Virus record (IMG/VR): IMGVR_UViG_3300048988_000011
Span: 1 to 52,506 of that record
DNA length: 52,506 nucleotides
Origin: a virus
Taxonomy: Duplodnaviria > Caudoviricetes
Reading direction: 5' to 3' (one strand)
Position numbers and translations under genes: made by a program. The notes under the pieces are model-generated. The model saw nothing but the letters and a program-made list of their open reading frames with translations. It was not told where the DNA came from and made no database searches. Position 1 is the stretch's first letter. Every line of letters begins with the position of its first letter. Below are positions 1 to 52,506 of the stretch, in pieces.

Positions 1-602
1 GTAAAGGTTTGCGACCCCCCGAATCCTCCCCTCGCCGTACCGCTAGACGCTCCCGTTTGAGCACCACCAGCGCCGCCTGTAAAGTTTTGCCCCGCGCCTG
101 TTCCTCCCGTTCTAGATGACGTAGTTGATGACGTGGCCTGTCCGTCCGTGCCCGTCACAGTAAGCGAACTTGTAGCAGTAGCGCCGTTTGCCGAAGAACT
201 GGCACCTAGCGCAGTCCCTGGCGCAATCGCTACTGCGTCAGTTGTCGTTGTGCTGTTTCCTGCTGTCAGCGTTAAGCCTGGGATGGTGAACGCAATGACT
301 GGGGTAGTAGTTCCTGTTGCTACTGAGATTTGATTTATAGTGCCTGAGACGCTGGTAATAGTACCGCCTAATAGTGTAGTTTGATCAGTCCAAGTCCCTG
401 TAGGATCAGAGCAATAATATCTATGCCCATTCGTTAGATTAGTATAAATATCAGTCCAGATCGGTCCTTTAAGACAAGCACCAGAAGGAGCACCAGCACC
501 GCTGAACTCTCTACGAGCATTAGCTGTTGATTGACCACTAGCTAAGCCAGTTGCTAATATTAATATAACTAGGGTAGAAAGGAATAATCTTCTCATATTC
601 AT
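1..602 (-). CDS. Tail/virion protein with N-terminal signal peptide, Gly/Thr-rich (partial, runs off window start)
   Basis: Translated by hand (not in ORF track): ATG at 602 or 596, MNMRRLFLSTLVILILATGLASGQSTANARREFSGAGAPSGAC..., open to position 1; overlaps the end of the upstream gene. Confidence 0.75.
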   Translation of the reverse strand, partial: MNMRRLFLSTLVILILATGLASGQSTANARREFSGAGAPSGACLKGPIWTDIYTNLTNGHRYYCSDPTGTWTDQTTLLGGTITSVSGTINQISVATGTTTPVIAFTIPGLTLTAGNSTTTTDAVAIAPGTALGASSSANGATATSSLTVTGTDGQATSSTTSSRTGGTGAGQNFTGGAGGAQTGASSGTARGGFGGSQTF

Positions 603-3567
603 ATTTATATCCATTTTCTCTAAGAGAAGCCAATGCTGTAGTGCGATATAGCTCGACCCACCTCACCCCGTCAGAAACGAACGCGATAGTACTAAATCTA
701 GAAAGAGTAGTAGCCTGCGTTCCCGATGAGTGAAAAGTAGCTGCGAAAGTAACAGTAACAGTCCCAGTCCCATCAGCTACTGTTGTTAAGTAAAGCATAT
801 CCCCTGCACTGCCAGCAGTAGAAGGAGTCCAAGTAGAAGTAGCTGATGTAGTATTAGAGACAGCTATAACGTGATGAGAGATAGAAACATCAATAGTCAT
901 AGCGTTTGAGTAAACATCATTCGTTTTAGGGGAGACTGTTAGCTTTCCTGTGTTGTTAACCTTTAGGAAGGAAGTAGCTGATAATGACGTGCCTAATGCT
1001 GCTCCTATATCAGGAGTAGTTAGAGATGGAGAAGTAGCTAATACTAGATTACCTGTGCCTGTTCTATTAGTAGTAGTTAACGCAGTCCCCCCATTAATAG
1101 CTAGAGAAGTATTAGCAATTAAAGTAGTGAAAGTAGCAGCACCTGGAGTAGTGCCACCGATTGTGCCAGGGGCAGCGAACGAAGCTCCGTTAAGAGTAGT
1201 AGCATCAGCACCATAGTTATTAGCAGTTATCTTCCAAACATTATTGGCAGTACATAGTAATTGCACTACTCCGTTAAGAGGTATTGTGAGAGAAGCAACA
1301 CCATCTATAGTAGCTGTTCCCCCAGCTAGCGTAGCAGTATTGGCACTAACTTCATGCTTAACAATAGCAACCTGTCCGATAGGGGCATCATTCAGAGTTA
1401 GAGAATAGCCCGCTGAGGTAGTATCCATTCCAAGATAACGTCTAGGCCATTGCCAATCAGACCGTTGGAATGCAAAAGCAGAGGTAAAAGTGGCAGAGAT
1501 TATATCATAATAATTCCATCCACCTATTGAGACTGGGGCGATCCCTTGAAGTCCGCTACCAAATCCAAACGAACAGTTGATAACAGCAATAGTATTAGGC
1601 ACTGTCCCACTAATAGAAGTAGTGTCTACTACTTTAAATGGCATCTCAGCCCAAGTAACAGAGCCATCAGATAAAGAGCCAGTAGCGGTCCAAGTTGGTT
1701 CTAAGAAAGTTGAGAAGACAGAAGTAGCATCAGGTACTACGCTCCAAGGAACAGTTACATGCAAAGTAGTAGAAGTATTAGTATCTACTACGCGCACTTG
1801 TCCTGCTCCTGTGCCGCTGTCAATATAAAGATTATTACCTGCGAACTGATTAACAGAGGCGGTGAAGGTAGTATTACCGATAGTAGAAGCACCAAATATA
1901 TCAGCAGTCTGGCTAGTAAAGCCAGTGCGCGTAGTACCTGCTACTGAGGCTTGAAAGGCATGATTAACTGTATTCTGTCCAGCAGTTGCTACATCTTTGA
2001 TTAGAACATCATGTAAAGCGATAGCCTTAGCTGGTCCCCATAGAATAGTCCCTCCATATTGCTGCACTACGTTCTGGATAGTAGCAGGTTGAGTACTTCC
2101 TCCTTGGAAGAATTGAAAGGATTCAGTACGAACCCCTTCTATAATAGGCTTATCAAGCACACCAGCAGAGCCGATCTTAATATCAAACCCTCCTTCAGTA
2201 GCTTGATAATAGGGATGAGTTGATTCAAATGAAGTACCAAAGACGTTAACCCAGCCTGCTACTGAGTAGATGCCATTAACAAAGTCTTGCATATCGCCAC
2301 GAATTATGGTGTTGACGATTGCGTTAAAGCCATTGTTGTAGAAGGCTGTACGAACACTACTAATGTTAGGATTGATCCAGAGATTCTCTCCTTGCGCACT
2401 ACTGCCACCGTTAATATTCTGCCCAACTCCTATTGTATCAGCAGCGGTGCCACTAGCCCCACTTATTTGCAGATCAACGAAGGTGTTTTGTTGGTTACTG
2501 CGAGTAGTATAAGCATGTAAGGGAACATTACCATCTATGTCAAAGATGGCACCTGCTACAGTACTGTCTTTTTGTAATGCAAATCCTTCAAAGTGAGAAT
2601 ACCATAATCCATCTATGCGAAGGACAGAAGCAGCAGTACCAATAACGCGGGTAGATTGTCTACCAGCACCTCTTAGATCAATAGCTACTGCATTTTTAAT
2701 TGACCAAATATTTGCACCTATATTATAGAATCCTGGAGGTAGATAGATAGGCACATTACCAGCAGAAGCATCACCATGCTCTACTGTAGGCTGGCCTAAT
2801 GAAAAGTAAGACATTGCTTGGAGAGCGGGATAGTCATTATTAGTATTATCTCCTACTGCTCCCCACCAATAAGGAGTTATTCTACCACAGCAAGCTCCAG
2901 GACTAGTACCTGACACTAAGCCTGTTTTAACTGTACCTAACCCCGCTGTAGCGTTATAGAAGATCTGCGTACCGTCAGCATTATCAACGCGATTAACTGT
3001 TAGAGTCTGCCCAGTTATGACCTTAATCCCAGACCCTCCATCTCTATTAGATAGAGTTATATTAAACGGTATAGTGAGATTAGATACCGCGCATCTACTA
3101 CTACCTAAGTAAGGAAGCTTAATAGTTGCAGGGGTAGAGCCTATTTGAGAGATGAGAGAAGAGAATGCTGTTGTATCGTCTGTGCCAGAGCATGATGGCA
3201 TAAAGACAGTAGGACCTGCTAGGATATCTCCTAAGGTGAATGGTGAAGGAATATTAGAGAATCTAACATCAAATCTGCCAGAATCCACATAAAAAGCGAA
3301 TGATGCATCCGCACCTGCTGTGAAGGGATTAGCCTTAGGTGTACCAGCATCATCTGAGTATATAGTTGCTAGAGTAGAGGTACCTGTTAAGAATACTGTG
3401 ACCGTGCAAGAGGGAAAAGACTTAACTACTTTAGTGGTAGAAGCTATGCCAGAGGTAATAACTACTTGCCCACCTAATGAGGCAATCCCCTGTATCTTCG
3501 TTTTTGCAAACAAAGAGATACTAGATAGCAATACTAGGATGATTGCTAAGAATAATCTACGCAGCAT
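538..3567 (-). CDS. Tailspike/receptor-binding protein with predicted beta-helix (pectate-lyase-like) domain and signal peptide
   Basis: 1009 aa; 'WWGAVGDNTNNDYPALQA...IYLPPGFY' is the typical tailspike beta-helix start; N-terminal 'TLATIYSDDAGTPKANPFTA' resembles head-binding segments; hydrophobic N-terminus. Confidence 0.75.
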   Translation of the reverse strand: MLRRLFLAIILVLLSSISLFAKTKIQGIASLGGQVVITSGIASTTKVVKSFPSCTVTVFLTGTSTLATIYSDDAGTPKANPFTAGADASFAFYVDSGRFDVRFSNIPSPFTLGDILAGPTVFMPSCSGTDDTTAFSSLISQIGSTPATIKLPYLGSSRCAVSNLTIPFNITLSNRDGGSGIKVITGQTLTVNRVDNADGTQIFYNATAGLGTVKTGLVSGTSPGACCGRITPYWWGAVGDNTNNDYPALQAMSYFSLGQPTVEHGDASAGNVPIYLPPGFYNIGANIWSIKNAVAIDLRGAGRQSTRVIGTAASVLRIDGLWYSHFEGFALQKDSTVAGAIFDIDGNVPLHAYTTRSNQQNTFVDLQISGASGTAADTIGVGQNINGGSSAQGENLWINPNISSVRTAFYNNGFNAIVNTIIRGDMQDFVNGIYSVAGWVNVFGTSFESTHPYYQATEGGFDIKIGSAGVLDKPIIEGVRTESFQFFQGGSTQPATIQNVVQQYGGTILWGPAKAIALHDVLIKDVATAGQNTVNHAFQASVAGTTRTGFTSQTADIFGASTIGNTTFTASVNQFAGNNLYIDSGTGAGQVRVVDTNTSTTLHVTVPWSVVPDATSVFSTFLEPTWTATGSLSDGSVTWAEMPFKVVDTTSISGTVPNTIAVINCSFGFGSGLQGIAPVSIGGWNYYDIISATFTSAFAFQRSDWQWPRRYLGMDTTSAGYSLTLNDAPIGQVAIVKHEVSANTATLAGGTATIDGVASLTIPLNGVVQLLCTANNVWKITANNYGADATTLNGASFAAPGTIGGTTPGAATFTTLIANTSLAINGGTALTTTNRTGTGNLVLATSPSLTTPDIGAALGTSLSATSFLKVNNTGKLTVSPKTNDVYSNAMTIDVSISHHVIAVSNTTSATSTWTPSTAGSAGDMLYLTTVADGTGTVTVTFAATFHSSGTQATTLSRFSTIAFVSDGVRWVELYRTTALASLRENGYKYEYEKIIPFYPSYINISNWLS

Positions 3568-3598
3568 TTATTCGCTCCTACTAGCTATTTGCCACTAT

Positions 3599-3835
3599 CT
3601 ACTTAATCGGCTTAGCGCCAGGATCAAGGTGCCCTGTGTTTACTATACCTCCCCCTCCACCTACCTTAGGAGGAGTATGCACCTGCACAGTACTTGCGCC
3701 AAGACTAGAGCTACCTCCTCCAGCAGAGGGGCCGCGCATTCCCATAATAGAATCAGAGGTAGCCTGAGATGATGTTTTAGCGATAGGAAAGGTTCCATGA
3801 TCCTTGCCTACGTTGACGATTTTACCTTCTGCCAT
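3599..3835 (-). CDS. Hypothetical Gly-rich small protein
   Basis: ORF in structural operon orientation, tightly packed with neighbours. Confidence 0.55.
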   Translation of the reverse strand: MAEGKIVNVGKDHGTFPIAKTSSQATSDSIMGMRGPSAGGGSSSLGASTVQVHTPPKVGGGGGIVNTGHLDPGAKPIK

Positions 3836-3841
3836 TTTTAT

Positions 3842-4123
3842 TTACCTTCCTTCTTCTTTTTTCTTTCTATCTACAACCAATGAAGTAGTAACCTTAGCCT
3901 TATCTTCTTCCTCTACAATAACCGTGGAAGAAGGGGCATTAGTATTATCTTCTGATAGTGACAGAAGATCTCTACCACCATAAGTAATAGAAGCATGATC
4001 AATAGCATGTCCCGCTTCTGTTAGTTCTTTCATAAAGTTGCGAGCCATATTATTAGCATCAGCACCATTCTCACCGTTATGATGCTGACCAACACCTTGA
4101 ATGACAATTACCCAGTTACCCAT
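3842..4123 (-). CDS. Hypothetical protein
   Basis: 93 aa ORF with upstream AGGGG SD-like sequence. Confidence 0.6.
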   Translation of the reverse strand: MGNWVIVIQGVGQHHNGENGADANNMARNFMKELTEAGHAIDHASITYGGRDLLSLSEDNTNAPSSTVIVEEEDKAKVTTSLVVDRKKKEEGR

Positions 4124-4150
4124 TTGCTTTTACCCCTGACTGACTGAATA

Positions 4151-5221
4151 TTAGAGAACAGAGTAGCCACCGCTGATGGCATGACTCTTGTACCAATCCC
4201 CACCAGGGAAGCCTCTGCCATAAATATCATAGTAATAGTTTCCAATATCAGATGCAAGGAAAATCTCTCTGTCTAATTTAATTGCTTGTCCAAGCAGTAT
4301 ATTAAAGCTTCCTCTTGATCGAGGGTCCATTATCTCTGATCTCTTCCTGCTCCAGTTTACATTAGTTAATTCCTTATGCTGCCCTTTATTACTATCTGCC
4401 CACTCATAAGCTAGGTATCTAGCTAAGGTCATTAATAGATTTTGTGTTAATGGCGAAGGGATAGTATCTTCATCAGCTACTAATTGAGATCCTCTACGCT
4501 GCCATACACAGAAAAAGTTTCTCTGGGCTACCGGGTAAGGCCAGAACTCAAATAAAGGAGTATCGTCTCTTAGATAGGTTCCTGAGGAAGTGTCAAATAT
4601 CCTATCACGGGTACGGAAAGGAGCATAACGATAAGGATCTCCTGGGGAAGAACGAAGAGGATCAGTATCGTTAATCCATTTCTGTGAGGTTAGCTGCATA
4701 GGACGAAAGCCTATCTCACGATTATGGATCACCTTGAAGCGCACAAAGTCTAGAAAGGGATTGCCAGCTAGATCACTAGAAAGAGGGGGACTGAAGTAGG
4801 CTCGGTAGATGCTGTAGGATGCAGTAGGATTAGTAGCCCCTAGATAGGAACGACTTAAAGTTAGGTTATCTGTAGGTAGAGATGAGTCATAACCTACGAT
4901 CTCATAAGGTTGGCCCCCTAATGAGCCCCTTCCAGTGATTCTAAGCTGACAATCTGTGAGTGGAGGGAGCAGACCAAAGCTATCTAATATAGCTTTAGAG
5001 GTTGCGTTAGGCGTAACAGTTGCTAGACCGCGAGTAACAGCAACAGTACCTAAGATGACTTGGTTAGGAACGATGATGTAATCTTGGGCGATTAAGAAAT
5101 GCCAAAGATAACTGTCAAAGATCTGCTGTAGTGCATCATTGATGATGATCTTAGCCTTAGGTTCAGAGAGCTTAGGAACGTCTCCACAGAGCGATTTGTA
5201 GTAATCACGGAATGAAGACAT
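4151..5221 (-). CDS. Putative head-tail adaptor / tail tubular protein
   Basis: 356 aa downstream of capsid genes; 'INDALQQI..YLWHFL' N-terminus and 'FWPYP' C-terminal motif typical of podoviral adaptors. Confidence 0.55.
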   Translation of the reverse strand: MSSFRDYYKSLCGDVPKLSEPKAKIIINDALQQIFDSYLWHFLIAQDYIIVPNQVILGTVAVTRGLATVTPNATSKAILDSFGLLPPLTDCQLRITGRGSLGGQPYEIVGYDSSLPTDNLTLSRSYLGATNPTASYSIYRAYFSPPLSSDLAGNPFLDFVRFKVIHNREIGFRPMQLTSQKWINDTDPLRSSPGDPYRYAPFRTRDRIFDTSSGTYLRDDTPLFEFWPYPVAQRNFFCVWQRRGSQLVADEDTIPSPLTQNLLMTLARYLAYEWADSNKGQHKELTNVNWSRKRSEIMDPRSRGSFNILLGQAIKLDREIFLASDIGNYYYDIYGRGFPGGDWYKSHAISGGYSVL

Positions 5222-5262
5222 TTTCTAAGCTCTCTTTTTCCCTAAGCTTCCTAGCAAGCAGA

Positions 5263-6195
5263 CTATTCTCCGACAAAGATCCAGTTCTGGCTTACCGAGG
5301 AAAGATCAGTAGTAGAAGCTACCTCTAACCCACTCCCTGCCCCAGCATTATACTCAACCGCGATATCATCACCATCAGCTAACGTACCAAAGTTAACGGT
5401 TTTGTTTGCAGTAGAGTACAATCCAGTCTTAGCAAGATCAGCAGCGTTCTTGAACAGATGGATAATATCTGCTTCAAGATTATTAGTAGGATCTACTGGC
5501 AACCCTAGCTTACTGCCTGGTCCTAATGCGTGCGACCAGGAAGCAGGCTGTGCTGCCGATGGCGTTACTGACGTAATGCTATCGAAAGGCTTAGACCCAT
5601 ATTTAGTAGCTACTTCATTCTGTGCTGTTGATGTTAGCTCAAGAGCAGAGAAGGTAATAGTTTCTGTTTGTGCTGCACCTCTAAAGGTGCCTACTATAAC
5701 GTAAGAAGCAGCATTACCAGTAGAAGCACCTGCTACTAAGTTCTTTAACGAGACACCTACGTTACGTGCGATATCTGGCTGTAGAGCTATAGTGAAAGCA
5801 GTAGTGTTGTTAGCAGCTGCTAGAGTTGATAGTAACTGGCCGTTCGTTGGGAGTGAGCCAGAAGCTATAGGAACATCAACTGTAACAGACCCCTTGATAT
5901 CTCCTTGAGCATAGTTAACTGCCCCTGCCCCACCTGTGCGAAAGGCCATTACCTTAGGAGTTGCCCCTTGAATGAATCGCAGGATAAAGTCTACTGTTGG
6001 TGCTGCTGGATAACCAACAAAGAAGCCAAAGCCTACTTTGGTTAGTCCCAGTAATGCTAATGGCACTGAATCACCACCAGTAGCATAAGAAGAAGACATT
6101 GTTATCTGCCTAGCTACAACGTTGGATTGGCCCCACCTTTCGATGGAGCCACCAGATCCAAAGAGGTTAGCTAGAGCTAATGCTACATTTCCCAT
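5263..6195 (-). CDS. Structural protein (putative capsid decoration/minor capsid)
   Basis: 310 aa Ala/Gly/Thr-rich, strong GGAGG SD, adjacent to capsid genes. Confidence 0.55.
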   Translation of the reverse strand: MGNVALALANLFGSGGSIERWGQSNVVARQITMSSSYATGGDSVPLALLGLTKVGFGFFVGYPAAPTVDFILRFIQGATPKVMAFRTGGAGAVNYAQGDIKGSVTVDVPIASGSLPTNGQLLSTLAAANNTTAFTIALQPDIARNVGVSLKNLVAGASTGNAASYVIVGTFRGAAQTETITFSALELTSTAQNEVATKYGSKPFDSITSVTPSAAQPASWSHALGPGSKLGLPVDPTNNLEADIIHLFKNAADLAKTGLYSTANKTVNFGTLADGDDIAVEYNAGAGSGLEVASTTDLSSVSQNWIFVGE

Positions 6196-6213
6196 TAGGT
6201 AGTTAAACCTCCT

Positions 6214-6819
6214 TTAGTCGATAACGTTGATAGCTACTGTTGCTATTTGAGTAGCAACGACAGATGTTAGAGTACCTAGTCTGAGATTAGTCTCATCAGT
6301 ACCATAGGTTTGAGCAGTAGCATCAGCTAGAACGTCTGCTAGTCCTGCATTACCGGAAACACCTACTGCGGTATCACCAACAGCAGGGGTAACTTTGGTA
6401 GTTGAGGACTTGAACTTCATAGCTACTTCGCCTACCTTAGCGATATAGCAGTACTGAGCAACAGTCATCGTTCCTAGCAAGACACCCGCGAAACGATAAC
6501 CCGCTGTATCAGTAGTACTAACGATGAAATTAGCCTTATCCTTCCAGTAGCAGAGTACTCCACGAGCGGGAGTAACAGCTGCATCTGATGCCATTTGAAC
6601 GTATTGAACTTCTAGATCTACGACAGGAGCAGCAGAAGAACCTGTACCAGAGGTTTTCCAGTGCTTAGCTACTGCTAGACGATCAAAGCGATACTTAGCA
6701 CCTAGCAATCCTGGGTACTGAGGAACGCCTGTGTTGTTTTGGACGATAGTTCCAGGAAGAACATCATCCACAGTGTTTAGAAAACCAGTCGAAATGCGAG
6801 CTTGGGTGTGTCTATTCAT
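6214..6819 (-). CDS. Putative capsid cement/decoration protein
   Basis: 201 aa immediately after MCP; 'YVQ...AGV......YCYI...G' pattern typical of head decoration proteins; AAGGAGG SD. Confidence 0.6.
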   Translation of the reverse strand: MNRHTQARISTGFLNTVDDVLPGTIVQNNTGVPQYPGLLGAKYRFDRLAVAKHWKTSGTGSSAAPVVDLEVQYVQMASDAAVTPARGVLCYWKDKANFIVSTTDTAGYRFAGVLLGTMTVAQYCYIAKVGEVAMKFKSSTTKVTPAVGDTAVGVSGNAGLADVLADATAQTYGTDETNLRLGTLTSVVATQIATVAINVID

Positions 6820-6842
6820 TGTTTCTGATTAACCTCCTTTCA

Positions 6843-7964
6843 CTAACTAGATATACCAAAACCCTGTTTTGAGAGACGAGCATCACGGGTCTCCATATTC
6901 AACTCAGCCAGTACCTGCCCAGAGACGATAGTATTAGCTACTCCAGGCTTGAACCCGGTAAAGCCAAATCCGTAAAGTTCATCGTCTGTGATGCGAAGCT
7001 CAGTACCTCGCGTGTTCTCCATTATGAGTGCCTCGTAAGGATCATAAGTACCTGAAGCTGGAAGACCTGACAAAGGATCAGGAGTTCCTGAGATGGTTTG
7101 TGCTGCTGTCAACCAGCTACCTAAGATAGGATCGCTAGAACCGTAGCGTCTAGACCAGAAGTAACGATCAGCAAGAACCATGCAGCTATTGAATTTGAAG
7201 CCAGTAGCTCCCCAAATAGGATCTCTCTCCTGCGTGATGCGCTGCATAAGTTGAATCTTCTGCTTCATATAGGTAAAGACTGCCAGATTACCTCTAATAA
7301 GGTCAGGCTCCTCCCCATCGAAGCAGCAATCAGCGTGCATCTCTTCTAACGTATTGTAGTTAACTGGCCCTGCTGCTGCACCACTACCGAAATATCTAGG
7401 AATGCTATTAAGCACAGCACCATATACAGTATTGCGAGTGGCATTACCATAGGTAGTGAAGGTGTTGCCGTCAATCCCTTGACTGACTCCATCAGAGAGA
7501 GCTTCTAGGATGCCATTAACAGAGATAAGGCGATTAGTTCCTACGTTCTGGCCATGATTGTTGATATCTAACGCGACAAGAGTGTTAATAGATTTCATAA
7601 CACCATCAAAGTCAGCATCTACGAGATCAATAATCTTAGGATCACCTCTATTGATAACCCGTACGTCTTCCATGTACTCAGTGATATTGCCGAAGTAGAA
7701 ACGAGGTTCAAAGCGCATCTCACCAAGAGTTTGACGCTTGGAAACGTCGAATTCAGCACCGCGACCGTATGCACCTACTGTATGCGGGGCATAGCGGAAG
7801 ATAGATTTAGAGAAAGTACCTCCAAGAAAAGGGACAAGACAATGATCTCGGTAGTAAGCTAAATGCGGATTACCTTTGAAGAACACATCACGCAGTACGC
7901 GTGGATGCGTCTCGAAGGTCGTGACCGCATTAAGATCATCTACTAATTGTTCAGTCGTACTCAT
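6843..7964 (-). CDS. Major capsid protein (HK97 fold inferred)
   Basis: 373 aa after scaffold; 'DLNAVT...LRDVFFK.NP', 'INGI', 'EEPDLI' and C-terminal 'R...G' features; GAGGAG SD. Confidence 0.8.
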   Translation of the reverse strand: MSTTEQLVDDLNAVTTFETHPRVLRDVFFKGNPHLAYYRDHCLVPFLGGTFSKSIFRYAPHTVGAYGRGAEFDVSKRQTLGEMRFEPRFYFGNITEYMEDVRVINRGDPKIIDLVDADFDGVMKSINTLVALDINNHGQNVGTNRLISVNGILEALSDGVSQGIDGNTFTTYGNATRNTVYGAVLNSIPRYFGSGAAAGPVNYNTLEEMHADCCFDGEEPDLIRGNLAVFTYMKQKIQLMQRITQERDPIWGATGFKFNSCMVLADRYFWSRRYGSSDPILGSWLTAAQTISGTPDPLSGLPASGTYDPYEALIMENTRGTELRITDDELYGFGFTGFKPGVANTIVSGQVLAELNMETRDARLSKQGFGISS

Positions 7965-8037
7965 GTTTGATTAAACTCCTCGACCCTTTTCCCTTTTGTT
8001 GTTGATACTTTTCTTAACTCTAAGCTAGCTAAGAAGA

Positions 8038-9009
8038 TTAAGAAACTCTCTGCTCATCATAAGGCGAGGGTTGCCCTCTCCTACGAGCGTCCTGCAATCT
8101 AGCTAACGCAGCTTGCGCCGCTCTAGTCCTACCATAATGGCCTGCTTGCTCAGTAGGCTTACCATCTGCATCCTGTTCAAAGACTTGAGAGATACGAGCA
8201 TCAACGAAACTAGGGTTAGGGTCGTTTGGAAGTGAGTTCCGTTCTGCTGCCATTTCTGCCTCAATCTCTGTGCGGAGTGCAGCGCGTTCTGCTGTTTTAG
8301 CTGTAGCTAGTGCAGTTGCTTCAAGAGCATCTACTGATTCTGTAATCCTCCATGCTTCTTCTAAACTAACGGGCCTACCCTGCTTAGCTTGTTCTTCTAT
8401 ATAGTTAAGGGCCTTAGAAGAATTCCAGGGTTTACCTGTTAGATCGAAGTGTCGAGCAGCTAGCTCATCTTTACGAGCTATATCTTTAACTAAGCCGTAG
8501 AGATCTTCAGCCTTGACATATTGCGGGGCATTAAGATCTTGCTGTGGTTGACGTGGTTGGTTGGGTTGTTGCGGATTAGGGTTAACGTTAAAGTTAGGAT
8601 TAGAGTTAGGATTAGCTCTGTAGGACTCAGCATTGTAAAGCTGCCTAGCTTCTTCCTCAGGAATATTGTACTGAGACACTAATGCCCGAATAGCAGTTTC
8701 AGCAGCTGCTGCTCTACGCTCTGAAGCTAATCTCTCTTGCTCAGACTGTCTAAGTGTAGCATCTACGGTAGCAATATGGTTATTCCATTTGCCATAGTTG
8801 TCTCTAAGCTGAGTCTCTAGAGAACGGGTTGCATCTAGCTGGCGATTAAGTTCGCTCTGAGCTAGATTACCTTCAGCTAGGGCTGTTAGTAATGCTGCAT
8901 CAGAATCAGCTAGGGTTAGTAGCTCTTGAGCTTTAGCTTGAGTAACTTTGCCTGATGCTACTAAGCTATTGACAAAGTTAATGAAGTGCTGTTTGTGGTC
9001 GAATGGCAT
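8038..9009 (-). CDS. Capsid scaffolding protein
   Basis: 323 aa, helical/coiled-coil composition, between portal and MCP; AAGGAG SD. Confidence 0.65.
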   Translation of the reverse strand: MPFDHKQHFINFVNSLVASGKVTQAKAQELLTLADSDAALLTALAEGNLAQSELNRQLDATRSLETQLRDNYGKWNNHIATVDATLRQSEQERLASERRAAAAETAIRALVSQYNIPEEEARQLYNAESYRANPNSNPNFNVNPNPQQPNQPRQPQQDLNAPQYVKAEDLYGLVKDIARKDELAARHFDLTGKPWNSSKALNYIEEQAKQGRPVSLEEAWRITESVDALEATALATAKTAERAALRTEIEAEMAAERNSLPNDPNPSFVDARISQVFEQDADGKPTEQAGHYGRTRAAQAALARLQDARRRGQPSPYDEQRVS

Positions 9010-9029
9010 ATTCTTTGTTTTGTCTCCTT

Positions 9030-9071
9030 AGGATCTCCTTCCTTTCTTGGTGGAAAGGTTCCAGAGATCCT
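9030..9071. other. Hairpin in scaffold leader
   Basis: ggatctc..cctttc / gaaagg..gagatcc inverted repeat. Confidence 0.45.
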
Positions 9072-9155
9072 TGTTGGAATTGTTTATAAAATGGAAACTA
9101 GAAACTAAAGAGTAGCTAATAGAACTACTTTCCTCACCAATATTGCTAAGCTAAG

Positions 9156-9473
9156 CTAAGCAACATTAGGAGGCCCAGGTGGTTCAGGACTACCCATGCG
9201 AGAGATCTTCTCTTGGAACGCATTACCTATCATCTGCACTCCTTGAGATATCTTATCTTCCCCTCCAGGGAACTGAGTGTTAACTGCATCCATTAGATCC
9301 AGGATTTTAGAGAAGACCGCTGCTAAGATTACCTTAGGATCACTAGCCTGCTCTTGTCCTGTTGGCTGGGCCTGCATAGCAGACTGTCCACCATAAGAAG
9401 GAGGAGGTTGCATCATTCCCATTCCACCTTGCTGGCCCATTTGTGGCGGTGGTGGAGGCATTGGCATTGGCAT
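9156..9473 (-). CDS. Pro/Gln/Met-rich small protein downstream of portal
   Basis: 105 aa; position and composition common after P22-like portals. Confidence 0.6.
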   Translation of the reverse strand: MPMPMPPPPPQMGQQGGMGMMQPPPSYGGQSAMQAQPTGQEQASDPKVILAAVFSKILDLMDAVNTQFPGGEDKISQGVQMIGNAFQEKISRMGSPEPPGPPNVA

Positions 9474-9492
9474 TTCTTTGATTTTCCTATTT

Positions 9493-9583
9493 TACAGAGC
9501 TATCAGGGATATCGCGATATGGATGTAGCTTTTACTCTACAGTCTACAATAGATGCTTAACAGAGCTATCAGGAATATGTCAA
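9493..9583 (-). promoter_or_regulatory. Direct repeat pair (ACAGAGCTATCAGGRATAT) overlapping a TTGACA box upstream of capsid operon
   Basis: 9493-9511 and 9560-9578 match at 18/19; minus-strand TTGACA at 9583-9578. Confidence 0.5.
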
Positions 9584-9604
9584 GCATTATTTTTTCCTGT
9601 CTTT

Positions 9605-11824
9605 CTACCTGCCCGATTCGCTCATAGTCGATCTAGTTCCTTGGTCCTTGAAAACCTGCTGAGGTGGTTGCTGCCCAGAAGAGGGTTGACCAGGACCAGG
9701 ATGCCCATTTGGGTTAATCCCATTTAGCAAAGAGCTAAGAGCATTAAGGGCACCCTCTGGTAGCTGAGGATTAGTATTAGAAGGTACAGCTTCTGCTTGC
9801 TCCTTCTGTAGCATAATCCCCACACGCACCTTTTCGATCTGCTCATTAACAAACTTCTCAAAAACAGTATCACCTTCGATCTTGCCAAGCTTAGGAATAT
9901 CGCAAGCTTCTCCTACCGTTTGAGAGTCTATTGGAAATCCTCCGCGTTGTAATTGCAAGTAAAGCATCTTTCTACTTAAAGAGTTAATCTCATGCAATGA
10001 TCTAGGAGAAACTAAGAATTTGAACTTCTTCATATGCAGAATAGCTTTTTCCGCTCTAGTCTTCCCGGGGAGAGAGTCAGGTACTAATGATAGAGGGTCG
10101 AAGTCAATATCTTCCTTAGATATCCCGTCAGGACCTAGTATTCTAACTCTCTTCTCAAACGTATAGAATTGGAAGAAGTGGGATTTTAACTGCTCTCCTA
10201 TCTCTTTAATTGCTACTTCTATTGCTCGGCTACGATCCTCTACTATAGGTCCCATCATCTCCATCATTTTTTGGAGAGTATCGGCAGCAGGTGTTTGTCT
10301 AGCCATTGCTAATGCTTGAACATCTTCTAGTCCTAGTATCTGCTTAGATTTAGTATAGAGGAAGTCTATGAACTTAGGGATAAAGTCTGGGACGTTGTAG
10401 AACTCAAATGGAAAGGGGAATGATACTCCTGTTCCTAGTAGAGAATTGATTCTCCACTTCTGCCCAGGGATTTTAGGGATAATTTTCTCAGCTAGATTCT
10501 CATCAACCGCATCATCTGACTGCATAGGGGGGTTGAGACGAGCTAGTGATGAGTCTTCTATACAACGGATTAGTCTATTACAGGTCTGCTCAATATCAAT
10601 AGGACCGAGAGTGAGAGGAAAGCCTAAGAAAGTATCAGGCCATTCGTCAAAGCAGATCTTAGCTACCGGAAATCGACCATGCCAGTAAGGGTTAGGTCCG
10701 TCTGAAAGGATTACGGAACGAGTCCAGATTATCAAGCGGCCACGCGGATAGATTCTGCACTCCTCTTTAGTAATAGGCCGATCAGTAATCCATTGCTGGG
10801 TCTTAGGGTCTTGATATGCTCTTTCTAACTGAACTCTATTAATATCTCCTGAAGTAGTAAGATAAGAAGGAACGTAATAAGCCCAAGAATTATTCTGGTA
10901 GAATGGTGCACCACCTCCTATCAGCATAGTAGATCCAGTCTCGTTAATAGCTTGATCCTTAATATAGGAGTGAAAGATGTCAACGCAAGGAGCAGATGTA
11001 GCACCATCATCTATGATCTTACCAGATGGCCCGAACATACCTAATGCTACTGACCCTATCCTACCTAACCGCTTAGCTACCTTTTTAACTGCTTGTGGGA
11101 CTGCACGGTCGGGAGAAAGTTTATCCTGATAATCAGGAAACATAGCATGAGCACGAGCTATTGGAGTATCTGTGTTGACTATGTGGATACCGTAAGCATT
11201 CTGGATATCTCTATCTTTTCCTAATTGGATTGGCACTACTTCTTTATGATCGTAATTATCAATAACGATTCTGCCTTCTCCAGAAACGCCAAGATTAGTC
11301 TTAGTCCATCTAGGAGAAAGCCATCCTGTTCCTTTAACAGCACCATTCTGCATTCCAGTACGATACCAGCGATCAGCATCATTAGTGATATGCCAGTCTA
11401 TATAGAGATCGTTGAGGATGCGCTGTTGGGATTCTAGATCAGCACCAGAAGGGCATTGGAAATCAGGAATGGGTCGAACATTAGCATAGGTTGCTACTAT
11501 CTCAGTAATGTCATGCTTAACTTGGGGGATTGATAGGGAAGAGGTAAGAGATGAGACTTCTTCTTGCTTTTGTCGGTAGATATAGTCGATGGAGCGTTGG
11601 ATGTGCTTCCAAGCTGGCTCTGATGTTAGAGTGGTTAAGCCCTCTCGGTAGGTACGTTGGAGCCAGTTTAATAGATCGCGTTCACGTTGTTCTGGATCTT
11701 GTCCCTTTATTATAGAGAGAGGGGAGCGATAACCACCTGCTGATTGAGTGGTTAAGATGTTCTGAGTATCATAACCATAGATCGGTGGAGGTACTTTATA
11801 AGAGAAGTAAGAGGGATGGGACAT
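9605..11824 (-). CDS. Portal protein (P22-like)
   Basis: 739 aa; 'KGTGW', 'YPRGRLIIW..SVILSDGPNPYWHGRFP' motifs and Gln/Pro-rich tail; lies between terminase and scaffold. Confidence 0.85.
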   Translation of the reverse strand: MSHPSYFSYKVPPPIYGYDTQNILTTQSAGGYRSPLSIIKGQDPEQRERDLLNWLQRTYREGLTTLTSEPAWKHIQRSIDYIYRQKQEEVSSLTSSLSIPQVKHDITEIVATYANVRPIPDFQCPSGADLESQQRILNDLYIDWHITNDADRWYRTGMQNGAVKGTGWLSPRWTKTNLGVSGEGRIVIDNYDHKEVVPIQLGKDRDIQNAYGIHIVNTDTPIARAHAMFPDYQDKLSPDRAVPQAVKKVAKRLGRIGSVALGMFGPSGKIIDDGATSAPCVDIFHSYIKDQAINETGSTMLIGGGAPFYQNNSWAYYVPSYLTTSGDINRVQLERAYQDPKTQQWITDRPITKEECRIYPRGRLIIWTRSVILSDGPNPYWHGRFPVAKICFDEWPDTFLGFPLTLGPIDIEQTCNRLIRCIEDSSLARLNPPMQSDDAVDENLAEKIIPKIPGQKWRINSLLGTGVSFPFPFEFYNVPDFIPKFIDFLYTKSKQILGLEDVQALAMARQTPAADTLQKMMEMMGPIVEDRSRAIEVAIKEIGEQLKSHFFQFYTFEKRVRILGPDGISKEDIDFDPLSLVPDSLPGKTRAEKAILHMKKFKFLVSPRSLHEINSLSRKMLYLQLQRGGFPIDSQTVGEACDIPKLGKIEGDTVFEKFVNEQIEKVRVGIMLQKEQAEAVPSNTNPQLPEGALNALSSLLNGINPNGHPGPGQPSSGQQPPQQVFKDQGTRSTMSESGR

Positions 11825-11829
11825 TTATA

Positions 11830-12792
11830 TTAAGCTACCTTTTTCCTACCAACACCTTTACCAACTAACTTCTTATGTCGTTCTTGCAGAATGGGCTGAA
11901 CTATATCTTGACGAACGTTAACATCAAAAGTAGGATCAGGTCCATCTTTTCTATTACCTTCGTTCATCTCCCAACTGTCTAATGCTGTATTAGGCTCATA
12001 CTTTAATTTAGCATGAGCAGCATCCTCTGTCCTTTGCATAGACCTAGCAAGCATCTCTCTTCCGTAGCTGGCCTCAGGTGACTTAGCCTCTGTAGCCATT
12101 ATATCATGGCGAGCTTGCTTTCTATTCTCAGCAAGAAGGGGGTCAAACATCTTTTGTTCTCTTTCTAGTCTCCCATAATATTCCTTCTTAGCCATTCCAT
12201 CCATTAGCTTATAGAATTTATCTCTATCAGAGAAGGTACGAACCTCATACTTAACATATCCCTTAATAGGCCTACCGAACTTATCCCTAGGATCATGCTT
12301 ATTATTACCAGGAATCCATACTTTCCCTGTATGCTGGTTAATAAAGTAAGTCGTACAGGTATCGGACTTAGCATTACGCTTAATAACATGACCATGCCGA
12401 TCATTAGCCTTAGAGGTGCCGCAGAGAGGCCACTCTCCTATACGGTAGATATCTCCACAAGTAGGGCAAGCTACTACGTCTCCACTCTCTATTAGTTTAC
12501 CGAGGAGGGCAGCTTCTCTGATACGGTCCCTAATGCCAAGATAGTAAGGGTGGTACTTGTAAAGAGATTGGAGCTTTCGTTCATGCTCAGACTGTTGATC
12601 ATAGGGTTTATCTAGAACTTCCTCTAAGAGATCTTCTATTGATACTTCTAGGCCTTCTGCTGCTTCTACCGTAGCTGCTTGTTCCTCTATGTCATCTTCA
12701 TCTTCATCCCCAATACCAATAAGCTCTACACCTTCTACATTAGTAGAAGGTAGAGATAATTCTAGGAGTTGTTCTGGAGTAAGTAAACTCAT
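11830..12792 (-). CDS. Hypothetical protein with CxxC motif
   Basis: 320 aa; acidic N-terminus, 'CPTCG...GEWPLC'. Confidence 0.65.
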   Translation of the reverse strand: MSLLTPEQLLELSLPSTNVEGVELIGIGDEDEDDIEEQAATVEAAEGLEVSIEDLLEEVLDKPYDQQSEHERKLQSLYKYHPYYLGIRDRIREAALLGKLIESGDVVACPTCGDIYRIGEWPLCGTSKANDRHGHVIKRNAKSDTCTTYFINQHTGKVWIPGNNKHDPRDKFGRPIKGYVKYEVRTFSDRDKFYKLMDGMAKKEYYGRLEREQKMFDPLLAENRKQARHDIMATEAKSPEASYGREMLARSMQRTEDAAHAKLKYEPNTALDSWEMNEGNRKDGPDPTFDVNVRQDIVQPILQERHKKLVGKGVGRKKVA

Positions 12793-12833
12793 ACATTAAA
12801 CCTCTTATAGTAATGAGAAGGGAAAGTCAAGGA

Positions 12834-13298
12834 TTATTTTTTCATGCTCTTTTTCGTAGCTAATCTAGACTTCTTCCTTCTAGCTCCTAATACTCCTTCT
12901 CCAGCCTCTCTCGTCCAGATAAATGCCTTAGCTAGCATAGTAACAACTCTCTCTTCATGGTTAAGATAATCTCTTTGCTGTTCAGGAGTTAGATCTCGAC
13001 TCTCCCAATTCCTCATCTCATTCACTAATATATGACAACATTCATGCACGAATACCATCTCTAGCTCATCATCTGTTTGATTAGCTACTGCTGATAATGA
13101 GAAGGTTATCTTTCCATCTAGATACTCCCATGCTGTAGAGGTGAAGGCAAGGCAGTTAAAGTTAGCACGATGGGAGGCTAATTCTCCTCGCTCGTATGCT
13201 ACTGTGAATGCCCACCAGCGTAGTCCTAGACAGGGAACCCATTTATCTATTAGATGCTTAATACGTTTCTTTTGGGTGTTATATTCTTTATCGTTCAT
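12834..13298 (-). CDS. Putative zinc metallopeptidase-like protein
   Basis: HExxH motif (VHECCHI) and downstream 'EERVV'. Confidence 0.55.
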   Translation of the reverse strand: MNDKEYNTQKKRIKHLIDKWVPCLGLRWWAFTVAYERGELASHRANFNCLAFTSTAWEYLDGKITFSLSAVANQTDDELEMVFVHECCHILVNEMRNWESRDLTPEQQRDYLNHEERVVTMLAKAFIWTREAGEGVLGARRKKSRLATKKSMKK

Positions 13299-13304
13299 TA
13301 TTCA

Positions 13305-16300
13305 TTATTCCTTAGTATTCCAATAAGAATAAGATTTAGAAGCAGCAACCGGACGCGCACGATCACCAGCTGTGTAGATATACTGCTGCTGTTGAGTAAT
13401 AGCTGCTAATCTTTTCTGCTCTCTTCTTCTTTCTGCACTATCACCTTTACCTTTAAGATTAAAGGAGTTGATAGAGAACCAAGCCATTCCTGGAGCAAAG
13501 ATTGCATCATCGTGATGCCCCGCTAATGCTTCAATCTTTCTACGAGTTATATTATAACCGAAAGTAGCAAGCTGGTTAATAACGAACTGACAGGGGATCT
13601 CTACTTCAAAATCTCTAATAGCTCTAAGCCATTCAGATAGTAAAGCATCTCGTTGCTGCTGATTAGGCTCCCATCCTAATTGCTCAGAAGGATCTTTATA
13701 TTGCCGGATAGCAAGATTACGATTAGTGAAGAAATTCTTCCAGCCGGCTTTGATCATCTCTTGGATGAGTGCTGCACCTCCCTTAGGCCGTTCTATTACT
13801 AGTTTAGGCTGTTGGTATTGATTGTTGCGCACAGTAACATAAAGTTGAGAGATAGCTTGTAAGAAGGGGAGGGATTCAGCAGCAGATATTTCATTAGAGT
13901 AGAATGCCGCAACGATCTTATCAAGCGTCCCAGCCATGTAGTCTCCTTTGCGCATGACATAGATGCAGGTAAAGTCTTGCTGAACACCATCTCCGCAATC
14001 TTCTCCTATTTCATATTCTTCATTCTCATCTGGTAGTTCCCATACTAGCAATCTGCCAGCTAAACTCATTGGGGAATAGTCTCTTAGCTTTAAAGGATAG
14101 AGAGTATATTGGTTATGATAGAGATTATTATTAGACCATTTAAATGTCAAGGGGATAGTTGAGAGAGAAGAGTCTACTTCTGATGTTAGGAATTGATTAC
14201 GGAATGGGATTAATGACTTAGCGTCTGCTACACCAAAGATATAATCAGGGATACTGCTTCTCTCTCGCAGTTGTTCGATAAACTCAGCATCAAACATTCC
14301 GCTTCCTCTAATGGCAAATGCTTCTACTGATGAAGAGGGCATTTCGCACAACCAAGTTGCTAGTCTCTTTTCTCTACGCGCTTGGTTCTTATCCCATTCA
14401 TAAAACCATTTCTGTTCTAATGACATCTTCCAATCTGCACCAAGATATTTACGAAGTAGATCATTATGATACTTAACATCATTCTGGCACTTAATGGCAA
14501 CTTTCTCAGTCTCTTCTGATGGCTTGAAATCAGAAGGCATATAAGCACGAACATCAGCCCTAGTAGGATAGATATCAGAGGCTGCATACCATGCTAAGAA
14601 GATAGGATAGAAGCGAGACTCACCTCTAAAGTAATATTGGATAGAATCCTGCCAAAGTTGATGCCAGTAATCATCTACATATTTACCTGTTGATTCTAGA
14701 ACGAAGAAGAGTCTAGGATCATTATGAATTGACTTCATCAATGAATTCTGAATATCCTCCTTAGGATCAGTCCAGTCTGGAATTTCAGTACCGTGGAACG
14801 TATCAGGAGTCTCACCTCTACCAATACCTCCTGTTTGAGTTCCAAATTGAAGACGAACACGAGAGTTCATTAATGGAGCTTCATAGTAAACTTCACCTGA
14901 ATCATAAATCTTATAAGCTTTTTCTTCTAGTAATTGTCCCTTATCATTATGTTTTTGAATAGTAGGAAGAAGATACCAAGGGAGATTATCTATTACTGTA
15001 CCCATCTTAGAAGCTAATTCACGAGTCTTATCCTCTTTGGATGAAACAGTCATGCCACGAGTGCCTTCATAGAAGAGGGCACGATGAGACATACATACTT
15101 GATCGTCTGTTGAGTTATGAGAAACGAAGCCGTTAGCTATATAAGTTCCAGTAGTGGTTTGAAGATCAACCATTCGTTGATGGACTTCTAATTTCTCTAT
15201 ATTAATTATCTTAGTCCAAGCATCTTTAGCTCCATGACCTTTTCCTGGAAGTCCTTTTCCTTCCCACCAACGAGCATCAATAAAGCGAGAGGGTCTGGTT
15301 TGTCCCATTAATCGGAATAACTCATTTATCCTTTGGAGATGAACCTTGGCAACAGGTTTACTACCAAGTTTACTATTAACTCCAGCCTCTCTATTATCAA
15401 TAGTTACTCGATAATTATAATTTCTATCAGCAAAATATTTAATAATCCTATCAAGTACTAATCCGGGAGTTTGTGTAACAGTAACTTCCACCCCTTTCCT
15501 ATATTCACCATTACTTGTTGACCATCTATAGCTTCCTTCTCCATCTAGTATTCCACTCATCCAACCATCTTCAAATGTTGATTCTTCCCAAGGATCTGAT
15601 ACATGCCTAATAGCATCACCAAGCTGAAAGTTATTAACCTTTCTCCATTCTGTTCCCGGAGCAATTCTATTGCCTTTTGTTCTCATCTTACATAAAAATC
15701 TATGGTCAGCAGTAGCAATAAGTGTTGCTCCATTCTCCATAGTAATTTTATATGTTGGTTCAGTTACATCAAACTTAGCCAAGACTGTAGCAGTTCTTAA
15801 CTTTCTACCAGCTACCTTACCTATTGAGCCTTCATCAGCTGCTATTATTTCTTCTCCTACTATTAAATCATCTATTCTTTTCCATTCCAATTTAGCTGTT
15901 AGTACTAATGTATCAGGAGAAAGGCAGGCACCCACCTGTCGCGTTTTCAACTCTTGGATGAAGATACCTATTCCCTTTAGCTCCATCTCAGCACGAACAT
16001 CGTTGATGATGAGTTGAGCTATGTTAGGTTGGTAATAATCTAATCCTTTTGAATTCCAATGTAAGATCTTGCAGTAGTTGCGAGCATAGTGAAGGTAATC
16101 AAACGTGCAGAGAAGCCTCTCATTCTGGATGAATTGGAGTTCGTCCTTTTGAAGAGGGCGAGATAGTTCTAGTTTGCCTCGATCCCTCCAGAGATCTTTA
16201 TTAATTAGATCTGTTAGTAAAGAGGAGCAGGTACGGATGTAATCGAAAGGGTAACGCTGTAACTCAAATTGGATTGAGGACTGCGCTATTTCGAGATTTC

Positions 16301-16325
16301 GTTGGATGATTTGGGGGTGGTACAT
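13305..16325 (-). CDS. terL: Terminase large subunit (intein-containing)
   Basis: 'PNIAQ' adenine-binding motif, Walker A 'LKTRQVGA|ST' split by intein, Walker B 'FHGTE', coupling motif 'EST', nuclease 'IGEDCGDG' and 'HDDAI'. Confidence 0.9.
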   Translation of the reverse strand: MYHPQIIQRNLEIAQSSIQFELQRYPFDYIRTCSSLLTDLINKDLWRDRGKLELSRPLQKDELQFIQNERLLCTFDYLHYARNYCKILHWNSKGLDYYQPNIAQLIINDVRAEMELKGIGIFIQELKTRQVGACLSPDTLVLTAKLEWKRIDDLIVGEEIIAADEGSIGKVAGRKLRTATVLAKFDVTEPTYKITMENGATLIATADHRFLCKMRTKGNRIAPGTEWRKVNNFQLGDAIRHVSDPWEESTFEDGWMSGILDGEGSYRWSTSNGEYRKGVEVTVTQTPGLVLDRIIKYFADRNYNYRVTIDNREAGVNSKLGSKPVAKVHLQRINELFRLMGQTRPSRFIDARWWEGKGLPGKGHGAKDAWTKIINIEKLEVHQRMVDLQTTTGTYIANGFVSHNSTDDQVCMSHRALFYEGTRGMTVSSKEDKTRELASKMGTVIDNLPWYLLPTIQKHNDKGQLLEEKAYKIYDSGEVYYEAPLMNSRVRLQFGTQTGGIGRGETPDTFHGTEIPDWTDPKEDIQNSLMKSIHNDPRLFFVLESTGKYVDDYWHQLWQDSIQYYFRGESRFYPIFLAWYAASDIYPTRADVRAYMPSDFKPSEETEKVAIKCQNDVKYHNDLLRKYLGADWKMSLEQKWFYEWDKNQARREKRLATWLCEMPSSSVEAFAIRGSGMFDAEFIEQLRERSSIPDYIFGVADAKSLIPFRNQFLTSEVDSSLSTIPLTFKWSNNNLYHNQYTLYPLKLRDYSPMSLAGRLLVWELPDENEEYEIGEDCGDGVQQDFTCIYVMRKGDYMAGTLDKIVAAFYSNEISAAESLPFLQAISQLYVTVRNNQYQQPKLVIERPKGGAALIQEMIKAGWKNFFTNRNLAIRQYKDPSEQLGWEPNQQQRDALLSEWLRAIRDFEVEIPCQFVINQLATFGYNITRRKIEALAGHHDDAIFAPGMAWFSINSFNLKGKGDSAERRREQKRLAAITQQQQYIYTAGDRARPVAASKSYSYWNTKE
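15114..15926 (-). mobile_element. Intein (271 aa) with one LAGLIDADG-like motif, inserted in TerL Walker A
   Basis: Starts CLSPDTLV, block B 'ATADHRF', 'WMSGILDGEGS', ends 'YIANGFVSHN' followed by Ser. Confidence 0.92.
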
Positions 16326-16567
16326 TAGCTAGCTAATGATAACCTAGTAGTAATCTCTGTTCTAGCCATAAATCTAACCTCACATCCAAATATACATCTA
16401 CCTTTATGACTTCTATTCAGTACACATTTATGAGCAGTCTTATGTGAGTCGATTGTATAACGATTACCACAGCCATGATTACATTGTGGACGTTGAATAA
16501 CATCTACAATAATTCTTCGCACAGGACTAGCTTTAAGCAATCGCTTTCTTACTATACTTCTAGTCAT
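16325..16567 (-). CDS. Hypothetical basic Cys/His protein
   Basis: 80 aa ORF coupled to terL start. Confidence 0.5.
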   Translation of the reverse strand: MTRSIVRKRLLKASPVRRIIVDVIQRPQCNHGCGNRYTIDSHKTAHKCVLNRSHKGRCIFGCEVRFMARTEITTRLSLAS

Positions 16568-16569
16568 AT

Positions 16570-17175
16570 TTAATAGCCTAATTCTTTAGGAAAGAGATAT
16601 CTAGCTGAACCATCTGTTAGAGATCTAGCTATCTTCTGTTGTACTGAGACTTCAGTTTCTATTAGAAAAGATCTACGATCATATTTTTCTCTGGTAGTAT
16701 ATTTGAAGAATCCCGTAACAGGATTATAGAAGTGATCAATCTCCATTATTAGAATATCATAAGCCTTCTGCTTCTCGAACTCTTTAATAGAGTCAAGAGT
16801 CTCATGAGAGATGAAGACCTGATGAGGTTGAACAGCAATGTTGAAATGATCTCCTGAATGGTATTGACCACTATACCCAGGGATAGATGAGAAGATCCTA
16901 ACCATCTTATCATCATATCCTCCTTCTCTGGTATGAGATGGCTTGTAAGCTAACCATTGACCGACTAGTCTATTACTATCGTAGTTAGGCTTCCATCCAG
17001 TCCAGAAGTAAAGGAAGTCTCTATACCTTTCTGCTGTTACACCATAAAGCGGTTGAGGCTTAATAGCTAGCTCTTTAACGTTATTAGCAGAAGCTTGGAC
17101 CTTCATAAGAGATCCTAAAGTAGCTCCGATTGATCCAGCACCAATTAGCTTAAGTAGTTTCCTTCGATTAATCAT
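16570..17175 (-). CDS. Twin-arginine-signal protein with segments resembling the major capsid protein
   Basis: N-terminus MINRRKLLKLIGAGSIGATLG..VQA; 'WTGWKPNYDSNRLVGQWLA' vs MCP 'FTGFKPGVANTIVSGQVLA'. Confidence 0.65.
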   Translation of the reverse strand: MINRRKLLKLIGAGSIGATLGSLMKVQASANNVKELAIKPQPLYGVTAERYRDFLYFWTGWKPNYDSNRLVGQWLAYKPSHTREGGYDDKMVRIFSSIPGYSGQYHSGDHFNIAVQPHQVFISHETLDSIKEFEKQKAYDILIMEIDHFYNPVTGFFKYTTREKYDRRSFLIETEVSVQQKIARSLTDGSARYLFPKELGY

Positions 17176-17645
17176 AATGATCTCCTTCTACTAGCTAAGT
17201 GTAGAAGCTTAGCCTTCTCTTTACTAATCGCTGAGGCATCTTTAACATAATTAGCATCAAGAGACACTTGAATCCAGTAAGCATCCCCGTTGATAGCATA
17301 ATCATTTAGGAAGATACCTGCAATCATAGAAGGGTGGAATGGATTAGGTATTTTAGGGGTAGCTATAAAGTTAGCCTTATCCTTCCAGAAGACAGGACTA
17401 TCCTTAGCTATTCTATATTTCCTGTAAGGTTTCTCTATCTTTACTAGCTGATAACGAACGGGGAATCGCTCTATTGTATTCTCAGGATAGTCTATAACAG
17501 AGCCATAAATATTATCTGTCACATTGGGTAAGATAATTTTCTTAGGTTCTCCTTTATGAGGAGTAAGGGCAACTGATGGCAGTGCAGCTGCAATACCAGC
17601 AATACCAAGAAGTCTAAGTATCTCTCTTCTGTTCAGCTTCAACAT
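17172..17645 (-). CDS. Twin-arginine-signal paralog of the capsid decoration protein
   Basis: Start at 17645 (AAGGAG SD): MLKLNRREILRLLGIAGIAAALP; shares WKDKANFI with 6214..6819. Confidence 0.7.
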   Translation of the reverse strand: MLKLNRREILRLLGIAGIAAALPSVALTPHKGEPKKIILPNVTDNIYGSVIDYPENTIERFPVRYQLVKIEKPYRKYRIAKDSPVFWKDKANFIATPKIPNPFHPSMIAGIFLNDYAINGDAYWIQVSLDANYVKDASAISKEKAKLLHLASRRRSL

Positions 17646-18402
17646 ACTCAATCTCTCCTTTATCATTAACAATCTCTTCTGCAGTTATAAACTCCGTCTT
17701 CCCATTTCCATCTTCCAGCATCAACGCTTGTGCCTCTCTAACCTGCTTAACAGGATTCTTTAAAGTCTCCTCTAATGGAGGCAATCCAAATACTATCTGC
17801 TTAGAAGAGTGATCATTATTCTGTTGGTTAAACTGTATATTCACCCCATTCCCATTACTTTGTCTGCCAGTTAATCCCGCTACTTCTGTGTAAAGCTTAG
17901 TATGCTCTATATTCTCTTCTCGCTTAGCATGAACAGCTAATCTCTCCATGATCTGATTCTCATGCTTTGCTAAGGTCATAAAGCTCATTGATCTAGCCAT
18001 TTTAAACGCAGCTGCTGCTAGTTTACCATAGAGTTTATCAACTGGGATCTTATGCTTCTTGCAGAGTTTATCCCAGATGTTGATGCTGAACTTATCTTCT
18101 GTTGTTTGTAGATCGTAATCAGCTATTAGGGAAACTACTCTAGGATCTTCATCTTGAATGTGGAGAAGGAATGCATAAACAGTAGCATGATCCATTGATT
18201 GCTGGGCGAAGGCGTATGCGAGAGTGCCTGGAGTGTTCTCGTTTATTTTGGAGATAGCTCGATTGGGGAAGGAGGCTTCTCTTAGCTTTTTGCGATTGTT
18301 ACTGTTACCATTACTAATACTAGCAGTAGGCACAGTAATAGAGGGATTAATAGGAATAACATTGCTGTTATTATTACTGTTGTTAGTAGTATCTTCGCTC
18401 AT
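17614..18402 (-). CDS. Putative terminase small subunit
   Basis: 262 aa helical protein upstream of terL with TerS-like C-terminal 'GNGVNIQFNQQNN' strand; positional inference. Confidence 0.4.
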   Translation of the reverse strand: MSEDTTNNSNNNSNVIPINPSITVPTASISNGNSNNRKKLREASFPNRAISKINENTPGTLAYAFAQQSMDHATVYAFLLHIQDEDPRVVSLIADYDLQTTEDKFSINIWDKLCKKHKIPVDKLYGKLAAAAFKMARSMSFMTLAKHENQIMERLAVHAKREENIEHTKLYTEVAGLTGRQSNGNGVNIQFNQQNNDHSSKQIVFGLPPLEETLKNPVKQVREAQALMLEDGNGKTEFITAEEIVNDKGEIEYVEAEQKRDT

Positions 18403-18416
18403 GGCTCATAACTATA

Positions 18417-18623
18417 TTAAGTAGAAGGATGCAATCTTAGAACCATATCTGTAGATAGTTTGCTCTCATCATAACTAAGAGTAAACTCCTTATCACAGGC
18501 ACAGCAGATAATACTAAGTAGTAGAAACCTTATAATCCCTATAATAGTCCCTTTAACTTCCTTAGCTGAATGTGGTCCTAGGTTGTGGCATCTAGGGCAT
18601 TCTATTGATAGACTGCTAATCAT
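18417..18623 (-). CDS. Small zinc-ribbon protein
   Basis: CPRC...CCAC. Confidence 0.5.
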   Translation of the reverse strand: MISSLSIECPRCHNLGPHSAKEVKGTIIGIIRFLLLSIICCACDKEFTLSYDESKLSTDMVLRLHPST

Positions 18624-18891
18624 CTTCTTCTGTTAGCTCCTCTGTCTCTGCTTGCTTCCTCCTAGCTCGTTGCTCATCTATAAAAGCCTCCTTATCCCCA
18701 TAGATTTTAAAAGTATCCACAGAAGATGGAGGCTTTAAAGTATTACTCTGAAAACCTGGAGTTGTCAAGGGGGATGGCAATAATGCTTCTAGAGAATCAG
18801 CGACCCGCTCGGTGGCAGAGACTTGACGCTCTAATAATTTGAGAAGGCGATCCTCTTCAAATCTCTTCAATACTTGATCTACTAGGGACAT
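18616..18891 (-). CDS. Hypothetical protein
   Basis: Probable start MSLVDQVLKRF after GAGG SD; ORF track extends to 18951. Confidence 0.5.
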   Translation of the reverse strand: MSLVDQVLKRFEEDRLLKLLERQVSATERVADSLEALLPSPLTTPGFQSNTLKPPSSVDTFKIYGDKEAFIDEQRARRKQAETEELTEEDD

Positions 18892-19186
18892 AAGCTTGTT
18901 TAACCTCTTTCTCATCAACGGGAAGATTAGGATAAAGCCGATTAAATGCAAATGTTAAATCTTCCCTACTCATAATCTTCATCCCCATCAACGGCCTAAC
19001 CCTCCCTAGCACAAGCTGAATGAACTGTCCTTCTTCATCAGAAGAAGTAAAGCCTACTAAATTAGATGAGCGTAGATGAATCCATAGCTGCGTGAATGGA
19101 TCTAATGGGACATAGATTACTCGCGTTTGTGGCATATCTCTGAAGAGAGATGCTAGGAATTGGAGGTTCAGAATTAGCTCAGGCAT
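18857..19186 (-). CDS. Hypothetical protein
   Basis: 109 aa, AAGGAG SD. Confidence 0.55.
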   Translation of the reverse strand: MPELILNLQFLASLFRDMPQTRVIYVPLDPFTQLWIHLRSSNLVGFTSSDEEGQFIQLVLGRVRPLMGMKIMSREDLTFAFNRLYPNLPVDEKEVKQAYVPSRSSIEEI

Positions 19187-19189
19187 CTT

Positions 19190-19789
19190 CTATTTCTCCT
19201 TACTATTAGCAGCAGTAGTAGCAGCAGGAACAGTAAGAATAGTATTCTCCGCTAACGGAGCATCCCCTGTGTCAGATTTAGGGATATCAGACAGAATCCT
19301 AGCTACCTCTGCTCTCGCTTTACTATCATCCTGCATAGTAGCAAGATTAGGCATAACAGGTTGTCCTGCTAGAAAATCTACTCCTGCTCCGCAACGTGCA
19401 TTAAGATCGCGTCTGCCTGCTGATTCTGCTATTAATGGTTGAGAAGGTTGAGATACTATACCTTGCTTAACAACAGCAGGAGGGGTTGAGCCAGATTGAA
19501 GGCCTATTTCGAGAGAAGAGGCTTGCATATCTGATTCTTGGCCTGCTTGGATTAATGCTGCTTCTTCTTGACCTTCTGCGATGATCTTAATAGCGGTCTG
19601 CCCCTGATACTCAAATGGGACGGAGTAGAAGGTTGCAGCCCAATTTACCTTAAAATTAGCATTAGGATATGCCAAAGAAGCTCTGAAGAATTGCTTTAAA
19701 TCCTCTCTAATAGCAGAGATGACTTGCTCGATAAGCTCATTACCTGATGGTGGGAGGGGGAGCACTACTCTTCTAGATGCTGTAGACAT
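19190..19789 (-). CDS. Hypothetical protein
   Basis: 199 aa, coupled to neighbours. Confidence 0.65.
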   Translation of the reverse strand: MSTASRRVVLPLPPSGNELIEQVISAIREDLKQFFRASLAYPNANFKVNWAATFYSVPFEYQGQTAIKIIAEGQEEAALIQAGQESDMQASSLEIGLQSGSTPPAVVKQGIVSQPSQPLIAESAGRRDLNARCGAGVDFLAGQPVMPNLATMQDDSKARAEVARILSDIPKSDTGDAPLAENTILTVPAATTAANSKEK

Positions 19790-20316
19790 TATTTATCATT
19801 CTCCTTTTTCCGTTTAACTAAGTTTTGATAATTGCGGGCCGAAAGCTTAAACACTCTGTAGAATTTCCCAACAGGATGTTGAGGTAGCGAAGTAAAGTCC
19901 TTATTACAGATAAACCGAATCTTAGACTTAGGATCATCCATATCTTCTTGGACTGCCCAAGCCGCTGTCTCAGGACAGACTGCTTCATTAGATAACAACG
20001 CTCCTCTAGGACAGCTAAGTACTCCTTTGTAGATGCCAGTAGGCATGTCACAGAAAGGCCAGTCAATCGGGATAGCATCATGCTTCTCCATCCCCTTTAT
20101 TAATTCCTTTTGAGAATCAATCTTAGCTCTTAGCTGAGCTTGGCTAAGTGGAGGAGTTGAGCCTGTGCTAATACTAATAGCATCAATAGCATCAGCAGCA
20201 TTATTATCATTCGAGTGACTCAGAGATATCTGCTCTGGTATCTCCAGCCCGTCTTTGTCTTTGTCTTCTTGCATATTCTCCTGGTGGGAGACGTTTAATG
20301 TCTCCACTATTGTCAT
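19789..20316 (-). CDS. Hypothetical Cys-containing protein
   Basis: 175 aa, coupled stop/start. Confidence 0.6.
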   Translation of the reverse strand: MTIVETLNVSHQENMQEDKDKDGLEIPEQISLSHSNDNNAADAIDAISISTGSTPPLSQAQLRAKIDSQKELIKGMEKHDAIPIDWPFCDMPTGIYKGVLSCPRGALLSNEAVCPETAAWAVQEDMDDPKSKIRFICNKDFTSLPQHPVGKFYRVFKLSARNYQNLVKRKKENDK

Positions 20317-20554
20317 GAGCTATTGGGATTTCGACTCTGTTAGTTTTTTGTCTAGTTTTAAGCTTACAAACATCATGCCAGCAATTAGAGCATATCCACC
20401 AAGGAACTCTCTTACCATCTTTTCTATTACTATATCTCCAATTATTCCTACCGTTCTCATCCTTCCAAGGCTTATAGGTATCACAACGCTTACAGTATTT
20501 GCCGTTAGCGTCTATATAGGATCTAGTATGTGGACTCTCTGGATTTCTTGCCAT
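20207..20554 (-). CDS. Zinc-finger protein
   Basis: KYCKRC...CSNC, resembling the Zn ribbon seen N-terminal to HNH/endonuclease VII domains. Confidence 0.5.
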   Translation of the reverse strand: MARNPESPHTRSYIDANGKYCKRCDTYKPWKDENGRNNWRYSNRKDGKRVPWWICSNCWHDVCKLKTRQKTNRVEIPIAHDNSGDIKRLPPGEYARRQRQRRAGDTRADISESLE

Positions 20555-20575
20555 TCATTTCTTATCACTATTCTG

Positions 20576-20824
20576 TTATCTTTTATAACGATTACATCTA
20601 CAACCAAAAACTTTACATGCTCTAAGATCATCATTAGTATGCAATAGTATCCCGTGGAAGCATCCTAATGTAATGCATTTTCGTAATGAAGAAAGTTCAT
20701 CATTAGCAATATGCGCGAATCTAGCTAGATTATGAATTGCTCCTGTTATGGGGTTGATGTTAGTCCATTCTTGGAGAAGCAGTCCTATTGCATCACCTGA
20801 GTTTGCTGGCATTAATGAGCTCAT
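20576..20824 (-). CDS. Small Cys/His protein
   Basis: C..GC.H...H...C...GCRC. Confidence 0.5.
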   Translation of the reverse strand: MSSLMPANSGDAIGLLLQEWTNINPITGAIHNLARFAHIANDELSSLRKCITLGCFHGILLHTNDDLRACKVFGCRCNRYKR

Positions 20825-20845
20825 TAAGTTAGATTAGATTAGAAC

Positions 20846-21061
20846 TTAGAACCAAGATAATTTCTCACCTATTGGTGGCGTTCCTTCCATGAATGCTTTA
20901 AAGCAGCCACGATAATCAAAGTCAATACATTTACACTTAGTGCAAGGTCTAGCCGGAGCTAGTGTTATATCTAATCCGTGATAATCATCAAATGGTTTAC
21001 AATCGTGCTCAGATTGAGAGTGATTGCAAGGACAGATTAAAATGAAGTAACCTTCTCTCAT
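20846..21061 (-). CDS. Small Cys/His protein
   Basis: CPCNH..SEH...CTKCKC.DF. Confidence 0.55.
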   Translation of the reverse strand: MREGYFILICPCNHSQSEHDCKPFDDYHGLDITLAPARPCTKCKCIDFDYRGCFKAFMEGTPPIGEKLSWF

Positions 21062-21082
21062 AATTCTATCTTTACTACTTTA

Positions 21083-21406
21083 CTATTCTAGATGAGATCC
21101 TTTGTTTAGTATCTTGCCAATTAATGAATGTCCTTCTTTCTTCTCGTTAACATACCAAGGTAAGAAGAGGCCAGTAAATCCAAACTCTCTAGTATTACCT
21201 GTTGAGTCAAGATACTTATTATAGAAGTAATCAAAGTACGGATGGTTAGTATCTGTCATTATTTCTGATCCATCATCTTCTTGCTGAGCTTTTAAGTAAG
21301 CATCTTCTAACACTTTGAATTTGAATGTTGATCTAGGAAAGCCAGCTGCTTCTCTTTGCTTCTTACGAGCAAGGCCTTCGTCTATTATCTCAATTACTCT
21401 TGACAT
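21083..21406 (-). CDS. Small protein with a terminase-like segment
   Basis: 'DYFYNKYLDS...FTGLFLPWY' vs TerL 'DYWHQLWQDS...FYPIFLAWY'. Confidence 0.6.
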   Translation of the reverse strand: MSRVIEIIDEGLARKKQREAAGFPRSTFKFKVLEDAYLKAQQEDDGSEIMTDTNHPYFDYFYNKYLDSTGNTREFGFTGLFLPWYVNEKKEGHSLIGKILNKGSHLE

Positions 21407-21909
21407 TAACTAACCTGTTCCTTAGCTTCCTTCTCCAGCTTCTGCTCTGCTTGATACTGCGTCAACAATTCATCAGTCTCAATAAAAGGCCATCTCCTAA
21501 TCGCTTCTTCCTTCATATTCTCCCATTCCTTCTTAGTATATCCCCAGTTAACAATCATACTCTGCTCAAGTGTAGCCCAGGATAGACCTTTCTCCCGATA
21601 TTCAGGCATCTGCTCAATATGATTTTCATCAATCGGTCTAGGTTCTGCCTCAACCTCAGGGGCCTCAGCAATCTCTTCAAAGTCAATATCCTCATCATCA
21701 GCGTTAAATATCTTATCTACAATATGCTCTACATTTACAGAATGTAGGACCAATTTAGGCTTAATATTAGGAGGTGTCCAGTTGAATGCCTGGGCTAGAA
21801 CCCCTTCGACGAGCTTATTCATTGAAATATCGGCGTCCATCGCGATCTGTTTTATCTTCTTTTTCAAATCTGGGTGGATTAGGAATATGGCTTGCGTAGT
21901 ACTCTTCAT
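21406..21909 (-). CDS. Ribbon-helix-helix transcriptional regulator
   Basis: 'AIFLIHPDLKKKIKQIA...ISMNKLVEGVL' Arc/CopG pattern. Confidence 0.7.
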   Translation of the reverse strand: MKSTTQAIFLIHPDLKKKIKQIAMDADISMNKLVEGVLAQAFNWTPPNIKPKLVLHSVNVEHIVDKIFNADDEDIDFEEIAEAPEVEAEPRPIDENHIEQMPEYREKGLSWATLEQSMIVNWGYTKKEWENMKEEAIRRWPFIETDELLTQYQAEQKLEKEAKEQVS

Positions 21910-21915
21910 TTTTCA

Positions 21916-21944
21916 AGCTTACACTATAAATTATTATGTGTCAA
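21916..21944 (-). promoter_or_regulatory. Sigma-70-type promoter, probably leaderless transcript
   Basis: TTGACA-N17-TAAGCT with TG extension; ATG 6 nt downstream, no SD. Confidence 0.6.
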
Positions 21945-21989
21945 GCTTTTATTCTTGACTGCCTATGATTAATCTCTAAACTGTTGTAA

Positions 21990-22334
21990 CTATTCTAGCT
22001 CCGGGTACCTCGCGGTTACTGCTAAGATATGTGCCCTCTTTTCATCATCATCCCCACCCCACTTAGAGTAAATCTCCTCCCAAGTTAATCCCCCATCACG
22101 TCGCTGTATAGTCATCTTCTCCATAACAGAATCATCTAGCATGATTAACGGTAGTTTATTACTAGGCTGAGTGAGATCCACATGCAAATACTCTGCCAGG
22201 GTTTGATTGACTAACTTGCTCATTGACCACCCTTCGCCCAACTCAGCTGCCTTCTGGCATATGGCTTGCTTTACTCGCGGGTCAAGGGTGAAAACGACTG
22301 GAATCTTGGTTATTTTTGTAGAGTTTTTGTACAT
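21990..22334 (-). CDS. Ribbon-helix-helix regulator, paralog of 21406..21909
   Basis: 'VVFTLDPRVKQAI...SMSKLVNQTL'; shared C-terminal 'GL.W' and 'R[WY]P'. Confidence 0.7.
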   Translation of the reverse strand: MYKNSTKITKIPVVFTLDPRVKQAICQKAAELGEGWSMSKLVNQTLAEYLHVDLTQPSNKLPLIMLDDSVMEKMTIQRRDGGLTWEEIYSKWGGDDDEKRAHILAVTARYPELE

Positions 22335-22342
22335 AATATGGA

Positions 22343-22371
22343 TACTAGTATAGATATTTTCTCATGTCAAC
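22343..22371 (-). promoter_or_regulatory. Sigma-70-type promoter, probably leaderless transcript
   Basis: TTGACA-N17-TAGTAT, ATG about 7 nt downstream, no SD. Confidence 0.55.
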
Positions 22372-22855
22372 TCCATAACAATAAAAAATTTCTTTCATCT
22401 AATTGTTGATTCTACTAGCTTTACCAGCTATATATGAATAACATAAGAAATAATAAGTCACTTTGTAAGGGGGGTAGAGTAATATAATTAATATTATATC
22501 GTAATAATGTATGTACTAACTCATACATTAATACTTTGATACACTCTACTGTTCTCGTGTTTGTGGATTTCTAATACTTAGCTCTGCTTGATGGCCTAAG
22601 TATCTGAGGAAGAAGGAGATATTAGTTAATATGTGAAATTTTGAAATTAATATAAATAGTTGATTTTAATATAGCTGTTATATAGAAAATATAGGAGATA
22701 AAAATAAATTTAGGGGGAAAATGAAATTAGAAAAAATTGTGCGAGGGGCCTTCTCCCTGACCATCCACCTTTCCGCTACCCTTTCGACTATGGCCTTCTG
22801 CTGCCTACCTTATATACTCCTGGCCAGATCGTTGAACAATCGTTTAACTCGTTAT

Positions 22856-22868
22856 ATATCAATGAGTT
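22856..22868 (+). promoter_or_regulatory. IHF-like binding site
   Basis: TATCAATGAGTTA matches WATCAANNNNTTR and lies in the palindrome TTTAACTC-N-GAGTTAAA; second match on minus strand near 22653-22665. Confidence 0.45.
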
Positions 22869-23049
22869 AAACATGTTTAGAGCATAGAGCAGACCATATA
22901 GTGCATCATCATACGCTTTGCGAATTGTTGTGATGATTAGACTTAGCCCAGATATCGGTCAGGGTGGCGCACCATTTCGTGCATTGTAGTGATGCGCTAC
23001 GGTCTGATAACTAGCTCTATTTGCAACACTTTGCATCGAAGCATGATGA

Positions 23050-23065
23050 TGGCACACTCCCTGCC
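23050..23065 (+). promoter_or_regulatory. Sigma-54 (-24/-12) promoter
   Basis: TGGCAC-ACTCC-CTGC with exact GG-N10-GC spacing; GCAC-N6-GTGC and GCAT-N7-ATGC palindromes at 22969-22996 resemble enhancer-binding sites. Confidence 0.6.
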
Positions 23066-23074
23066 ATAGTCGAT

Positions 23075-23500
23075 GCCTGACAGCGCAGTTGGTAGAACGC
23101 TGGTCGTGCTAGTGATGCTAAGCACTCAACCGAAAGCCCTAGTCTGATTATTAGTAGCAATACTAATACTATCACACTTTTGTTGGCCGGAGTGCCACTG
23201 ATTAAAACCAGTGCTGATCTAGATGCTAGGCGAGGAGCCTAGTAGGCACGATACCGAAACCCAACTGTAACTTGCTAGGTGACTAGCAAGATACCGAACC
23301 GCACGGTATGGCCGCGCAGTACTACCCCTAACAAAGGTAGAGACTAGCAGAGATCGGACTGTAATGCAGCACTGGCAAGGTGCAATAGTGTGGGGCATAC
23401 TCTACGCCTAGCTAGCTGATGCTTAGCTTGCCCAAAGACTAGTTCTAGGAATACGAGATTCATAAGTCCTTATCTAGTCGCCAGAGCTAGGGCTAAGTAA
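23075..23500 (+). ncRNA. Putative large structured non-coding RNA (unclassified)
   Basis: No ORF; nested helices gctaagca/tgcttagc, gctaggcg/cgcctagc, cttgctag/ctagcaag, atacc/ggtat; starts at expected sigma-54 TSS. Confidence 0.5.
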
Positions 23501-23623
23501 TGTTATTAGGTAGAGTGTGAAAGCTAATTCGATTAACTGATTCTTACTGCTATTACTCTTAGGAGTGATACTAGATAAGATAGGTTAAGAGAGTTAGCTT
23601 TTCTTCTCTCTAATCTCTAAATT

Positions 23624-24156
23624 GGAGAGTGGGCCAGTCAATAGAATCTAATAGCTTAACCTTGGAGGCTAAGCCCGGCTACTCCTGTGCTTAGTTTGCT
23701 TCTGTCCCGCTATGGCTCATGCTGCTTGCTCCGGCCATTCAGGAGCACGTTACTCTTCCACGGCGGAGCTCCAAACCAAAGGAGATGAAAATGAAAAACG
23801 ATAATCTAAGAGACGCAGGACAACTCAATTTTCACCCAGAGGATCGACCAGCGGGTCATCCAGATCACTATAGATGCTCAGCATGTAACCTGATCATCAC
23901 AGATCTGGATCTGTCAATCTCATCACACCCGAGAGATTGTCAGATCGCCTACCCGCACGTAGACCCCACAGTGGCTTATCACCTCGTTGGTGTCCTTGAC
24001 GGCGGCGCGTACGGCCACCCAATAAGCCAGTGCGGCGAAAGCTGCACTGACGGGCCGCAACCCTACCTTGCGGGTTTGACCAAAGCGCGCTAGCCACGGT
24101 ATCCATTCGCGACTACCCAACAATGCTATTAGATTCTATTGACTGGCCCACTCTCC
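23624..24156. repeat. Perfect 32-bp inverted repeat enclosing a GC-rich gene
   Basis: ggagagtgggccagtcaatagaatctaatagc (23624-23655) and its exact reverse complement (24125-24156). Confidence 0.95.
23791..24093 (+). CDS. Hypothetical Cys/His protein inside inverted repeat
   Basis: AAGGAG SD before MKNDNLRD; CSAC motif; GC-rich codons unlike the rest of the genome. Confidence 0.6.
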   Translation: MKNDNLRDAGQLNFHPEDRPAGHPDHYRCSACNLIITDLDLSISSHPRDCQIAYPHVDPTVAYHLVGVLDGGAYGHPISQCGESCTDGPQPYLAGLTKAR

Positions 24157-24175
24157 TCAGGAAAAAGAGAAAGGT

Positions 24176-24352
24176 AGAGGGTAGGCTGAATTGAGGATAG
24201 CACTTTTAATTAGAGCACACTAACATTGCTAAGTTAGCTACCAATAAGGCGAGATAGCCTAGCCAATCGGCAATACTTAATGGTATTAAACGCTAACACT
24301 AACGCAAACAGTCTCTTGTATTAATTGCTATCCTCTACTCAGTCTATTCTCT
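24176..24352 (+). other. Long RNA stem with non-coding loop
   Basis: 24176-24202 pairs with 24326-24352: 14 bp (3 G-U), 3x3 internal loop, 10 bp. Confidence 0.75.
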
Positions 24353-24374
24353 GCTTATTACTCGATTCCTGCTA

Positions 24375-24703
24375 AGTTACTAATTGAGAGATAGGCCAAT
24401 ATAGAGTAGGAGCACATCAGCATCATTTCCTCAGGAGGATAACTGATTATGCCTAAATCGTTAAGTACATCCAAGTTCATTAAGGTGAGCAAGAGTTTGT
24501 TTACCTTGACATTAGTGTGGATTGAAATGGAATGCTGGCTTAGAGATTTCAATAGCTCAGCATTAACCAAGCAACAAGCTAAGATGGTAATGAAGGCCGT
24601 CTTAGCTAAGCATCCTAACGCAGTACAGATTCTTCCATCTTAGTTAGTTCAATGGCTACTAATTGCTCCTACCTTATATTGGCTTATCTTTCTCTTAGTA
24701 ACT
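24375..24703 (+). other. Long RNA stem enclosing ORF 24449..24643
   Basis: 24375-24414 pairs with 24664-24703, with G-U pairs and two small internal loops. Confidence 0.8.
24449..24643 (+). CDS. Hypothetical protein inside stem
   Basis: 64 aa, AGGAGG SD. Confidence 0.6.
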   Translation: MPKSLSTSKFIKVSKSLFTLTLVWIEMECWLRDFNSSALTKQQAKMVMKAVLAKHPNAVQILPS

Positions 24704-24745
24704 GTAATCAATCGTTACTCTATAGAGAGTAGCGAAACAGTCTTT

Positions 24746-24837
24746 TGCGGACTGTAAGAGACTTCACTAGGATCGTCATAAATAGTCTGCTAAGCATGAC
24801 GCGACGCTTAGCCTTAGTGAAGTCAATAGAGTCCGCA
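24746..24837 (+). other. Stem enclosing an H-type pseudoknot
   Basis: tgcggact/agtccgca and gacttcactagg/cttagtgaagtc; inside, cgtcat/atgacg plus gctaagc/gcttagc. Confidence 0.65.
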
Positions 24838-24864
24838 TAATTCTAAGTAGAGGAGAATAGAGAT

Positions 24865-25440
24865 ATGCCAGTAACGAAATTACACGATAAGCTTAGACTG
24901 CCTACCATGAGCATAGCAGAAGTAAAGCTTGCTCGTAGTGCTGAACTAGATCTTTTCGTAGCACGCTCAATCGAGTTTGCTACTAGGCAAGCTAGAAACA
25001 GTAGAAGTAGACGCACTCTCTACGGCAGAGGGCAACATTCTGATACTAAGATGCTGAACTCTGAGATGCTTCACTTTCCCGCTATACTACCCTCTGGGGT
25101 AAGCGGAAAAGATGCGATAGGCGAATTGCCTAAGAAGGGTGTTCGGATAGGTGAGGCAGGCAAGCAACGGCCAGCAAAGGCCGGTTGTCGCTCTATTGTG
25201 GTCGTCAGGAAACAAGATCTGCGGAAGCAAGGCTTTCCTGATGATATGATCACTGCTATGCTAAAGGATCAAGCGCAGAGGATCAGAATCCCTGCCAAAA
25301 AGGTAGCTGAATGCAAGAGAATCCAGTTGATGTTGGCGCATGATGATGATAGGATAGTCAAGGGAAATGTGCTGAGTCCGAGAGTCAGCATTACTGAGGC
25401 TTTGGTGATTGCTGAGACAGTGCAGACGGAGCAGTTCTGA
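24865..25440 (+). CDS. Hypothetical basic protein
   Basis: 191 aa, GAGGAG SD. Confidence 0.65.
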   Translation: MPVTKLHDKLRLPTMSIAEVKLARSAELDLFVARSIEFATRQARNSRSRRTLYGRGQHSDTKMLNSEMLHFPAILPSGVSGKDAIGELPKKGVRIGEAGKQRPAKAGCRSIVVVRKQDLRKQGFPDDMITAMLKDQAQRIRIPAKKVAECKRIQLMLAHDDDRIVKGNVLSPRVSITEALVIAETVQTEQF

Positions 25441-25740
25441 TTAGTATGCTCTCTCCTACCATTCTGAGTGGTAGAGAGACTGGATGCTAAATCCAACCAC
25501 AAAATCTGTCAAATGAGGAGAAAAGAGAAGATATGATTAAATTCCTTCGCAGACTTCATTATAGACGCGAGGCAGGACACAGAATGCATAGAGATCGCGT
25601 CTCTAACCGCTTCTCGCGGTGTGACTGTATCTTTGTTGCTGATGTGATTAGCAGCAAGGTGAGGCTAGCTAAGGAGGTTATTTCCTCTGTTGTTAATTAG
25701 CTAATAATGCTGATGCTAAGCTAAGGAGCTAGAAGAGATG

Positions 25741-25865
25741 TAAGCTCTGCACCTTCTTACTGTTGCTGAGATACCTATGATAACCCTATGGTAGATAGGT
25801 AGAGCCACAATTTAATTTATTACTATTAGGCTCAATCAGTAACAGTAAGAAGTCAGGAGAACTTA
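25741..25865 (+). other. RNase III-site-like stem (copy 1)
   Basis: 17-bp stem 25753-25769/25836-25852 with asymmetric internal loop; shares agaagtcaggagaactta with copy 2. Confidence 0.75.
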
Positions 25866-25893
25866 TCATTTTCATTAAATGAGGAGAGAAAAG

Positions 25894-26322
25894 ATGACCC
25901 AAACAATAACTAAAGATAATGCATTAGCAGTCTTAAAGGATAAGATCAATTATGATAATTGGATTAATGCAGCTATGCGATGTGAGCAAGAAGGTACTAG
26001 AAATAGTGCTTTGAATGCTAAAATAACTGCTGCTTATGCTGCTTATGCTTATGCTGCTTATGCTGCTACTGCTGATGCTTATGCTGCTACTGCTTATGCT
26101 GCTACTGCTGATGCTTATGCTACTTATGCTGCTGCTGCTGATGCTTATGCTACTTATGCTGCTGCTGCTGATGCTGCTACTGCTTATGCTGCTGCTGCTG
26201 CTGCTACTGTTTATGGTGACAAAAGAGATGAAGTACTAACATTAGCAGCTGAAATCTGTGTAGAGGCTTGCATACTCTGCAAAACACAAGGAAGTGCGTT
26301 TTTAGAGATTACCAATAACTAA
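25894..26322 (+). CDS. Protein with Ala/Tyr low-complexity repeat
   Basis: AAYAAYAYAA... tract encoded by gctgcttatgct-type repeats at about 26025-26210. Confidence 0.7.
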   Translation: MTQTITKDNALAVLKDKINYDNWINAAMRCEQEGTRNSALNAKITAAYAAYAYAAYAATADAYAATAYAATADAYATYAAAADAYATYAAAADAATAYAAAAAATVYGDKRDEVLTLAAEICVEACILCKTQGSAFLEITNN

Positions 26323-26388
26323 GTAAGTTTTACACCTTCTCATTCCTCTGTAATTTACAGCTAAGAATGAGAAGTCAGGAGAACTTAC
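26323..26388 (+). other. RNase III-site-like stem (copy 2)
   Basis: gtaagtttt-acac-cttctcattc ... gaatgagaag-tcagg-agaacttac. Confidence 0.75.
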
Positions 26389-26425
26389 AATTAAGTAAGT
26401 TACTACCATAATAACTGTTAGGAAA

Positions 26426-26580
26426 GAAGATTACTCGGCAGGTAGTAGAACCAACGGCGTAGCAGGACGCTATATGAGACGGCTTTGGTTAGTATGAATG
26501 CGCTTATTGCTCGAATAGGCCTTTGGTAACGTACGATACTGAGGACTTAATACCTGTCTACTACCTGCCGAGTAATCTTC
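26426..26580. repeat. Perfect 24-bp inverted repeat with 107-nt structured loop
   Basis: gaagattactcggcaggtagtaga / tctactacctgccgagtaatcttc. Confidence 0.9.
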
Positions 26581-26620
26581 CTACTAAGAATGAAAGAAGA
26601 AAGAAGGAGAAAGAGAAGAG

Positions 26621-27073
26621 ATGGCCGATCAAATGACCGCAGCACAAATAGCTGCAATAACTGATCCTGCGCTACGTGCACAGGTTGAGGCGCTCTTAGC
26701 TGAGCGCAATACCTTAGCTAAGAAAGTTAAGGAAAAATCACCTACTTGGGTAGAGTTAGGTGATTATGGCAAAGGGAAAGCGGGGGTGCAGGTTTCTAAG
26801 AAGGGGCAGGTACAGTTCACTGGGACGAGGAAAGCTTATGGTGGGCTTTACTTATTCGAGACTGAGTTAGTTATGATTCTGAGTAATGCTCAGAAGATCG
26901 CTGAGTGGGTTGTTCTGCATCATGAGGAGTTGAAGAGGAAAGTTGTTGTTGCTCCTGCTGGTGATGCTAGTAATGATCCTACAGTAATTTCAGGAGAAGG
27001 CTCTGGTCCTGAACAAGCTGGTGGAGGTGAAGAAGAGAATACTAATACAATAACTGAGACTGCTTCTGCTTAA
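26621..27073 (+). CDS. Hypothetical protein
   Basis: 150 aa, AAGGAG SD. Confidence 0.7.
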   Translation: MADQMTAAQIAAITDPALRAQVEALLAERNTLAKKVKEKSPTWVELGDYGKGKAGVQVSKKGQVQFTGTRKAYGGLYLFETELVMILSNAQKIAEWVVLHHEELKRKVVVAPAGDASNDPTVISGEGSGPEQAGGGEEENTNTITETASA

Positions 27074-27162
27074 CTGCTAGAAGTAGAGAGGCTATTGAAC
27101 TTCTCCTCTAGGCTATTAGCTATTAAAATGCTAATAGCTCTGAGCGGAGGTTTAAAAAAGAG

Positions 27163-27472
27163 AATGAGCTACTTATCTGGTCAAGTAATCTGTAACTTAG
27201 AGAACTTTCAACCTTTCTGTGTTCTAGATCCATTTGATAGTCGCAGTAATTCTAATCATCCTAAACTATTTACTCATTTCCTAGTAGTAGGAACTGGGGA
27301 GATATATGTAGGACATGTTAGATGCAAAGATGACATTGAGACAGAATTAGCAATAGCTAGAAAGCTAATAGAAGATGAAAAGATAGCTCCTGGCATTGCT
27401 AGAGGATTAACTGGTTGTCTTAGGCGGCTAGATGTGCAATTAGATAATGAATGGAGTTGTGAGCAGGCTTAA
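27163..27472 (+). CDS. Hypothetical protein
   Basis: Probable start MSYLSG after GGAGG; the upstream extension in the ORF track is a hairpin (27098-27152). Confidence 0.55.
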
Positions 27473-27475
27473 GAG

Positions 27476-27691
27476 ATGCTATCGTTATACCAAGCAATGA
27501 CCAATAATTACATACCTAGACGCAATCATCTAGGCAGTAAGCTAGGATTAAGGAAGCGTAAGCAGTTATTGAGATACTATAAATGGACTGCTGAACTAGC
27601 TACTGCCATTTCTCGGCTAATGTCTAATATGGAATTAGTAAGGCTAGGTTTAGCTGAGATTGATGAAGTTGAAGATTGTGAGGAGGTTTAA
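27476..27691 (+). CDS. Hypothetical protein
   Basis: 71 aa ORF in operon. Confidence 0.5.
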   Translation: MLSLYQAMTNNYIPRRNHLGSKLGLRKRKQLLRYYKWTAELATAISRLMSNMELVRLGLAEIDEVEDCEEV

Positions 27692-27700
27692 CACAAAGAG

Positions 27701-27826
27701 ATGGCAAAAAGTAGCAAGATCCAAGTAATAATATTTACTGTTGCTATTGTTACACTAGCTGCTTCATTAGCTGGCTGGATAGTACTGGTAGCAATAGTAA
27801 TTCACTTCTTAGTGAAGTATTGGTAA
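27701..27826 (+). CDS. Small membrane protein
   Basis: Hand-translated MAKSSKIQVIIFTVAIVTLAASLAGWIVLVAIVIHFLVKYW; AGGAGG SD. Confidence 0.55.
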   Translation: MAKSSKIQVIIFTVAIVTLAASLAGWIVLVAIVIHFLVKYW

Positions 27827-27832
27827 AAAATA

Positions 27833-28012
27833 ATGAGCAAGCCAAAAGAGAAGCTAGAACGTCTACAACAAAGGCTTGACTGCCTAAATGCACGGTTTGC
27901 AAGCTCGTCTATGTTAAGTTTTGAGGATGAGAGACGTGAGGCTTCTGCATTACGTTGGGCAATTACTCTACTAACAAATCTTATTAGTAAGAAGGATAAG
28001 AGAGATGCTTAA
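27833..28012 (+). CDS. Hypothetical protein (59 aa)
   Basis: Hand-translated MSKPKEKLERLQQRL...; fills gap between genes. Confidence 0.5.
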   Translation: MSKPKEKLERLQQRLDCLNARFASSSMLSFEDERREASALRWAITLLTNLISKKDKRDA

Positions 28013-28265
28013 ATATCGTGCTAATTGTCAAAACTGTATTGACAATATTATGCATATCCACATCAAGGATGAGATTCCTACTATCTACATAACACTATCA
28101 GGTGGAGTAGTAGCTCAACTATTATCTGATCTGCCAGCTAATGTCTTCATCATTGATGAAGATAATGGGAGAGCAGGTGAAGTTGAGATTGAGGAGTGTA
28201 ACTTGGTAGGAATTACCGAGTCTAACTGTGATATGTTAGAGGAGATGAGGAAAAAATGTCAGTAA
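28005..28265 (+). CDS. Hypothetical protein
   Basis: 'ITLSGGVV......NVFIIDEDN' pattern seen in small phage proteins. Confidence 0.55.
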   Translation: MLKYRANCQNCIDNIMHIHIKDEIPTIYITLSGGVVAQLLSDLPANVFIIDEDNGRAGEVEIEECNLVGITESNCDMLEEMRKKCQ

Positions 28266-28477
28266 TGAGTACCCAAAAGAGAAAGTTATCTAATGTTAGA
28301 ATGCTTAAGTCAAAGGGCATTCCTATTAACTCTTCTCTTAACCATTTACGACGCATTCAGAATATTAGAGCTAAGCAAGCTATTAATTTAGCTAATCATC
28401 TTAGTGCTAATACTGTTGCTGAGGAGATTGAGAATAAGAATGAGTCAGACTCAACAACAACAACAGGATCAGAGTAA
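28256..28477 (+). CDS. Hypothetical basic protein
   Basis: 73 aa ORF. Confidence 0.45.
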   Translation: MSVMSTQKRKLSNVRMLKSKGIPINSSLNHLRRIQNIRAKQAINLANHLSANTVAEEIENKNESDSTTTTGSE

Positions 28478-28618
28478 AAAGCCTATGGAGGGTTTTGGAC
28501 GCTTTGAAAGCTTAATCAACTAGCTAGAGAGCTATGTAGAAAATTCACTCCAAATCGTGTCTTGAATAATCCTCACATCAAGAGTATGATGATGCCCCAT
28601 TTTCTAACTCTTTGAGAA

Positions 28619-28743
28619 AGAGAAGTTTACGCCTTAGTAGAGCCTGAACCTCAAGTATAGTCTATGAGCATTCTAGAGCGAGGGATTCTTGTACTACTAA
28701 CAGCTAATACCTGTAGTAGTTCTACTAAGGCGTAAGCCTCTCT
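28619..28743 (+). other. Long RNA stem with branched loop
   Basis: gtttacgccttagtagagc / gttctactaaggcgtaagc (19 bp, 2 G-U). Confidence 0.75.
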
Positions 28744-28807
28744 TCTATCTAACAATTAGCAGTAGAGGCTAATTCTGAGAAGAAAGAGAAAGAGAGGGAT
28801 AAACCAA

Positions 28808-30346
28808 ATGATTGAATTTACTAACGTAATGATTGATCCTAAGCTTGCTGCTAACCTCTCATCTCTTAGTAATAATGAAGAGAAAGAGAAAGAAGAAGAG
28901 AAGCAAAAGATAATTCCGATTAGCTCTCTACCTTCTTTAATAGGTCAGCCATTAAAGGTATTGATTCCTGATAACTATATTACTCCAACAGGGGTTAAGG
29001 AGATTAGGAATTATATACTGCGTAGTTATTGTACTGATCGTTACTATCTTGATCTGATCAAACTCCCAGAAGAATCTACAGAGGATTTCGTCTGGGTGTG
29101 GTTAGATCCTAAGCATGGTACGCTACCAAAAAGGATGCGTAGATGGCTAAAGAAGAGGATTAAAGCTGATCCTGATCCTGCTATCTTAGCAGAGATAGGG
29201 AATATTGCTAGACGGAATTCTGAATCTGCTCAAGAATACTATTTTGAGATAACAGATGAGATAGAATGGTCTAGCACTGAGTTCGGACAAGCCTCTAATG
29301 GTAGCTGTTGGTGGACTAGCGGGAGTAATGGAGAATATAGCGGTCCTAGTCCTAATAGCTATTGTAGAAACTTCTTAGCTGAAGGAGGACTAGCAGTTAA
29401 GTTCTTCAAATCTCACGAAGATAGAACTAATAGTAATGGAATAGGTAGAATGTGGATTATGATTAATCCTACTAATGCCTTCTACGGCACTGATGCTAAT
29501 AACTGGGCAGTTCTATTCAACGGCTATTGGGAAGGACAAGGTGCCACTCTTAAGCTTAGCAGAATATTAGCTACTTATCTTGGGTTAGGGTATCTTAAGA
29601 TATTAGTTGAGCCGGGGCAGAGATTCTACATTAATAAAGATGCGGGGTATTTGCTAGGTGAGCAGAGCTTGATACAGAAGCTACATGCTAAGATTGCTGC
29701 TGTTAGTGATGAGATTGCTAGCATTAACATCCCTAGAGTAATTCCTATGGAGTTCTGTAATATCTGTAGTAGCTCTAAGGAGAAAGCTTCTTTCCAAGAG
29801 ATACTAGATAATACTAGAAGCTCTATAAGAATGTGTGAAGGATGCTTTGTTGATTTATGTGTTCGGTGTACTAACTGCGCTGATAAATTTGATAAGCGTT
29901 CAGTAATGCTAACAACTGTCTATAATGTTGACAGACTTAATAGAGCTTCGCAGTACTGTGATCAATGCCTTACTCGATATGCTGCAATTTGTGCAGGACC
30001 TTGTGGTAGGACTATAATTGCTAGTAACTACTACAATAGTAGCATCGAAGATAGAAAAGTATGCAAAGATTGCAGTCCTAAAATTCCTAGATGCAAATCT
30101 GATTACTGTAGAAGAAGAACTCTACAAGTAGATGCTATGGGAGATAGCTACTGTAATAACTGTCAAGATGAATTTGAGAGAGAGATCCAACTACCTGAGA
30201 TTGACCTTTTGACTGATAACTTTGTCGTTTCAATAGTAGAACATAATCCTTGGAATGAAGATAATGGTTATCGTGCAGCAGACCCATATGGGGGGTGTCA
30301 ATGTTCTGTCTGTAGGAATGATAGGATAAGTAAGCTATGGGGATAA
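28808..30346 (+). CDS. Hypothetical protein with C-terminal CxxC repeats
   Basis: 512 aa; 'SCW', 'IGRMWI', 'YIN' motifs and many CxxC. Confidence 0.75.
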   Translation: MIEFTNVMIDPKLAANLSSLSNNEEKEKEEEKQKIIPISSLPSLIGQPLKVLIPDNYITPTGVKEIRNYILRSYCTDRYYLDLIKLPEESTEDFVWVWLDPKHGTLPKRMRRWLKKRIKADPDPAILAEIGNIARRNSESAQEYYFEITDEIEWSSTEFGQASNGSCWWTSGSNGEYSGPSPNSYCRNFLAEGGLAVKFFKSHEDRTNSNGIGRMWIMINPTNAFYGTDANNWAVLFNGYWEGQGATLKLSRILATYLGLGYLKILVEPGQRFYINKDAGYLLGEQSLIQKLHAKIAAVSDEIASINIPRVIPMEFCNICSSSKEKASFQEILDNTRSSIRMCEGCFVDLCVRCTNCADKFDKRSVMLTTVYNVDRLNRASQYCDQCLTRYAAICAGPCGRTIIASNYYNSSIEDRKVCKDCSPKIPRCKSDYCRRRTLQVDAMGDSYCNNCQDEFEREIQLPEIDLLTDNFVVSIVEHNPWNEDNGYRAADPYGGCQCSVCRNDRISKLWG

Positions 30347-30438
30347 GAGATTTAATCTTTAGGTAGATCCTTTCTAAGCAAGAGAAGTAACAGTAATATG
30401 GTAAGAAGAGAAAAAGAGAAAGAAGGAACCAAATAAAA

Positions 30439-31923
30439 ATGATTAACATGAATGAAAAGCTTAACCAGCTACTACAACATCATTCAGCAAGGAAAGATCT
30501 TCCTGCTCTTGATCTAACAGGTAGCAAGAAGCATGATCTTACTAAAGCTTCCTTCGATCTTGAAGTGCTTAGGACGATCTGCACTATCTCAATAGATGAC
30601 TTTGATGTATTAGGGCAGAGATTAAACACTAAGGATGGGAGCTTTATCTATATCTATGGCGGGCCTGATGCTAAGATATTAGCAGTAGCTCATCGTGATA
30701 CAGTATGTAAAGCTGGCTTCTTCAAGTATGATGCAAGGAATCATCGCGTCTATACTCCTACCTTAGATGATAGATTAGGTTGCTGCATTGTGCTAGACAC
30801 TCTGCGTAGAGTATTACCAGAAGGAAGCTATGATATTCTCTTAACAGAAGGAGAAGAAACTGGCAGAAGTACTGCTAAGCATTTCATCCCACCTGTTGAT
30901 AGAGAATATAACTGGATGTTCCAGTTTGATCGCGGAGGTGTTGATGCTGTTCACTATCAATATACTGATAGGGATTGGCTTGATGCTTTGAAGAACGATA
31001 AGACTGGACTTGGTTGTGATATTGCAGCGGGGATGATGAGTGATATCTGCTATTTAGAGAGATTGGGAGTATGTGGTGTTAACGTGGGGACTGCTTATTA
31101 TAAATATCATTCAATTAATGCTTTTGCTGATCTTAGAGAAGCAGAAATGATGATAGATAGATTTGCTCAGTTCTTTGTTGAATACTATATGACTAAGTTT
31201 GAGCATGATGAGAAGAGCTATGGGAAGTATGGTAGGAAGCAGCAATATAGTGGCAGCTATAATACTATAGGCTATCTAGGTGCAGTAGGTGCCGCTAATC
31301 AATCACTATTAGGAACAGGCCAGGATCTAGTTGTAGAACTAGATGGGGATGAGATTGAAGATGGCTATGATGAGGATGAGGATAGCGATAGACTAGCATT
31401 TCTTAATGCTGAGATATCTGCTATTAGGCAGCAGCAATATCAAGAAACTGTTCCTATGCGCCCTAAGGGCCACCTACCTGCCTGTAGCTGTCCTCCTTGC
31501 GTTAACGTTAAGAGATATGATGCCTCAGTAATAGCAGAACGTCATGCTTTCATCTACTATGATGGATGTATGTGTGCTAGCTGTAGAGATCATAAACTGT
31601 ATAAGACTAAGGCTTTTACAGACTGGTCTAGGGGAGGAATAGTTGTAGGAGATAAAAGGCAGGGAGGAGGTGAGACTTCTACTTCTAATAATAACAGAAA
31701 TAGCAAGTCTGAGCACTTTCCTTTATCGACTACTAAAAAAAGTCGTAAGCAGATAAGAAAAGAGAAGAGAAACCAACAACTAAGAGAGAATGGAACTCAT
31801 ATCCCTAGAATGGCTTGGAATTGTACTAGATGTAATAAACCTAGTAATATTCTAATTTGGACTCAGGGTGAAAAGTTATGTGATGAGTGTAATGCTAAGA
31901 AGAACTCTTTGTTGTTGGCGTAA
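30439..31923 (+). CDS. Zn-dependent exopeptidase (M20/M28-like) with Cys-rich tail
   Basis: 'AHRDTV', 'LDDRLG', 'EGEETG', 'FDR', 'YYKYHS' metal-ligand motifs. Confidence 0.75.
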   Translation: MINMNEKLNQLLQHHSARKDLPALDLTGSKKHDLTKASFDLEVLRTICTISIDDFDVLGQRLNTKDGSFIYIYGGPDAKILAVAHRDTVCKAGFFKYDARNHRVYTPTLDDRLGCCIVLDTLRRVLPEGSYDILLTEGEETGRSTAKHFIPPVDREYNWMFQFDRGGVDAVHYQYTDRDWLDALKNDKTGLGCDIAAGMMSDICYLERLGVCGVNVGTAYYKYHSINAFADLREAEMMIDRFAQFFVEYYMTKFEHDEKSYGKYGRKQQYSGSYNTIGYLGAVGAANQSLLGTGQDLVVELDGDEIEDGYDEDEDSDRLAFLNAEISAIRQQQYQETVPMRPKGHLPACSCPPCVNVKRYDASVIAERHAFIYYDGCMCASCRDHKLYKTKAFTDWSRGGIVVGDKRQGGGETSTSNNNRNSKSEHFPLSTTKKSRKQIRKEKRNQQLRENGTHIPRMAWNCTRCNKPSNILIWTQGEKLCDECNAKKNSLLLA

Positions 31924-31962
31924 GTTTCGGGAGTTGACTAGTTAATAACTAATTCCTGATAT

Positions 31963-32045
31963 GACTCCTTCGTCTAAAATAAAGGACTAGGACACCCTAC
32001 TTCTCTGTAGGGAGATATCTCGTTCGACCCGGATAGGAGTTGCCA
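31963..32045 (+). tRNA. tRNA-Glu-like gene with non-canonical 8-nt anticodon loop
   Basis: Acceptor GACTCCT/AGGAGTT + GCCA; D arm GTCT..GGAC; CCCTA-CTTCTCTG-TAGGG; GTTCGA T loop with bulged T stem. Confidence 0.75.
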
Positions 32046-32094
32046 TGAGGGATTAACTAATATTAGGGTAGAGAAAGGAAGGAAAGAGATAGTA

Positions 32095-32316
32095 ATGACC
32101 AATGCTGAGATTATTCAATCCTTAGCAGCAATGCGATTATTCGCTGCTAACCAACAATGGTCAGTAGATGCCGGAACAGACAATACCGGATGGTCAATAT
32201 GCTCTGAATGTAATGCTCCTAATTGGTTAGGGCATAAAGATGGATGTATTGTACCTGGGATATTTGTTAAGTTCGATTCAGCAGTAGCGGCTATTAAAGA
32301 GGTAATGGCTGAATGA
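32095..32316 (+). CDS. Small Zn-finger protein
   Basis: CSEC...GHKDGC. Confidence 0.6.
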   Translation: MTNAEIIQSLAAMRLFAANQQWSVDAGTDNTGWSICSECNAPNWLGHKDGCIVPGIFVKFDSAVAAIKEVMAE

Positions 32317-32476
32317 GCTTCCAGCAACAAATCCAACAGCAATCATCTAAGTTAATAGATTATATAACTTACATCATTGTTGTTATCATAGCGTTATTCT
32401 TTTCGATAAGAGCTATTTTACTGTTGAGAAAAGGGGAATGAAACAGAAAAAAGAGAAAGGAGGTGATTAACGTAAA

Positions 32477-32929
32477 ATGCCATATTATCTACTACAGATA
32501 AAAGATGCATTAGGCCCTAGGCCTACTGTTTTCATCCACTCTTCTACTAACATAACTAGGAGAGAGGGGCAGGCTTCCTCTATCTATAATAATCTGCTAA
32601 GAAAGCAGGTTAGAGATTTTGGGAAGTTTGATCCTGCTAAGGATTTACTACTACCTGTTGACTATAATACTAGTACTGAGAGGGGATTGCATAGTTTTGG
32701 ATTCGCTGTTGATGGACTAGTAGAAGAGGTTGAGGAAGTAGTGGGAGCAACAGCAGGAGGAGGGGAAGATGAGAACGGAGAGGATACTACTATAGGAGAA
32801 GAGATATTAACAGTAATATGTGGCTTTCCACATACTGGTAGACCTTACGGTATGTTCTCATATAGAAATGATGATGGAGATGCTGTATATAATTGCGGAG
32901 AATGTGGTGCAGCATACACATTACAGTAA
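32477..32929 (+). CDS. Hypothetical protein
   Basis: 150 aa, AAGGAGGT SD, C-terminal CGECG. Confidence 0.65.
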   Translation: MPYYLLQIKDALGPRPTVFIHSSTNITRREGQASSIYNNLLRKQVRDFGKFDPAKDLLLPVDYNTSTERGLHSFGFAVDGLVEEVEEVVGATAGGGEDENGEDTTIGEEILTVICGFPHTGRPYGMFSYRNDDGDAVYNCGECGAAYTLQ

Positions 32930-32970
32930 CATTAACCACAGTTAGTTTAGGATAAAGGAGATCAGAGAAA

Positions 32971-33750
32971 ATGGTAACAAAGAAGAAACCAACAACTACA
33001 ATCAAAGCTAAAGCTACTAAGGTAGCTAAGAAAGCTGTCAAAAAGGCAGTTAAAAAAGCTGTGAAGAAAGTAGTAGCAAAAAAGGTAGCCGCAAAGAAGG
33101 CAGTTCGTGCTGTTACTAGCAAAGCCAAAGCCTCTACTCGTGCCAGTAAAGCACCAAGTAGGTCTAGTGCTACGTCTAGTTCTACCGCTCGTACTCGTCC
33201 ATCTCGCAGTAAGTCTACCTCTTCTGCTACTGCTGCTGCTACTGCTACTGCTACTAAGCAGCAACAGATAGAAGGAACTCCCTCTACTTTCTACAAAGTA
33301 TTAGCTGTTCGTAAAGCTAGTTCAAGTCCAAGAAGTAAGAAAACTATCTTTACTTCTATTTTCGCTAAGGGCAATCTACGCGGAGTGTTCTCTGATAAAG
33401 AGTTCACCAACCAAGTAGACCCTTCCCTACCTTTTACTGCTTTTGATTCTATCTATAATGCTGAGAGATTCATAGCAAAGAATCTTAGCCATCAGAAAGC
33501 AACTTGGGTTATCACTCAAGGGATTGGTGTTCCTTCTTATTCTGCTGCAAGAAATTGCATGGGGATTAGAAAGGGAGTTATGAGTAGCTTAGCTAAGCTT
33601 TCAGGGCAGAAGCTAGTAGCTGCTGTTATGAATCAGATTGAGCAAAGTCGGGGTCGTAGGAGAGGGGGGAAGTTGGTCTGGAGTAAAGGGACCAAGTTCG
33701 TGCAGAACTTTAAGATCACTTCAATCGTGAGAGAATATCCTGTTCAGTAA
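32971..33750 (+). CDS. Histone H1-like basic protein
   Basis: KKAVKKAVKKAVKK repeats at N-terminus. Confidence 0.7.
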   Translation: MVTKKKPTTTIKAKATKVAKKAVKKAVKKAVKKVVAKKVAAKKAVRAVTSKAKASTRASKAPSRSSATSSSTARTRPSRSKSTSSATAAATATATKQQQIEGTPSTFYKVLAVRKASSSPRSKKTIFTSIFAKGNLRGVFSDKEFTNQVDPSLPFTAFDSIYNAERFIAKNLSHQKATWVITQGIGVPSYSAARNCMGIRKGVMSSLAKLSGQKLVAAVMNQIEQSRGRRRGGKLVWSKGTKFVQNFKITSIVREYPVQ

Positions 33751-33779
33751 TAACAAAAGGGAAGAAGAGTTAACAGGAG

Positions 33780-33981
33780 AAGGCACATACAATACTAAAC
33801 TACTACTTCTTATAGCAGCACAAAGCTAATCTCGATTGTATATATTATATAGAATATAGAAGAGATTAACTGACACAGAAGATAAAAGTGAAAGCACAAC
33901 ACTGGAAAGAACGAGCAAGCAGGGCAAGATAAGAGATTATCTGTAAGTCTATAGAAATAGTAATAGTAAAGTATGTGCCTT
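33780..33981 (+). other. Long stem with about 130-nt non-coding loop
   Basis: aaggcacatac / gtatgtgcctt plus adjacent imperfect pairing. Confidence 0.55.
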
Positions 33982-34032
33982 AGCAAGTTAACTGTCATTA
34001 GCATAAGGAGAAAAGGAAAGGAAGGAGGTTAG

Positions 34033-34392
34033 ATGCCATCTACTACTAGTATCCTGCTATTTAAAAGGCAGAAGATTAAGATCATCGGTAGCGATGAAAG
34101 CATTAAAGAGATAGAGGCCTCAGTGCTTGGTCCTTTTGCTATCCACCTTGATACTTACTTCACATTAAGTGACGGTAAATGTGTCATCACGCATATTAAG
34201 ACAGGCAGAAAAGTTATTAGCTCTATTAACAGCATACTAATAGCTAAGAGAATAGTACGTGAATTGCTAGAACATTATGATCTATGCTGGAACTTTGGTG
34301 AGTTTGGGTCTAGTATGCAGGATAAGCCTGATAATTGGAGCCAGCTTGCTTCAGCAGTTGGTGATCTTAGGAGAAAGTATTCTGTTAGATAA
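34033..34392 (+). CDS. Hypothetical protein
   Basis: 'FAIH....ITHIKTG' motif common in phage proteins. Confidence 0.65.
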   Translation: MPSTTSILLFKRQKIKIIGSDESIKEIEASVLGPFAIHLDTYFTLSDGKCVITHIKTGRKVISSINSILIAKRIVRELLEHYDLCWNFGEFGSSMQDKPDNWSQLASAVGDLRRKYSVR

Positions 34393-34440
34393 GTAAACTA
34401 AAGAAGAAAGAGAGAAAGAGAAGAGGAAGGAGAACAAAAT

Positions 34441-35496
34441 ATGCATAATATTGCCGTTATAAACGGACGTGAAGCAATGAGCTACTCCGGCATTCCACCC
34501 TGGCATGAGCTAGGAGCAGAGTTAACTAGAGTAGACTCGGTAGAGACTGCACTTGCTGAGGCTAATCTTGATTGGAATGTTAGTAAGCATCCTGTTTACC
34601 TAAGTGGTAATGAGCTTACTAATGATCCAGAGGGATTAGAGCCAAATGGTAGGTTCCTATTAGGAAATGAGATCAAAGACATAAAAGCAGTCGTAAGAGA
34701 TATCGACTCAGAGATCTTAGGCACAGTCGGCTCTCGATATCAACTAATTCAAAATGCAGAAGCATTTGCTCCTCTACAGTATGCTATAGATAACTATGGG
34801 GCTACTATAGAAACAGCGGGAGCACTAGGGAAGGGTGATAGGGTTTGGATGCTCTTAAAGTTAGCATCACATTCTCTAGAAGTATCTCCAGGAGATGTAA
34901 TAGAGCCTTACTTCTTAGTGTCAAACTCTCATACTAGAGAGCGATCTCAGACACTAACAGCAAGATTTACTCCTGTTAGAGTAGTATGTCAGAACACACT
35001 AGATGCTGCTACTTCTGCCTCTAGTGTAGCAGATATATCAATCCGTCATACAGCTAGTGCTCAAGGGAGATTAGCTGAGATAGAGAGATTAGTAGAATCT
35101 GTCTTAATTCAGCATACTTCTACGGTAGAAGTCTATCAACAGCTACAGCAACAGCCTATCTCTATTGTAGATATGGCTGAATTCTTACTAGAAGTATGGC
35201 CTGTGCCTGCTGATGATCAATTAGCTGAGATGCAGATATTAAGAGAAGACTATAAACCAACTGAGGAACATTATCGAAGGAATAGTCTTTTCTTATTCCA
35301 GAACGGTAATGGTCATGAGCTAGCGGGGAGTACTGCATTCGGTGCTTATCAAGCTATCACAGAATTAGTGGACCATGCTGCAGTAATGCGATTAGATGGT
35401 AAGAGAAAGACGCAGGGAAGTATGTCTGCATTGTTCGGAACTGGTGCTGTTACTAAGAAGAGGGCTTTAGAGATAGCAAGGCAGAGGTGGCTTTGA
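34441..35496 (+). CDS. DUF932 family protein
   Basis: 'PPWHELG', 'ANLDWNV', 'LGTVGSRYQLIQNAEAF', 'ETAGAL..G.RVW', 'TPVRVVCQNTL'. Confidence 0.85.
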   Translation: MHNIAVINGREAMSYSGIPPWHELGAELTRVDSVETALAEANLDWNVSKHPVYLSGNELTNDPEGLEPNGRFLLGNEIKDIKAVVRDIDSEILGTVGSRYQLIQNAEAFAPLQYAIDNYGATIETAGALGKGDRVWMLLKLASHSLEVSPGDVIEPYFLVSNSHTRERSQTLTARFTPVRVVCQNTLDAATSASSVADISIRHTASAQGRLAEIERLVESVLIQHTSTVEVYQQLQQQPISIVDMAEFLLEVWPVPADDQLAEMQILREDYKPTEEHYRRNSLFLFQNGNGHELAGSTAFGAYQAITELVDHAAVMRLDGKRKTQGSMSALFGTGAVTKKRALEIARQRWL

Positions 35497-35730
35497 TTAG
35501 CAGTAGGAAATCTGAGTGCCCTATCAGCATATTTCCTGCGCGGCAAATAATTCTTGATAAAAAGTTGAGGAAATGTTACAAAATAAAGAAGTCGCTGGAC
35601 TCGTCGGTTCAATGCTAGGCAGAGGCAAGCGCACTCTCCCAAACTTAAGGGAAGAGAGTCTCTGCCTAGTATCCTTCGTTATCCAGTCTTTCCTACTTAG
35701 TCCTAGTAAGGTAAGAGTCCAGGAGCTAAA

Positions 35731-37059
35731 ATGCCGTTATCTCTGCTTGCTCCATTAGAGCAATCATCTACGCTAGAGCTATCTACAGCCTCAGTAGTAC
35801 TTGAATCAGAGATTAACATTAATGAAGAACCTAACTCTAATACTACTAATAACTTATATAGCTCCCTTCTTCCTCGCACTCCTACGATATTCCCCCCAGT
35901 AGAGCATGAAATCCAACAGCTATGGGATGAGCTAGTAGCTAAGGTTAATCAGCATTATCATGGGATAGATACTGAAGCTATTAGGATAATAATGAGTGCC
36001 GCTGTTGCTCAGAGACAGAAGAGTGAAGTGCCTATCTGGATCTTCTGTTTAGGGCCGAGCGGTACGGGTAAGTCGCTGCTTAATGAAATCCTCTCTCCTC
36101 TACCTGAATATGTAATGCTTAACTCTATAACAGCTAATACATTACTAAGCGGAATGCCTAAAGCTAAAGGAGGAGAATCTCTCTTACTTAATATAGGCAA
36201 AGTAGGAGATCGTTCAGGACTATTAGTATTCCCAGACTTCTCAACTGTTATCTCTAAGAAAGCAGATATAGTACAATCAATAGCAGGTGATCTACGAGAG
36301 GTGTATGATGGTCATCTAGTAAAGCATACTGGAATGGGGAAGCCAATTACCTGGAATGGTAAAGTAACAATAATAGCTATGTGTACTCCTGATCTTGAAC
36401 GCCTATGGGGACCAATGAGAGGATTAGGAGAAAGATTCGTCCAAGTACGTTGGGGCAGAACAGATGGGATCGAGCAGGCTAAGATGGCTTATCAACAAAT
36501 AGGTAATGAGCAAGCTATTAAACGAGCTATAGCAGATAAAGCTAAAGACTTCTACGATAAACAAGGTGTTGTCTTTACCCAGCCTCTAGACCCAATAGAG
36601 CATGGCGTAGCTCATCTAGCTGAGATAACTGCGCTACTAAGAACAGCAGCAGCTAGGAACGATATGAATAAGCGGCTAGAAGATATGAGTGAACCAGAGG
36701 GGAATACTAGGTTCTTTAAAGCTATCGTGCAGATTGCTAGAGGCCATGCTGCTATCTTTAGAAGGAATATGATCCCGGAAGATTATAGGCTAGCTGCTAG
36801 AGTAGCTATTGACTCGATCCCAATGAATAGATTAATGGTGATAAGAGCTATCCCCGATGGATTTATAGATGATGGGATTGATCAACCTACTTTGTTAGCG
36901 AGAGTGAAAAAGCCTAAGACTACTGTTATGAGAGCTATTGAGGAATTAGAGATGCTAGGGGTGATTGAAGTAGATAGAGATAATGGGGATCATAATTGGT
37001 ATAAGTTAAGTGAGAAGTTTAGGAGGATGAAGGAGAGAGCTAAGCTATTATGGCATTAA
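35731..37059 (+). CDS. AAA+ (MCM-like) helicase with C-terminal winged helix
   Basis: Walker A GPSGTGKS, Walker B LLVFPDFS, 'LREVYDG', arginine finger 'GERF', C-terminal HTH. Confidence 0.7.
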   Translation: MPLSLLAPLEQSSTLELSTASVVLESEININEEPNSNTTNNLYSSLLPRTPTIFPPVEHEIQQLWDELVAKVNQHYHGIDTEAIRIIMSAAVAQRQKSEVPIWIFCLGPSGTGKSLLNEILSPLPEYVMLNSITANTLLSGMPKAKGGESLLLNIGKVGDRSGLLVFPDFSTVISKKADIVQSIAGDLREVYDGHLVKHTGMGKPITWNGKVTIIAMCTPDLERLWGPMRGLGERFVQVRWGRTDGIEQAKMAYQQIGNEQAIKRAIADKAKDFYDKQGVVFTQPLDPIEHGVAHLAEITALLRTAAARNDMNKRLEDMSEPEGNTRFFKAIVQIARGHAAIFRRNMIPEDYRLAARVAIDSIPMNRLMVIRAIPDGFIDDGIDQPTLLARVKKPKTTVMRAIEELEMLGVIEVDRDNGDHNWYKLSEKFRRMKERAKLLWH

Positions 37060-37289
37060 AGACTAAGAAGATTACTCTATCAATAGTTGTAACTATGAAT
37101 GAGGAGACTGAGCAGTACTATAAAGAGGATGAAGGTGAACTTCATACAGCATTAATAGAATCAAATGCTGCTACTCTAATTATGGAAGATTCAGTTGGTG
37201 AGTTATCGAAGGAGCATTGGGGAGCAGAAGAAGAAGGTAAGGAGGATTTACTAAATGAGCCTAGAAAGGCAAGCAGATTTAACTCTTAG
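37050..37289 (+). CDS. Hypothetical acidic protein
   Basis: 79 aa, coupled to neighbours. Confidence 0.55.
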   Translation: MALKTKKITLSIVVTMNEETEQYYKEDEGELHTALIESNAATLIMEDSVGELSKEHWGAEEEGKEDLLNEPRKASRFNS

Positions 37290-37548
37290 TAGAACTAAGC
37301 ATACCACTAAAGTTCAGATAGTATTAAGTGATGACCCAATACTAGATGTAGGACATAAGCCAGATGATACTCTCATAACTGCTCAGACGCTTGAGGGTGA
37401 AGATATAATCAGAAGCGTAACAGTTAATCTAGACTTTGAGCAGATAAGAGCACTCAGGTGGTGGTTAGAGAAGAGGATACTTAATATAAGGAATAGAGAA
37501 TATGAGTCAGCAAGAGCAGCAGCAAACAAGCCAGCAGCAACAGAGTAA
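37255..37548 (+). CDS. Hypothetical protein
   Basis: 97 aa, AGGAGG SD. Confidence 0.6.
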   Translation: MSLERQADLTLSRTKHTTKVQIVLSDDPILDVGHKPDDTLITAQTLEGEDIIRSVTVNLDFEQIRALRWWLEKRILNIRNREYESARAAANKPAATE

Positions 37549-37732
37549 AGCAGGCAAAATCTCCTATCGTTATCTCAAATTCCAAGCCCCAGGCTCTCCT
37601 CATATAATCCGCGCTACTGCTGCTGATGCACAGTTCATAGGCATGTATGAGACTAATGAGGAGGGGTTGCCTCAGCATAAGAGGGACTTTAGTTGTAAGG
37701 AGATTGAGAGATTAGGGGTTGAGATTGAATAG
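37502..37732 (+). CDS. Hypothetical protein
   Basis: 76 aa. Confidence 0.5.
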   Translation: MSQQEQQQTSQQQQSKAGKISYRYLKFQAPGSPHIIRATAADAQFIGMYETNEEGLPQHKRDFSCKEIERLGVEIE

Positions 37733-37735
37733 TTT

Positions 37736-38089
37736 ATGTTTAGTAGACCAATATTCATAGCAGAAAAAGATCCAGAGTACTGCGATCCTTGCCAGCAGCT
37801 AGCTGAGCCTAAGCTAACTACTGCTCTATATAAAGTAATGAAAAAGGGATATTGTGCTGAGCATAAGGCAGAAGCTGAAGCAGCAATGAAAAGAGTAGGA
37901 ACTGCTAGTGCTGGCAAGAAGGAAGCTAACTATGGTTATGTAGTAGGGAAAAGAAAAAGGGAGAGTCAAAAGATACATAGTGATAAAACATTAGGGCAGT
38001 TCGGCAAGGTTCCTATTACTGGTAGCGGGTTCAATCAAAGGCAAAATAGGATATTTTTGAAAAGAAAATCAGAGGAAAATCAAGATTAG
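37736..38089 (+). CDS. Hypothetical Zn-finger basic protein
   Basis: CDPC...YCAEH. Confidence 0.6.
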   Translation: MFSRPIFIAEKDPEYCDPCQQLAEPKLTTALYKVMKKGYCAEHKAEAEAAMKRVGTASAGKKEANYGYVVGKRKRESQKIHSDKTLGQFGKVPITGSGFNQRQNRIFLKRKSEENQD

Positions 38090-38092
38090 GGG

Positions 38093-38121
38093 TTGACAAC
38101 CTTGCATAATGATGATAATCT
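38093..38121 (+). promoter_or_regulatory. Sigma-70-type promoter
   Basis: TTGACA-N17-TAATCT in intergenic gap. Confidence 0.5.
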
Positions 38122-38193
38122 CACTTTCATCAATCAAAAAGCAATAATAGCTAAATTAAGATTACAATCAAAATTAAACCGAGGTGATTAATA

Positions 38194-38493
38194 ATGCCAG
38201 ATATTGATGCTGACACTAATACTAATGCAGATATTGGAGAAGCAGCAACAGCAGAAATAGCAGTACCAATAAGAATCTGCCCATATCCTAGCTGTAGGCA
38301 TGAATGGATTCCTAGAGTAGCTAAGCCATTATGGTGCCCTAGATGCAGAAGGAGATTAGAGGTAGATGAGAAGAGGGAAGCTGTGAGATTAGTTAAGAAT
38401 AGTAGGAAGGAGAAGCAGGTTCCTGTTAGGAATGAAGCTATAACTATGCCAATGGGAATACTATTGGAGGTTAATGAAGATGTACCAGCATAA
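38194..38493 (+). CDS. Zinc-ribbon protein
   Basis: C..C.HEWIPR...P..CPRC. Confidence 0.65.
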   Translation: MPDIDADTNTNADIGEAATAEIAVPIRICPYPSCRHEWIPRVAKPLWCPRCRRRLEVDEKREAVRLVKNSRKEKQVPVRNEAITMPMGILLEVNEDVPA

Positions 38494-38650
38494 AGAATTT
38501 TGTATTAAAGAGAATAGTGTAGTTCATCTTACTATCTACAGTTCAGGCTTGATTGTTTATTTTAATAAACTAAACAATAAAACTACTCTTATACATTTAG
38601 ACTCGATTAGAATAAAAGAGGTAATAAGAAAATGTACCAGCATAAAGTAA
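38480..38650 (+). CDS. AT-rich 56-aa ORF flanked by a 16-bp direct repeat
   Basis: Hand-translated MYQHKEFCIKENS...; same first 16 nt as the next gene. Confidence 0.45.
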   Translation: MYQHKEFCIKENSVVHLTIYSSGLIVYFNKLNNKTTLIHLDSIRIKEVIRKCTSIK

Positions 38651-38874
38651 CCTCATTCTCTTGGGGCAACCCTGAGGGTATATTAACCCAAGCTACAGAG
38701 AAGCTAGAATATTATGAGAAGCAAGGGTATGAGTTAGTTACTGTAGCTATGATGAGTGGCTATACTGTTATGTTCTTTAAGAAAGAAGTATCTAATAATC
38801 TACTAGATATACCTGATGTAGCTAAGCATCCATTTCTAGGTGATGTCAGTGTAATGCAGTTAGGGGGTAAGTAA
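38632..38874 (+). CDS. DUF4177-like small protein
   Basis: 'L..YEKQGYELVTV.....VMFFKK'. Confidence 0.55.
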   Translation: MYQHKVTSFSWGNPEGILTQATEKLEYYEKQGYELVTVAMMSGYTVMFFKKEVSNNLLDIPDVAKHPFLGDVSVMQLGGK

Positions 38875-40109
38875 TGCCTACTACCTATATAGATAGGACT
38901 CGCATCTCTAAGATGCAAGAGTGTCCGCGTAAACGCTACTGGAGCACAGAAGTAAATGGTATAGGGATAACTCCTATGCAGAACTCAATCGCTCTTTCTA
39001 AGGGGTTAGCTATTCATAGAGGAATAGAGTCTATTAACATAGCTCTAATGGAAGGTATTGATCCAGCAGTAGGAGTTAAATTAGATATAGAAGCCTGTGT
39101 TAAAGCAGCCTTAGCAGAGTTCGATCTAAAAGCAGCAAAAGAAGAGCTAGAAGTAGAAGAAGGAGAATCTACTACTGAGAATTATCTCTACCATGAACAA
39201 AAAGCACTCGTCGAATTCGCAGTCCGTGGTTATGCTCTTACTCGCCTTCCTTATCATCGTTCTACTTATCGTCCGATCTCTGTAGAGCAAGAAAAAGTCT
39301 TACAATTAGCTGATGATCTTATTTTAATGGGGAGAAGTGATGCCGATCTCCAACGACTAGATAATGGTGGGTATTATATCTTTAACTTTAAGACCAGCTT
39401 CGACTGGAACGATGATATAGAGCAGGAAGCTAAGATTGATATCCAGGGGTTGAGCGAACTAATTCTATTTGAGGCATTAACAGGTAATAGAGTGGACGGC
39501 ATTCATTCTGAGTACTTTATTAATGGCAGTAGGAGATTAGATAAGAAAGATAGAGTGAGAAAGCAGGACACCTTCTCTATCAGACCGTGGATGAAGAAGG
39601 GTATGCCTGGAGATACTATCCAATTCGCTTGGAAGTACTACTTTGAGGATCGCTTCGGTAACAACCACAGTCTAGGTAAGACATTCACTAGAGTTAACAT
39701 CTGGGAGATAATGCCTATTAAGGAGTGGGTTGAGCTTCTAGCAAGCGGGAAGGTGCAGAGCGATCAAGGTGACCCTATGCAGAAGCTGTTTATAGCTCCT
39801 ACTCCTTATTATCGGCAGCCTGATGATATCAGTAGCTGGATAACTGAGGTAATAGCGCAAGAGCTAAGAGTTAAAGAGGGGATGGAGGCTATTAATAACT
39901 GTGATACTGCTGAAGGTAAGCAGGAATTGTTAGATACTTACTTTCCGAGATATCGTCATGCTTGCTACTCGAAGTATAGAAAATGGTGCCCCTTCTTCTC
40001 TTTGTGCTGGGGTGACAAGTGGATGGCTCAAGATCCTATTAGTTCTGGCCTCTTTAAAGAAAGAACCCCACACCATGATATAGAAGCTTTATCACTAGGA
40101 GGAGAATAA
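38874..40109 (+). CDS. PD-(D/E)XK exonuclease (Cas4/RecB-like)
   Basis: 'QECPRKRYW', 'G.AIH', 'VEQE', 'GRSD', 'NFKT', terminal 'C....WCPFFSLC'. Confidence 0.8.
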   Translation: MPTTYIDRTRISKMQECPRKRYWSTEVNGIGITPMQNSIALSKGLAIHRGIESINIALMEGIDPAVGVKLDIEACVKAALAEFDLKAAKEELEVEEGESTTENYLYHEQKALVEFAVRGYALTRLPYHRSTYRPISVEQEKVLQLADDLILMGRSDADLQRLDNGGYYIFNFKTSFDWNDDIEQEAKIDIQGLSELILFEALTGNRVDGIHSEYFINGSRRLDKKDRVRKQDTFSIRPWMKKGMPGDTIQFAWKYYFEDRFGNNHSLGKTFTRVNIWEIMPIKEWVELLASGKVQSDQGDPMQKLFIAPTPYYRQPDDISSWITEVIAQELRVKEGMEAINNCDTAEGKQELLDTYFPRYRHACYSKYRKWCPFFSLCWGDKWMAQDPISSGLFKERTPHHDIEALSLGGE

Positions 40110-41113
40110 TGGCAGAAATAGCATTACCTAAACCAATCCAAGCATCAACGTTACCATCATTGCAGAAGTCTACAAGTACAACAGTAGAATCAGCAGTAGT
40201 AGAAGAGAGAAAGTCAATATTGCCAGCAGAGTTTCGTGGTGTAGCCTATCTCTGTGGCCCTAGAGGAGTAGGCAAATCATTCTTAGCATCTCAAGCAGAT
40301 ATCCCAGATAATGTTTTATTCTTTGATTGGGAAGAGAAGGGTAGTGGTATAGATGTTCAGCTTCACTTTGGTAGATATCTATCTATGTCAAGCCTAGCAT
40401 CTAGAAAGTTTGGACTAGACCATAAACCCGCTCAAGTTATGGAGATATTAAGAGAGCAGCTTAATCAAATTCCCAAGGACAGATTTACTGTTGCTGTAAT
40501 AGATAACATAGAACCAATGGAAGCGGCCTTTGCTGCTGAAGCTAAGAAGTACCCTATGCAGTATGGTATTAGTCCCAAGAATGCAGAGAGTGGGGCCTTC
40601 GGGGGAATATATCCTGCCGTGAACTATATGGTAAGTGGGTTTGTTAATAATCTATACGCAAAGGGAGTTAAGTTAGTAATAGTAACTGCACATCTAAAAG
40701 CAGTATGGTCATCGACTGGCCCAATACCAAATCGCTTCAAGCCAAAAGGAGTTGAGAGATGGCAAGAGCTATCTATACTTTCTCTAGTGCTAATGACTGC
40801 CGAGAACGCACCTATACCATCAGCTATAGTACAGCAAGAACAATTAGCTTCAACTAAGTATAATGAGGAAACCCAAGAGATCGAAGTAACAAGAAGACTG
40901 CCTCTTAGAATCCCTAAGTGCACATTCGCAGAGATAAGAAGATATATGAGGGAACCAGCTGATTTGAAAAATCCAAAGGCAGGAGAAGTACCAACCAGTG
41001 AGGAAACGCTACCATATAGTGATCGATTTAGCCATGAGCAATTAGCTTATATGACTGCTGCTGCTAATGCACAGGCTGCTGGGAGGCCTGAGGAGAGTAA
41101 TGAGGATAAATAA
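40109..41113 (+). CDS. Sak4-like (AAA_24) ssDNA-annealing ATPase
   Basis: GPRGVGKS, 'FDWEEKG', 'VIDNI', 'VIVTAH'; adjacent to exonuclease and SSB-like gene. Confidence 0.7.
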   Translation: MAEIALPKPIQASTLPSLQKSTSTTVESAVVEERKSILPAEFRGVAYLCGPRGVGKSFLASQADIPDNVLFFDWEEKGSGIDVQLHFGRYLSMSSLASRKFGLDHKPAQVMEILREQLNQIPKDRFTVAVIDNIEPMEAAFAAEAKKYPMQYGISPKNAESGAFGGIYPAVNYMVSGFVNNLYAKGVKLVIVTAHLKAVWSSTGPIPNRFKPKGVERWQELSILSLVLMTAENAPIPSAIVQQEQLASTKYNEETQEIEVTRRLPLRIPKCTFAEIRRYMREPADLKNPKAGEVPTSEETLPYSDRFSHEQLAYMTAAANAQAAGRPEESNEDK

Positions 41114-41115
41114 CT

Positions 41116-41349
41116 ATGATAGATAATGATATTGGGGGCGCTTCTCATTATATCTGTGAGGGTAATTCTACTACTATTTACTGTCACAAACTACCTATTA
41201 ATGTTACATCCCAAGTAATGGATGAAGTAAGAGCTATGGGAGATGATTACTATATAGTACATCCTGACCATATAGATGATGACGTAGAGATAGTGGAGCA
41301 AAGAGATGGATATACTATTGTTAAGACTAAAGATAAGGAGAATTACTAA
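41116..41349 (+). CDS. Hypothetical protein (paralog A)
   Basis: 'YYIVHPDH..D.EIVEQRDGYTIVK'. Confidence 0.6.
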   Translation: MIDNDIGGASHYICEGNSTTIYCHKLPINVTSQVMDEVRAMGDDYYIVHPDHIDDDVEIVEQRDGYTIVKTKDKENY

Positions 41350-41351
41350 TT

Positions 41352-41630
41352 ATGATTCCAACTCCAATGGATAGTAGAAATGCAACTTGTCAATGTGGTA
41401 ATCTTAGCTGTGAGCAGAAGCTTCCTATTACCTACCTTCAGTTAGAAGAGATTGAAGCTGGCTATAAAAAGGTAGATCCAGGGAATGACTATTACTATGT
41501 ACTACCTGGGCATGAGGCTAATGATACTGTTATTGATCGAAGAGATATTGGAGTACTGGTAGTTAAGGCTCCTCCTGAGAAAGTAGCAGAAGAGGAAGTA
41601 ACTAATCCACCATATCCTATAGAATGTTAG
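41352..41630 (+). CDS. Hypothetical protein (paralog B)
   Basis: 'CQCGNLSC....I...YYVLPGHE..DTVIDRRD..LVVK'. Confidence 0.6.
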   Translation: MIPTPMDSRNATCQCGNLSCEQKLPITYLQLEEIEAGYKKVDPGNDYYYVLPGHEANDTVIDRRDIGVLVVKAPPEKVAEEEVTNPPYPIEC

Positions 41631-41658
41631 CTAACAAACCAAAAGGAGATAAGAAAGA

Positions 41659-42477
41659 ATGTCAGTAGAAACAGCAACAGCGCCAGCAGAAGGAACAGAA
41701 GCAACTGGCACAACCGAACAACCAACTACTTCTGTAGCAGAAGCAGAATCAGCAGCAACAACAGCAACAAACGGAGCAGGGTCAGATCTCAATCATCTAG
41801 TGCTAGGCGATACAGAAGATGATGTTGACCCAGATGCAGATGCAGATGCAGTAGTCCTCCCACCTGAGAGCCTTAACCCAGTTACTCTGCGCCTTAAAAC
41901 AGGTAAGAAAGGCGTTTACGGCCCTACTAAGGATAAGGATGGTAACCTGCTTGATAAGCCTAAGGTAAGCGCGAACGATGGAAGGCCATTCTTCGTAGCT
42001 GAGGTAGAAGCTTATATAGTAAGCGATGATCCTACATGGGATGGCACTAGGATCTTCTCGTTCCCTGACGCACTTATGCAGGGAATCTATTTAACTAGCC
42101 TTAAGGATAGAAAGACTAATACTAGTAGGGCGGCAGATGTAGCTAGTAAATGTGGCTATCCGTTCCAGAAGGGGAATACTATTAACGGAAATGCTGAACA
42201 TCTTCGTCAGTTACTAGCTGCTGAGCCTACCATTAAGGCCGTTATTCAATGGCAGGCAACTAAAGAAACAGGGGAGACTGATGAGGGAGGTTATGCGCAG
42301 AGGATTATTGCGAAACGAGGGGAGAAGAACTTCCCAGTTTTAACCGATAAGGAAGGCAATCAGGTCTTTAATGCGGCAGGTGCTCCTGTACATAGTGCCA
42401 GGATGGAAGACCCTCAGGACGGAAGTGAGTTGGTTGCTAGAGCGGTTATTGTTAGGTTCTTGCCTATCAATGGTTAG
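41659..42477 (+). CDS. Putative ssDNA-binding protein
   Basis: Acidic N-terminus, beta-rich core, follows Sak4-like gene; positional inference. Confidence 0.45.
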   Translation: MSVETATAPAEGTEATGTTEQPTTSVAEAESAATTATNGAGSDLNHLVLGDTEDDVDPDADADAVVLPPESLNPVTLRLKTGKKGVYGPTKDKDGNLLDKPKVSANDGRPFFVAEVEAYIVSDDPTWDGTRIFSFPDALMQGIYLTSLKDRKTNTSRAADVASKCGYPFQKGNTINGNAEHLRQLLAAEPTIKAVIQWQATKETGETDEGGYAQRIIAKRGEKNFPVLTDKEGNQVFNAAGAPVHSARMEDPQDGSELVARAVIVRFLPING

Positions 42478-42501
42478 CTGCAATTAGCTATTGAGAAGGT
42501 A

Positions 42502-42570
42502 GGGAGAAGGGAAGGTTTGCTTTGTCGGGGGTGCACCTTCCCTTTCTTTTTTCTTTTTTATTTTTTATTT
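42502..42570 (+). terminator. Rho-independent terminator
   Basis: gagaagggaaggt / accttccctttct stem followed by long T tract. Confidence 0.8.
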
Positions 42571-42581
42571 GAGGAAAAATT

Positions 42582-42833
42582 ATGGTAGTTTCTATTACAA
42601 AAAATCAAGAGCATATCACTAGAGCATTCGATGAAGCTTGGACGAAAGCAGATAATGAAAGCATAAAAGTAGGACCAGTAGTAGCAGATAAGATGCTGTT
42701 GTTCAAAGAGTTAGCAAAGGAATTCTATTTCAAGGGTTATGCTCAATGTGCTAACGATACTGTAGGAAAGGTTGGTGATGTACTTTCTACCTTGCGAGAA
42801 TTAGATAATATCTGGTTCAAGAATAGTAATTAG
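42582..42833 (+). CDS. Hypothetical protein
   Basis: 83 aa, GAGG SD. Confidence 0.6.
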   Translation: MVVSITKNQEHITRAFDEAWTKADNESIKVGPVVADKMLLFKELAKEFYFKGYAQCANDTVGKVGDVLSTLRELDNIWFKNSN

Positions 42834-42836
42834 CTA

Positions 42837-42866
42837 TTGACATATTAGTAATAGTAGTATTACTAT
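42837..42866 (+). promoter_or_regulatory. Sigma-70-type promoter overlapped by palindrome
   Basis: TTGACA-N18-TACTAT; tagtaata-gtag-tattacta palindrome. Confidence 0.5.
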
Positions 42867-42914
42867 CTCTTCGAGCATAGTTATTTGAACTAAACGAAAT
42901 GGAAATGGAAATGG

Positions 42915-43065
42915 AAATGAACTCTAGTCAAAGTCAAGGTTTCTAAGCAGTTCTATTTTCATCTTCTGCTTAGGACAGGTCGAATCGTTGAACCTGTTCC
43001 TCCCTTGGCCTTGGCTATTGAGCCTCTAGGAGCTATCGGCAGGCAAGCAAGTAGCTCCTAGAGAG
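42915..43065 (+). ncRNA. Structured leader (branched helix plus hairpin)
   Basis: tagtcaaagtcaagg/ccttggccttggcta, tctaagcag/ctgcttagg, acaggt/acctgt, ctctaggagcta/tagctcctagag. Confidence 0.5.
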
Positions 43066-43123
43066 ATTATCAACCACTAACCACTAACAGTAACACTATC
43101 AAACAAAAGGAGATAGAAAGAAA

Positions 43124-43714
43124 ATGAAGACACTTTCAGCATCAACCATTCTTCTTCGCAAGGCTCTCAGCATGAGCGTAGAAGAGATCGAATCAACCAT
43201 TCAGGTTTTGCGTGAGGTAGCTGCGCATAAATCATCTCAGCCTTCTCTGACTACACTTGTTCCGGCATCTGCGGCAAAGGGTAGGGGGAAGGGCAAACGC
43301 AAGGCTAAGGCCGCTTCTGCGAGTAATGGGGAGGCTTCTGCTGGCACTACGACAGCAACAGCTAGCACAACTGCTGCTTCTAATGCTACCGAACCTGAAG
43401 TAGATCAATCAACCCTGCCCCCGACCGCTGAGGCTATTTACGGTTGGACAAAACAAGGTAAGGTGAGACAGCGTAGACCCGCGAAGGACTACGTTGCATT
43501 CGGTGAGTCTGCACCTGGGGTTGCGATCCTACAGCCCCAGACTGCGCCAGAACCAGGACCGGATGTTATTAGCATAGACAGTTCTGCTAATGGGGCAGAT
43601 GAAGCGCAGGCTGCTGCTACTGCTGATACCCCTACTGCTCCTGAGGCAGTAAGCGAAGCAGATCTCGCAGCTATGGAAGAGAGGGAAAGACGGACTGCTG
43701 AGTTGTTTCAGTAA
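43124..43714 (+). CDS. Hypothetical Ala-rich protein
   Basis: 196 aa, AAGGAG SD. Confidence 0.7.
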   Translation: MKTLSASTILLRKALSMSVEEIESTIQVLREVAAHKSSQPSLTTLVPASAAKGRGKGKRKAKAASASNGEASAGTTTATASTTAASNATEPEVDQSTLPPTAEAIYGWTKQGKVRQRRPAKDYVAFGESAPGVAILQPQTAPEPGPDVISIDSSANGADEAQAAATADTPTAPEAVSEADLAAMEERERRTAELFQ

Positions 43715-43857
43715 GTAGATTAGCAAGCTAAGCAAGAAGTTGTGAGGAGGAATTCAGCCTAGAGTAGAGGTCAAGATAGTTTTAACTAATGAGATCTGCT
43801 GATAACTCCTCTCCCTTTTTATATCTATTATCAAACATCTAAAGGAGACTAATAAAA

Positions 43858-45273
43858 ATGTCTGAGACTAATTTTGGATTTGCTCCTAACTCTCTTCAAG
43901 ACATAGGAGATGCTATCATGGAGCCTGATTCTGATTCTGATCCCTTTTCTGCCTCTTTAACAGAAGAAGGAGAAGAAGAGAAAGCAGAAGTAAGATGCAG
44001 ACTAATAACGGGAGAGGGCGGGAGCGGAAAGACATATAAGATCAAAAAGGAAATAGAAGAAGATAGTACTGCTGGGTTACTCTGTGCTACTACAGGGATA
44101 GCTAGTGTTAACCTCAACGCAATCACTCTTAACTCAGTACTTCGCTTCTTTGATACAGATTCCTTACAACAAGCTTATATTAACGGTAGATTAGTGCGTA
44201 CAATAGGAGATCTAGCTAAGAGCTATAAACAGCTAATAATAGATGAATTCTCTATGCTAGATGCTGCCCAGTTAGATACCCTATATAAAGCAGTAGGTGA
44301 CGCTAATCGACAGCAGAAGGTCAAGAAGTCAAAAAACCCAGATGGGATTGGCCTTACCTTAGTAGGAGATCTCTTCCAACTTCCAGCTATTAAATGTAAG
44401 CAACCTTATGAGGCTGAGTGCTTTCCTAAGTTTGAGGAGAAGATGGAGAAGCTTACTTATAACTGGAGACAAGGGAGTGGGGAGTTTCTAACTGGTATTA
44501 ATAAACTTAGGGCAGGTAATGGAGAAGAGGGTGCTGAATTGCTTAGAACAGCAGGAGTAGAGTTTACTAATGCTAATAGTCTAGACTTTTCTGGTACTAC
44601 TATTCTAGCTAAGAATGTAGATGTTGACCGTTTTAACTGGGTAGCATTAAGCAAAGTAGAAGGAGAGATAATCAAAGTTCGATCAGAGAGATGGCTTGAT
44701 GGCTCTGCTAGACCGCCAGGGGAATGGAAGATTATACCAGAGGAATTGCAGGTAAAGAAAAATAGCTATGTAATGATCTTATCGAATGATTCGCCTTCAT
44801 TCACTTATGCGAATGGAGATTGCGGCTGGATACAAGACTATGACGAGATAGCTAAAGTATTTACTATTAAACTAGTAAGAGGAGATAGGATAGTAAGAGT
44901 GCCGTTGATTGAGAGGAGAGTGTTGAGTAAAGATGGAGAGGCTACTCTTACCTTTTCTAAGAGAGAAGAAAGAAATGGAGATCCTAGACCTTGGCAACAG
45001 GTCTACTTTGATATTGATGCTGATCGCTATGTAGTAGGAGCGGTTAGATTCTCCCCATTGAGATTAGCTTATGCGAGTACTGTACATAAGACGCAGAGCT
45101 TAACTATCGACAGGGTCCAAATGGATATAAGACAAGCATTCTTTGGTATGCCTGCGATGATCTACACCGCCGTAAGTAGATGCAGAACACCTGAAGGACT
45201 TAGGATAGTAGGAGATAAGAGTCTGCTAGCTAAGAGAACTAAAGTTAACCCCGCTATATTGAGGTTTCTATAA
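43858..45273 (+). CDS. PIF1/RecD-like SF1B helicase
   Basis: GEGGSGKT, 'ATTGIA', DEFSM, GDLFQLP, 'RQ', 'PLRLAYASTVHKTQSLT', 'YTAVSR'. Confidence 0.92.
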   Translation: MSETNFGFAPNSLQDIGDAIMEPDSDSDPFSASLTEEGEEEKAEVRCRLITGEGGSGKTYKIKKEIEEDSTAGLLCATTGIASVNLNAITLNSVLRFFDTDSLQQAYINGRLVRTIGDLAKSYKQLIIDEFSMLDAAQLDTLYKAVGDANRQQKVKKSKNPDGIGLTLVGDLFQLPAIKCKQPYEAECFPKFEEKMEKLTYNWRQGSGEFLTGINKLRAGNGEEGAELLRTAGVEFTNANSLDFSGTTILAKNVDVDRFNWVALSKVEGEIIKVRSERWLDGSARPPGEWKIIPEELQVKKNSYVMILSNDSPSFTYANGDCGWIQDYDEIAKVFTIKLVRGDRIVRVPLIERRVLSKDGEATLTFSKREERNGDPRPWQQVYFDIDADRYVVGAVRFSPLRLAYASTVHKTQSLTIDRVQMDIRQAFFGMPAMIYTAVSRCRTPEGLRIVGDKSLLAKRTKVNPAILRFL

Positions 45274-45539
45274 TGCTAAGAACATTACTTAGACTTCTAC
45301 TCGGTCGCTGCGCCCACCCTAAGTCTAAACTATCATCCCCTTTTACTAACTACCGCTCTTGTCTTCGCTGCGGTACTAAGGTATTCTTTAACCCTGAAAC
45401 ATTACAAACAGATAGGAGGATTACTTTTAATGAGCAATGTAGCTTGGACAGCATCAGACAGCATGACACCTCAGGAATTAAGGGAGCAGGCTCTAAGGTG
45501 CTTAGCTATCCTGGACGAGGTAGACGAAGGAAAGCTTAG
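45273..45539 (+). CDS. Hypothetical protein
   Basis: C.H...CLRCG; overlaps next ORF. Confidence 0.5.
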   Translation: MLRTLLRLLLGRCAHPKSKLSSPFTNYRSCLRCGTKVFFNPETLQTDRRITFNEQCSLDSIRQHDTSGIKGAGSKVLSYPGRGRRRKA

Positions 45540-45657
45540 GAATAAAGATAAGGGGTTTATTGCTAGTTTGAGAAAATGTATAGAAGGGGATCCTGGGTTT
45601 TGTCCTACTTACCGACAGGTGAATTGGGCTAAGGATATTGTGGAGAAGGTGTTATGA
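45463..45657 (+). CDS. Hypothetical protein
   Basis: MTPQELREQA...GFIASL...TYRQVNW; start uncertain. Confidence 0.5.
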   Translation: MTPQELREQALRCLAILDEVDEGKLRNKDKGFIASLRKCIEGDPGFCPTYRQVNWAKDIVEKVL

Positions 45658-45938
45658 AAGGAGGAACAGGACCTACCATCAAGAAAGGTGCTAGCAATCA
45701 AGTAGTAGAAACGCCTTGGGAGTTTATAAAAGCAGTAGAGAAGCGGTTTGGTCCTATAGCTGACCCTTATCCTAAAGATTTGATCCTATCACACTACACT
45801 AAGAACCCAGTATGGTTTAATAGAAGGCCAATAAGACGGAATTGGCAAACAGGTGGAGAAACGGGACTTGAGGAAGAGTATGAATGCAACAGCACCAACT
45901 GCCCAGCAACAGCCCATGATCATAAGGTACTACTATGA
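45654..45938 (+). pseudogene. Possible internally deleted phage N6-adenine methyltransferase remnant
   Basis: 'ETPWEFIKAVEKRFGP' resembles the phage Dam N-terminus, but no SAM-binding (DL/PAA) or NPP[YF] motif follows. Confidence 0.45.
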
Positions 45939-46237
45939 AGCTTAACAACATCATCCCCGCATCACTACCAAACGATCAGCATCGCTGTCCACACGAGGTA
46001 GAGTATACCCTATTCTCAGATAACCCCACTCATTTATATTTCACTCTACTCTCATATCGCATTAACTGTCCAGTAGCTCCTGGGATAGTATTCTCATCAA
46101 GCAATTATGCTGATGATCCAGTGGAGAGTTACTTTGATATTGCTGAGCTAGCTGTTGGGTTATATGAGCAAGTAGTTAGCTTTGCTATTGAGCAGGATGC
46201 TATTATGATCTATAAGGGGAAGAGACTTAGAGGATAA
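45935..46237 (+). CDS. Hypothetical protein
   Basis: 100 aa, coupled to neighbours. Confidence 0.55.
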   Translation: MKLNNIIPASLPNDQHRCPHEVEYTLFSDNPTHLYFTLLSYRINCPVAPGIVFSSSNYADDPVESYFDIAELAVGLYEQVVSFAIEQDAIMIYKGKRLRG

Positions 46238-46241
46238 AAAT

Positions 46242-48926
46242 ATGATAGCACAAAAGCCAAAAAATTGTAGAGGCTGCGTTCTAGAACAGTTAGGAAGAGG
46301 ATTCATGCAGGTAGAGGGGTCTGGTGTGAATCATGTTATGATCGTTGGTGAAGCGGCTGGCACTACTGAAGTTAGTGAGTCATTACCATTCCGACCAACA
46401 GCAGAAGCAGGATCTTTATTAGAAAACTGTCTCCGTAAGGGAGGATATGATCGCCAGTCTTTTACAATTAATAACATAGTGCGTTGTGGCCCCCCTAATA
46501 ATAAATTAGATGGGGTAGATTATGAACAAGAAGCGATTGCACACTGTAGCAGCTACTTTGATCGGTCTATCACTAGGTTTCAGCCTCGCTGCTTGCTGGC
46601 TCTTGGTAATATACCTCTACGGAATCTCACAGGATACGTCGGGGAGAAGCAGGGGATTTCTCTTGTTAGGGGCTTTGTGCTTAACAATACTAAGTACGAT
46701 CTGCCAGTCGTTAGCTCTTTCCATCCATCATATATTAATCGTGGGAATAAGCACCTTAAAGGAATATTAATACGCGATATAGGCCTAGCTATTGAAGTGG
46801 CGGCTATGTCTGCTGGGCAGATAGCAGAGAAGAGGCAACTAGAGGAGATTGCTAAGAGCTATTACATCCTAAATCCATCTATCTCAGAAGCATGGGGATG
46901 GGCTAATACAGCTATTAATTCTGGTCTTGCTATCGCTTATGATATAGAGACTCCTTACTCTGAGGTAGAAGATGATGAGAGTGAGTTAGACCCTAATGCC
47001 ATAGGTCAGAGGGTTACTCAGATTCAGTTCTCTATCGGTAGCTCTACCATAGTCTTCCCTTGGACTCAAGAGTTTAAGGAAGTTGCTGCTTATATCTTAG
47101 CTAGCAATAATGATAAGTGGGGTTGGAATAACTATCTATTCGACGATCCTATCCTTCGCAAAGAAGGATTAATTATAAATGGAACAATCCATGATCTAAT
47201 GCTAGCTTGGCATTTCCTACAACCTGATTTACCTAAAGGATTACAGTTTGTAACTAGCTTTTACTCCCCCTGGTTTGGACCGTGGAAGCATCTTAGCGGA
47301 GCAGATCTAGCATTATATGGAGCTAAGGATGGTGATGCTACTTATCGCTGCGGACTAGGAATAATGAGGGATTTAAAGCAGGATAAGTTATACGATAGTT
47401 ATTATAAGTATTATGTGAGATTGCATCCTATATTAGCAGAAGCCAGTAAGAGGGGGATACCGATTGATGCTACTCAGCAAACTGCATTGAGGGTAGAGCT
47501 TGAGAAGAAGATGGCTATTATTGATGAACAGGCTAGGCCAATGGTGCCTGATTCTATATTAGATGTGCATCCTAAGCAAGGGTATAAGAAGGTTCCTAAG
47601 GAGATCTTGCTATTAAGCGATGCTGTCGGTAAATCTCTTAATACAGATAAGCCAATGATAATGTCTCAGGCTTCTAGGCAGATTGGCTTTGATAATAGGA
47701 AATTGGGTGGAGAATTTAGATGGTGTCGATTAATCCCATTCAACATTAACAGTGGAGCACAACTCATCCGATATATAGAGTTCAAGCAACAGACTAATAA
47801 GCTCTATAAGGTCCCAATTAAAAGAGGAACATCTAAGAAGACAGTAGAAGAACTAGCTCTACAACGTCTTTATAATAAGACTAAAGACCCTGTACTTGCA
47901 CTAGCATTAGAGAGAAAAAAGATGCAGCATTTCGTCTCCTCGTTCTGCTCAGCTGCATGGACTCCAGGAGAAGATGGTAAGGTACATCCTACTTTCAAGG
48001 TAGGTGGGACTAATAATGGACAGTTAGCAGCAGAGAATCCCAACAGTCAACAGTGGCCTAAGCATGGACCATTAGCAAAAGAAGCTAGGAAGTTAATACT
48101 AGCCCCACCAGGATTTAAGATAGTTAAGTTGGATTATAAATCCTATCATGCACAGACCGCTGCCGCTGAGGCAGGAGATGCTAATTATCTTAGACTAGCT
48201 AAGCTAGACTTGCATAGCTATGTTACTGGACATTTCTTGAAGTTGGCTGGCAAAGACGAATGGCTAGACTTACCTGATCCAGAACTTAAGCCTATTCTAG
48301 CTAAGATTAAAACAGAGCATAAGCACGTAAGAGATGCTAAGGTCAAACATGCTATCCTGGGGATCAACAACGGTATGGGAGTAGGTAAACTCTACGATAT
48401 CTACCAAGAATTCTTTGACAATAAAAAGGAAGCTGCTGCTATCCTGTCGCTTTTAAGACAGCTATTCCCAATCTTCTTCAAATGGCAAGATGATGTTAGA
48501 CGAGTAGCTCATCGTGATGGCTTCTTGAGAAGTAAGTATAACTGCATTAGATATTTCTGGGAAGTGTTTAAGAAGCAGAATGGGCAGTGGTATGGAGGAG
48601 AGAGTAGTGAAGAATGCATTGCTTATCTACTAGCTAATCATGCTCATTGCCATCTTAAAGATAGAATGATTGAGATGGATGAGTTGGGTTATCTAGAGAG
48701 GTATAACCTAGTAAATATTATTCACGATGAGATCGACCTGATATGTGCTGATGAGTTAGTTGAGGAATGCATCACTAACTTAACAACAATAATGGAGCGT
48801 CCTAGTGAAGTGATGGTCTACCCAATATGTCTAGAAGGATTAAGCATAGAGGTAGATGTAGAAGTAGGACAAAACTGGTCAGCTTACCATCCAGTTGGTA
48901 ATCCAGAAGGAATGAGAGGAAGATGA
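46242..48926 (+). CDS. polA: Family A DNA polymerase with N-terminal uracil-DNA-glycosylase (family 4-like) and 3'-5' exonuclease domains
   Basis: UDG motifs CRGC, VGEAAG, NIVRCGPP, FHPSY; Exo motifs YDIET, NNYLFD, YGAKD; Pol motifs DYKSYH, KHAILGINNG, IHDEI. Confidence 0.9.
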   Translation: MIAQKPKNCRGCVLEQLGRGFMQVEGSGVNHVMIVGEAAGTTEVSESLPFRPTAEAGSLLENCLRKGGYDRQSFTINNIVRCGPPNNKLDGVDYEQEAIAHCSSYFDRSITRFQPRCLLALGNIPLRNLTGYVGEKQGISLVRGFVLNNTKYDLPVVSSFHPSYINRGNKHLKGILIRDIGLAIEVAAMSAGQIAEKRQLEEIAKSYYILNPSISEAWGWANTAINSGLAIAYDIETPYSEVEDDESELDPNAIGQRVTQIQFSIGSSTIVFPWTQEFKEVAAYILASNNDKWGWNNYLFDDPILRKEGLIINGTIHDLMLAWHFLQPDLPKGLQFVTSFYSPWFGPWKHLSGADLALYGAKDGDATYRCGLGIMRDLKQDKLYDSYYKYYVRLHPILAEASKRGIPIDATQQTALRVELEKKMAIIDEQARPMVPDSILDVHPKQGYKKVPKEILLLSDAVGKSLNTDKPMIMSQASRQIGFDNRKLGGEFRWCRLIPFNINSGAQLIRYIEFKQQTNKLYKVPIKRGTSKKTVEELALQRLYNKTKDPVLALALERKKMQHFVSSFCSAAWTPGEDGKVHPTFKVGGTNNGQLAAENPNSQQWPKHGPLAKEARKLILAPPGFKIVKLDYKSYHAQTAAAEAGDANYLRLAKLDLHSYVTGHFLKLAGKDEWLDLPDPELKPILAKIKTEHKHVRDAKVKHAILGINNGMGVGKLYDIYQEFFDNKKEAAAILSLLRQLFPIFFKWQDDVRRVAHRDGFLRSKYNCIRYFWEVFKKQNGQWYGGESSEECIAYLLANHAHCHLKDRMIEMDELGYLERYNLVNIIHDEIDLICADELVEECITNLTTIMERPSEVMVYPICLEGLSIEVDVEVGQNWSAYHPVGNPEGMRGR

Positions 48927-49453
48927 AAGGCAATCATAAACATGGTCATGCTAAGAAAGGAATGATTACTAGAACCTACCATTCCTGGGAAGCAATGAAG
49001 TCTAGATGTTATGATCCTAATAATATCAACTACTCTAGGTATGGAGCTATTGGCATTAAGATAGAAGATCCTAGATGGTTTGTATTCTCTAACTTCTTAG
49101 AAGATATGAAGGAATGTCCTGAAGGTATGAGCCTTGAGAGGAAAGATAATACTAAAGGTTATTGTAAAGATAACTGTAAGTGGGCAACTCCTTTAGAACA
49201 AGCTAGGAACAGGAAGAATACTCCGATGATTACTTATCTCGGTAGAACTCAGAGTATTGCTGCTTGGGCAGATGAGTTAGGGTTTAATTATTTTACACTA
49301 AGAGATAGGTTAGTGAATAAAAAGTGGTCAGTAGAACTAGCATTTACTGAACCAATAAGGCGTAATAATAGATGGCATGAGACTGAGAATCCTGATGGGA
49401 TGAGGAGTTATGAACGTAGTAGCTATACTAGAAACAATGTGGGATTGGAATAA
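48923..49453 (+). CDS. HNH homing endonuclease
   Basis: 'TYHSWEAMKSRC', 'YGAIGI', 'FLEDM', 'SLERKDNTKGYCKDNCKWAT..EQARN'. Confidence 0.9.
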   Translation: MKGNHKHGHAKKGMITRTYHSWEAMKSRCYDPNNINYSRYGAIGIKIEDPRWFVFSNFLEDMKECPEGMSLERKDNTKGYCKDNCKWATPLEQARNRKNTPMITYLGRTQSIAAWADELGFNYFTLRDRLVNKKWSVELAFTEPIRRNNRWHETENPDGMRSYERSSYTRNNVGLE

Positions 49454-49865
49454 GCAAACATCTAGGGCTGGCTATAGTGAAGCTCCTAGATTCTTTAGAA
49501 TTAACCCAAACAATTATAGCGGTAGGAGATTATATAAAATATGTGGGCCTAAAGCTAAGCTATTAGTAACCAATGCTTGTCGTGAATTAGTGTCAGGACC
49601 TAATCATCATGGCACTCCAGATCCAGTTTGGTTAGCAGAAAACTTAGCTGAGATTGAGAGCAGAAGGCCGGATAGTGCTACTATAGATGTGCTGTTAGTA
49701 TGCGGTAAGGTAGCTCAGAAAGCATTTATAGATTCTAGGTATGTACTAAAGAGTAGCGAATGTAGAGTTATCCAAATTCCTCATCCAGCTGCTAGAGGTG
49801 TTTGGACAGCAGACTACATAGAACAGATTAAATCACAGATCCAGGAGGATAACAATGGAAAATGA
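49410..49865 (+). CDS. Stand-alone UDG-superfamily protein
   Basis: 'SGRRL', 'VTNAC', 'LLVCGKVA', 'IPHPAAR'. Confidence 0.6.
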   Translation: MNVVAILETMWDWNKQTSRAGYSEAPRFFRINPNNYSGRRLYKICGPKAKLLVTNACRELVSGPNHHGTPDPVWLAENLAEIESRRPDSATIDVLLVCGKVAQKAFIDSRYVLKSSECRVIQIPHPAARGVWTADYIEQIKSQIQEDNNGK

Positions 49866-50013
49866 ATGTGCTAATTGTAAGAAGGATCTTAACTTCGAAA
49901 CATATTACTTTATGTGTTGTGTAACTATGAATTCTTACTGCGTTGATTGTTGGAAATCACAACCATGTGATAAAGAACATTCAGAAGATTGTGCAACGAA
50001 GGTATGGAACTAA
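49855..50013 (+). CDS. Small Cys-rich protein
   Basis: Hand-translated MENECANC...YCVDCW...; AGGAGG SD. Confidence 0.55.
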   Translation: MENECANCKKDLNFETYYFMCCVTMNSYCVDCWKSQPCDKEHSEDCATKVWN

Positions 50014-50675
50014 TGGAACTAATAGAACTATGTCCCTTCTGCAAACAACCCCCAGTCGCTCGTACTGACTTCCAAACGCCCAGAGTCAGCTGTCCTACGA
50101 ATAGCTGTGCGTTGTTCTGGATACCTATTCCGCTTATATTGTGGCAGAGAAGGTTAGAAGAAGCAGCTACCGTTGATAACTTCGAGATAGTAACTCCAAT
50201 CAAAGGTCCAGATAAAGTCATCTGTATAGACTTTGATGGGACTATAGTAGACCATCAATTCCCTAGGATAGGTGAGCCTGTTCCAGGCGCATTTGAGTAT
50301 ATGAAGAAGTTCCAAGAATTAGGAGCTAAGCTCATATTATGGACAATGCGAAACGATGATCCTGACTTACATACTCTAGGCTCTGTACTGACACAAGCAG
50401 TAGAGTATTGTAGAGATAGGGGGATAGAGTTCTGGGGAGTTAACATAAATCCTAACCAACATACTTGGAGCAGAAGTCATAAAGCTTATGCACAGCTATA
50501 TATTGATGATGCTGCTTTAGGCTGTCCTCTAACAGTTGCTAAAGAAATGAGTAGACCGTATGTAGATTGGTCAATAGCAGGTCCTATGGTAGCATCTTGG
50601 ATTAAGAATGGGATTGTTGAAGAGATTATCAGTAGAAACACAGAGAAGGAAGAAAAAGAGGAGACCCAATCTTAA
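50013..50675 (+). CDS. HAD-superfamily phosphatase (BT0820-like) with N-terminal Lar-like Zn finger
   Basis: 'DFDGTIV', 'LILWTMR', 'YIDD'; N-terminal CPFC; start uncertain (49989-50013). Confidence 0.8.
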   Translation: MELIELCPFCKQPPVARTDFQTPRVSCPTNSCALFWIPIPLILWQRRLEEAATVDNFEIVTPIKGPDKVICIDFDGTIVDHQFPRIGEPVPGAFEYMKKFQELGAKLILWTMRNDDPDLHTLGSVLTQAVEYCRDRGIEFWGVNINPNQHTWSRSHKAYAQLYIDDAALGCPLTVAKEMSRPYVDWSIAGPMVASWIKNGIVEEIISRNTEKEEKEETQS

Positions 50676-50773
50676 TGAAAGAATCTCCTCTTCCTCCCTT
50701 CGTGTACAGACCAAAGTATTTTTGGGTTTGCGTTTAAAGTTACTGGATAGCTGATCACCCCCTTCTTACTAAG

Positions 50774-50980
50774 CTAAGCGGAAGTCACCTCATCATGTAA
50801 GCTGCTATTTCTAATATAATGCAGTACTCCTCTTCCCTCTATCACGAGATCACCTACTGCTAGTTCGATCTCTTTATCAGTAGTATGACCCTGCGCTTTA
50901 AGCGTTAGGATCATCCTAACAGCATTATCAAAGCTGCACTCTCCTTTGATAAGCAGATCTAAGATCTCTTCTACATGCAT
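50774..50980 (-). CDS. Hypothetical protein
   Basis: 68 aa, AAGGAG SD. Confidence 0.5.
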   Translation of the reverse strand: MHVEEILDLLIKGECSFDNAVRMILTLKAQGHTTDKEIELAVGDLVIEGRGVLHYIRNSSLHDEVTSA

Positions 50981-50984
50981 AATG

Positions 50985-51479
50985 CTAAGGTTGCATCTCC
51001 TTCTTCAGGCGTTCTATTTGCTGTTTAATGTCCTTCTCAGTAACAGGTTGAGGTTGCTGTGCTCCTACTTGCGGAGTAGTAATAGCTCCACCAAAGTATA
51101 TCCTGGCGCTACCTATAATGCCCTTTACTATTCCTAAGATAGTTTGAAGCTTAGCATTACCCCCAAAATGTCCTCTAGCTTGCACATTCTCAAACAGTGC
51201 TTCATACCGATCTACAGCATCTAGCTTACATGTTTTGCTATCCCCGCAAGCCTTAAATCCCTCTGCTAGAGTAGCTGCTCCACTAGCTAGATCTGTGAAG
51301 TCTACTACCAACCCAGATTTAAGTGCTGGTGAGATAGGTAGAGATTGTATTAGTGGTCCTGAGGCTGCTAGTACTACTCGCAAATCTAATGCAAAATTAC
51401 TAGGACCACAAGCTGTTGCAAATATTAACTGAGCTATTAGTGGTAGCACAATTAACTTAGAACTAAGTATCCTTTTCAT
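50985..51479 (-). CDS. Lipoprotein (possibly lysis-related)
   Basis: Signal peptide ending in lipobox-like FATAC. Confidence 0.6.
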   Translation of the reverse strand: MKRILSSKLIVLPLIAQLIFATACGPSNFALDLRVVLAASGPLIQSLPISPALKSGLVVDFTDLASGAATLAEGFKACGDSKTCKLDAVDRYEALFENVQARGHFGGNAKLQTILGIVKGIIGSARIYFGGAITTPQVGAQQPQPVTEKDIKQQIERLKKEMQP

Positions 51480-51594
51480 TATTTATCGTCTCCTTCTAGT
51501 TGAGTTAGAATGACTATAGACTGCGAACTATACATCGAAAATGATAATATTGCAAGCATTTTCTTAGACAAATTGTCTACCTGCTCTGCTCTGC

Positions 51595-52506
51595 CTAATG
51601 CCGAGTAGCCCAATCTGCAAAATCTCCATAAGGTTCATAATCAACTCCCTTAGGTGGAATAGTAGTAACCCCTACTCCAAAGAAGCCTAGCGATCCAACA
51701 CCTAATCCTCTAAGCCCTCTACCTCCGCTTCTTCTGTCCTCTTGAACTGCTTCATAGAGATCTTTAAAGGCTAGCGGGAATGCCCTCTCGCGTAATGCTT
51801 TACTAACAGTAGTAGCTTGCCCTAAGAAGTTAGTATGATACATAGCGCCATCAGGGCCTTTACGCATATCAGATAGAGCTATGTCATGAGCAAATGAGAA
51901 CTGGGGAGATTCTTTAGATCTAGCGAACCTGCCTACTGACTCCATCCTACCAATAGGAACTACCTTACCTGCACTACTGCCTGTTACTGTTACACGTTGA
52001 CCGTACATGATCTGAGCTACATATCTTGCAGGCTGCTGCATACCCCCCCAGATATCTATTCGAGTGTTACCTATTTGGATCTTGCCAAAATCAGAAGAAC
52101 GTGGATCAATCCCTACCTGTGCCCCTGTTTGATTCTTGCTGAGAGCAGCTAATGTTAAGATGCCTAAGCCTGCTGCTACGAATGTTGTTAGCTCTCTTGC
52201 AGCTAGCTTATTAGCAAGAGAAGCATTCCTCCCTTTGATCGCTACTGCACCTACTCCCTTCGCTCCTAGATAAGCTACCTGGAAGCGGGACATAAAGAAG
52301 CGAGGGGAGAAGAAGAAGTTGTTTAGGATTGGAGCAGCTTCGTTGAACAGTCCCAGATCTCCACGACCTGTTGCGTAGTTAATATACTTAGCTACTGCTT
52401 TTAACTCTTGCATACCAGATTGTCGTAATTCTTTCTTGCGTGCTTGAAGTTCTCTCTGGCGTACTTGTAATTCCCTATTGCCAGTCGTTTTTAATTGTTC
52501 ATTAAC
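51595..52506 (-). CDS. C-terminus of large internal-virion/ejection-type protein (partial)
   Basis: Frame is open from the window end; 'NYATGRG', 'FFSPRF', 'DPRSSDFGKI.IG' resemble C-termini of large phage virion proteins. Confidence 0.6.
   Translation of the reverse strand, partial: VNEQLKTTGNRELQVRQRELQARKKELRQSGMQELKAVAKYINYATGRGDLGLFNEAAPILNNFFFSPRFFMSRFQVAYLGAKGVGAVAIKGRNASLANKLAARELTTFVAAGLGILTLAALSKNQTGAQVGIDPRSSDFGKIQIGNTRIDIWGGMQQPARYVAQIMYGQRVTVTGSSAGKVVPIGRMESVGRFARSKESPQFSFAHDIALSDMRKGPDGAMYHTNFLGQATTVSKALRERAFPLAFKDLYEAVQEDRRSGGRGLRGLGVGSLGFFGVGVTTIPPKGVDYEPYGDFADWATRH

Follow-up and report, generated by a model that had tools for sequence, protein, structure and literature searches.

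Genomic setting of the structured tract

The window analysed here is the whole 52.5-kb IMG/VR record (52,506 nt) of an uncultivated soil phage, and the record is estimated to be 80% complete. Positions 22335–24864 (2.5 kb, approximately 5% of the 52.5 kb) contain no phage-like coding, which is rare for phages; in the predicted folds this gap, which precedes the early genes, consists of stem-closed domains strung together (Table 1). The first-pass annotation had flagged 23075–23605 as a large structured RNA at the head of the early transcript. The position holds: an AT-rich spacer precedes the stretch and the plus-strand early genes follow it. The stretch is also gene-free and self-pairing, but the structured tract without ORFs is far longer than had been proposed, extending over 22784–24864.

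The AT-rich spacer (22335–22720) presumably carries divergent promoters. A σ70-like sequence, TTGACA-17-TAGTAT, is located on the minus strand (22370→22342), just before the start codon ATG (22334). No consensus promoter was found on the plus strand: the promoter scan returned four sites, all on the minus strand, compared with 4.8 expected. Canonical terminators were not found in the terminator scan (zero hits). The divergent neighbour gene shows a weak resemblance (TM < 0.5) to RHH-type DNA-binding regulators.

Table 1. Features of the gap and their predicted structures (p, pairing probability).
Feature	Position	Strand	Description and basis
AT-rich spacer	22335–22720	.	GC 0.26; separates the divergent RHH-like gene from the structured tract
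Domain A	22784–23073	+	290 nt; perfect 11-bp closing stem 22784–22794/23063–23073; z −3.08; MFE and centroid
Linker	23074–23121	+	tRNA D-loop-like AGUUGGUA at 23087–23094; sequence
Domain B	23122–23518	+	397 nt; 21-bp interrupted closing helix 23122–23146/23482–23518; MFE helices, p 0.8–0.98
18-nt motif GCAnnAnACCGAAnCC, three copies	23122–23139, 23246–23263, 23286–23303	+	repeat family, 72–83% identity
GCAA hairpin	23149–23168	+	8-bp hairpin, GNRA tetraloop; mean p 0.97
Interrupted helix	23173–23392	+	36 bp, 23173–23220/23351–23392; encloses the three-way junction; predicted helix list, global fold
Three-way junction	23224–23348	+	p 0.94–1.0
Junction hairpin	23224–23244	+	GAGGA loop; predicted fold
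Junction arm	23245–23313	+	GUGA (GNRA) hairpin 23271–23290 and roughly 10 × 9-nt internal loop; predicted fold
Junction hairpin	23322–23340	+	predicted fold
Two further hairpins of domain B	23393–23433, 23437–23479	+	p 0.86 and 1.0, respectively; predicted fold
Trailing hairpin	23519–23602	+	84 nt, AT-rich, interrupted, 34 bp, then UUCUUCUCUC; mean p 0.94
Element C	23624–24156	.	533 bp; perfect 32-bp terminal inverted repeats; interior GC 0.54; z −11.2
Domain D	24158–24371	+	214 nt, hairpin-like, 61 predicted bp; global fold
Domain E	24375–24703	+	closed by a 37-bp helix; encloses the 64-aa ORF 24449–24643; global fold

Coding potential

The analysis supports the flagged stretch being non-coding, also when TAG is read as glutamine and under table 4. 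The ORF-free length of over 400 nt reported earlier is borne out: no plus-strand ORF of at least 30 aa lies within 22870–23687, and the minus strand of the stretch holds only ORFs of 39–59 aa with negative codon-usage scores. Over the whole of 22335–24864 the ORFs score −0.31 to +0.10 bits per codon, compared with +0.08 to +0.69 for 20 other small phage genes, and none of the small ORFs matched a family. For the 100-aa plus-strand ORF of element C, no homologue and no Pfam or PHROG family was found. The 5′ arm of domain A falls inside a doubtful 49-aa ORF (22721–22870; −0.27 bits per codon). Nothing is called in domain B in the public gene set, which does contain the 64-aa ORF of domain E, in a cluster of one member. 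A recoded protein gene was rejected: TAG = Q and table 4 yield only junk frames, and a 186-aa TAG = Q frame had no match among 1.84 billion representatives.

Architecture of domain B and its neighbours

In the predicted folds, the true unit within the flagged stretch is the 397-nt stem-closed domain B together with the 84-nt hairpin that follows it. Domains A and B are both retained in a 2.67-kb global fold. The pairing of AGCCCUAGUCUG (23135–23146) with CAGA-GCUAGGGCU (23482–23494), described in the first-pass annotation as a crossing pair, is indeed present; it does not cross, however, but is part of the dominant closing stem (p 0.9–0.98). Inside this stem the 36-bp helix is well defined at both ends (p 0.96–0.97), with only 0.34–0.66 in its middle. 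Two other long-range pairs that had been proposed, GCUAAGCA with UGCUUAGC (23117–23124/23420–23427) and GCUAGGCG with CGCCUAGC (23225–23232/23405–23412), are perfect 8-bp complements but have an ensemble probability of about 0. Forcing the two pairs costs 9–19 kcal/mol, and one 8-bp pair taken alone is no more than chance would give. Likewise, the tRNA D-loop-like AGUUGGUA is found in the linker, but the 5′ hairpin proposed there (23082–85/23098–101) reaches a probability of only 0.03.

The three ACCGAA motifs are confirmed (starting at 23129, 23253 and 23293), and three copies occurred in none of 2000 shuffles. Each copy of the 18-nt motif appears, on our reading of the sequence, to come after a hairpin. 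The long hairpin at the end of the flagged stretch is likewise confirmed, at the limits given in Table 1; it is not recognized by the terminator scan (no hit). Domain B has a GC content of 0.47, compared with 0.41 for the genome.

The tract comprises five or six stem-closed domains, of which B is one; its neighbours are more extreme, and the discrete new class of RNA suggested earlier is not supported. The neighbours fold more strongly than domain B itself (z −11 and −12): element C has z −11.2 and domains D–F have z −12.3. Element C has an opposite GC skew (−0.135 versus +0.17). In domain D an 18-bp run (24172–89/24339–56) includes five G–U pairs and is possible only in plus-strand RNA; a 19-bp run in domain E (24386–404/24674–92) has three G–U pairs.

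Fold statistics and strand preference

Over 23060–23610 the plus strand folds to −195.6 kcal/mol (z −5.37), and none of 100 dinucleotide shuffles was as good. Eight perfect Watson–Crick stems of at least 8 bp are observed versus 2.5 ± 1.7, a number reached in two of 300 shuffles. The tetranucleotide CTAG occurs 15 times in 531 nt, the genome maximum for this window size (mean 3.4 in 1040 windows), compared with 7.4 ± 2.2 in local shuffles, four of 2000 of which reached 15.

The claim of a large structured RNA is upheld in part: the stretch is non-coding, strongly self-complementary and folds beyond its shuffles, but the strand-symmetric z-scores of its core do not support an RNA nature. For the core (23117–23518) the plus and minus strands have z −4.35 and −4.69, respectively, and the fold as DNA has z −5.0; because there is no strand preference, the pairing of the core is equally compatible with palindromic DNA. 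The G–U counts for 23060–23610 are 16 on each strand. In free energy the plus-strand fold is better than the minus-strand fold by 16 kcal/mol for 23060–23610 and by 31 kcal/mol for 24157–24864. Among the 33 tetraloop hairpins with stems of at least 6 bp in the whole window, the GNRA type is found three times on the plus strand and once on the minus strand, and two of the three on the plus strand are the 8-bp hairpins of domain B. For the domain B core, only these GNRA loops and the context favour plus-strand RNA.

Structuredness is not special to domain B. On a 400-nt grid (noisy, with 12 shuffles per window), six of 86 windows have z ≤ −4.35; five of them belong to the early region, where some fall within genes, and the two windows that halve domain B reach only −2.7 and −1.8. 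Local 150-nt windows fall below z −3 in only three of 11 cases inside domain B, and in 26 of 180 over 21001–29951 versus nine of 381 over 1–19000. By the local z-scores and the grid, the early region is generally over-structured, its coding parts included.

Searches for known classes and relatives

None of the 4227 families of Rfam 15 matched the window at gathering score in cmscan, and at E ≤ 10 there was nothing but 11–20-bit chance matches to unrelated families. The families tested include GOLLD, ROOL, OLE, raiA, HEARO, RNase P, tmRNA, 6S and group I/II introns. The earlier remark that the stretch lacks the hallmarks of tmRNA, RNase P and group I/II introns agrees with this absence of Rfam matches and with the absence of a tmRNA by ARAGORN. 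The same program found no tRNA genes in the whole window at default settings, with or without intron; relaxing the threshold to -ps70 and -ps80 added nothing but low-score junk. The dedicated search for the group I intron (RF00028) gave no match at E ≤ 10 in the genome (five candidates scored), while its control was positive in eight of 14 known genomes. A tRNA with a group I intron was rejected, as neither a tRNA (ARAGORN with or without intron) nor an RF00028 match is present. A DnaA-type origin found no support either: none of the 15 near-consensus DnaA boxes lies in 22335–24864 and their total is at chance, the only repeats are the three of 18 nt, and the AT-rich tract is more than 400 nt from domain B. 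The cumulative GC-skew minimum does fall at 23–25 kb, but transcription changes direction there, which confounds it.

Searches by blastn with 22335–23800, 23060–23610 and 23610–24900 against INPHARED phages and PLSDB plasmids returned no homologue. A scan of IMG/VR for two occurrences of GATACCGAA gave at least 119 stretches, and none of 119 among the matches listed was similar by nhmmer; a three-part pattern gave six stretches, none of them similar, and two further patterns gave none. The neighbouring proteins, used as queries in IMG/VR, led to no homologous region. The terminase TerL has six relatives (P0002–P0007; 58–68% identity), encoded on Logan and NCBI contigs of 14–72 kb; its alignment found none in IMG/VR and GTDB, and in the JGI metagenomes it led to three syntenic contigs of 4.1–6.9 kb, none extending to the region. 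In Tunturiibacter phage Tunturi_1, the TerL of which is 28% identical, the gap at the divergence point is only about 495 nt. Of the sequencing runs listed as containing the phage, one is of DNA (X1) and none is of RNA. The X1 contigs are identical to the window, with no variants inside domain B; a minor assembly branch departs at 23598 (depth 9 versus about 28). No second copy of domain B or element C was found in the window, INPHARED phages or PLSDB plasmids. A 20-mer from the end of element C is absent from GTDB genomes, and no target-site duplication is visible at the ends of this element.

A proposed structured leader of the early operon

We favour the reading that the flagged stretch acts in cis as one domain of an early leader that is heavily base-paired and has helices of RNase III length, and we would give it a probability of roughly 0.4. 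Domain B and its trailing hairpin would be part of an approximately 2.5-kb, essentially non-coding 5′ leader of the plus-strand early operon, built as a chain of the domains A, B, C, D and E with predicted closing helices of 11 to about 60 bp each. Rightward transcription of this leader would start in the AT-rich spacer. Host RNase III, an enzyme specific for double strands, may then cut or bind the long helices (two turns or more), or these may otherwise shield the transcript, and by this proposed action on the helices the leader would be processed into discrete stem-ended pieces, which could determine when, and how stably, the early genes are expressed. Domain B itself, a GNRA-capped three-way junction with hairpin–ACCGAA modules, might work in cis as a folded module or be set free as a stable RNA; an element for antitermination or processing that binds a protein or the polymerase is one example. 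An idealized substrate of Escherichia coli RNase III is described as a helix of about 22 bp, or two A-helical turns, and internal loops in its substrates are linked there to single-strand cuts (PMC3867540). The predicted helices fit this length, with 21 and 36 bp in B, 32 in C, 61 in D and 37 in E. Long GC-rich intergenic regions are where at least one survey has sought structured noncoding RNAs (PMC8723152).

The same pairing could instead have arisen at the DNA level, with the RNA fold as a by-product either of small palindromic mobile elements (MITE- or MPME-like, intact or in decay) that accumulated where intergenic DNA is dispensable, or of clustered palindromic protein-binding sites; this we hold to be possible, if doubtful. 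It would account for the strand symmetry of the fold (z −5.0 with DNA parameters), for the inverted repeats that bound each domain (perfect 32-bp ends in C, the imperfect 21-bp closing helix in B), for the foreign GC content of element C (0.54 versus 0.41) with its opposite skew, and for the CTAG-centred palindromes, which reach their genome maximum here. The RHH-type regulator weakly suggested next door (TM < 0.5) would suit it, and the X1 branch at 23598 would fit a nearby segment that is present in some genomes and absent from others. [quoted passage not shown] Against mobile elements stand the single copies of B and C in the collections searched, the C-end 20-mer missing from GTDB and the lack of a visible target-site duplication; moreover, palindromic DNA explains neither the orientation bias of the GNRA loops nor the G–U runs in D and E, and the interior of domain B is a branched junction rather than a simple long hairpin. 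Were the tract nevertheless a pile-up of such elements, it would show that MITE-like elements move through a lineage of soil phages with almost no sequenced relatives. That the tract has no specific function at all, being a fast-evolving spacer made self-complementary by local composition (CTAG richness) and local duplication, seems unlikely to us. The lack of homologues in the collections searched, the general over-structuring of the early region (coding included) and the chance level of individual 8-bp pairs all point that way, but the z of −5.4 against dinucleotide shuffles, the well-defined helices and the GNRA loops do not, and a phage whose 52.5-kb record is estimated to be 80% complete pays a high price for 2.5 kb without coding.

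Two further readings take domain B as an RNA in its own right. It is rather improbable that a segment of about 400–530 nt is released from the leader as a new trans-acting, large ornate phage RNA serving as scaffold, sponge or catalyst. GOLLD, ROOL and OLE make this an established kind (PMC12286853). The size, the branched and well-defined fold with two GNRA tetraloops on perfect 8-bp stems, the repeated module of a hairpin and single-stranded ACCGAA, and the absence of an Rfam family would agree with it. Its weakness is that it relies on a single sequence, with no homologue found and a strand-symmetric fold; as far as the fold can be read, none of its helices presents a canonical tetraloop receptor opposite the loops, and a chain of similar domains argues for a role of the leader as a whole rather than of one class. 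We find it equally hard to credit that domain B, with or without its sister domains, is the first known member of a new GNRA-braced class of large phage RNAs from the early leader, be it a trans-acting ornate RNA like GOLLD and ROOL or an exon-less ribozyme core derived from a group I intron. On this view the phage clade might more generally package its early region as a series of stem-closed RNA ‘cassettes’. A group I-like ribozyme as such is highly improbable. It would use GACUAG/CUAGUC as a P7 that crosses a P3-like helix (23209–23220/23351–23361), with P4/P5/P6-like arms between; a P3–P4/P5–P6–P7–P3′…P7′ topology drawn by hand fits the predicted helices, GNRA loops are present, and GGUAGAGACUAG (23336–23347) and AUCUAGUC (23472–23479) resemble the group I R and S core elements. 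The P7-like pairing is degenerate, however, because domain B contains GACUAG three times and CUAGUC twice, and it has p 0 in the nested ensemble, which cannot hold pseudoknots. The ‘P3’ sits within the 36-bp helix, with an additional hairpin in ‘J3/4’; RF00028 is not matched at E ≤ 10 (genome search and cmscan), no gene or tRNA is interrupted, there is no flanking plus-strand ORF, and inspection found no P1/U–G or ωG.

If the leader reading is correct, a chain of stem-closed RNA domains would be an unusual way to organize how early transcripts are processed and timed, and new stable RNAs might come from it.

Comparison with known systems

The mycobacteriophage MPME elements (PMC3029335) resemble element C, a 533-bp phage-borne segment that ends in inverted repeats and contains a small ORF, and inverted repeats also bound domain B. 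In contrast to them, nothing searched was similar in sequence, a second copy was not found, a 6-bp insertion signature is not visible, and domain B has imperfect ends and a branched interior. Domain B resembles group I introns in its candidate R/S-like motifs, in a P3/P7 pseudoknot that can be drawn and in GNRA-capped peripheral hairpins; it differs in lacking an RF00028 match, exons, P1 and ωG, and in having the wrong helix proportions. GOLLD and ROOL RNAs are often phage-borne, and like them domain B is several hundred nucleotides long and multi-branched, with GNRA loops. Unlike them, the stretch has no covariance-model match (at gathering score or E ≤ 10) and the window no tRNA, and since no homologue was found in the collections searched no class can be defined.

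Leader-borne antitermination or immunity RNAs are familiar from λ nut boxB, HK022 put, P4 CI RNA and P1 c4. Domain B is five- to ten-fold larger than these, and no boxA consensus, N-like or Q-like protein or demonstrated terminator was found. Like them it sits at the head of an early operon; its GNRA-type loops (GUGA, GCAA and GAGGA) beside a repeated single-stranded motif recall the logic of boxB/boxA, and its repeated, mutually complementary short segments that of P4 seqA/B/C. RNase III processing signals are also well known in T7 early transcripts, and long-range stems bracket 16S and 23S rRNA in rRNA operons. Unlike those, the phage stems are long-range closures of 200–530-nt segments that mostly lack ORFs, and they cluster within a 2.5-kb leader instead of between genes; cleavage is here predicted from the helices only. 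What the phage tract has in common with both is that long helices of at least two turns, some with internal loops, flank segments of what would be one transcript.

Genomic context and coding capacity

The window covers an entire IMG/VR virus record, that of a tailed phage (52,506 bases; linear class; completeness estimate 80%), with one soil metagenome as the sole sequencing run listed as holding the phage (X1). The minus strand carries the late genes up to 22334, and the plus strand the early and replication genes (DUF932, a PIF1-type helicase and a family A polymerase). The two blocks diverge from a gap in which the flagged stretch (23075–23605) sits. This 2.5 kb gap (22335–24864, the leader region) is without ORFs of phage-like codon usage and is the largest ORF-poor tract in the window. 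The flagged stretch, in which the first-pass annotation saw more than 400 nt free of ORFs, indeed has no plus-strand ORF of at least 30 aa. Its minus-strand ORFs (39–59 aa) fall between −0.14 and −0.31 bits per codon under a codon model built from 18 long genes of the same phage, compared with +0.08 to +0.69 for 20 other small phage genes. Reading TAG or TGA as sense opened no credible frame; of the TAG=Q frames the longest, at 186 aa, had 0 matches in a set of 1.84 billion representative proteins. Nor does the public gene set call any gene inside the stretch.

Divergent from the leader, 21990–22334 (minus strand) encodes a 114-aa protein whose nearest ESM Atlas structural neighbours are ribbon-helix-helix/CopG/MetJ-type clusters, all with TM < 0.5; a ribbon-helix-helix-type assignment is only a lead. 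A promoter-like TTGACA-17-TAGTAT ends 8 nt ahead of its ATG and hints at a repressor-type gene with almost no leader. A 147-aa ORF (25879–26322), largely made of 9–15-nt GCT-rich tandem repeats, has the top codon score among the small genes.

Predicted fold of the flagged stretch and of the leader

The plus strand of 23060–23610 folds at −195.6 kcal/mol (z −5.37), and 0 of 100 dinucleotide shuffles are as stable. Eight perfect stems of at least 8 bp occur, where shuffles have 2.5 ± 1.7 and reach eight in 2 of 300 cases. CTAG occurs 15 times, the maximum over all 531-nt windows of the genome (4 of 2000 local shuffles reach 15), and the three ACCGAA motifs reported earlier are present, a count reached by 0 of 2000 shuffles. 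They are parts of three copies of an 18-nt repeat, each of which, in our reading of the sequence, comes after a hairpin.

The helices in the minimum-energy structure of domain B, the core of the stretch, are well defined (probability 0.8–1.0; see the table). All elements named in the first-pass annotation were found within a few bases of where it had placed them, or exactly there. Its 'crossing pair' is real and belongs to the 21-bp closing helix, and its long hairpin is borne out as a predicted AT-rich hairpin of 84 nt outside that helix. Its two 8-bp pairs (23117/23427 and 23225/23412) exist in the sequence, but the thermodynamic ensemble gives them a probability of about zero, and forcing them costs 9–19 kcal/mol; chance alone would supply 2.5 such stems, so a single pair of this kind carries no meaning. 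Likewise, the D-loop-like AGUUGGUA is present, in a linker, but its hairpin is improbable (p 0.03). CGGUAU (23304–23309) is able to pair with either of two AUACCG copies, the alternative costing only 4.3 kcal/mol.

One global fold of 22335–25000 gives successive stem-closed domains, A to E, and 24157–24864 (D, E and the hairpins after them) reaches z −12.3. Local windows with z < −3 number 26 of 180 in 21001–29951 versus 9 of 381 in 1–19000: the early region is over-structured as a whole. On a coarse 400-nt grid, noisy with its 12 shuffles per window, six of 86 windows reach the z of B, five of them in the early region. The flagged stretch is therefore real, but it is one of several units in a larger pattern, and others among them are more extreme. 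Two more long local inverted repeats in early intergenic spacers fit this pattern, a perfect 24-bp one at 26426–26580 (arms 107 nt apart) and a 19-bp one at 28625–28737. The window 7717–8116, antisense to a late gene, has a plus-strand z of −11.3, which may be noise with 12 shuffles only.

Genes and predicted structural features of the phage
Feature	Position	Strand	Description
P22-like portal	9605–11824	minus	late gene
Large terminase, intein-bearing	13305–16325	minus	late gene
Domain A	22784–23073		perfect 11-bp closing stem, z −3.1
Domain B	23122–23518		stem-closed in global fold
Closing helix of B	23122–23146 with 23482–23518	plus	21 bp, interrupted; predicted fold
Hairpin, GCAA loop	23149–23168	plus	8 bp; predicted fold
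Interrupted helix to three-way junction	23173–23220 with 23351–23392	plus	36 bp; predicted fold
Junction hairpin, GAGGA loop	23224–23244	plus	predicted fold
Junction arm	23245–23313	plus	large internal loop, 8-bp GUGA-capped hairpin (23271–23290); predicted fold
Small junction hairpin	23322–23340	plus	predicted fold
Two further hairpins of B	23393–23433; 23437–23479	plus	predicted fold
Long hairpin	23519–23602		outside closing helix of B
Domain C	23624–24156		perfect 32-bp inverted repeats, z −11.2
Domain D	24158–24371		61 bp
Domain E	24375–24703		37-bp closure around 64-aa ORF
Family A DNA polymerase	46242–48926		fused to N-terminal uracil-DNA-glycosylase-superfamily (UDG-like) domain

Strand, neighbouring element and relatives

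For the core of B the fold favours neither strand, nor RNA over DNA: z is −4.35 on the plus strand, −4.69 on the minus strand and −5.0 with DNA parameters, so that energy gives no proof that B is RNA. Several features nevertheless favour the plus strand. The two 8-bp tetraloop hairpins of B are GNRA when read on it; over the whole window, such hairpins are GNRA in three of 33 cases on the plus strand and in one on the minus strand. The plus strand is also more stable, by 16 kcal/mol for 23060–23610 and by 31 kcal/mol for 24157–24864, G-U pairs occur in the long runs of domains D and E, and the genes downstream of the leader lie on this strand. Counter to this, in domain C the minus strand gives the better fold, by 18 kcal/mol, and the GC skew is opposite. 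A scan found no plus-strand consensus promoter or terminator.

Domain C, or element C, is 533 bp long and ends in perfect 32-bp inverted repeats; inside, the GC content is 0.54 (genome 0.41) and the GC skew −0.135 (early genes +0.17). Its plus-strand ORF of 100 aa is without homologue; the ORF called here in the public gene set is another one, of 69 aa and on the minus strand. An MPME-like mobile element is one possible identity of C and an invertible segment another; contigs would not tell the orientation of C, because the repeat exceeds the Logan assembler word (31).

No DNA similarity was found among INPHARED phages or PLSDB plasmids, and IMG/VR pattern scans and neighbour-protein scans gave nothing related among the matches listed. 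The terminase has six relatives (58–68% identity) in a large protein collection, absent from IMG/VR and GTDB genomes; three JGI contigs carrying terminase relatives are syntenic and end 3–4 kb short of the leader region. The terminase intein is PF14890 (residues 149–404), annotated in two of the six relatives (P0003 and P0005) and not in the other four. X1 shows 0 variants inside B. One 57-nt contig of this run (depth 9; main path about 28) has 30 bases in common (23569–23598) and then diverges into 27 letters absent from the window; the divergence at 23598, just past the long hairpin, reflects either a minor variant in the population or the joint of a rearrangement.

Interpretation

The flagged tract is genuine, unusually self-complementary, gene-free and matches no known family: cmscan against Rfam gave none at gathering score or at E ≤ 10, and ARAGORN found no tRNA, with or without intron. 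A DnaA-type origin was considered and is without support. GGUAGAGACUAG and AUCUAGUC presumably resemble group I R/S elements, which lets a P3–P7 pseudoknot be drawn. However, RF00028 gives no match at E ≤ 10, exons are lacking, and the hexamers concerned recur in the CTAG-rich region; a group I-like ribozyme is highly improbable. The idea of a new RNA class rests on one sequence; we consider a new trans-acting ornate RNA improbable, and the absence of any function only slightly less so.

The main rival, unlikely but ahead of these, lies at the DNA level: small palindromic mobile elements would have accumulated in the gap, with element C, given its perfect ends and foreign composition, as the best case. 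The MPMEs of mycobacteriophages are elements of this kind (PMC3029335).

We tentatively prefer to see in B a cis-acting folded domain that belongs to a long early leader made of several domains (probability about 0.4). Leader helices of at least two turns would be recognised and presumably cleaved by RNase III, and the resulting stem-ended pieces would control the stability and timing of the early transcript. The GNRA-braced junction of B, together with its hairpin–ACCGAA repeats, would be a candidate module for binding a protein or polymerase. A length of two turns or more, which the longer predicted leader helices reach, is what RNase III recognises (PMC3867540).

Follow-up and report, generated by a model that had tools for sequence, protein, structure and literature searches.

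Candidate RNA processing elements in an uncultured soil phage: long intercistronic stems of its rightward operon

The stem array and its placement

In an uncultured soil phage, represented here by a 52.5-kb window (the whole stretch of DNA that was analysed), long self-pairing stems crowd the beginning of the rightward operon. The helices are far beyond chance and thermodynamically dominant, and on balance they are read here, with modest confidence, as RNase III-type processing, stabilising and insulating elements on an early polycistronic transcript. All ten helices proposed by the first-pass annotation were located, with coordinates exact or off by 1-4 nt, and are numbered S1 to S10. Their plus-strand fold z-scores range from -3.8 to -10.6, and in 1.3-kb context folds the pair probabilities of S1-S4, the upper helix of S6 and S8-S10 are about 0.95-1.00, with per-helix ranges down to 0.81. 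The array exceeds the span originally flagged, adding a structured leader (22700-23623), an eleventh helix, S11 (33768-33993), and further hairpins.

A strand-neutral stem score was computed for the whole window, and its six top long-range pairs (32, 26, 24, 20, 16 and 15) all fall in 23.6-28.7 kb, while the maxima in five block shuffles were 12-15. In a comparison set of eleven unrelated phage loci (~180 kb) the maximum was 18; when the six highest pairs of that set were inspected, the two with the clearest arms proved to be repeated palindromes, not stems. Plus-strand windows with outlying stability are likewise concentrated in this part of the phage, 11 of 17 lying in 22.8-29.2 kb.

Every stem falls in a gap between ORFs of a single series of genes that all point the same way, and lies on the operon's sense strand. 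By coordinate arithmetic, about a third of the region from 23.6 to 28.8 kb is non-coding, and about 70% of this non-coding DNA lies inside stems. Purine runs of 14-30 nt are found 3' of S1, S5, S6, S8 and S10. Sigma-70-like sites were not enriched in the promoter search (10 found versus 17.1 expected) and none was identified as a promoter; terminator-like sites were not enriched either. Searches for relatives found no close or syntenic phage, and a search for an RNA run containing the stretch found none.

Individual stems, strand bias and loop contents

All elements described below are on the plus strand. The array is preceded by a structured non-coding leader (22700-23623), outside the coordinates of the first-pass annotation, with a fold z of -9.6 on the plus and -5.4 on the minus strand. 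It is GC-richer, with 0.45-0.54 in 22900-23499 versus 0.22-0.34 immediately upstream; no ORF on either of its strands exceeds 59 aa, and a comparison with Rfam gave no match.

The first-pass annotation had described loops enclosing a gene with its ribosome-binding site, and this is correct for S1 and S3, which hold one ORF each with an AGGAG-type site included. S1 (23624-24156; arms 23624-23655 and 24125-24156) is a perfect 32-bp long-range helix with z -10.6 and a pair probability of 1.00 in a 1.35-kb context. Both arms, minus their outermost 2 nt, are on one 529-nt unitig of the source run. The 469-nt loop contains gene A (23791-24093, 100 aa), with AGGAG 6 nt upstream of its ATG. The GC content of this loop is 0.54 versus about 0.40, and the composition of gene A is unlike the rest of the phage. 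Its product weakly resembles MBG_2 (YGX-type) repeat units found in giant proteins, and a homologue search by shared words found none. S3 (24375-24703; arms 24375-24414 and 24664-24703; z -9.9) has 40-nt arms with 34 Watson-Crick pairs, three G-U, one A-C and two transversions, and 28 of 29 inner pairs are kept in the context MFE. Its 249-nt loop holds gene B (24449-24643, 64 aa), which is preceded by AGGAGG and had no match in PHROG. Between these two lies S2 (24172-24356; z -6.5), a long-range helix with arms of 27-31 nt, a non-coding loop of ~120 nt and a context pair probability of 0.96-1.00.

Gene C (24865-25440) lies between S4 and S5. Upstream of it, S4 is a two-part hairpin of 92 nt (24746-24837; z -5.2), whose outer eight pairs have a probability of 0.91-0.99 in the context fold. 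S5 (25441-25489), a 49-nt hairpin starting 1 nt past the gene C stop codon, is the weakest of the ten (z -3.8 on the plus versus -2.0 on the minus strand). S6 and S7 are paralogues located on either side of gene E (25894-26322), both with z -5.7. S6 (125 nt, 25741-25865) is made of a lower helix and, beyond an internal loop, an upper helix of 17 bp; the upper helix has a probability of 0.87-1.00, and the lower one competes with a partner at 26258-26273. S7 (66 nt, 26323-26388), a hairpin that begins 1 nt past the gene E stop codon, is a direct-repeat copy of the base of S6, and the 3' strands of the two share an identical 18-nt run.

S8 (26426-26580; arms 26426-26449 and 26557-26580) pairs perfectly over 24 bp and closes an unstructured non-coding loop of 107 nt, with z -8.3 and a mean context pair probability of 0.97. 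The S9 hairpin (27095-27155; z -5.8; probability 0.81-0.98) contains in its 3' arm the GGAGG of the next gene, 13 nt upstream of the ATG at 27164. S10 (28618-28744; z -5.0) has arms of 24-26 nt and an unstructured loop of 75-79 nt, with 17 inner pairs at a probability of 0.94-1.00 in the context fold, and is followed by a 512-aa gene (28808-30346). Further along, the long-range helix S11 (33768-33993), with 30-nt arms forming 24 Watson-Crick pairs, occupies a 690-nt gap between two genes (z -5.4 plus, -5.9 minus), and another intercistronic hairpin of the same operon is found at 35612-35672 (z -6.0 plus versus -3.3 minus).

In eight of the ten stems the plus strand has the lower z; for S4, S10 and S11 z is slightly lower on the minus strand. 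In the leftward operon, the single strong hairpin (5165-5235) has z -7.4 on the minus versus -4.3 on the plus strand. An excess of G-U mismatches on the plus strand, claimed by the first-pass annotation, held in direction for arms defined by plus-strand folding (20 G-U versus 7 A-C, p 0.019), but lost significance with strand-neutral arms, for which the counts were 8 versus 3 in six strong stems (not significant) and 8 versus 5 when all pairs were scored (p 0.58). In the imperfect stems S2, S3, S9 and S10 pairing is retained and the changes are mostly wobble-compatible. Reading of the S6 and S7 upper helices shows three pairs changed on both sides with pairing kept. The common feature of the stems is pairing, not sequence: among 110 arm comparisons S6/S7 was the only one equalled by none of 300 shuffles, while S7/S10 (p 0.003) and S1/S3 (p 0.01) fail correction for 110 tests.

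Branched non-coding domains had also been proposed within the loops. These are weakly supported for S2 (z -2.3) and S6 (z -2.6) but not for S8 (z +0.4) and S10 (z +1.4), whose interiors are no more structured than their shuffles; the idea of small RNA domains is weakened because these two loops are unstructured. Duplex DNA should not be able to extrude loops of 75-469 nt as cruciforms, so pairing would need a single strand.

Possible roles of the stems

We infer that the region is transcribed as one RNA, that RNase III cuts it and that this affects stability or translation. Host RNA polymerase would produce one long plus-strand message with its start near 22.7 kb, where the region is AT-rich and divergent, and as this message folds each stem would become a 20-40 bp double-stranded RNA element, a natural substrate of host RNase III. 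Cuts at the local hairpins (S4-S7 and S9) would separate the cistrons, and the upstream message would keep a protective hairpin at its 3' end, while cuts in the long-range S1 and S3 would release a single-gene message with its two ends still paired. The cargo-free S2, S8, S10 and S11 could provide the same processing or insulating signal, and the purine-rich leaders with ribosome-binding sites after most stems may protect the new 5' ends. The earlier proposal of RNase III-substrate-type helices on an early message is partly supported, by their intercistronic sense-strand position, lengths of 24-40 bp, the plus-strand bias of eight stems and the loops of 75-469 nt. Against it stand the loss of significance of the G-U excess with strand-neutral arms, the slightly lower minus-strand z of S4, S10 and S11, the negative promoter search, and S1 and S8, which are perfect helices. 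Old RNA helices usually contain some wobble pairs, so the perfection of these two points to a recent origin or to a DNA-level process keeping the arms identical. In addition, RNase III might cut a long perfect duplex several times, and not leave neatly clamped ends. The idealised E. coli RNase III substrate is described as 22 bp (PMC3867540), and single-strand RNase III cuts are described as leaving stabilising 3' hairpins (PMC3867540).

The same folding, placement and strand evidence would fit RNA helices with another job, such as shielding untranslated RNA from Rho and single-strand nucleases, insulating the folding and translation of cistrons, gating ribosome-binding sites or serving as double-stranded decoys or sponges for host factors. 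The position of the GGAGG in the S9 stem agrees with gating, the 0.9-kb leader is highly structured with no obvious paired-arm design, and, Rho acting at untranslated RNA, the unusually large non-coding share would need protection from it. Such a role is nonetheless rather unlikely: it leaves unexplained the two helices that enclose exactly one cistron each, and regular helices of 24-40 bp are expected (PMC3867540) to be RNase III targets in nearly any bacterium unless protected, and therefore a role that avoids cutting would need antideterminants. The arms might instead be DNA elements, namely the terminal inverted repeats of MITE-, Correia- or MPME-like small mobile elements, boundaries of invertible segments that a recombinase switches, or short-homology recombination substrates by which cassettes are shuffled or inverted. 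Perfect repeats of 32 bp in S1 and 24 bp in S8 are expected if recombination or recent transposition keeps arms identical, and the unstructured 75-107 nt interiors of S8 and S10 resemble small inverted-repeat elements. The foreign composition of the S1 loop, a Sak4-like annealing protein encoded in the window and the direct repeats of S6/S7 around gene E, a layout able to delete or circularise the gene as in the PeSL cassettes described in PMC2839356, also fit this explanation. So does a minor assembly branch (depth 9 versus 28) that leaves the sequence at 23598, 25 nt upstream of S1, in the source run; this run exists solely in the form of k=31 contigs, which are broken at the repeat.

Even so, a DNA-level origin is judged unlikely. 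Arm sequence differs from pair to pair, with S6/S7 the sole exception, and therefore one transposase or invertase could not serve all of them. None of the elements is flanked by a target-site duplication; exact matches were absent for a 22-nt core of the S1 arm in metagenome_contigs and in genome_contigs, and for a 20-nt core of the S8 arm in viral_contigs; and matches to the Resolvase and Phage_integrase families are absent from the window, in a genome only about 80% complete. Together, the unique arms and the lack of target duplications, of copies elsewhere and of a recombinase in the window weigh against transposon and invertible-segment readings, as does the tendency of the sense strand to fold more strongly. 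Gene capture by cassettes, as the first-pass annotation envisaged it, is unsupported, the GC-rich S1 gene and the assembly branch being circumstantial hints. A quite improbable explanation is that the repeats are functionless by-products, such as quasi-palindromes that arose through template switching in replication and are tolerated in a non-essential region. It would agree with the perfection, and hence possible youth, of S1 and S8, with interiors of S8 and S10 that resemble featureless spacer, and with the absence of any instance of conservation in relatives. However, at least eleven separate structures occur in one operon, all between cistrons and with no ORF disrupted, the imperfect stems still pair, and nothing comparable occurs in the eleven unrelated phage loci.

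Comparison with known systems

The early precursor RNA of phage T7, of ~7000 nt, is described as carrying five RNase III signals (PMC3867540). As in T7, strong helices lie between the cistrons of an early operon that the host polymerase presumably transcribes; like the T7 sites, S4-S7 and S9 fold locally, into hairpins of 49-125 nt that contain internal loops, and S5 and S7, directly past stop codons, could be 3' stabilisers. Unlike T7, five of the helices are long-range, with loops of 75-469 nt, two of them enclosing a whole cistron, and several stems are regular duplexes of 24-40 bp, which should be cut on both strands. No sequence similarity was established. The early transcript of phage SP82 reportedly has intercistronic double-stranded sites followed by purine-rich sequence resembling a ribosome-binding site, similar to the purine runs seen here after five stems; it is not known to have long-range gene-enclosing helices. 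The sites in SP82 early RNA are for B. subtilis RNase III (cited in PMC4838370), while nothing indicates a Bacillus-like host for the present phage.

Neisseria Correia elements are described as intergenic and co-transcribed, ~100-160 nt long with inverted repeats of ~25 nt, and as forming RNA hairpins that bind RNase III and are cut or protected (PMC2649163). S8 (155 nt, 24-bp arms) and S10 (127 nt) are alike in size and shape; however, the Correia family has many copies that share a conserved core, whereas the elements here, S6/S7 excepted, are unique. The promoter-early stem-loop (PeSL) cassettes of T4-type phages are described as small orphan genes bounded by stem-loops in a plastic early region, and the direct repeats flanking gene E give a layout that would allow PeSL-like gene exchange or circularisation (PMC2839356). 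The PeSL is described there as a repeated motif, a sigma-70 promoter with a short terminator hairpin (PMC2839356), whereas neither kind of site is enriched here. The helices of this phage are also much longer, mostly unique and in several cases long-range.

Inverted repeats bound invertible segments such as the G segment of phage Mu, the Hin/Gin systems and gut 'invertons', and the perfect 24-32 bp repeats here similarly surround 100-500 bp containing a gene (S1) or spacer only (S8); unlike such segments, they have arms that differ between pairs and no recombinase gene was found in the window. In the leader-trailer stalks of bacterial rrn operons, the sequences flanking 16S and 23S rRNA come together across a long distance to form a regular helix with at least two turns. 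S1 and S3 have exactly the same long-distance geometry, but what they enclose is a small coding message, of 100 and 64 codons, instead of an rRNA.

Genome setting and prominence of the helices

The window is an entire IMG/VR virus record. It comprises 52,506 bases without end repeats, and its completeness is estimated at about 80%. Structural genes, including those for the portal, the major head protein and an intein-carrying terminase, run leftward from about 22.3 kb. An AT-rich divergent region (22.3-22.7 kb) adjoins the span of long stems flagged in the first-pass annotation. Small orphan genes in rightward orientation begin at 23.6 kb, which places the flagged span in the 5' part of the rightward operon. 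Replication genes come after them, their products being a Sak4-like annealing protein, a Dda-like helicase, an HNH endonuclease and a UDG-domain fusion of a family A polymerase. The minus-strand ORF of 1006 aa (13305-16325) has weak matches to terminase large subunits together with an Intein_splicing domain (E 5.8e-9); it seems to encode a terminase that is split by an intein. The 894-aa polymerase ORF (46242-48926) carries an N-terminal domain of the uracil-DNA-glycosylase superfamily.

All ten helices that had been reported in this span, here designated S1 to S10, were recovered at the reported positions by an inverted-repeat search, by ungapped views of the arms and by RNA folding. S1 (23624-24156) pairs perfectly over 32 bp, its arms lying 469 nt apart, and the equally perfect S8 (26426-26580) has 24 bp and a loop of 107 nt. 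The 40-nt arms of S3 (24375-24703) form 34 Watson-Crick and three G-U pairs, while S2 (24172-24356) and S10 (28618-28744) have arms of 24-31 nt. S4 (24746-24837), S5 (25441-25489), S6 (25741-25865), S7 (26323-26388) and S9 (27095-27155) are local hairpins, 49-125 nt in length. At 24-40 bp, the helices of S1, S2, S3, S8 and S10 reach about two turns, taking 22 bp as the reference, and S4, S6, S7 and S9 have about 20 pairs each when counted across an internal loop.

Compared with dinucleotide shuffles, the plus-strand folding z-scores range from -3.8 (S5) to -10.6 (S1). When stems were scored in a strand-neutral way, with G-U and A-C treated alike, the six top long-range pairs of the whole window (scores 32, 26, 24, 20, 16 and 15) all fell within 23.6-28.7 kb; the maximum was 12-15 in five shuffles of the window and 18 in eleven unrelated phage loci totalling about 180 kb. 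Among six of the highest-scoring pairs inspected in these control loci, the two with the clearest arms proved to be two copies of a short palindrome and not a stem. In 1.3-kb stretches folded whole, the pair probability is about 0.95-1.00 for S1 to S4, the upper helix of S6, S8, S9 and S10, so the long-range pairings are not an artefact of folding the elements singly. Moreover, an independent assembly of the source run gave a single 529-nt unitig spanning both arms of S1 except for the outermost 2 nt, which means that the reads themselves contain this repeat and that it did not arise in assembly. The source run was the only sequencing run found to contain the sequence, and no RNA run with the stretch was found. 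The array is thus a genuine and striking structure.

By arithmetic on ORF and stem coordinates, about one third of the region at 23.6-28.8 kb is non-coding, which is high for a phage, and about 70% of this non-coding part falls inside the stems. In a search for motifs shared by the non-coding parts, purine-rich words alone recurred. In the 924 nt immediately upstream of S1 (22700-23623) no ORF exceeds 59 aa, and the sequence is both richer in GC and strongly structured (fold z -9.6 on the plus strand versus -5.4 on the minus strand). Neither an Rfam match nor a tRNA was found in this stretch, which might represent a structured leader or a large non-coding RNA. Two copies of GATACCGAA are located in it on either side of a perfect 8-bp hairpin, at 23246-23303.

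Further downstream, a long-range helix (S11, 33768-33993) and a hairpin (35612-35672) occupy gaps between genes, a second hairpin (34573-34629) lies inside the ORF at 34441-35496, and another (43024-43063) was scored by folding. In the gap at 42477-43124 a purine-rich arm is matched by a complementary pyrimidine-rich one that ends in a T run (42494-42559); judged by its sequence, this looks like the sole element of the rightward operon resembling an intrinsic terminator.

Contents of the loops and relationships among the arms

Two loops were found to enclose a complete gene together with its ribosome-binding site, as the first-pass annotation had proposed. In the loop of S1, AGGAG is located 6 nt before the ATG (23791) of gene A (23791-24093, 100 aa), and in that of S3, AGGAGG precedes the ATG of gene B at 24449. 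In both cases a long-range helix is formed from the two flanks of the enclosed message, as in a leader-trailer stalk of the rRNA type, with a pair probability in context of 0.95-1.00. The S1 loop has a GC content of 0.54 versus about 0.40 in the surroundings, and gene A is compositionally foreign. No homologue sharing words with its product was found, and an exhaustive search revealed a weak match to repeat units of giant surface proteins (Pfam MBG_2, YGX-type), on account of which gene A is probably a real small protein. Its product has a CxxC motif near the N-terminus and would be an unusual cargo among phage early genes.

Several loops had been described as enclosing branched non-coding domains. 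This description fails for S8 and S10, whose interiors show no structure beyond that of shuffles (z +0.4 and +1.4), and holds weakly for S2 and S6, whose interiors are mildly structured (z -2.3 and -2.6); none of the four matches an RNA family. Since the loops are hardly structured, the supposed domains were largely produced by the folding program as it filled space. The helix itself is the feature in S2, S6, S8 and S10. The idea that the loops of S8 and S10 are small RNAs was likewise rejected, the interiors being unstructured and containing no plus-strand ORF of at least 30 aa. Rfam 15 gave no matches at the gathering score in the whole window and nothing but chance-level matches at E<=5 in 22300-29500, and no tRNA or tmRNA was found.

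A close or syntenic relative was not found in the collections searched. The region 23000-29500 had no blastn match in the phage collection. No related locus was detected in viral_contigs with the 512-aa protein (encoded at 28808-30346) or an alignment of its family, nor with the portal, PolA and 191-aa proteins, and the alignment detected none in metagenome_contigs either. For the 512-aa protein, four homologues were found, at 37-39% identity. The phrog_1221 protein led to eleven loci (24-36% identity) having that gene alone in common, and these served solely as negative controls for the stem scores.

Within the array, S6 and S7 offer the sole internal comparison. They have an identical 18-nt 3' strand, and in the upper helix three pairs are changed on both sides with pairing kept. 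Among 110 comparisons of arms, S6/S7 alone was at 0 of 300 shuffles; the similarities of S7/S10 (p 0.003) and S1/S3 (p 0.01) were lost after correction for the 110 tests. Judging from the arm sequences, then, what the stems have in common is pairing, not sequence. The arms that S6 and S7 have in common make alternative pairings possible. In the context fold, a thermodynamic prediction, the 5' base of S6 (25738-25752) finds a partner at 26258-26273, shortly before gene E (25894-26322) ends, with a probability of about 0.55; this pairing would loop out nearly all of gene E and compete with the lower helices of S6 and S7. Imperfect repeats of 9, 12 and 15 nt (GCTGCTTATGCT-like) make up a run of Ala, Tyr, Thr and Asp codons in the middle of gene E (25991-26230), which gives a low-complexity protein segment.

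RNA-level and DNA-level readings of the array

Four lines of evidence, namely placement, strand, wobble pairs and geometry, point to the sense-strand RNA; none of them is decisive. Most likely the helices act at the RNA level. Regarding placement, the stems at 23.6-28.8 kb are all located between plus-strand ORFs, and apart from the enclosed genes A and B no ORF of the operon is overlapped. S5 and S7 start one base past a stop codon. The 3' arm of S9 holds the GGAGG (27146-27150) of the next gene, which starts with the ATG at 27164, so that translation of this gene may depend on the opening or cutting of the S9 hairpin.

The folding z-score is stronger on the plus strand in eight of the ten stems, as also in the leader, and 11 of 17 plus-strand windows of outlying stability fall within 22.8-29.2 kb. 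In the leftward operon, the single strong hairpin (14 bp, 5165-5235), located between two leftward structural genes, folds more strongly from the minus (sense) strand (z -7.4) than from the plus strand (z -4.3); it probably acts in the late operon as an attenuator or a 3' stabiliser. As for wobble pairs, the first-pass annotation had noted an excess of G-U on the plus strand and taken it as a sign of selection on RNA. Among transitions the excess is seen (20 G-U versus 7 A-C, p 0.019) with arms taken from the plus-strand fold, a definition that itself favours G-U; with strand-neutral arms of the six strong stems the counts are 8 versus 3, which is not significant. Finally, arms 75-469 nt apart are not expected to extrude from duplex DNA, and their pairing would therefore require a single strand.

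It is improbable that the arms represent mobile or invertible DNA. None of the eleven elements S1 to S11 is flanked by a target-site duplication and, S6/S7 apart, no terminal sequence or arm family is common to them, although the arms of S1 and S8 are perfect, the composition of gene A is foreign and the interiors of S8 and S10 are featureless, all of which would suit such an origin. Exact searches of three public collections with arm cores of S1 (in metagenome_contigs and genome_contigs) and S8 (in viral_contigs) found no copy. Neither Resolvase (PF00239) nor Phage_integrase (PF00589) was matched at E<=1 in the window, a record about 80% complete, which speaks against an inverton with a site-specific recombinase nearby; a host enzyme might nevertheless act. 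A further point in favour of DNA rearrangement comes from the source run, in which a minor assembly branch (depth 9 versus about 28) departs at 23598, 25 nt before S1. The graph forks at 23569-23598, and the 27 loose letters of the branch occur nowhere else in the window, so it may represent a co-occurring variant with a different junction at this position. The k=31 contigs of the same run break at the 32-nt repeat of S1 and do not show the orientation of its interior; the run revealed no variants and no joints relative to the window, of which 22500-23568 is without cover. A MITE or Correia-like element was rejected in the light of the missing target-site duplications and of the lack of a multi-copy family with shared terminal repeats and core.

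Slightly less probable still is a view in which genes can dock repeatedly into the long-range stems as into a frame, these forming a cassette system set by RNA structure and not by a recombinase site. The empty, featureless loops of S8, S10, S2 and S11 would then be vacant slots. Foreign DNA arriving in a loop would obtain a ready-made processing and stabilising helix and become its own end-clamped message, as might be the case for S1 with its GC-rich, MBG-like gene and for S3, while paired or repeated arms such as those of S6/S7 would let units be swapped, lost or inverted via short-homology recombination of the phage. A cassette of the PeSL type, in which a repeated motif links a sigma-70 promoter with a terminator stem-loop, was rejected: 10 promoter-like sites were counted versus 17.1 expected and four terminator-like sites versus 5.0 expected, and none coincides with S1 to S10. 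The stems were also rejected as intrinsic terminators, which are short GC-rich hairpins with a U run behind them, none of the four terminator-like sites being located in a stem and the sequence after the stems being purine-rich.

Proposed processing of early messages and comparison with known systems

By analogy with other phages, the best-supported reading of the stems is that on the early transcript they would serve as double-stranded signals for processing and stability. Since the window has no match to an RNase III of its own, the enzyme acting on them would be that of the host; cutting of the stems, its sites and its effects are inferred. Cutting of the T7 early transcript at double-stranded sites is textbook knowledge, these sites being small local hairpins, and the geometry of long-range helices closing loops is familiar from ribosomal RNA maturation. 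If confirmed, the array would provide simple, portable RNA parts to insulate and stabilise single genes in operons, as well as a handle on the gain and loss of orphan early genes.

According to PMC3867540, the T7 early precursor has five RNase III signals, the substrate of the E. coli enzyme measures 22 bp in idealised form, and cuts in one strand leave protective 3' hairpins. The early RNA of SP82 carries sites for B. subtilis RNase III, as cited in a passage of PMC4838370, and a purine-rich stabiliser resembling a ribosome-binding site is reported for SP82 RNA (Hue et al. 1995, cited in a passage of PMC7509114); in the array, purine runs of 14-30 nt are present after S1, S5, S6, S8 and S10. 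Gene-enclosing helices in phage messages were not found described in the full-text literature searched, the scope of which lies outside subscription journals and supplements.

The array resembles other known elements in part. PeSL cassettes of T4-type phages likewise place stem-loops around orphan early genes (PMC2839356). They consist of a repeated motif of promoter and terminator, and the array shows no enrichment of sites of that kind. Correia elements, as described in PMC2649163, are intergenic inverted-repeat elements that can act as RNase III hairpins; however, they form a multi-copy family, whereas the arms here are mostly unique. In contrast to T7 and SP82, the helices here include long-range, regular ones, two of which have the geometry of an rRNA-processing stalk around a small message. 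A single operon combines hairpins like those of T7 with regular helices of 24-40 bp, whose spans reach 469 nt and which enclose whole genes or nothing. On these comparisons, the array is best regarded as a variation on the processing signals of phage early mRNA rather than a novel kind of system.
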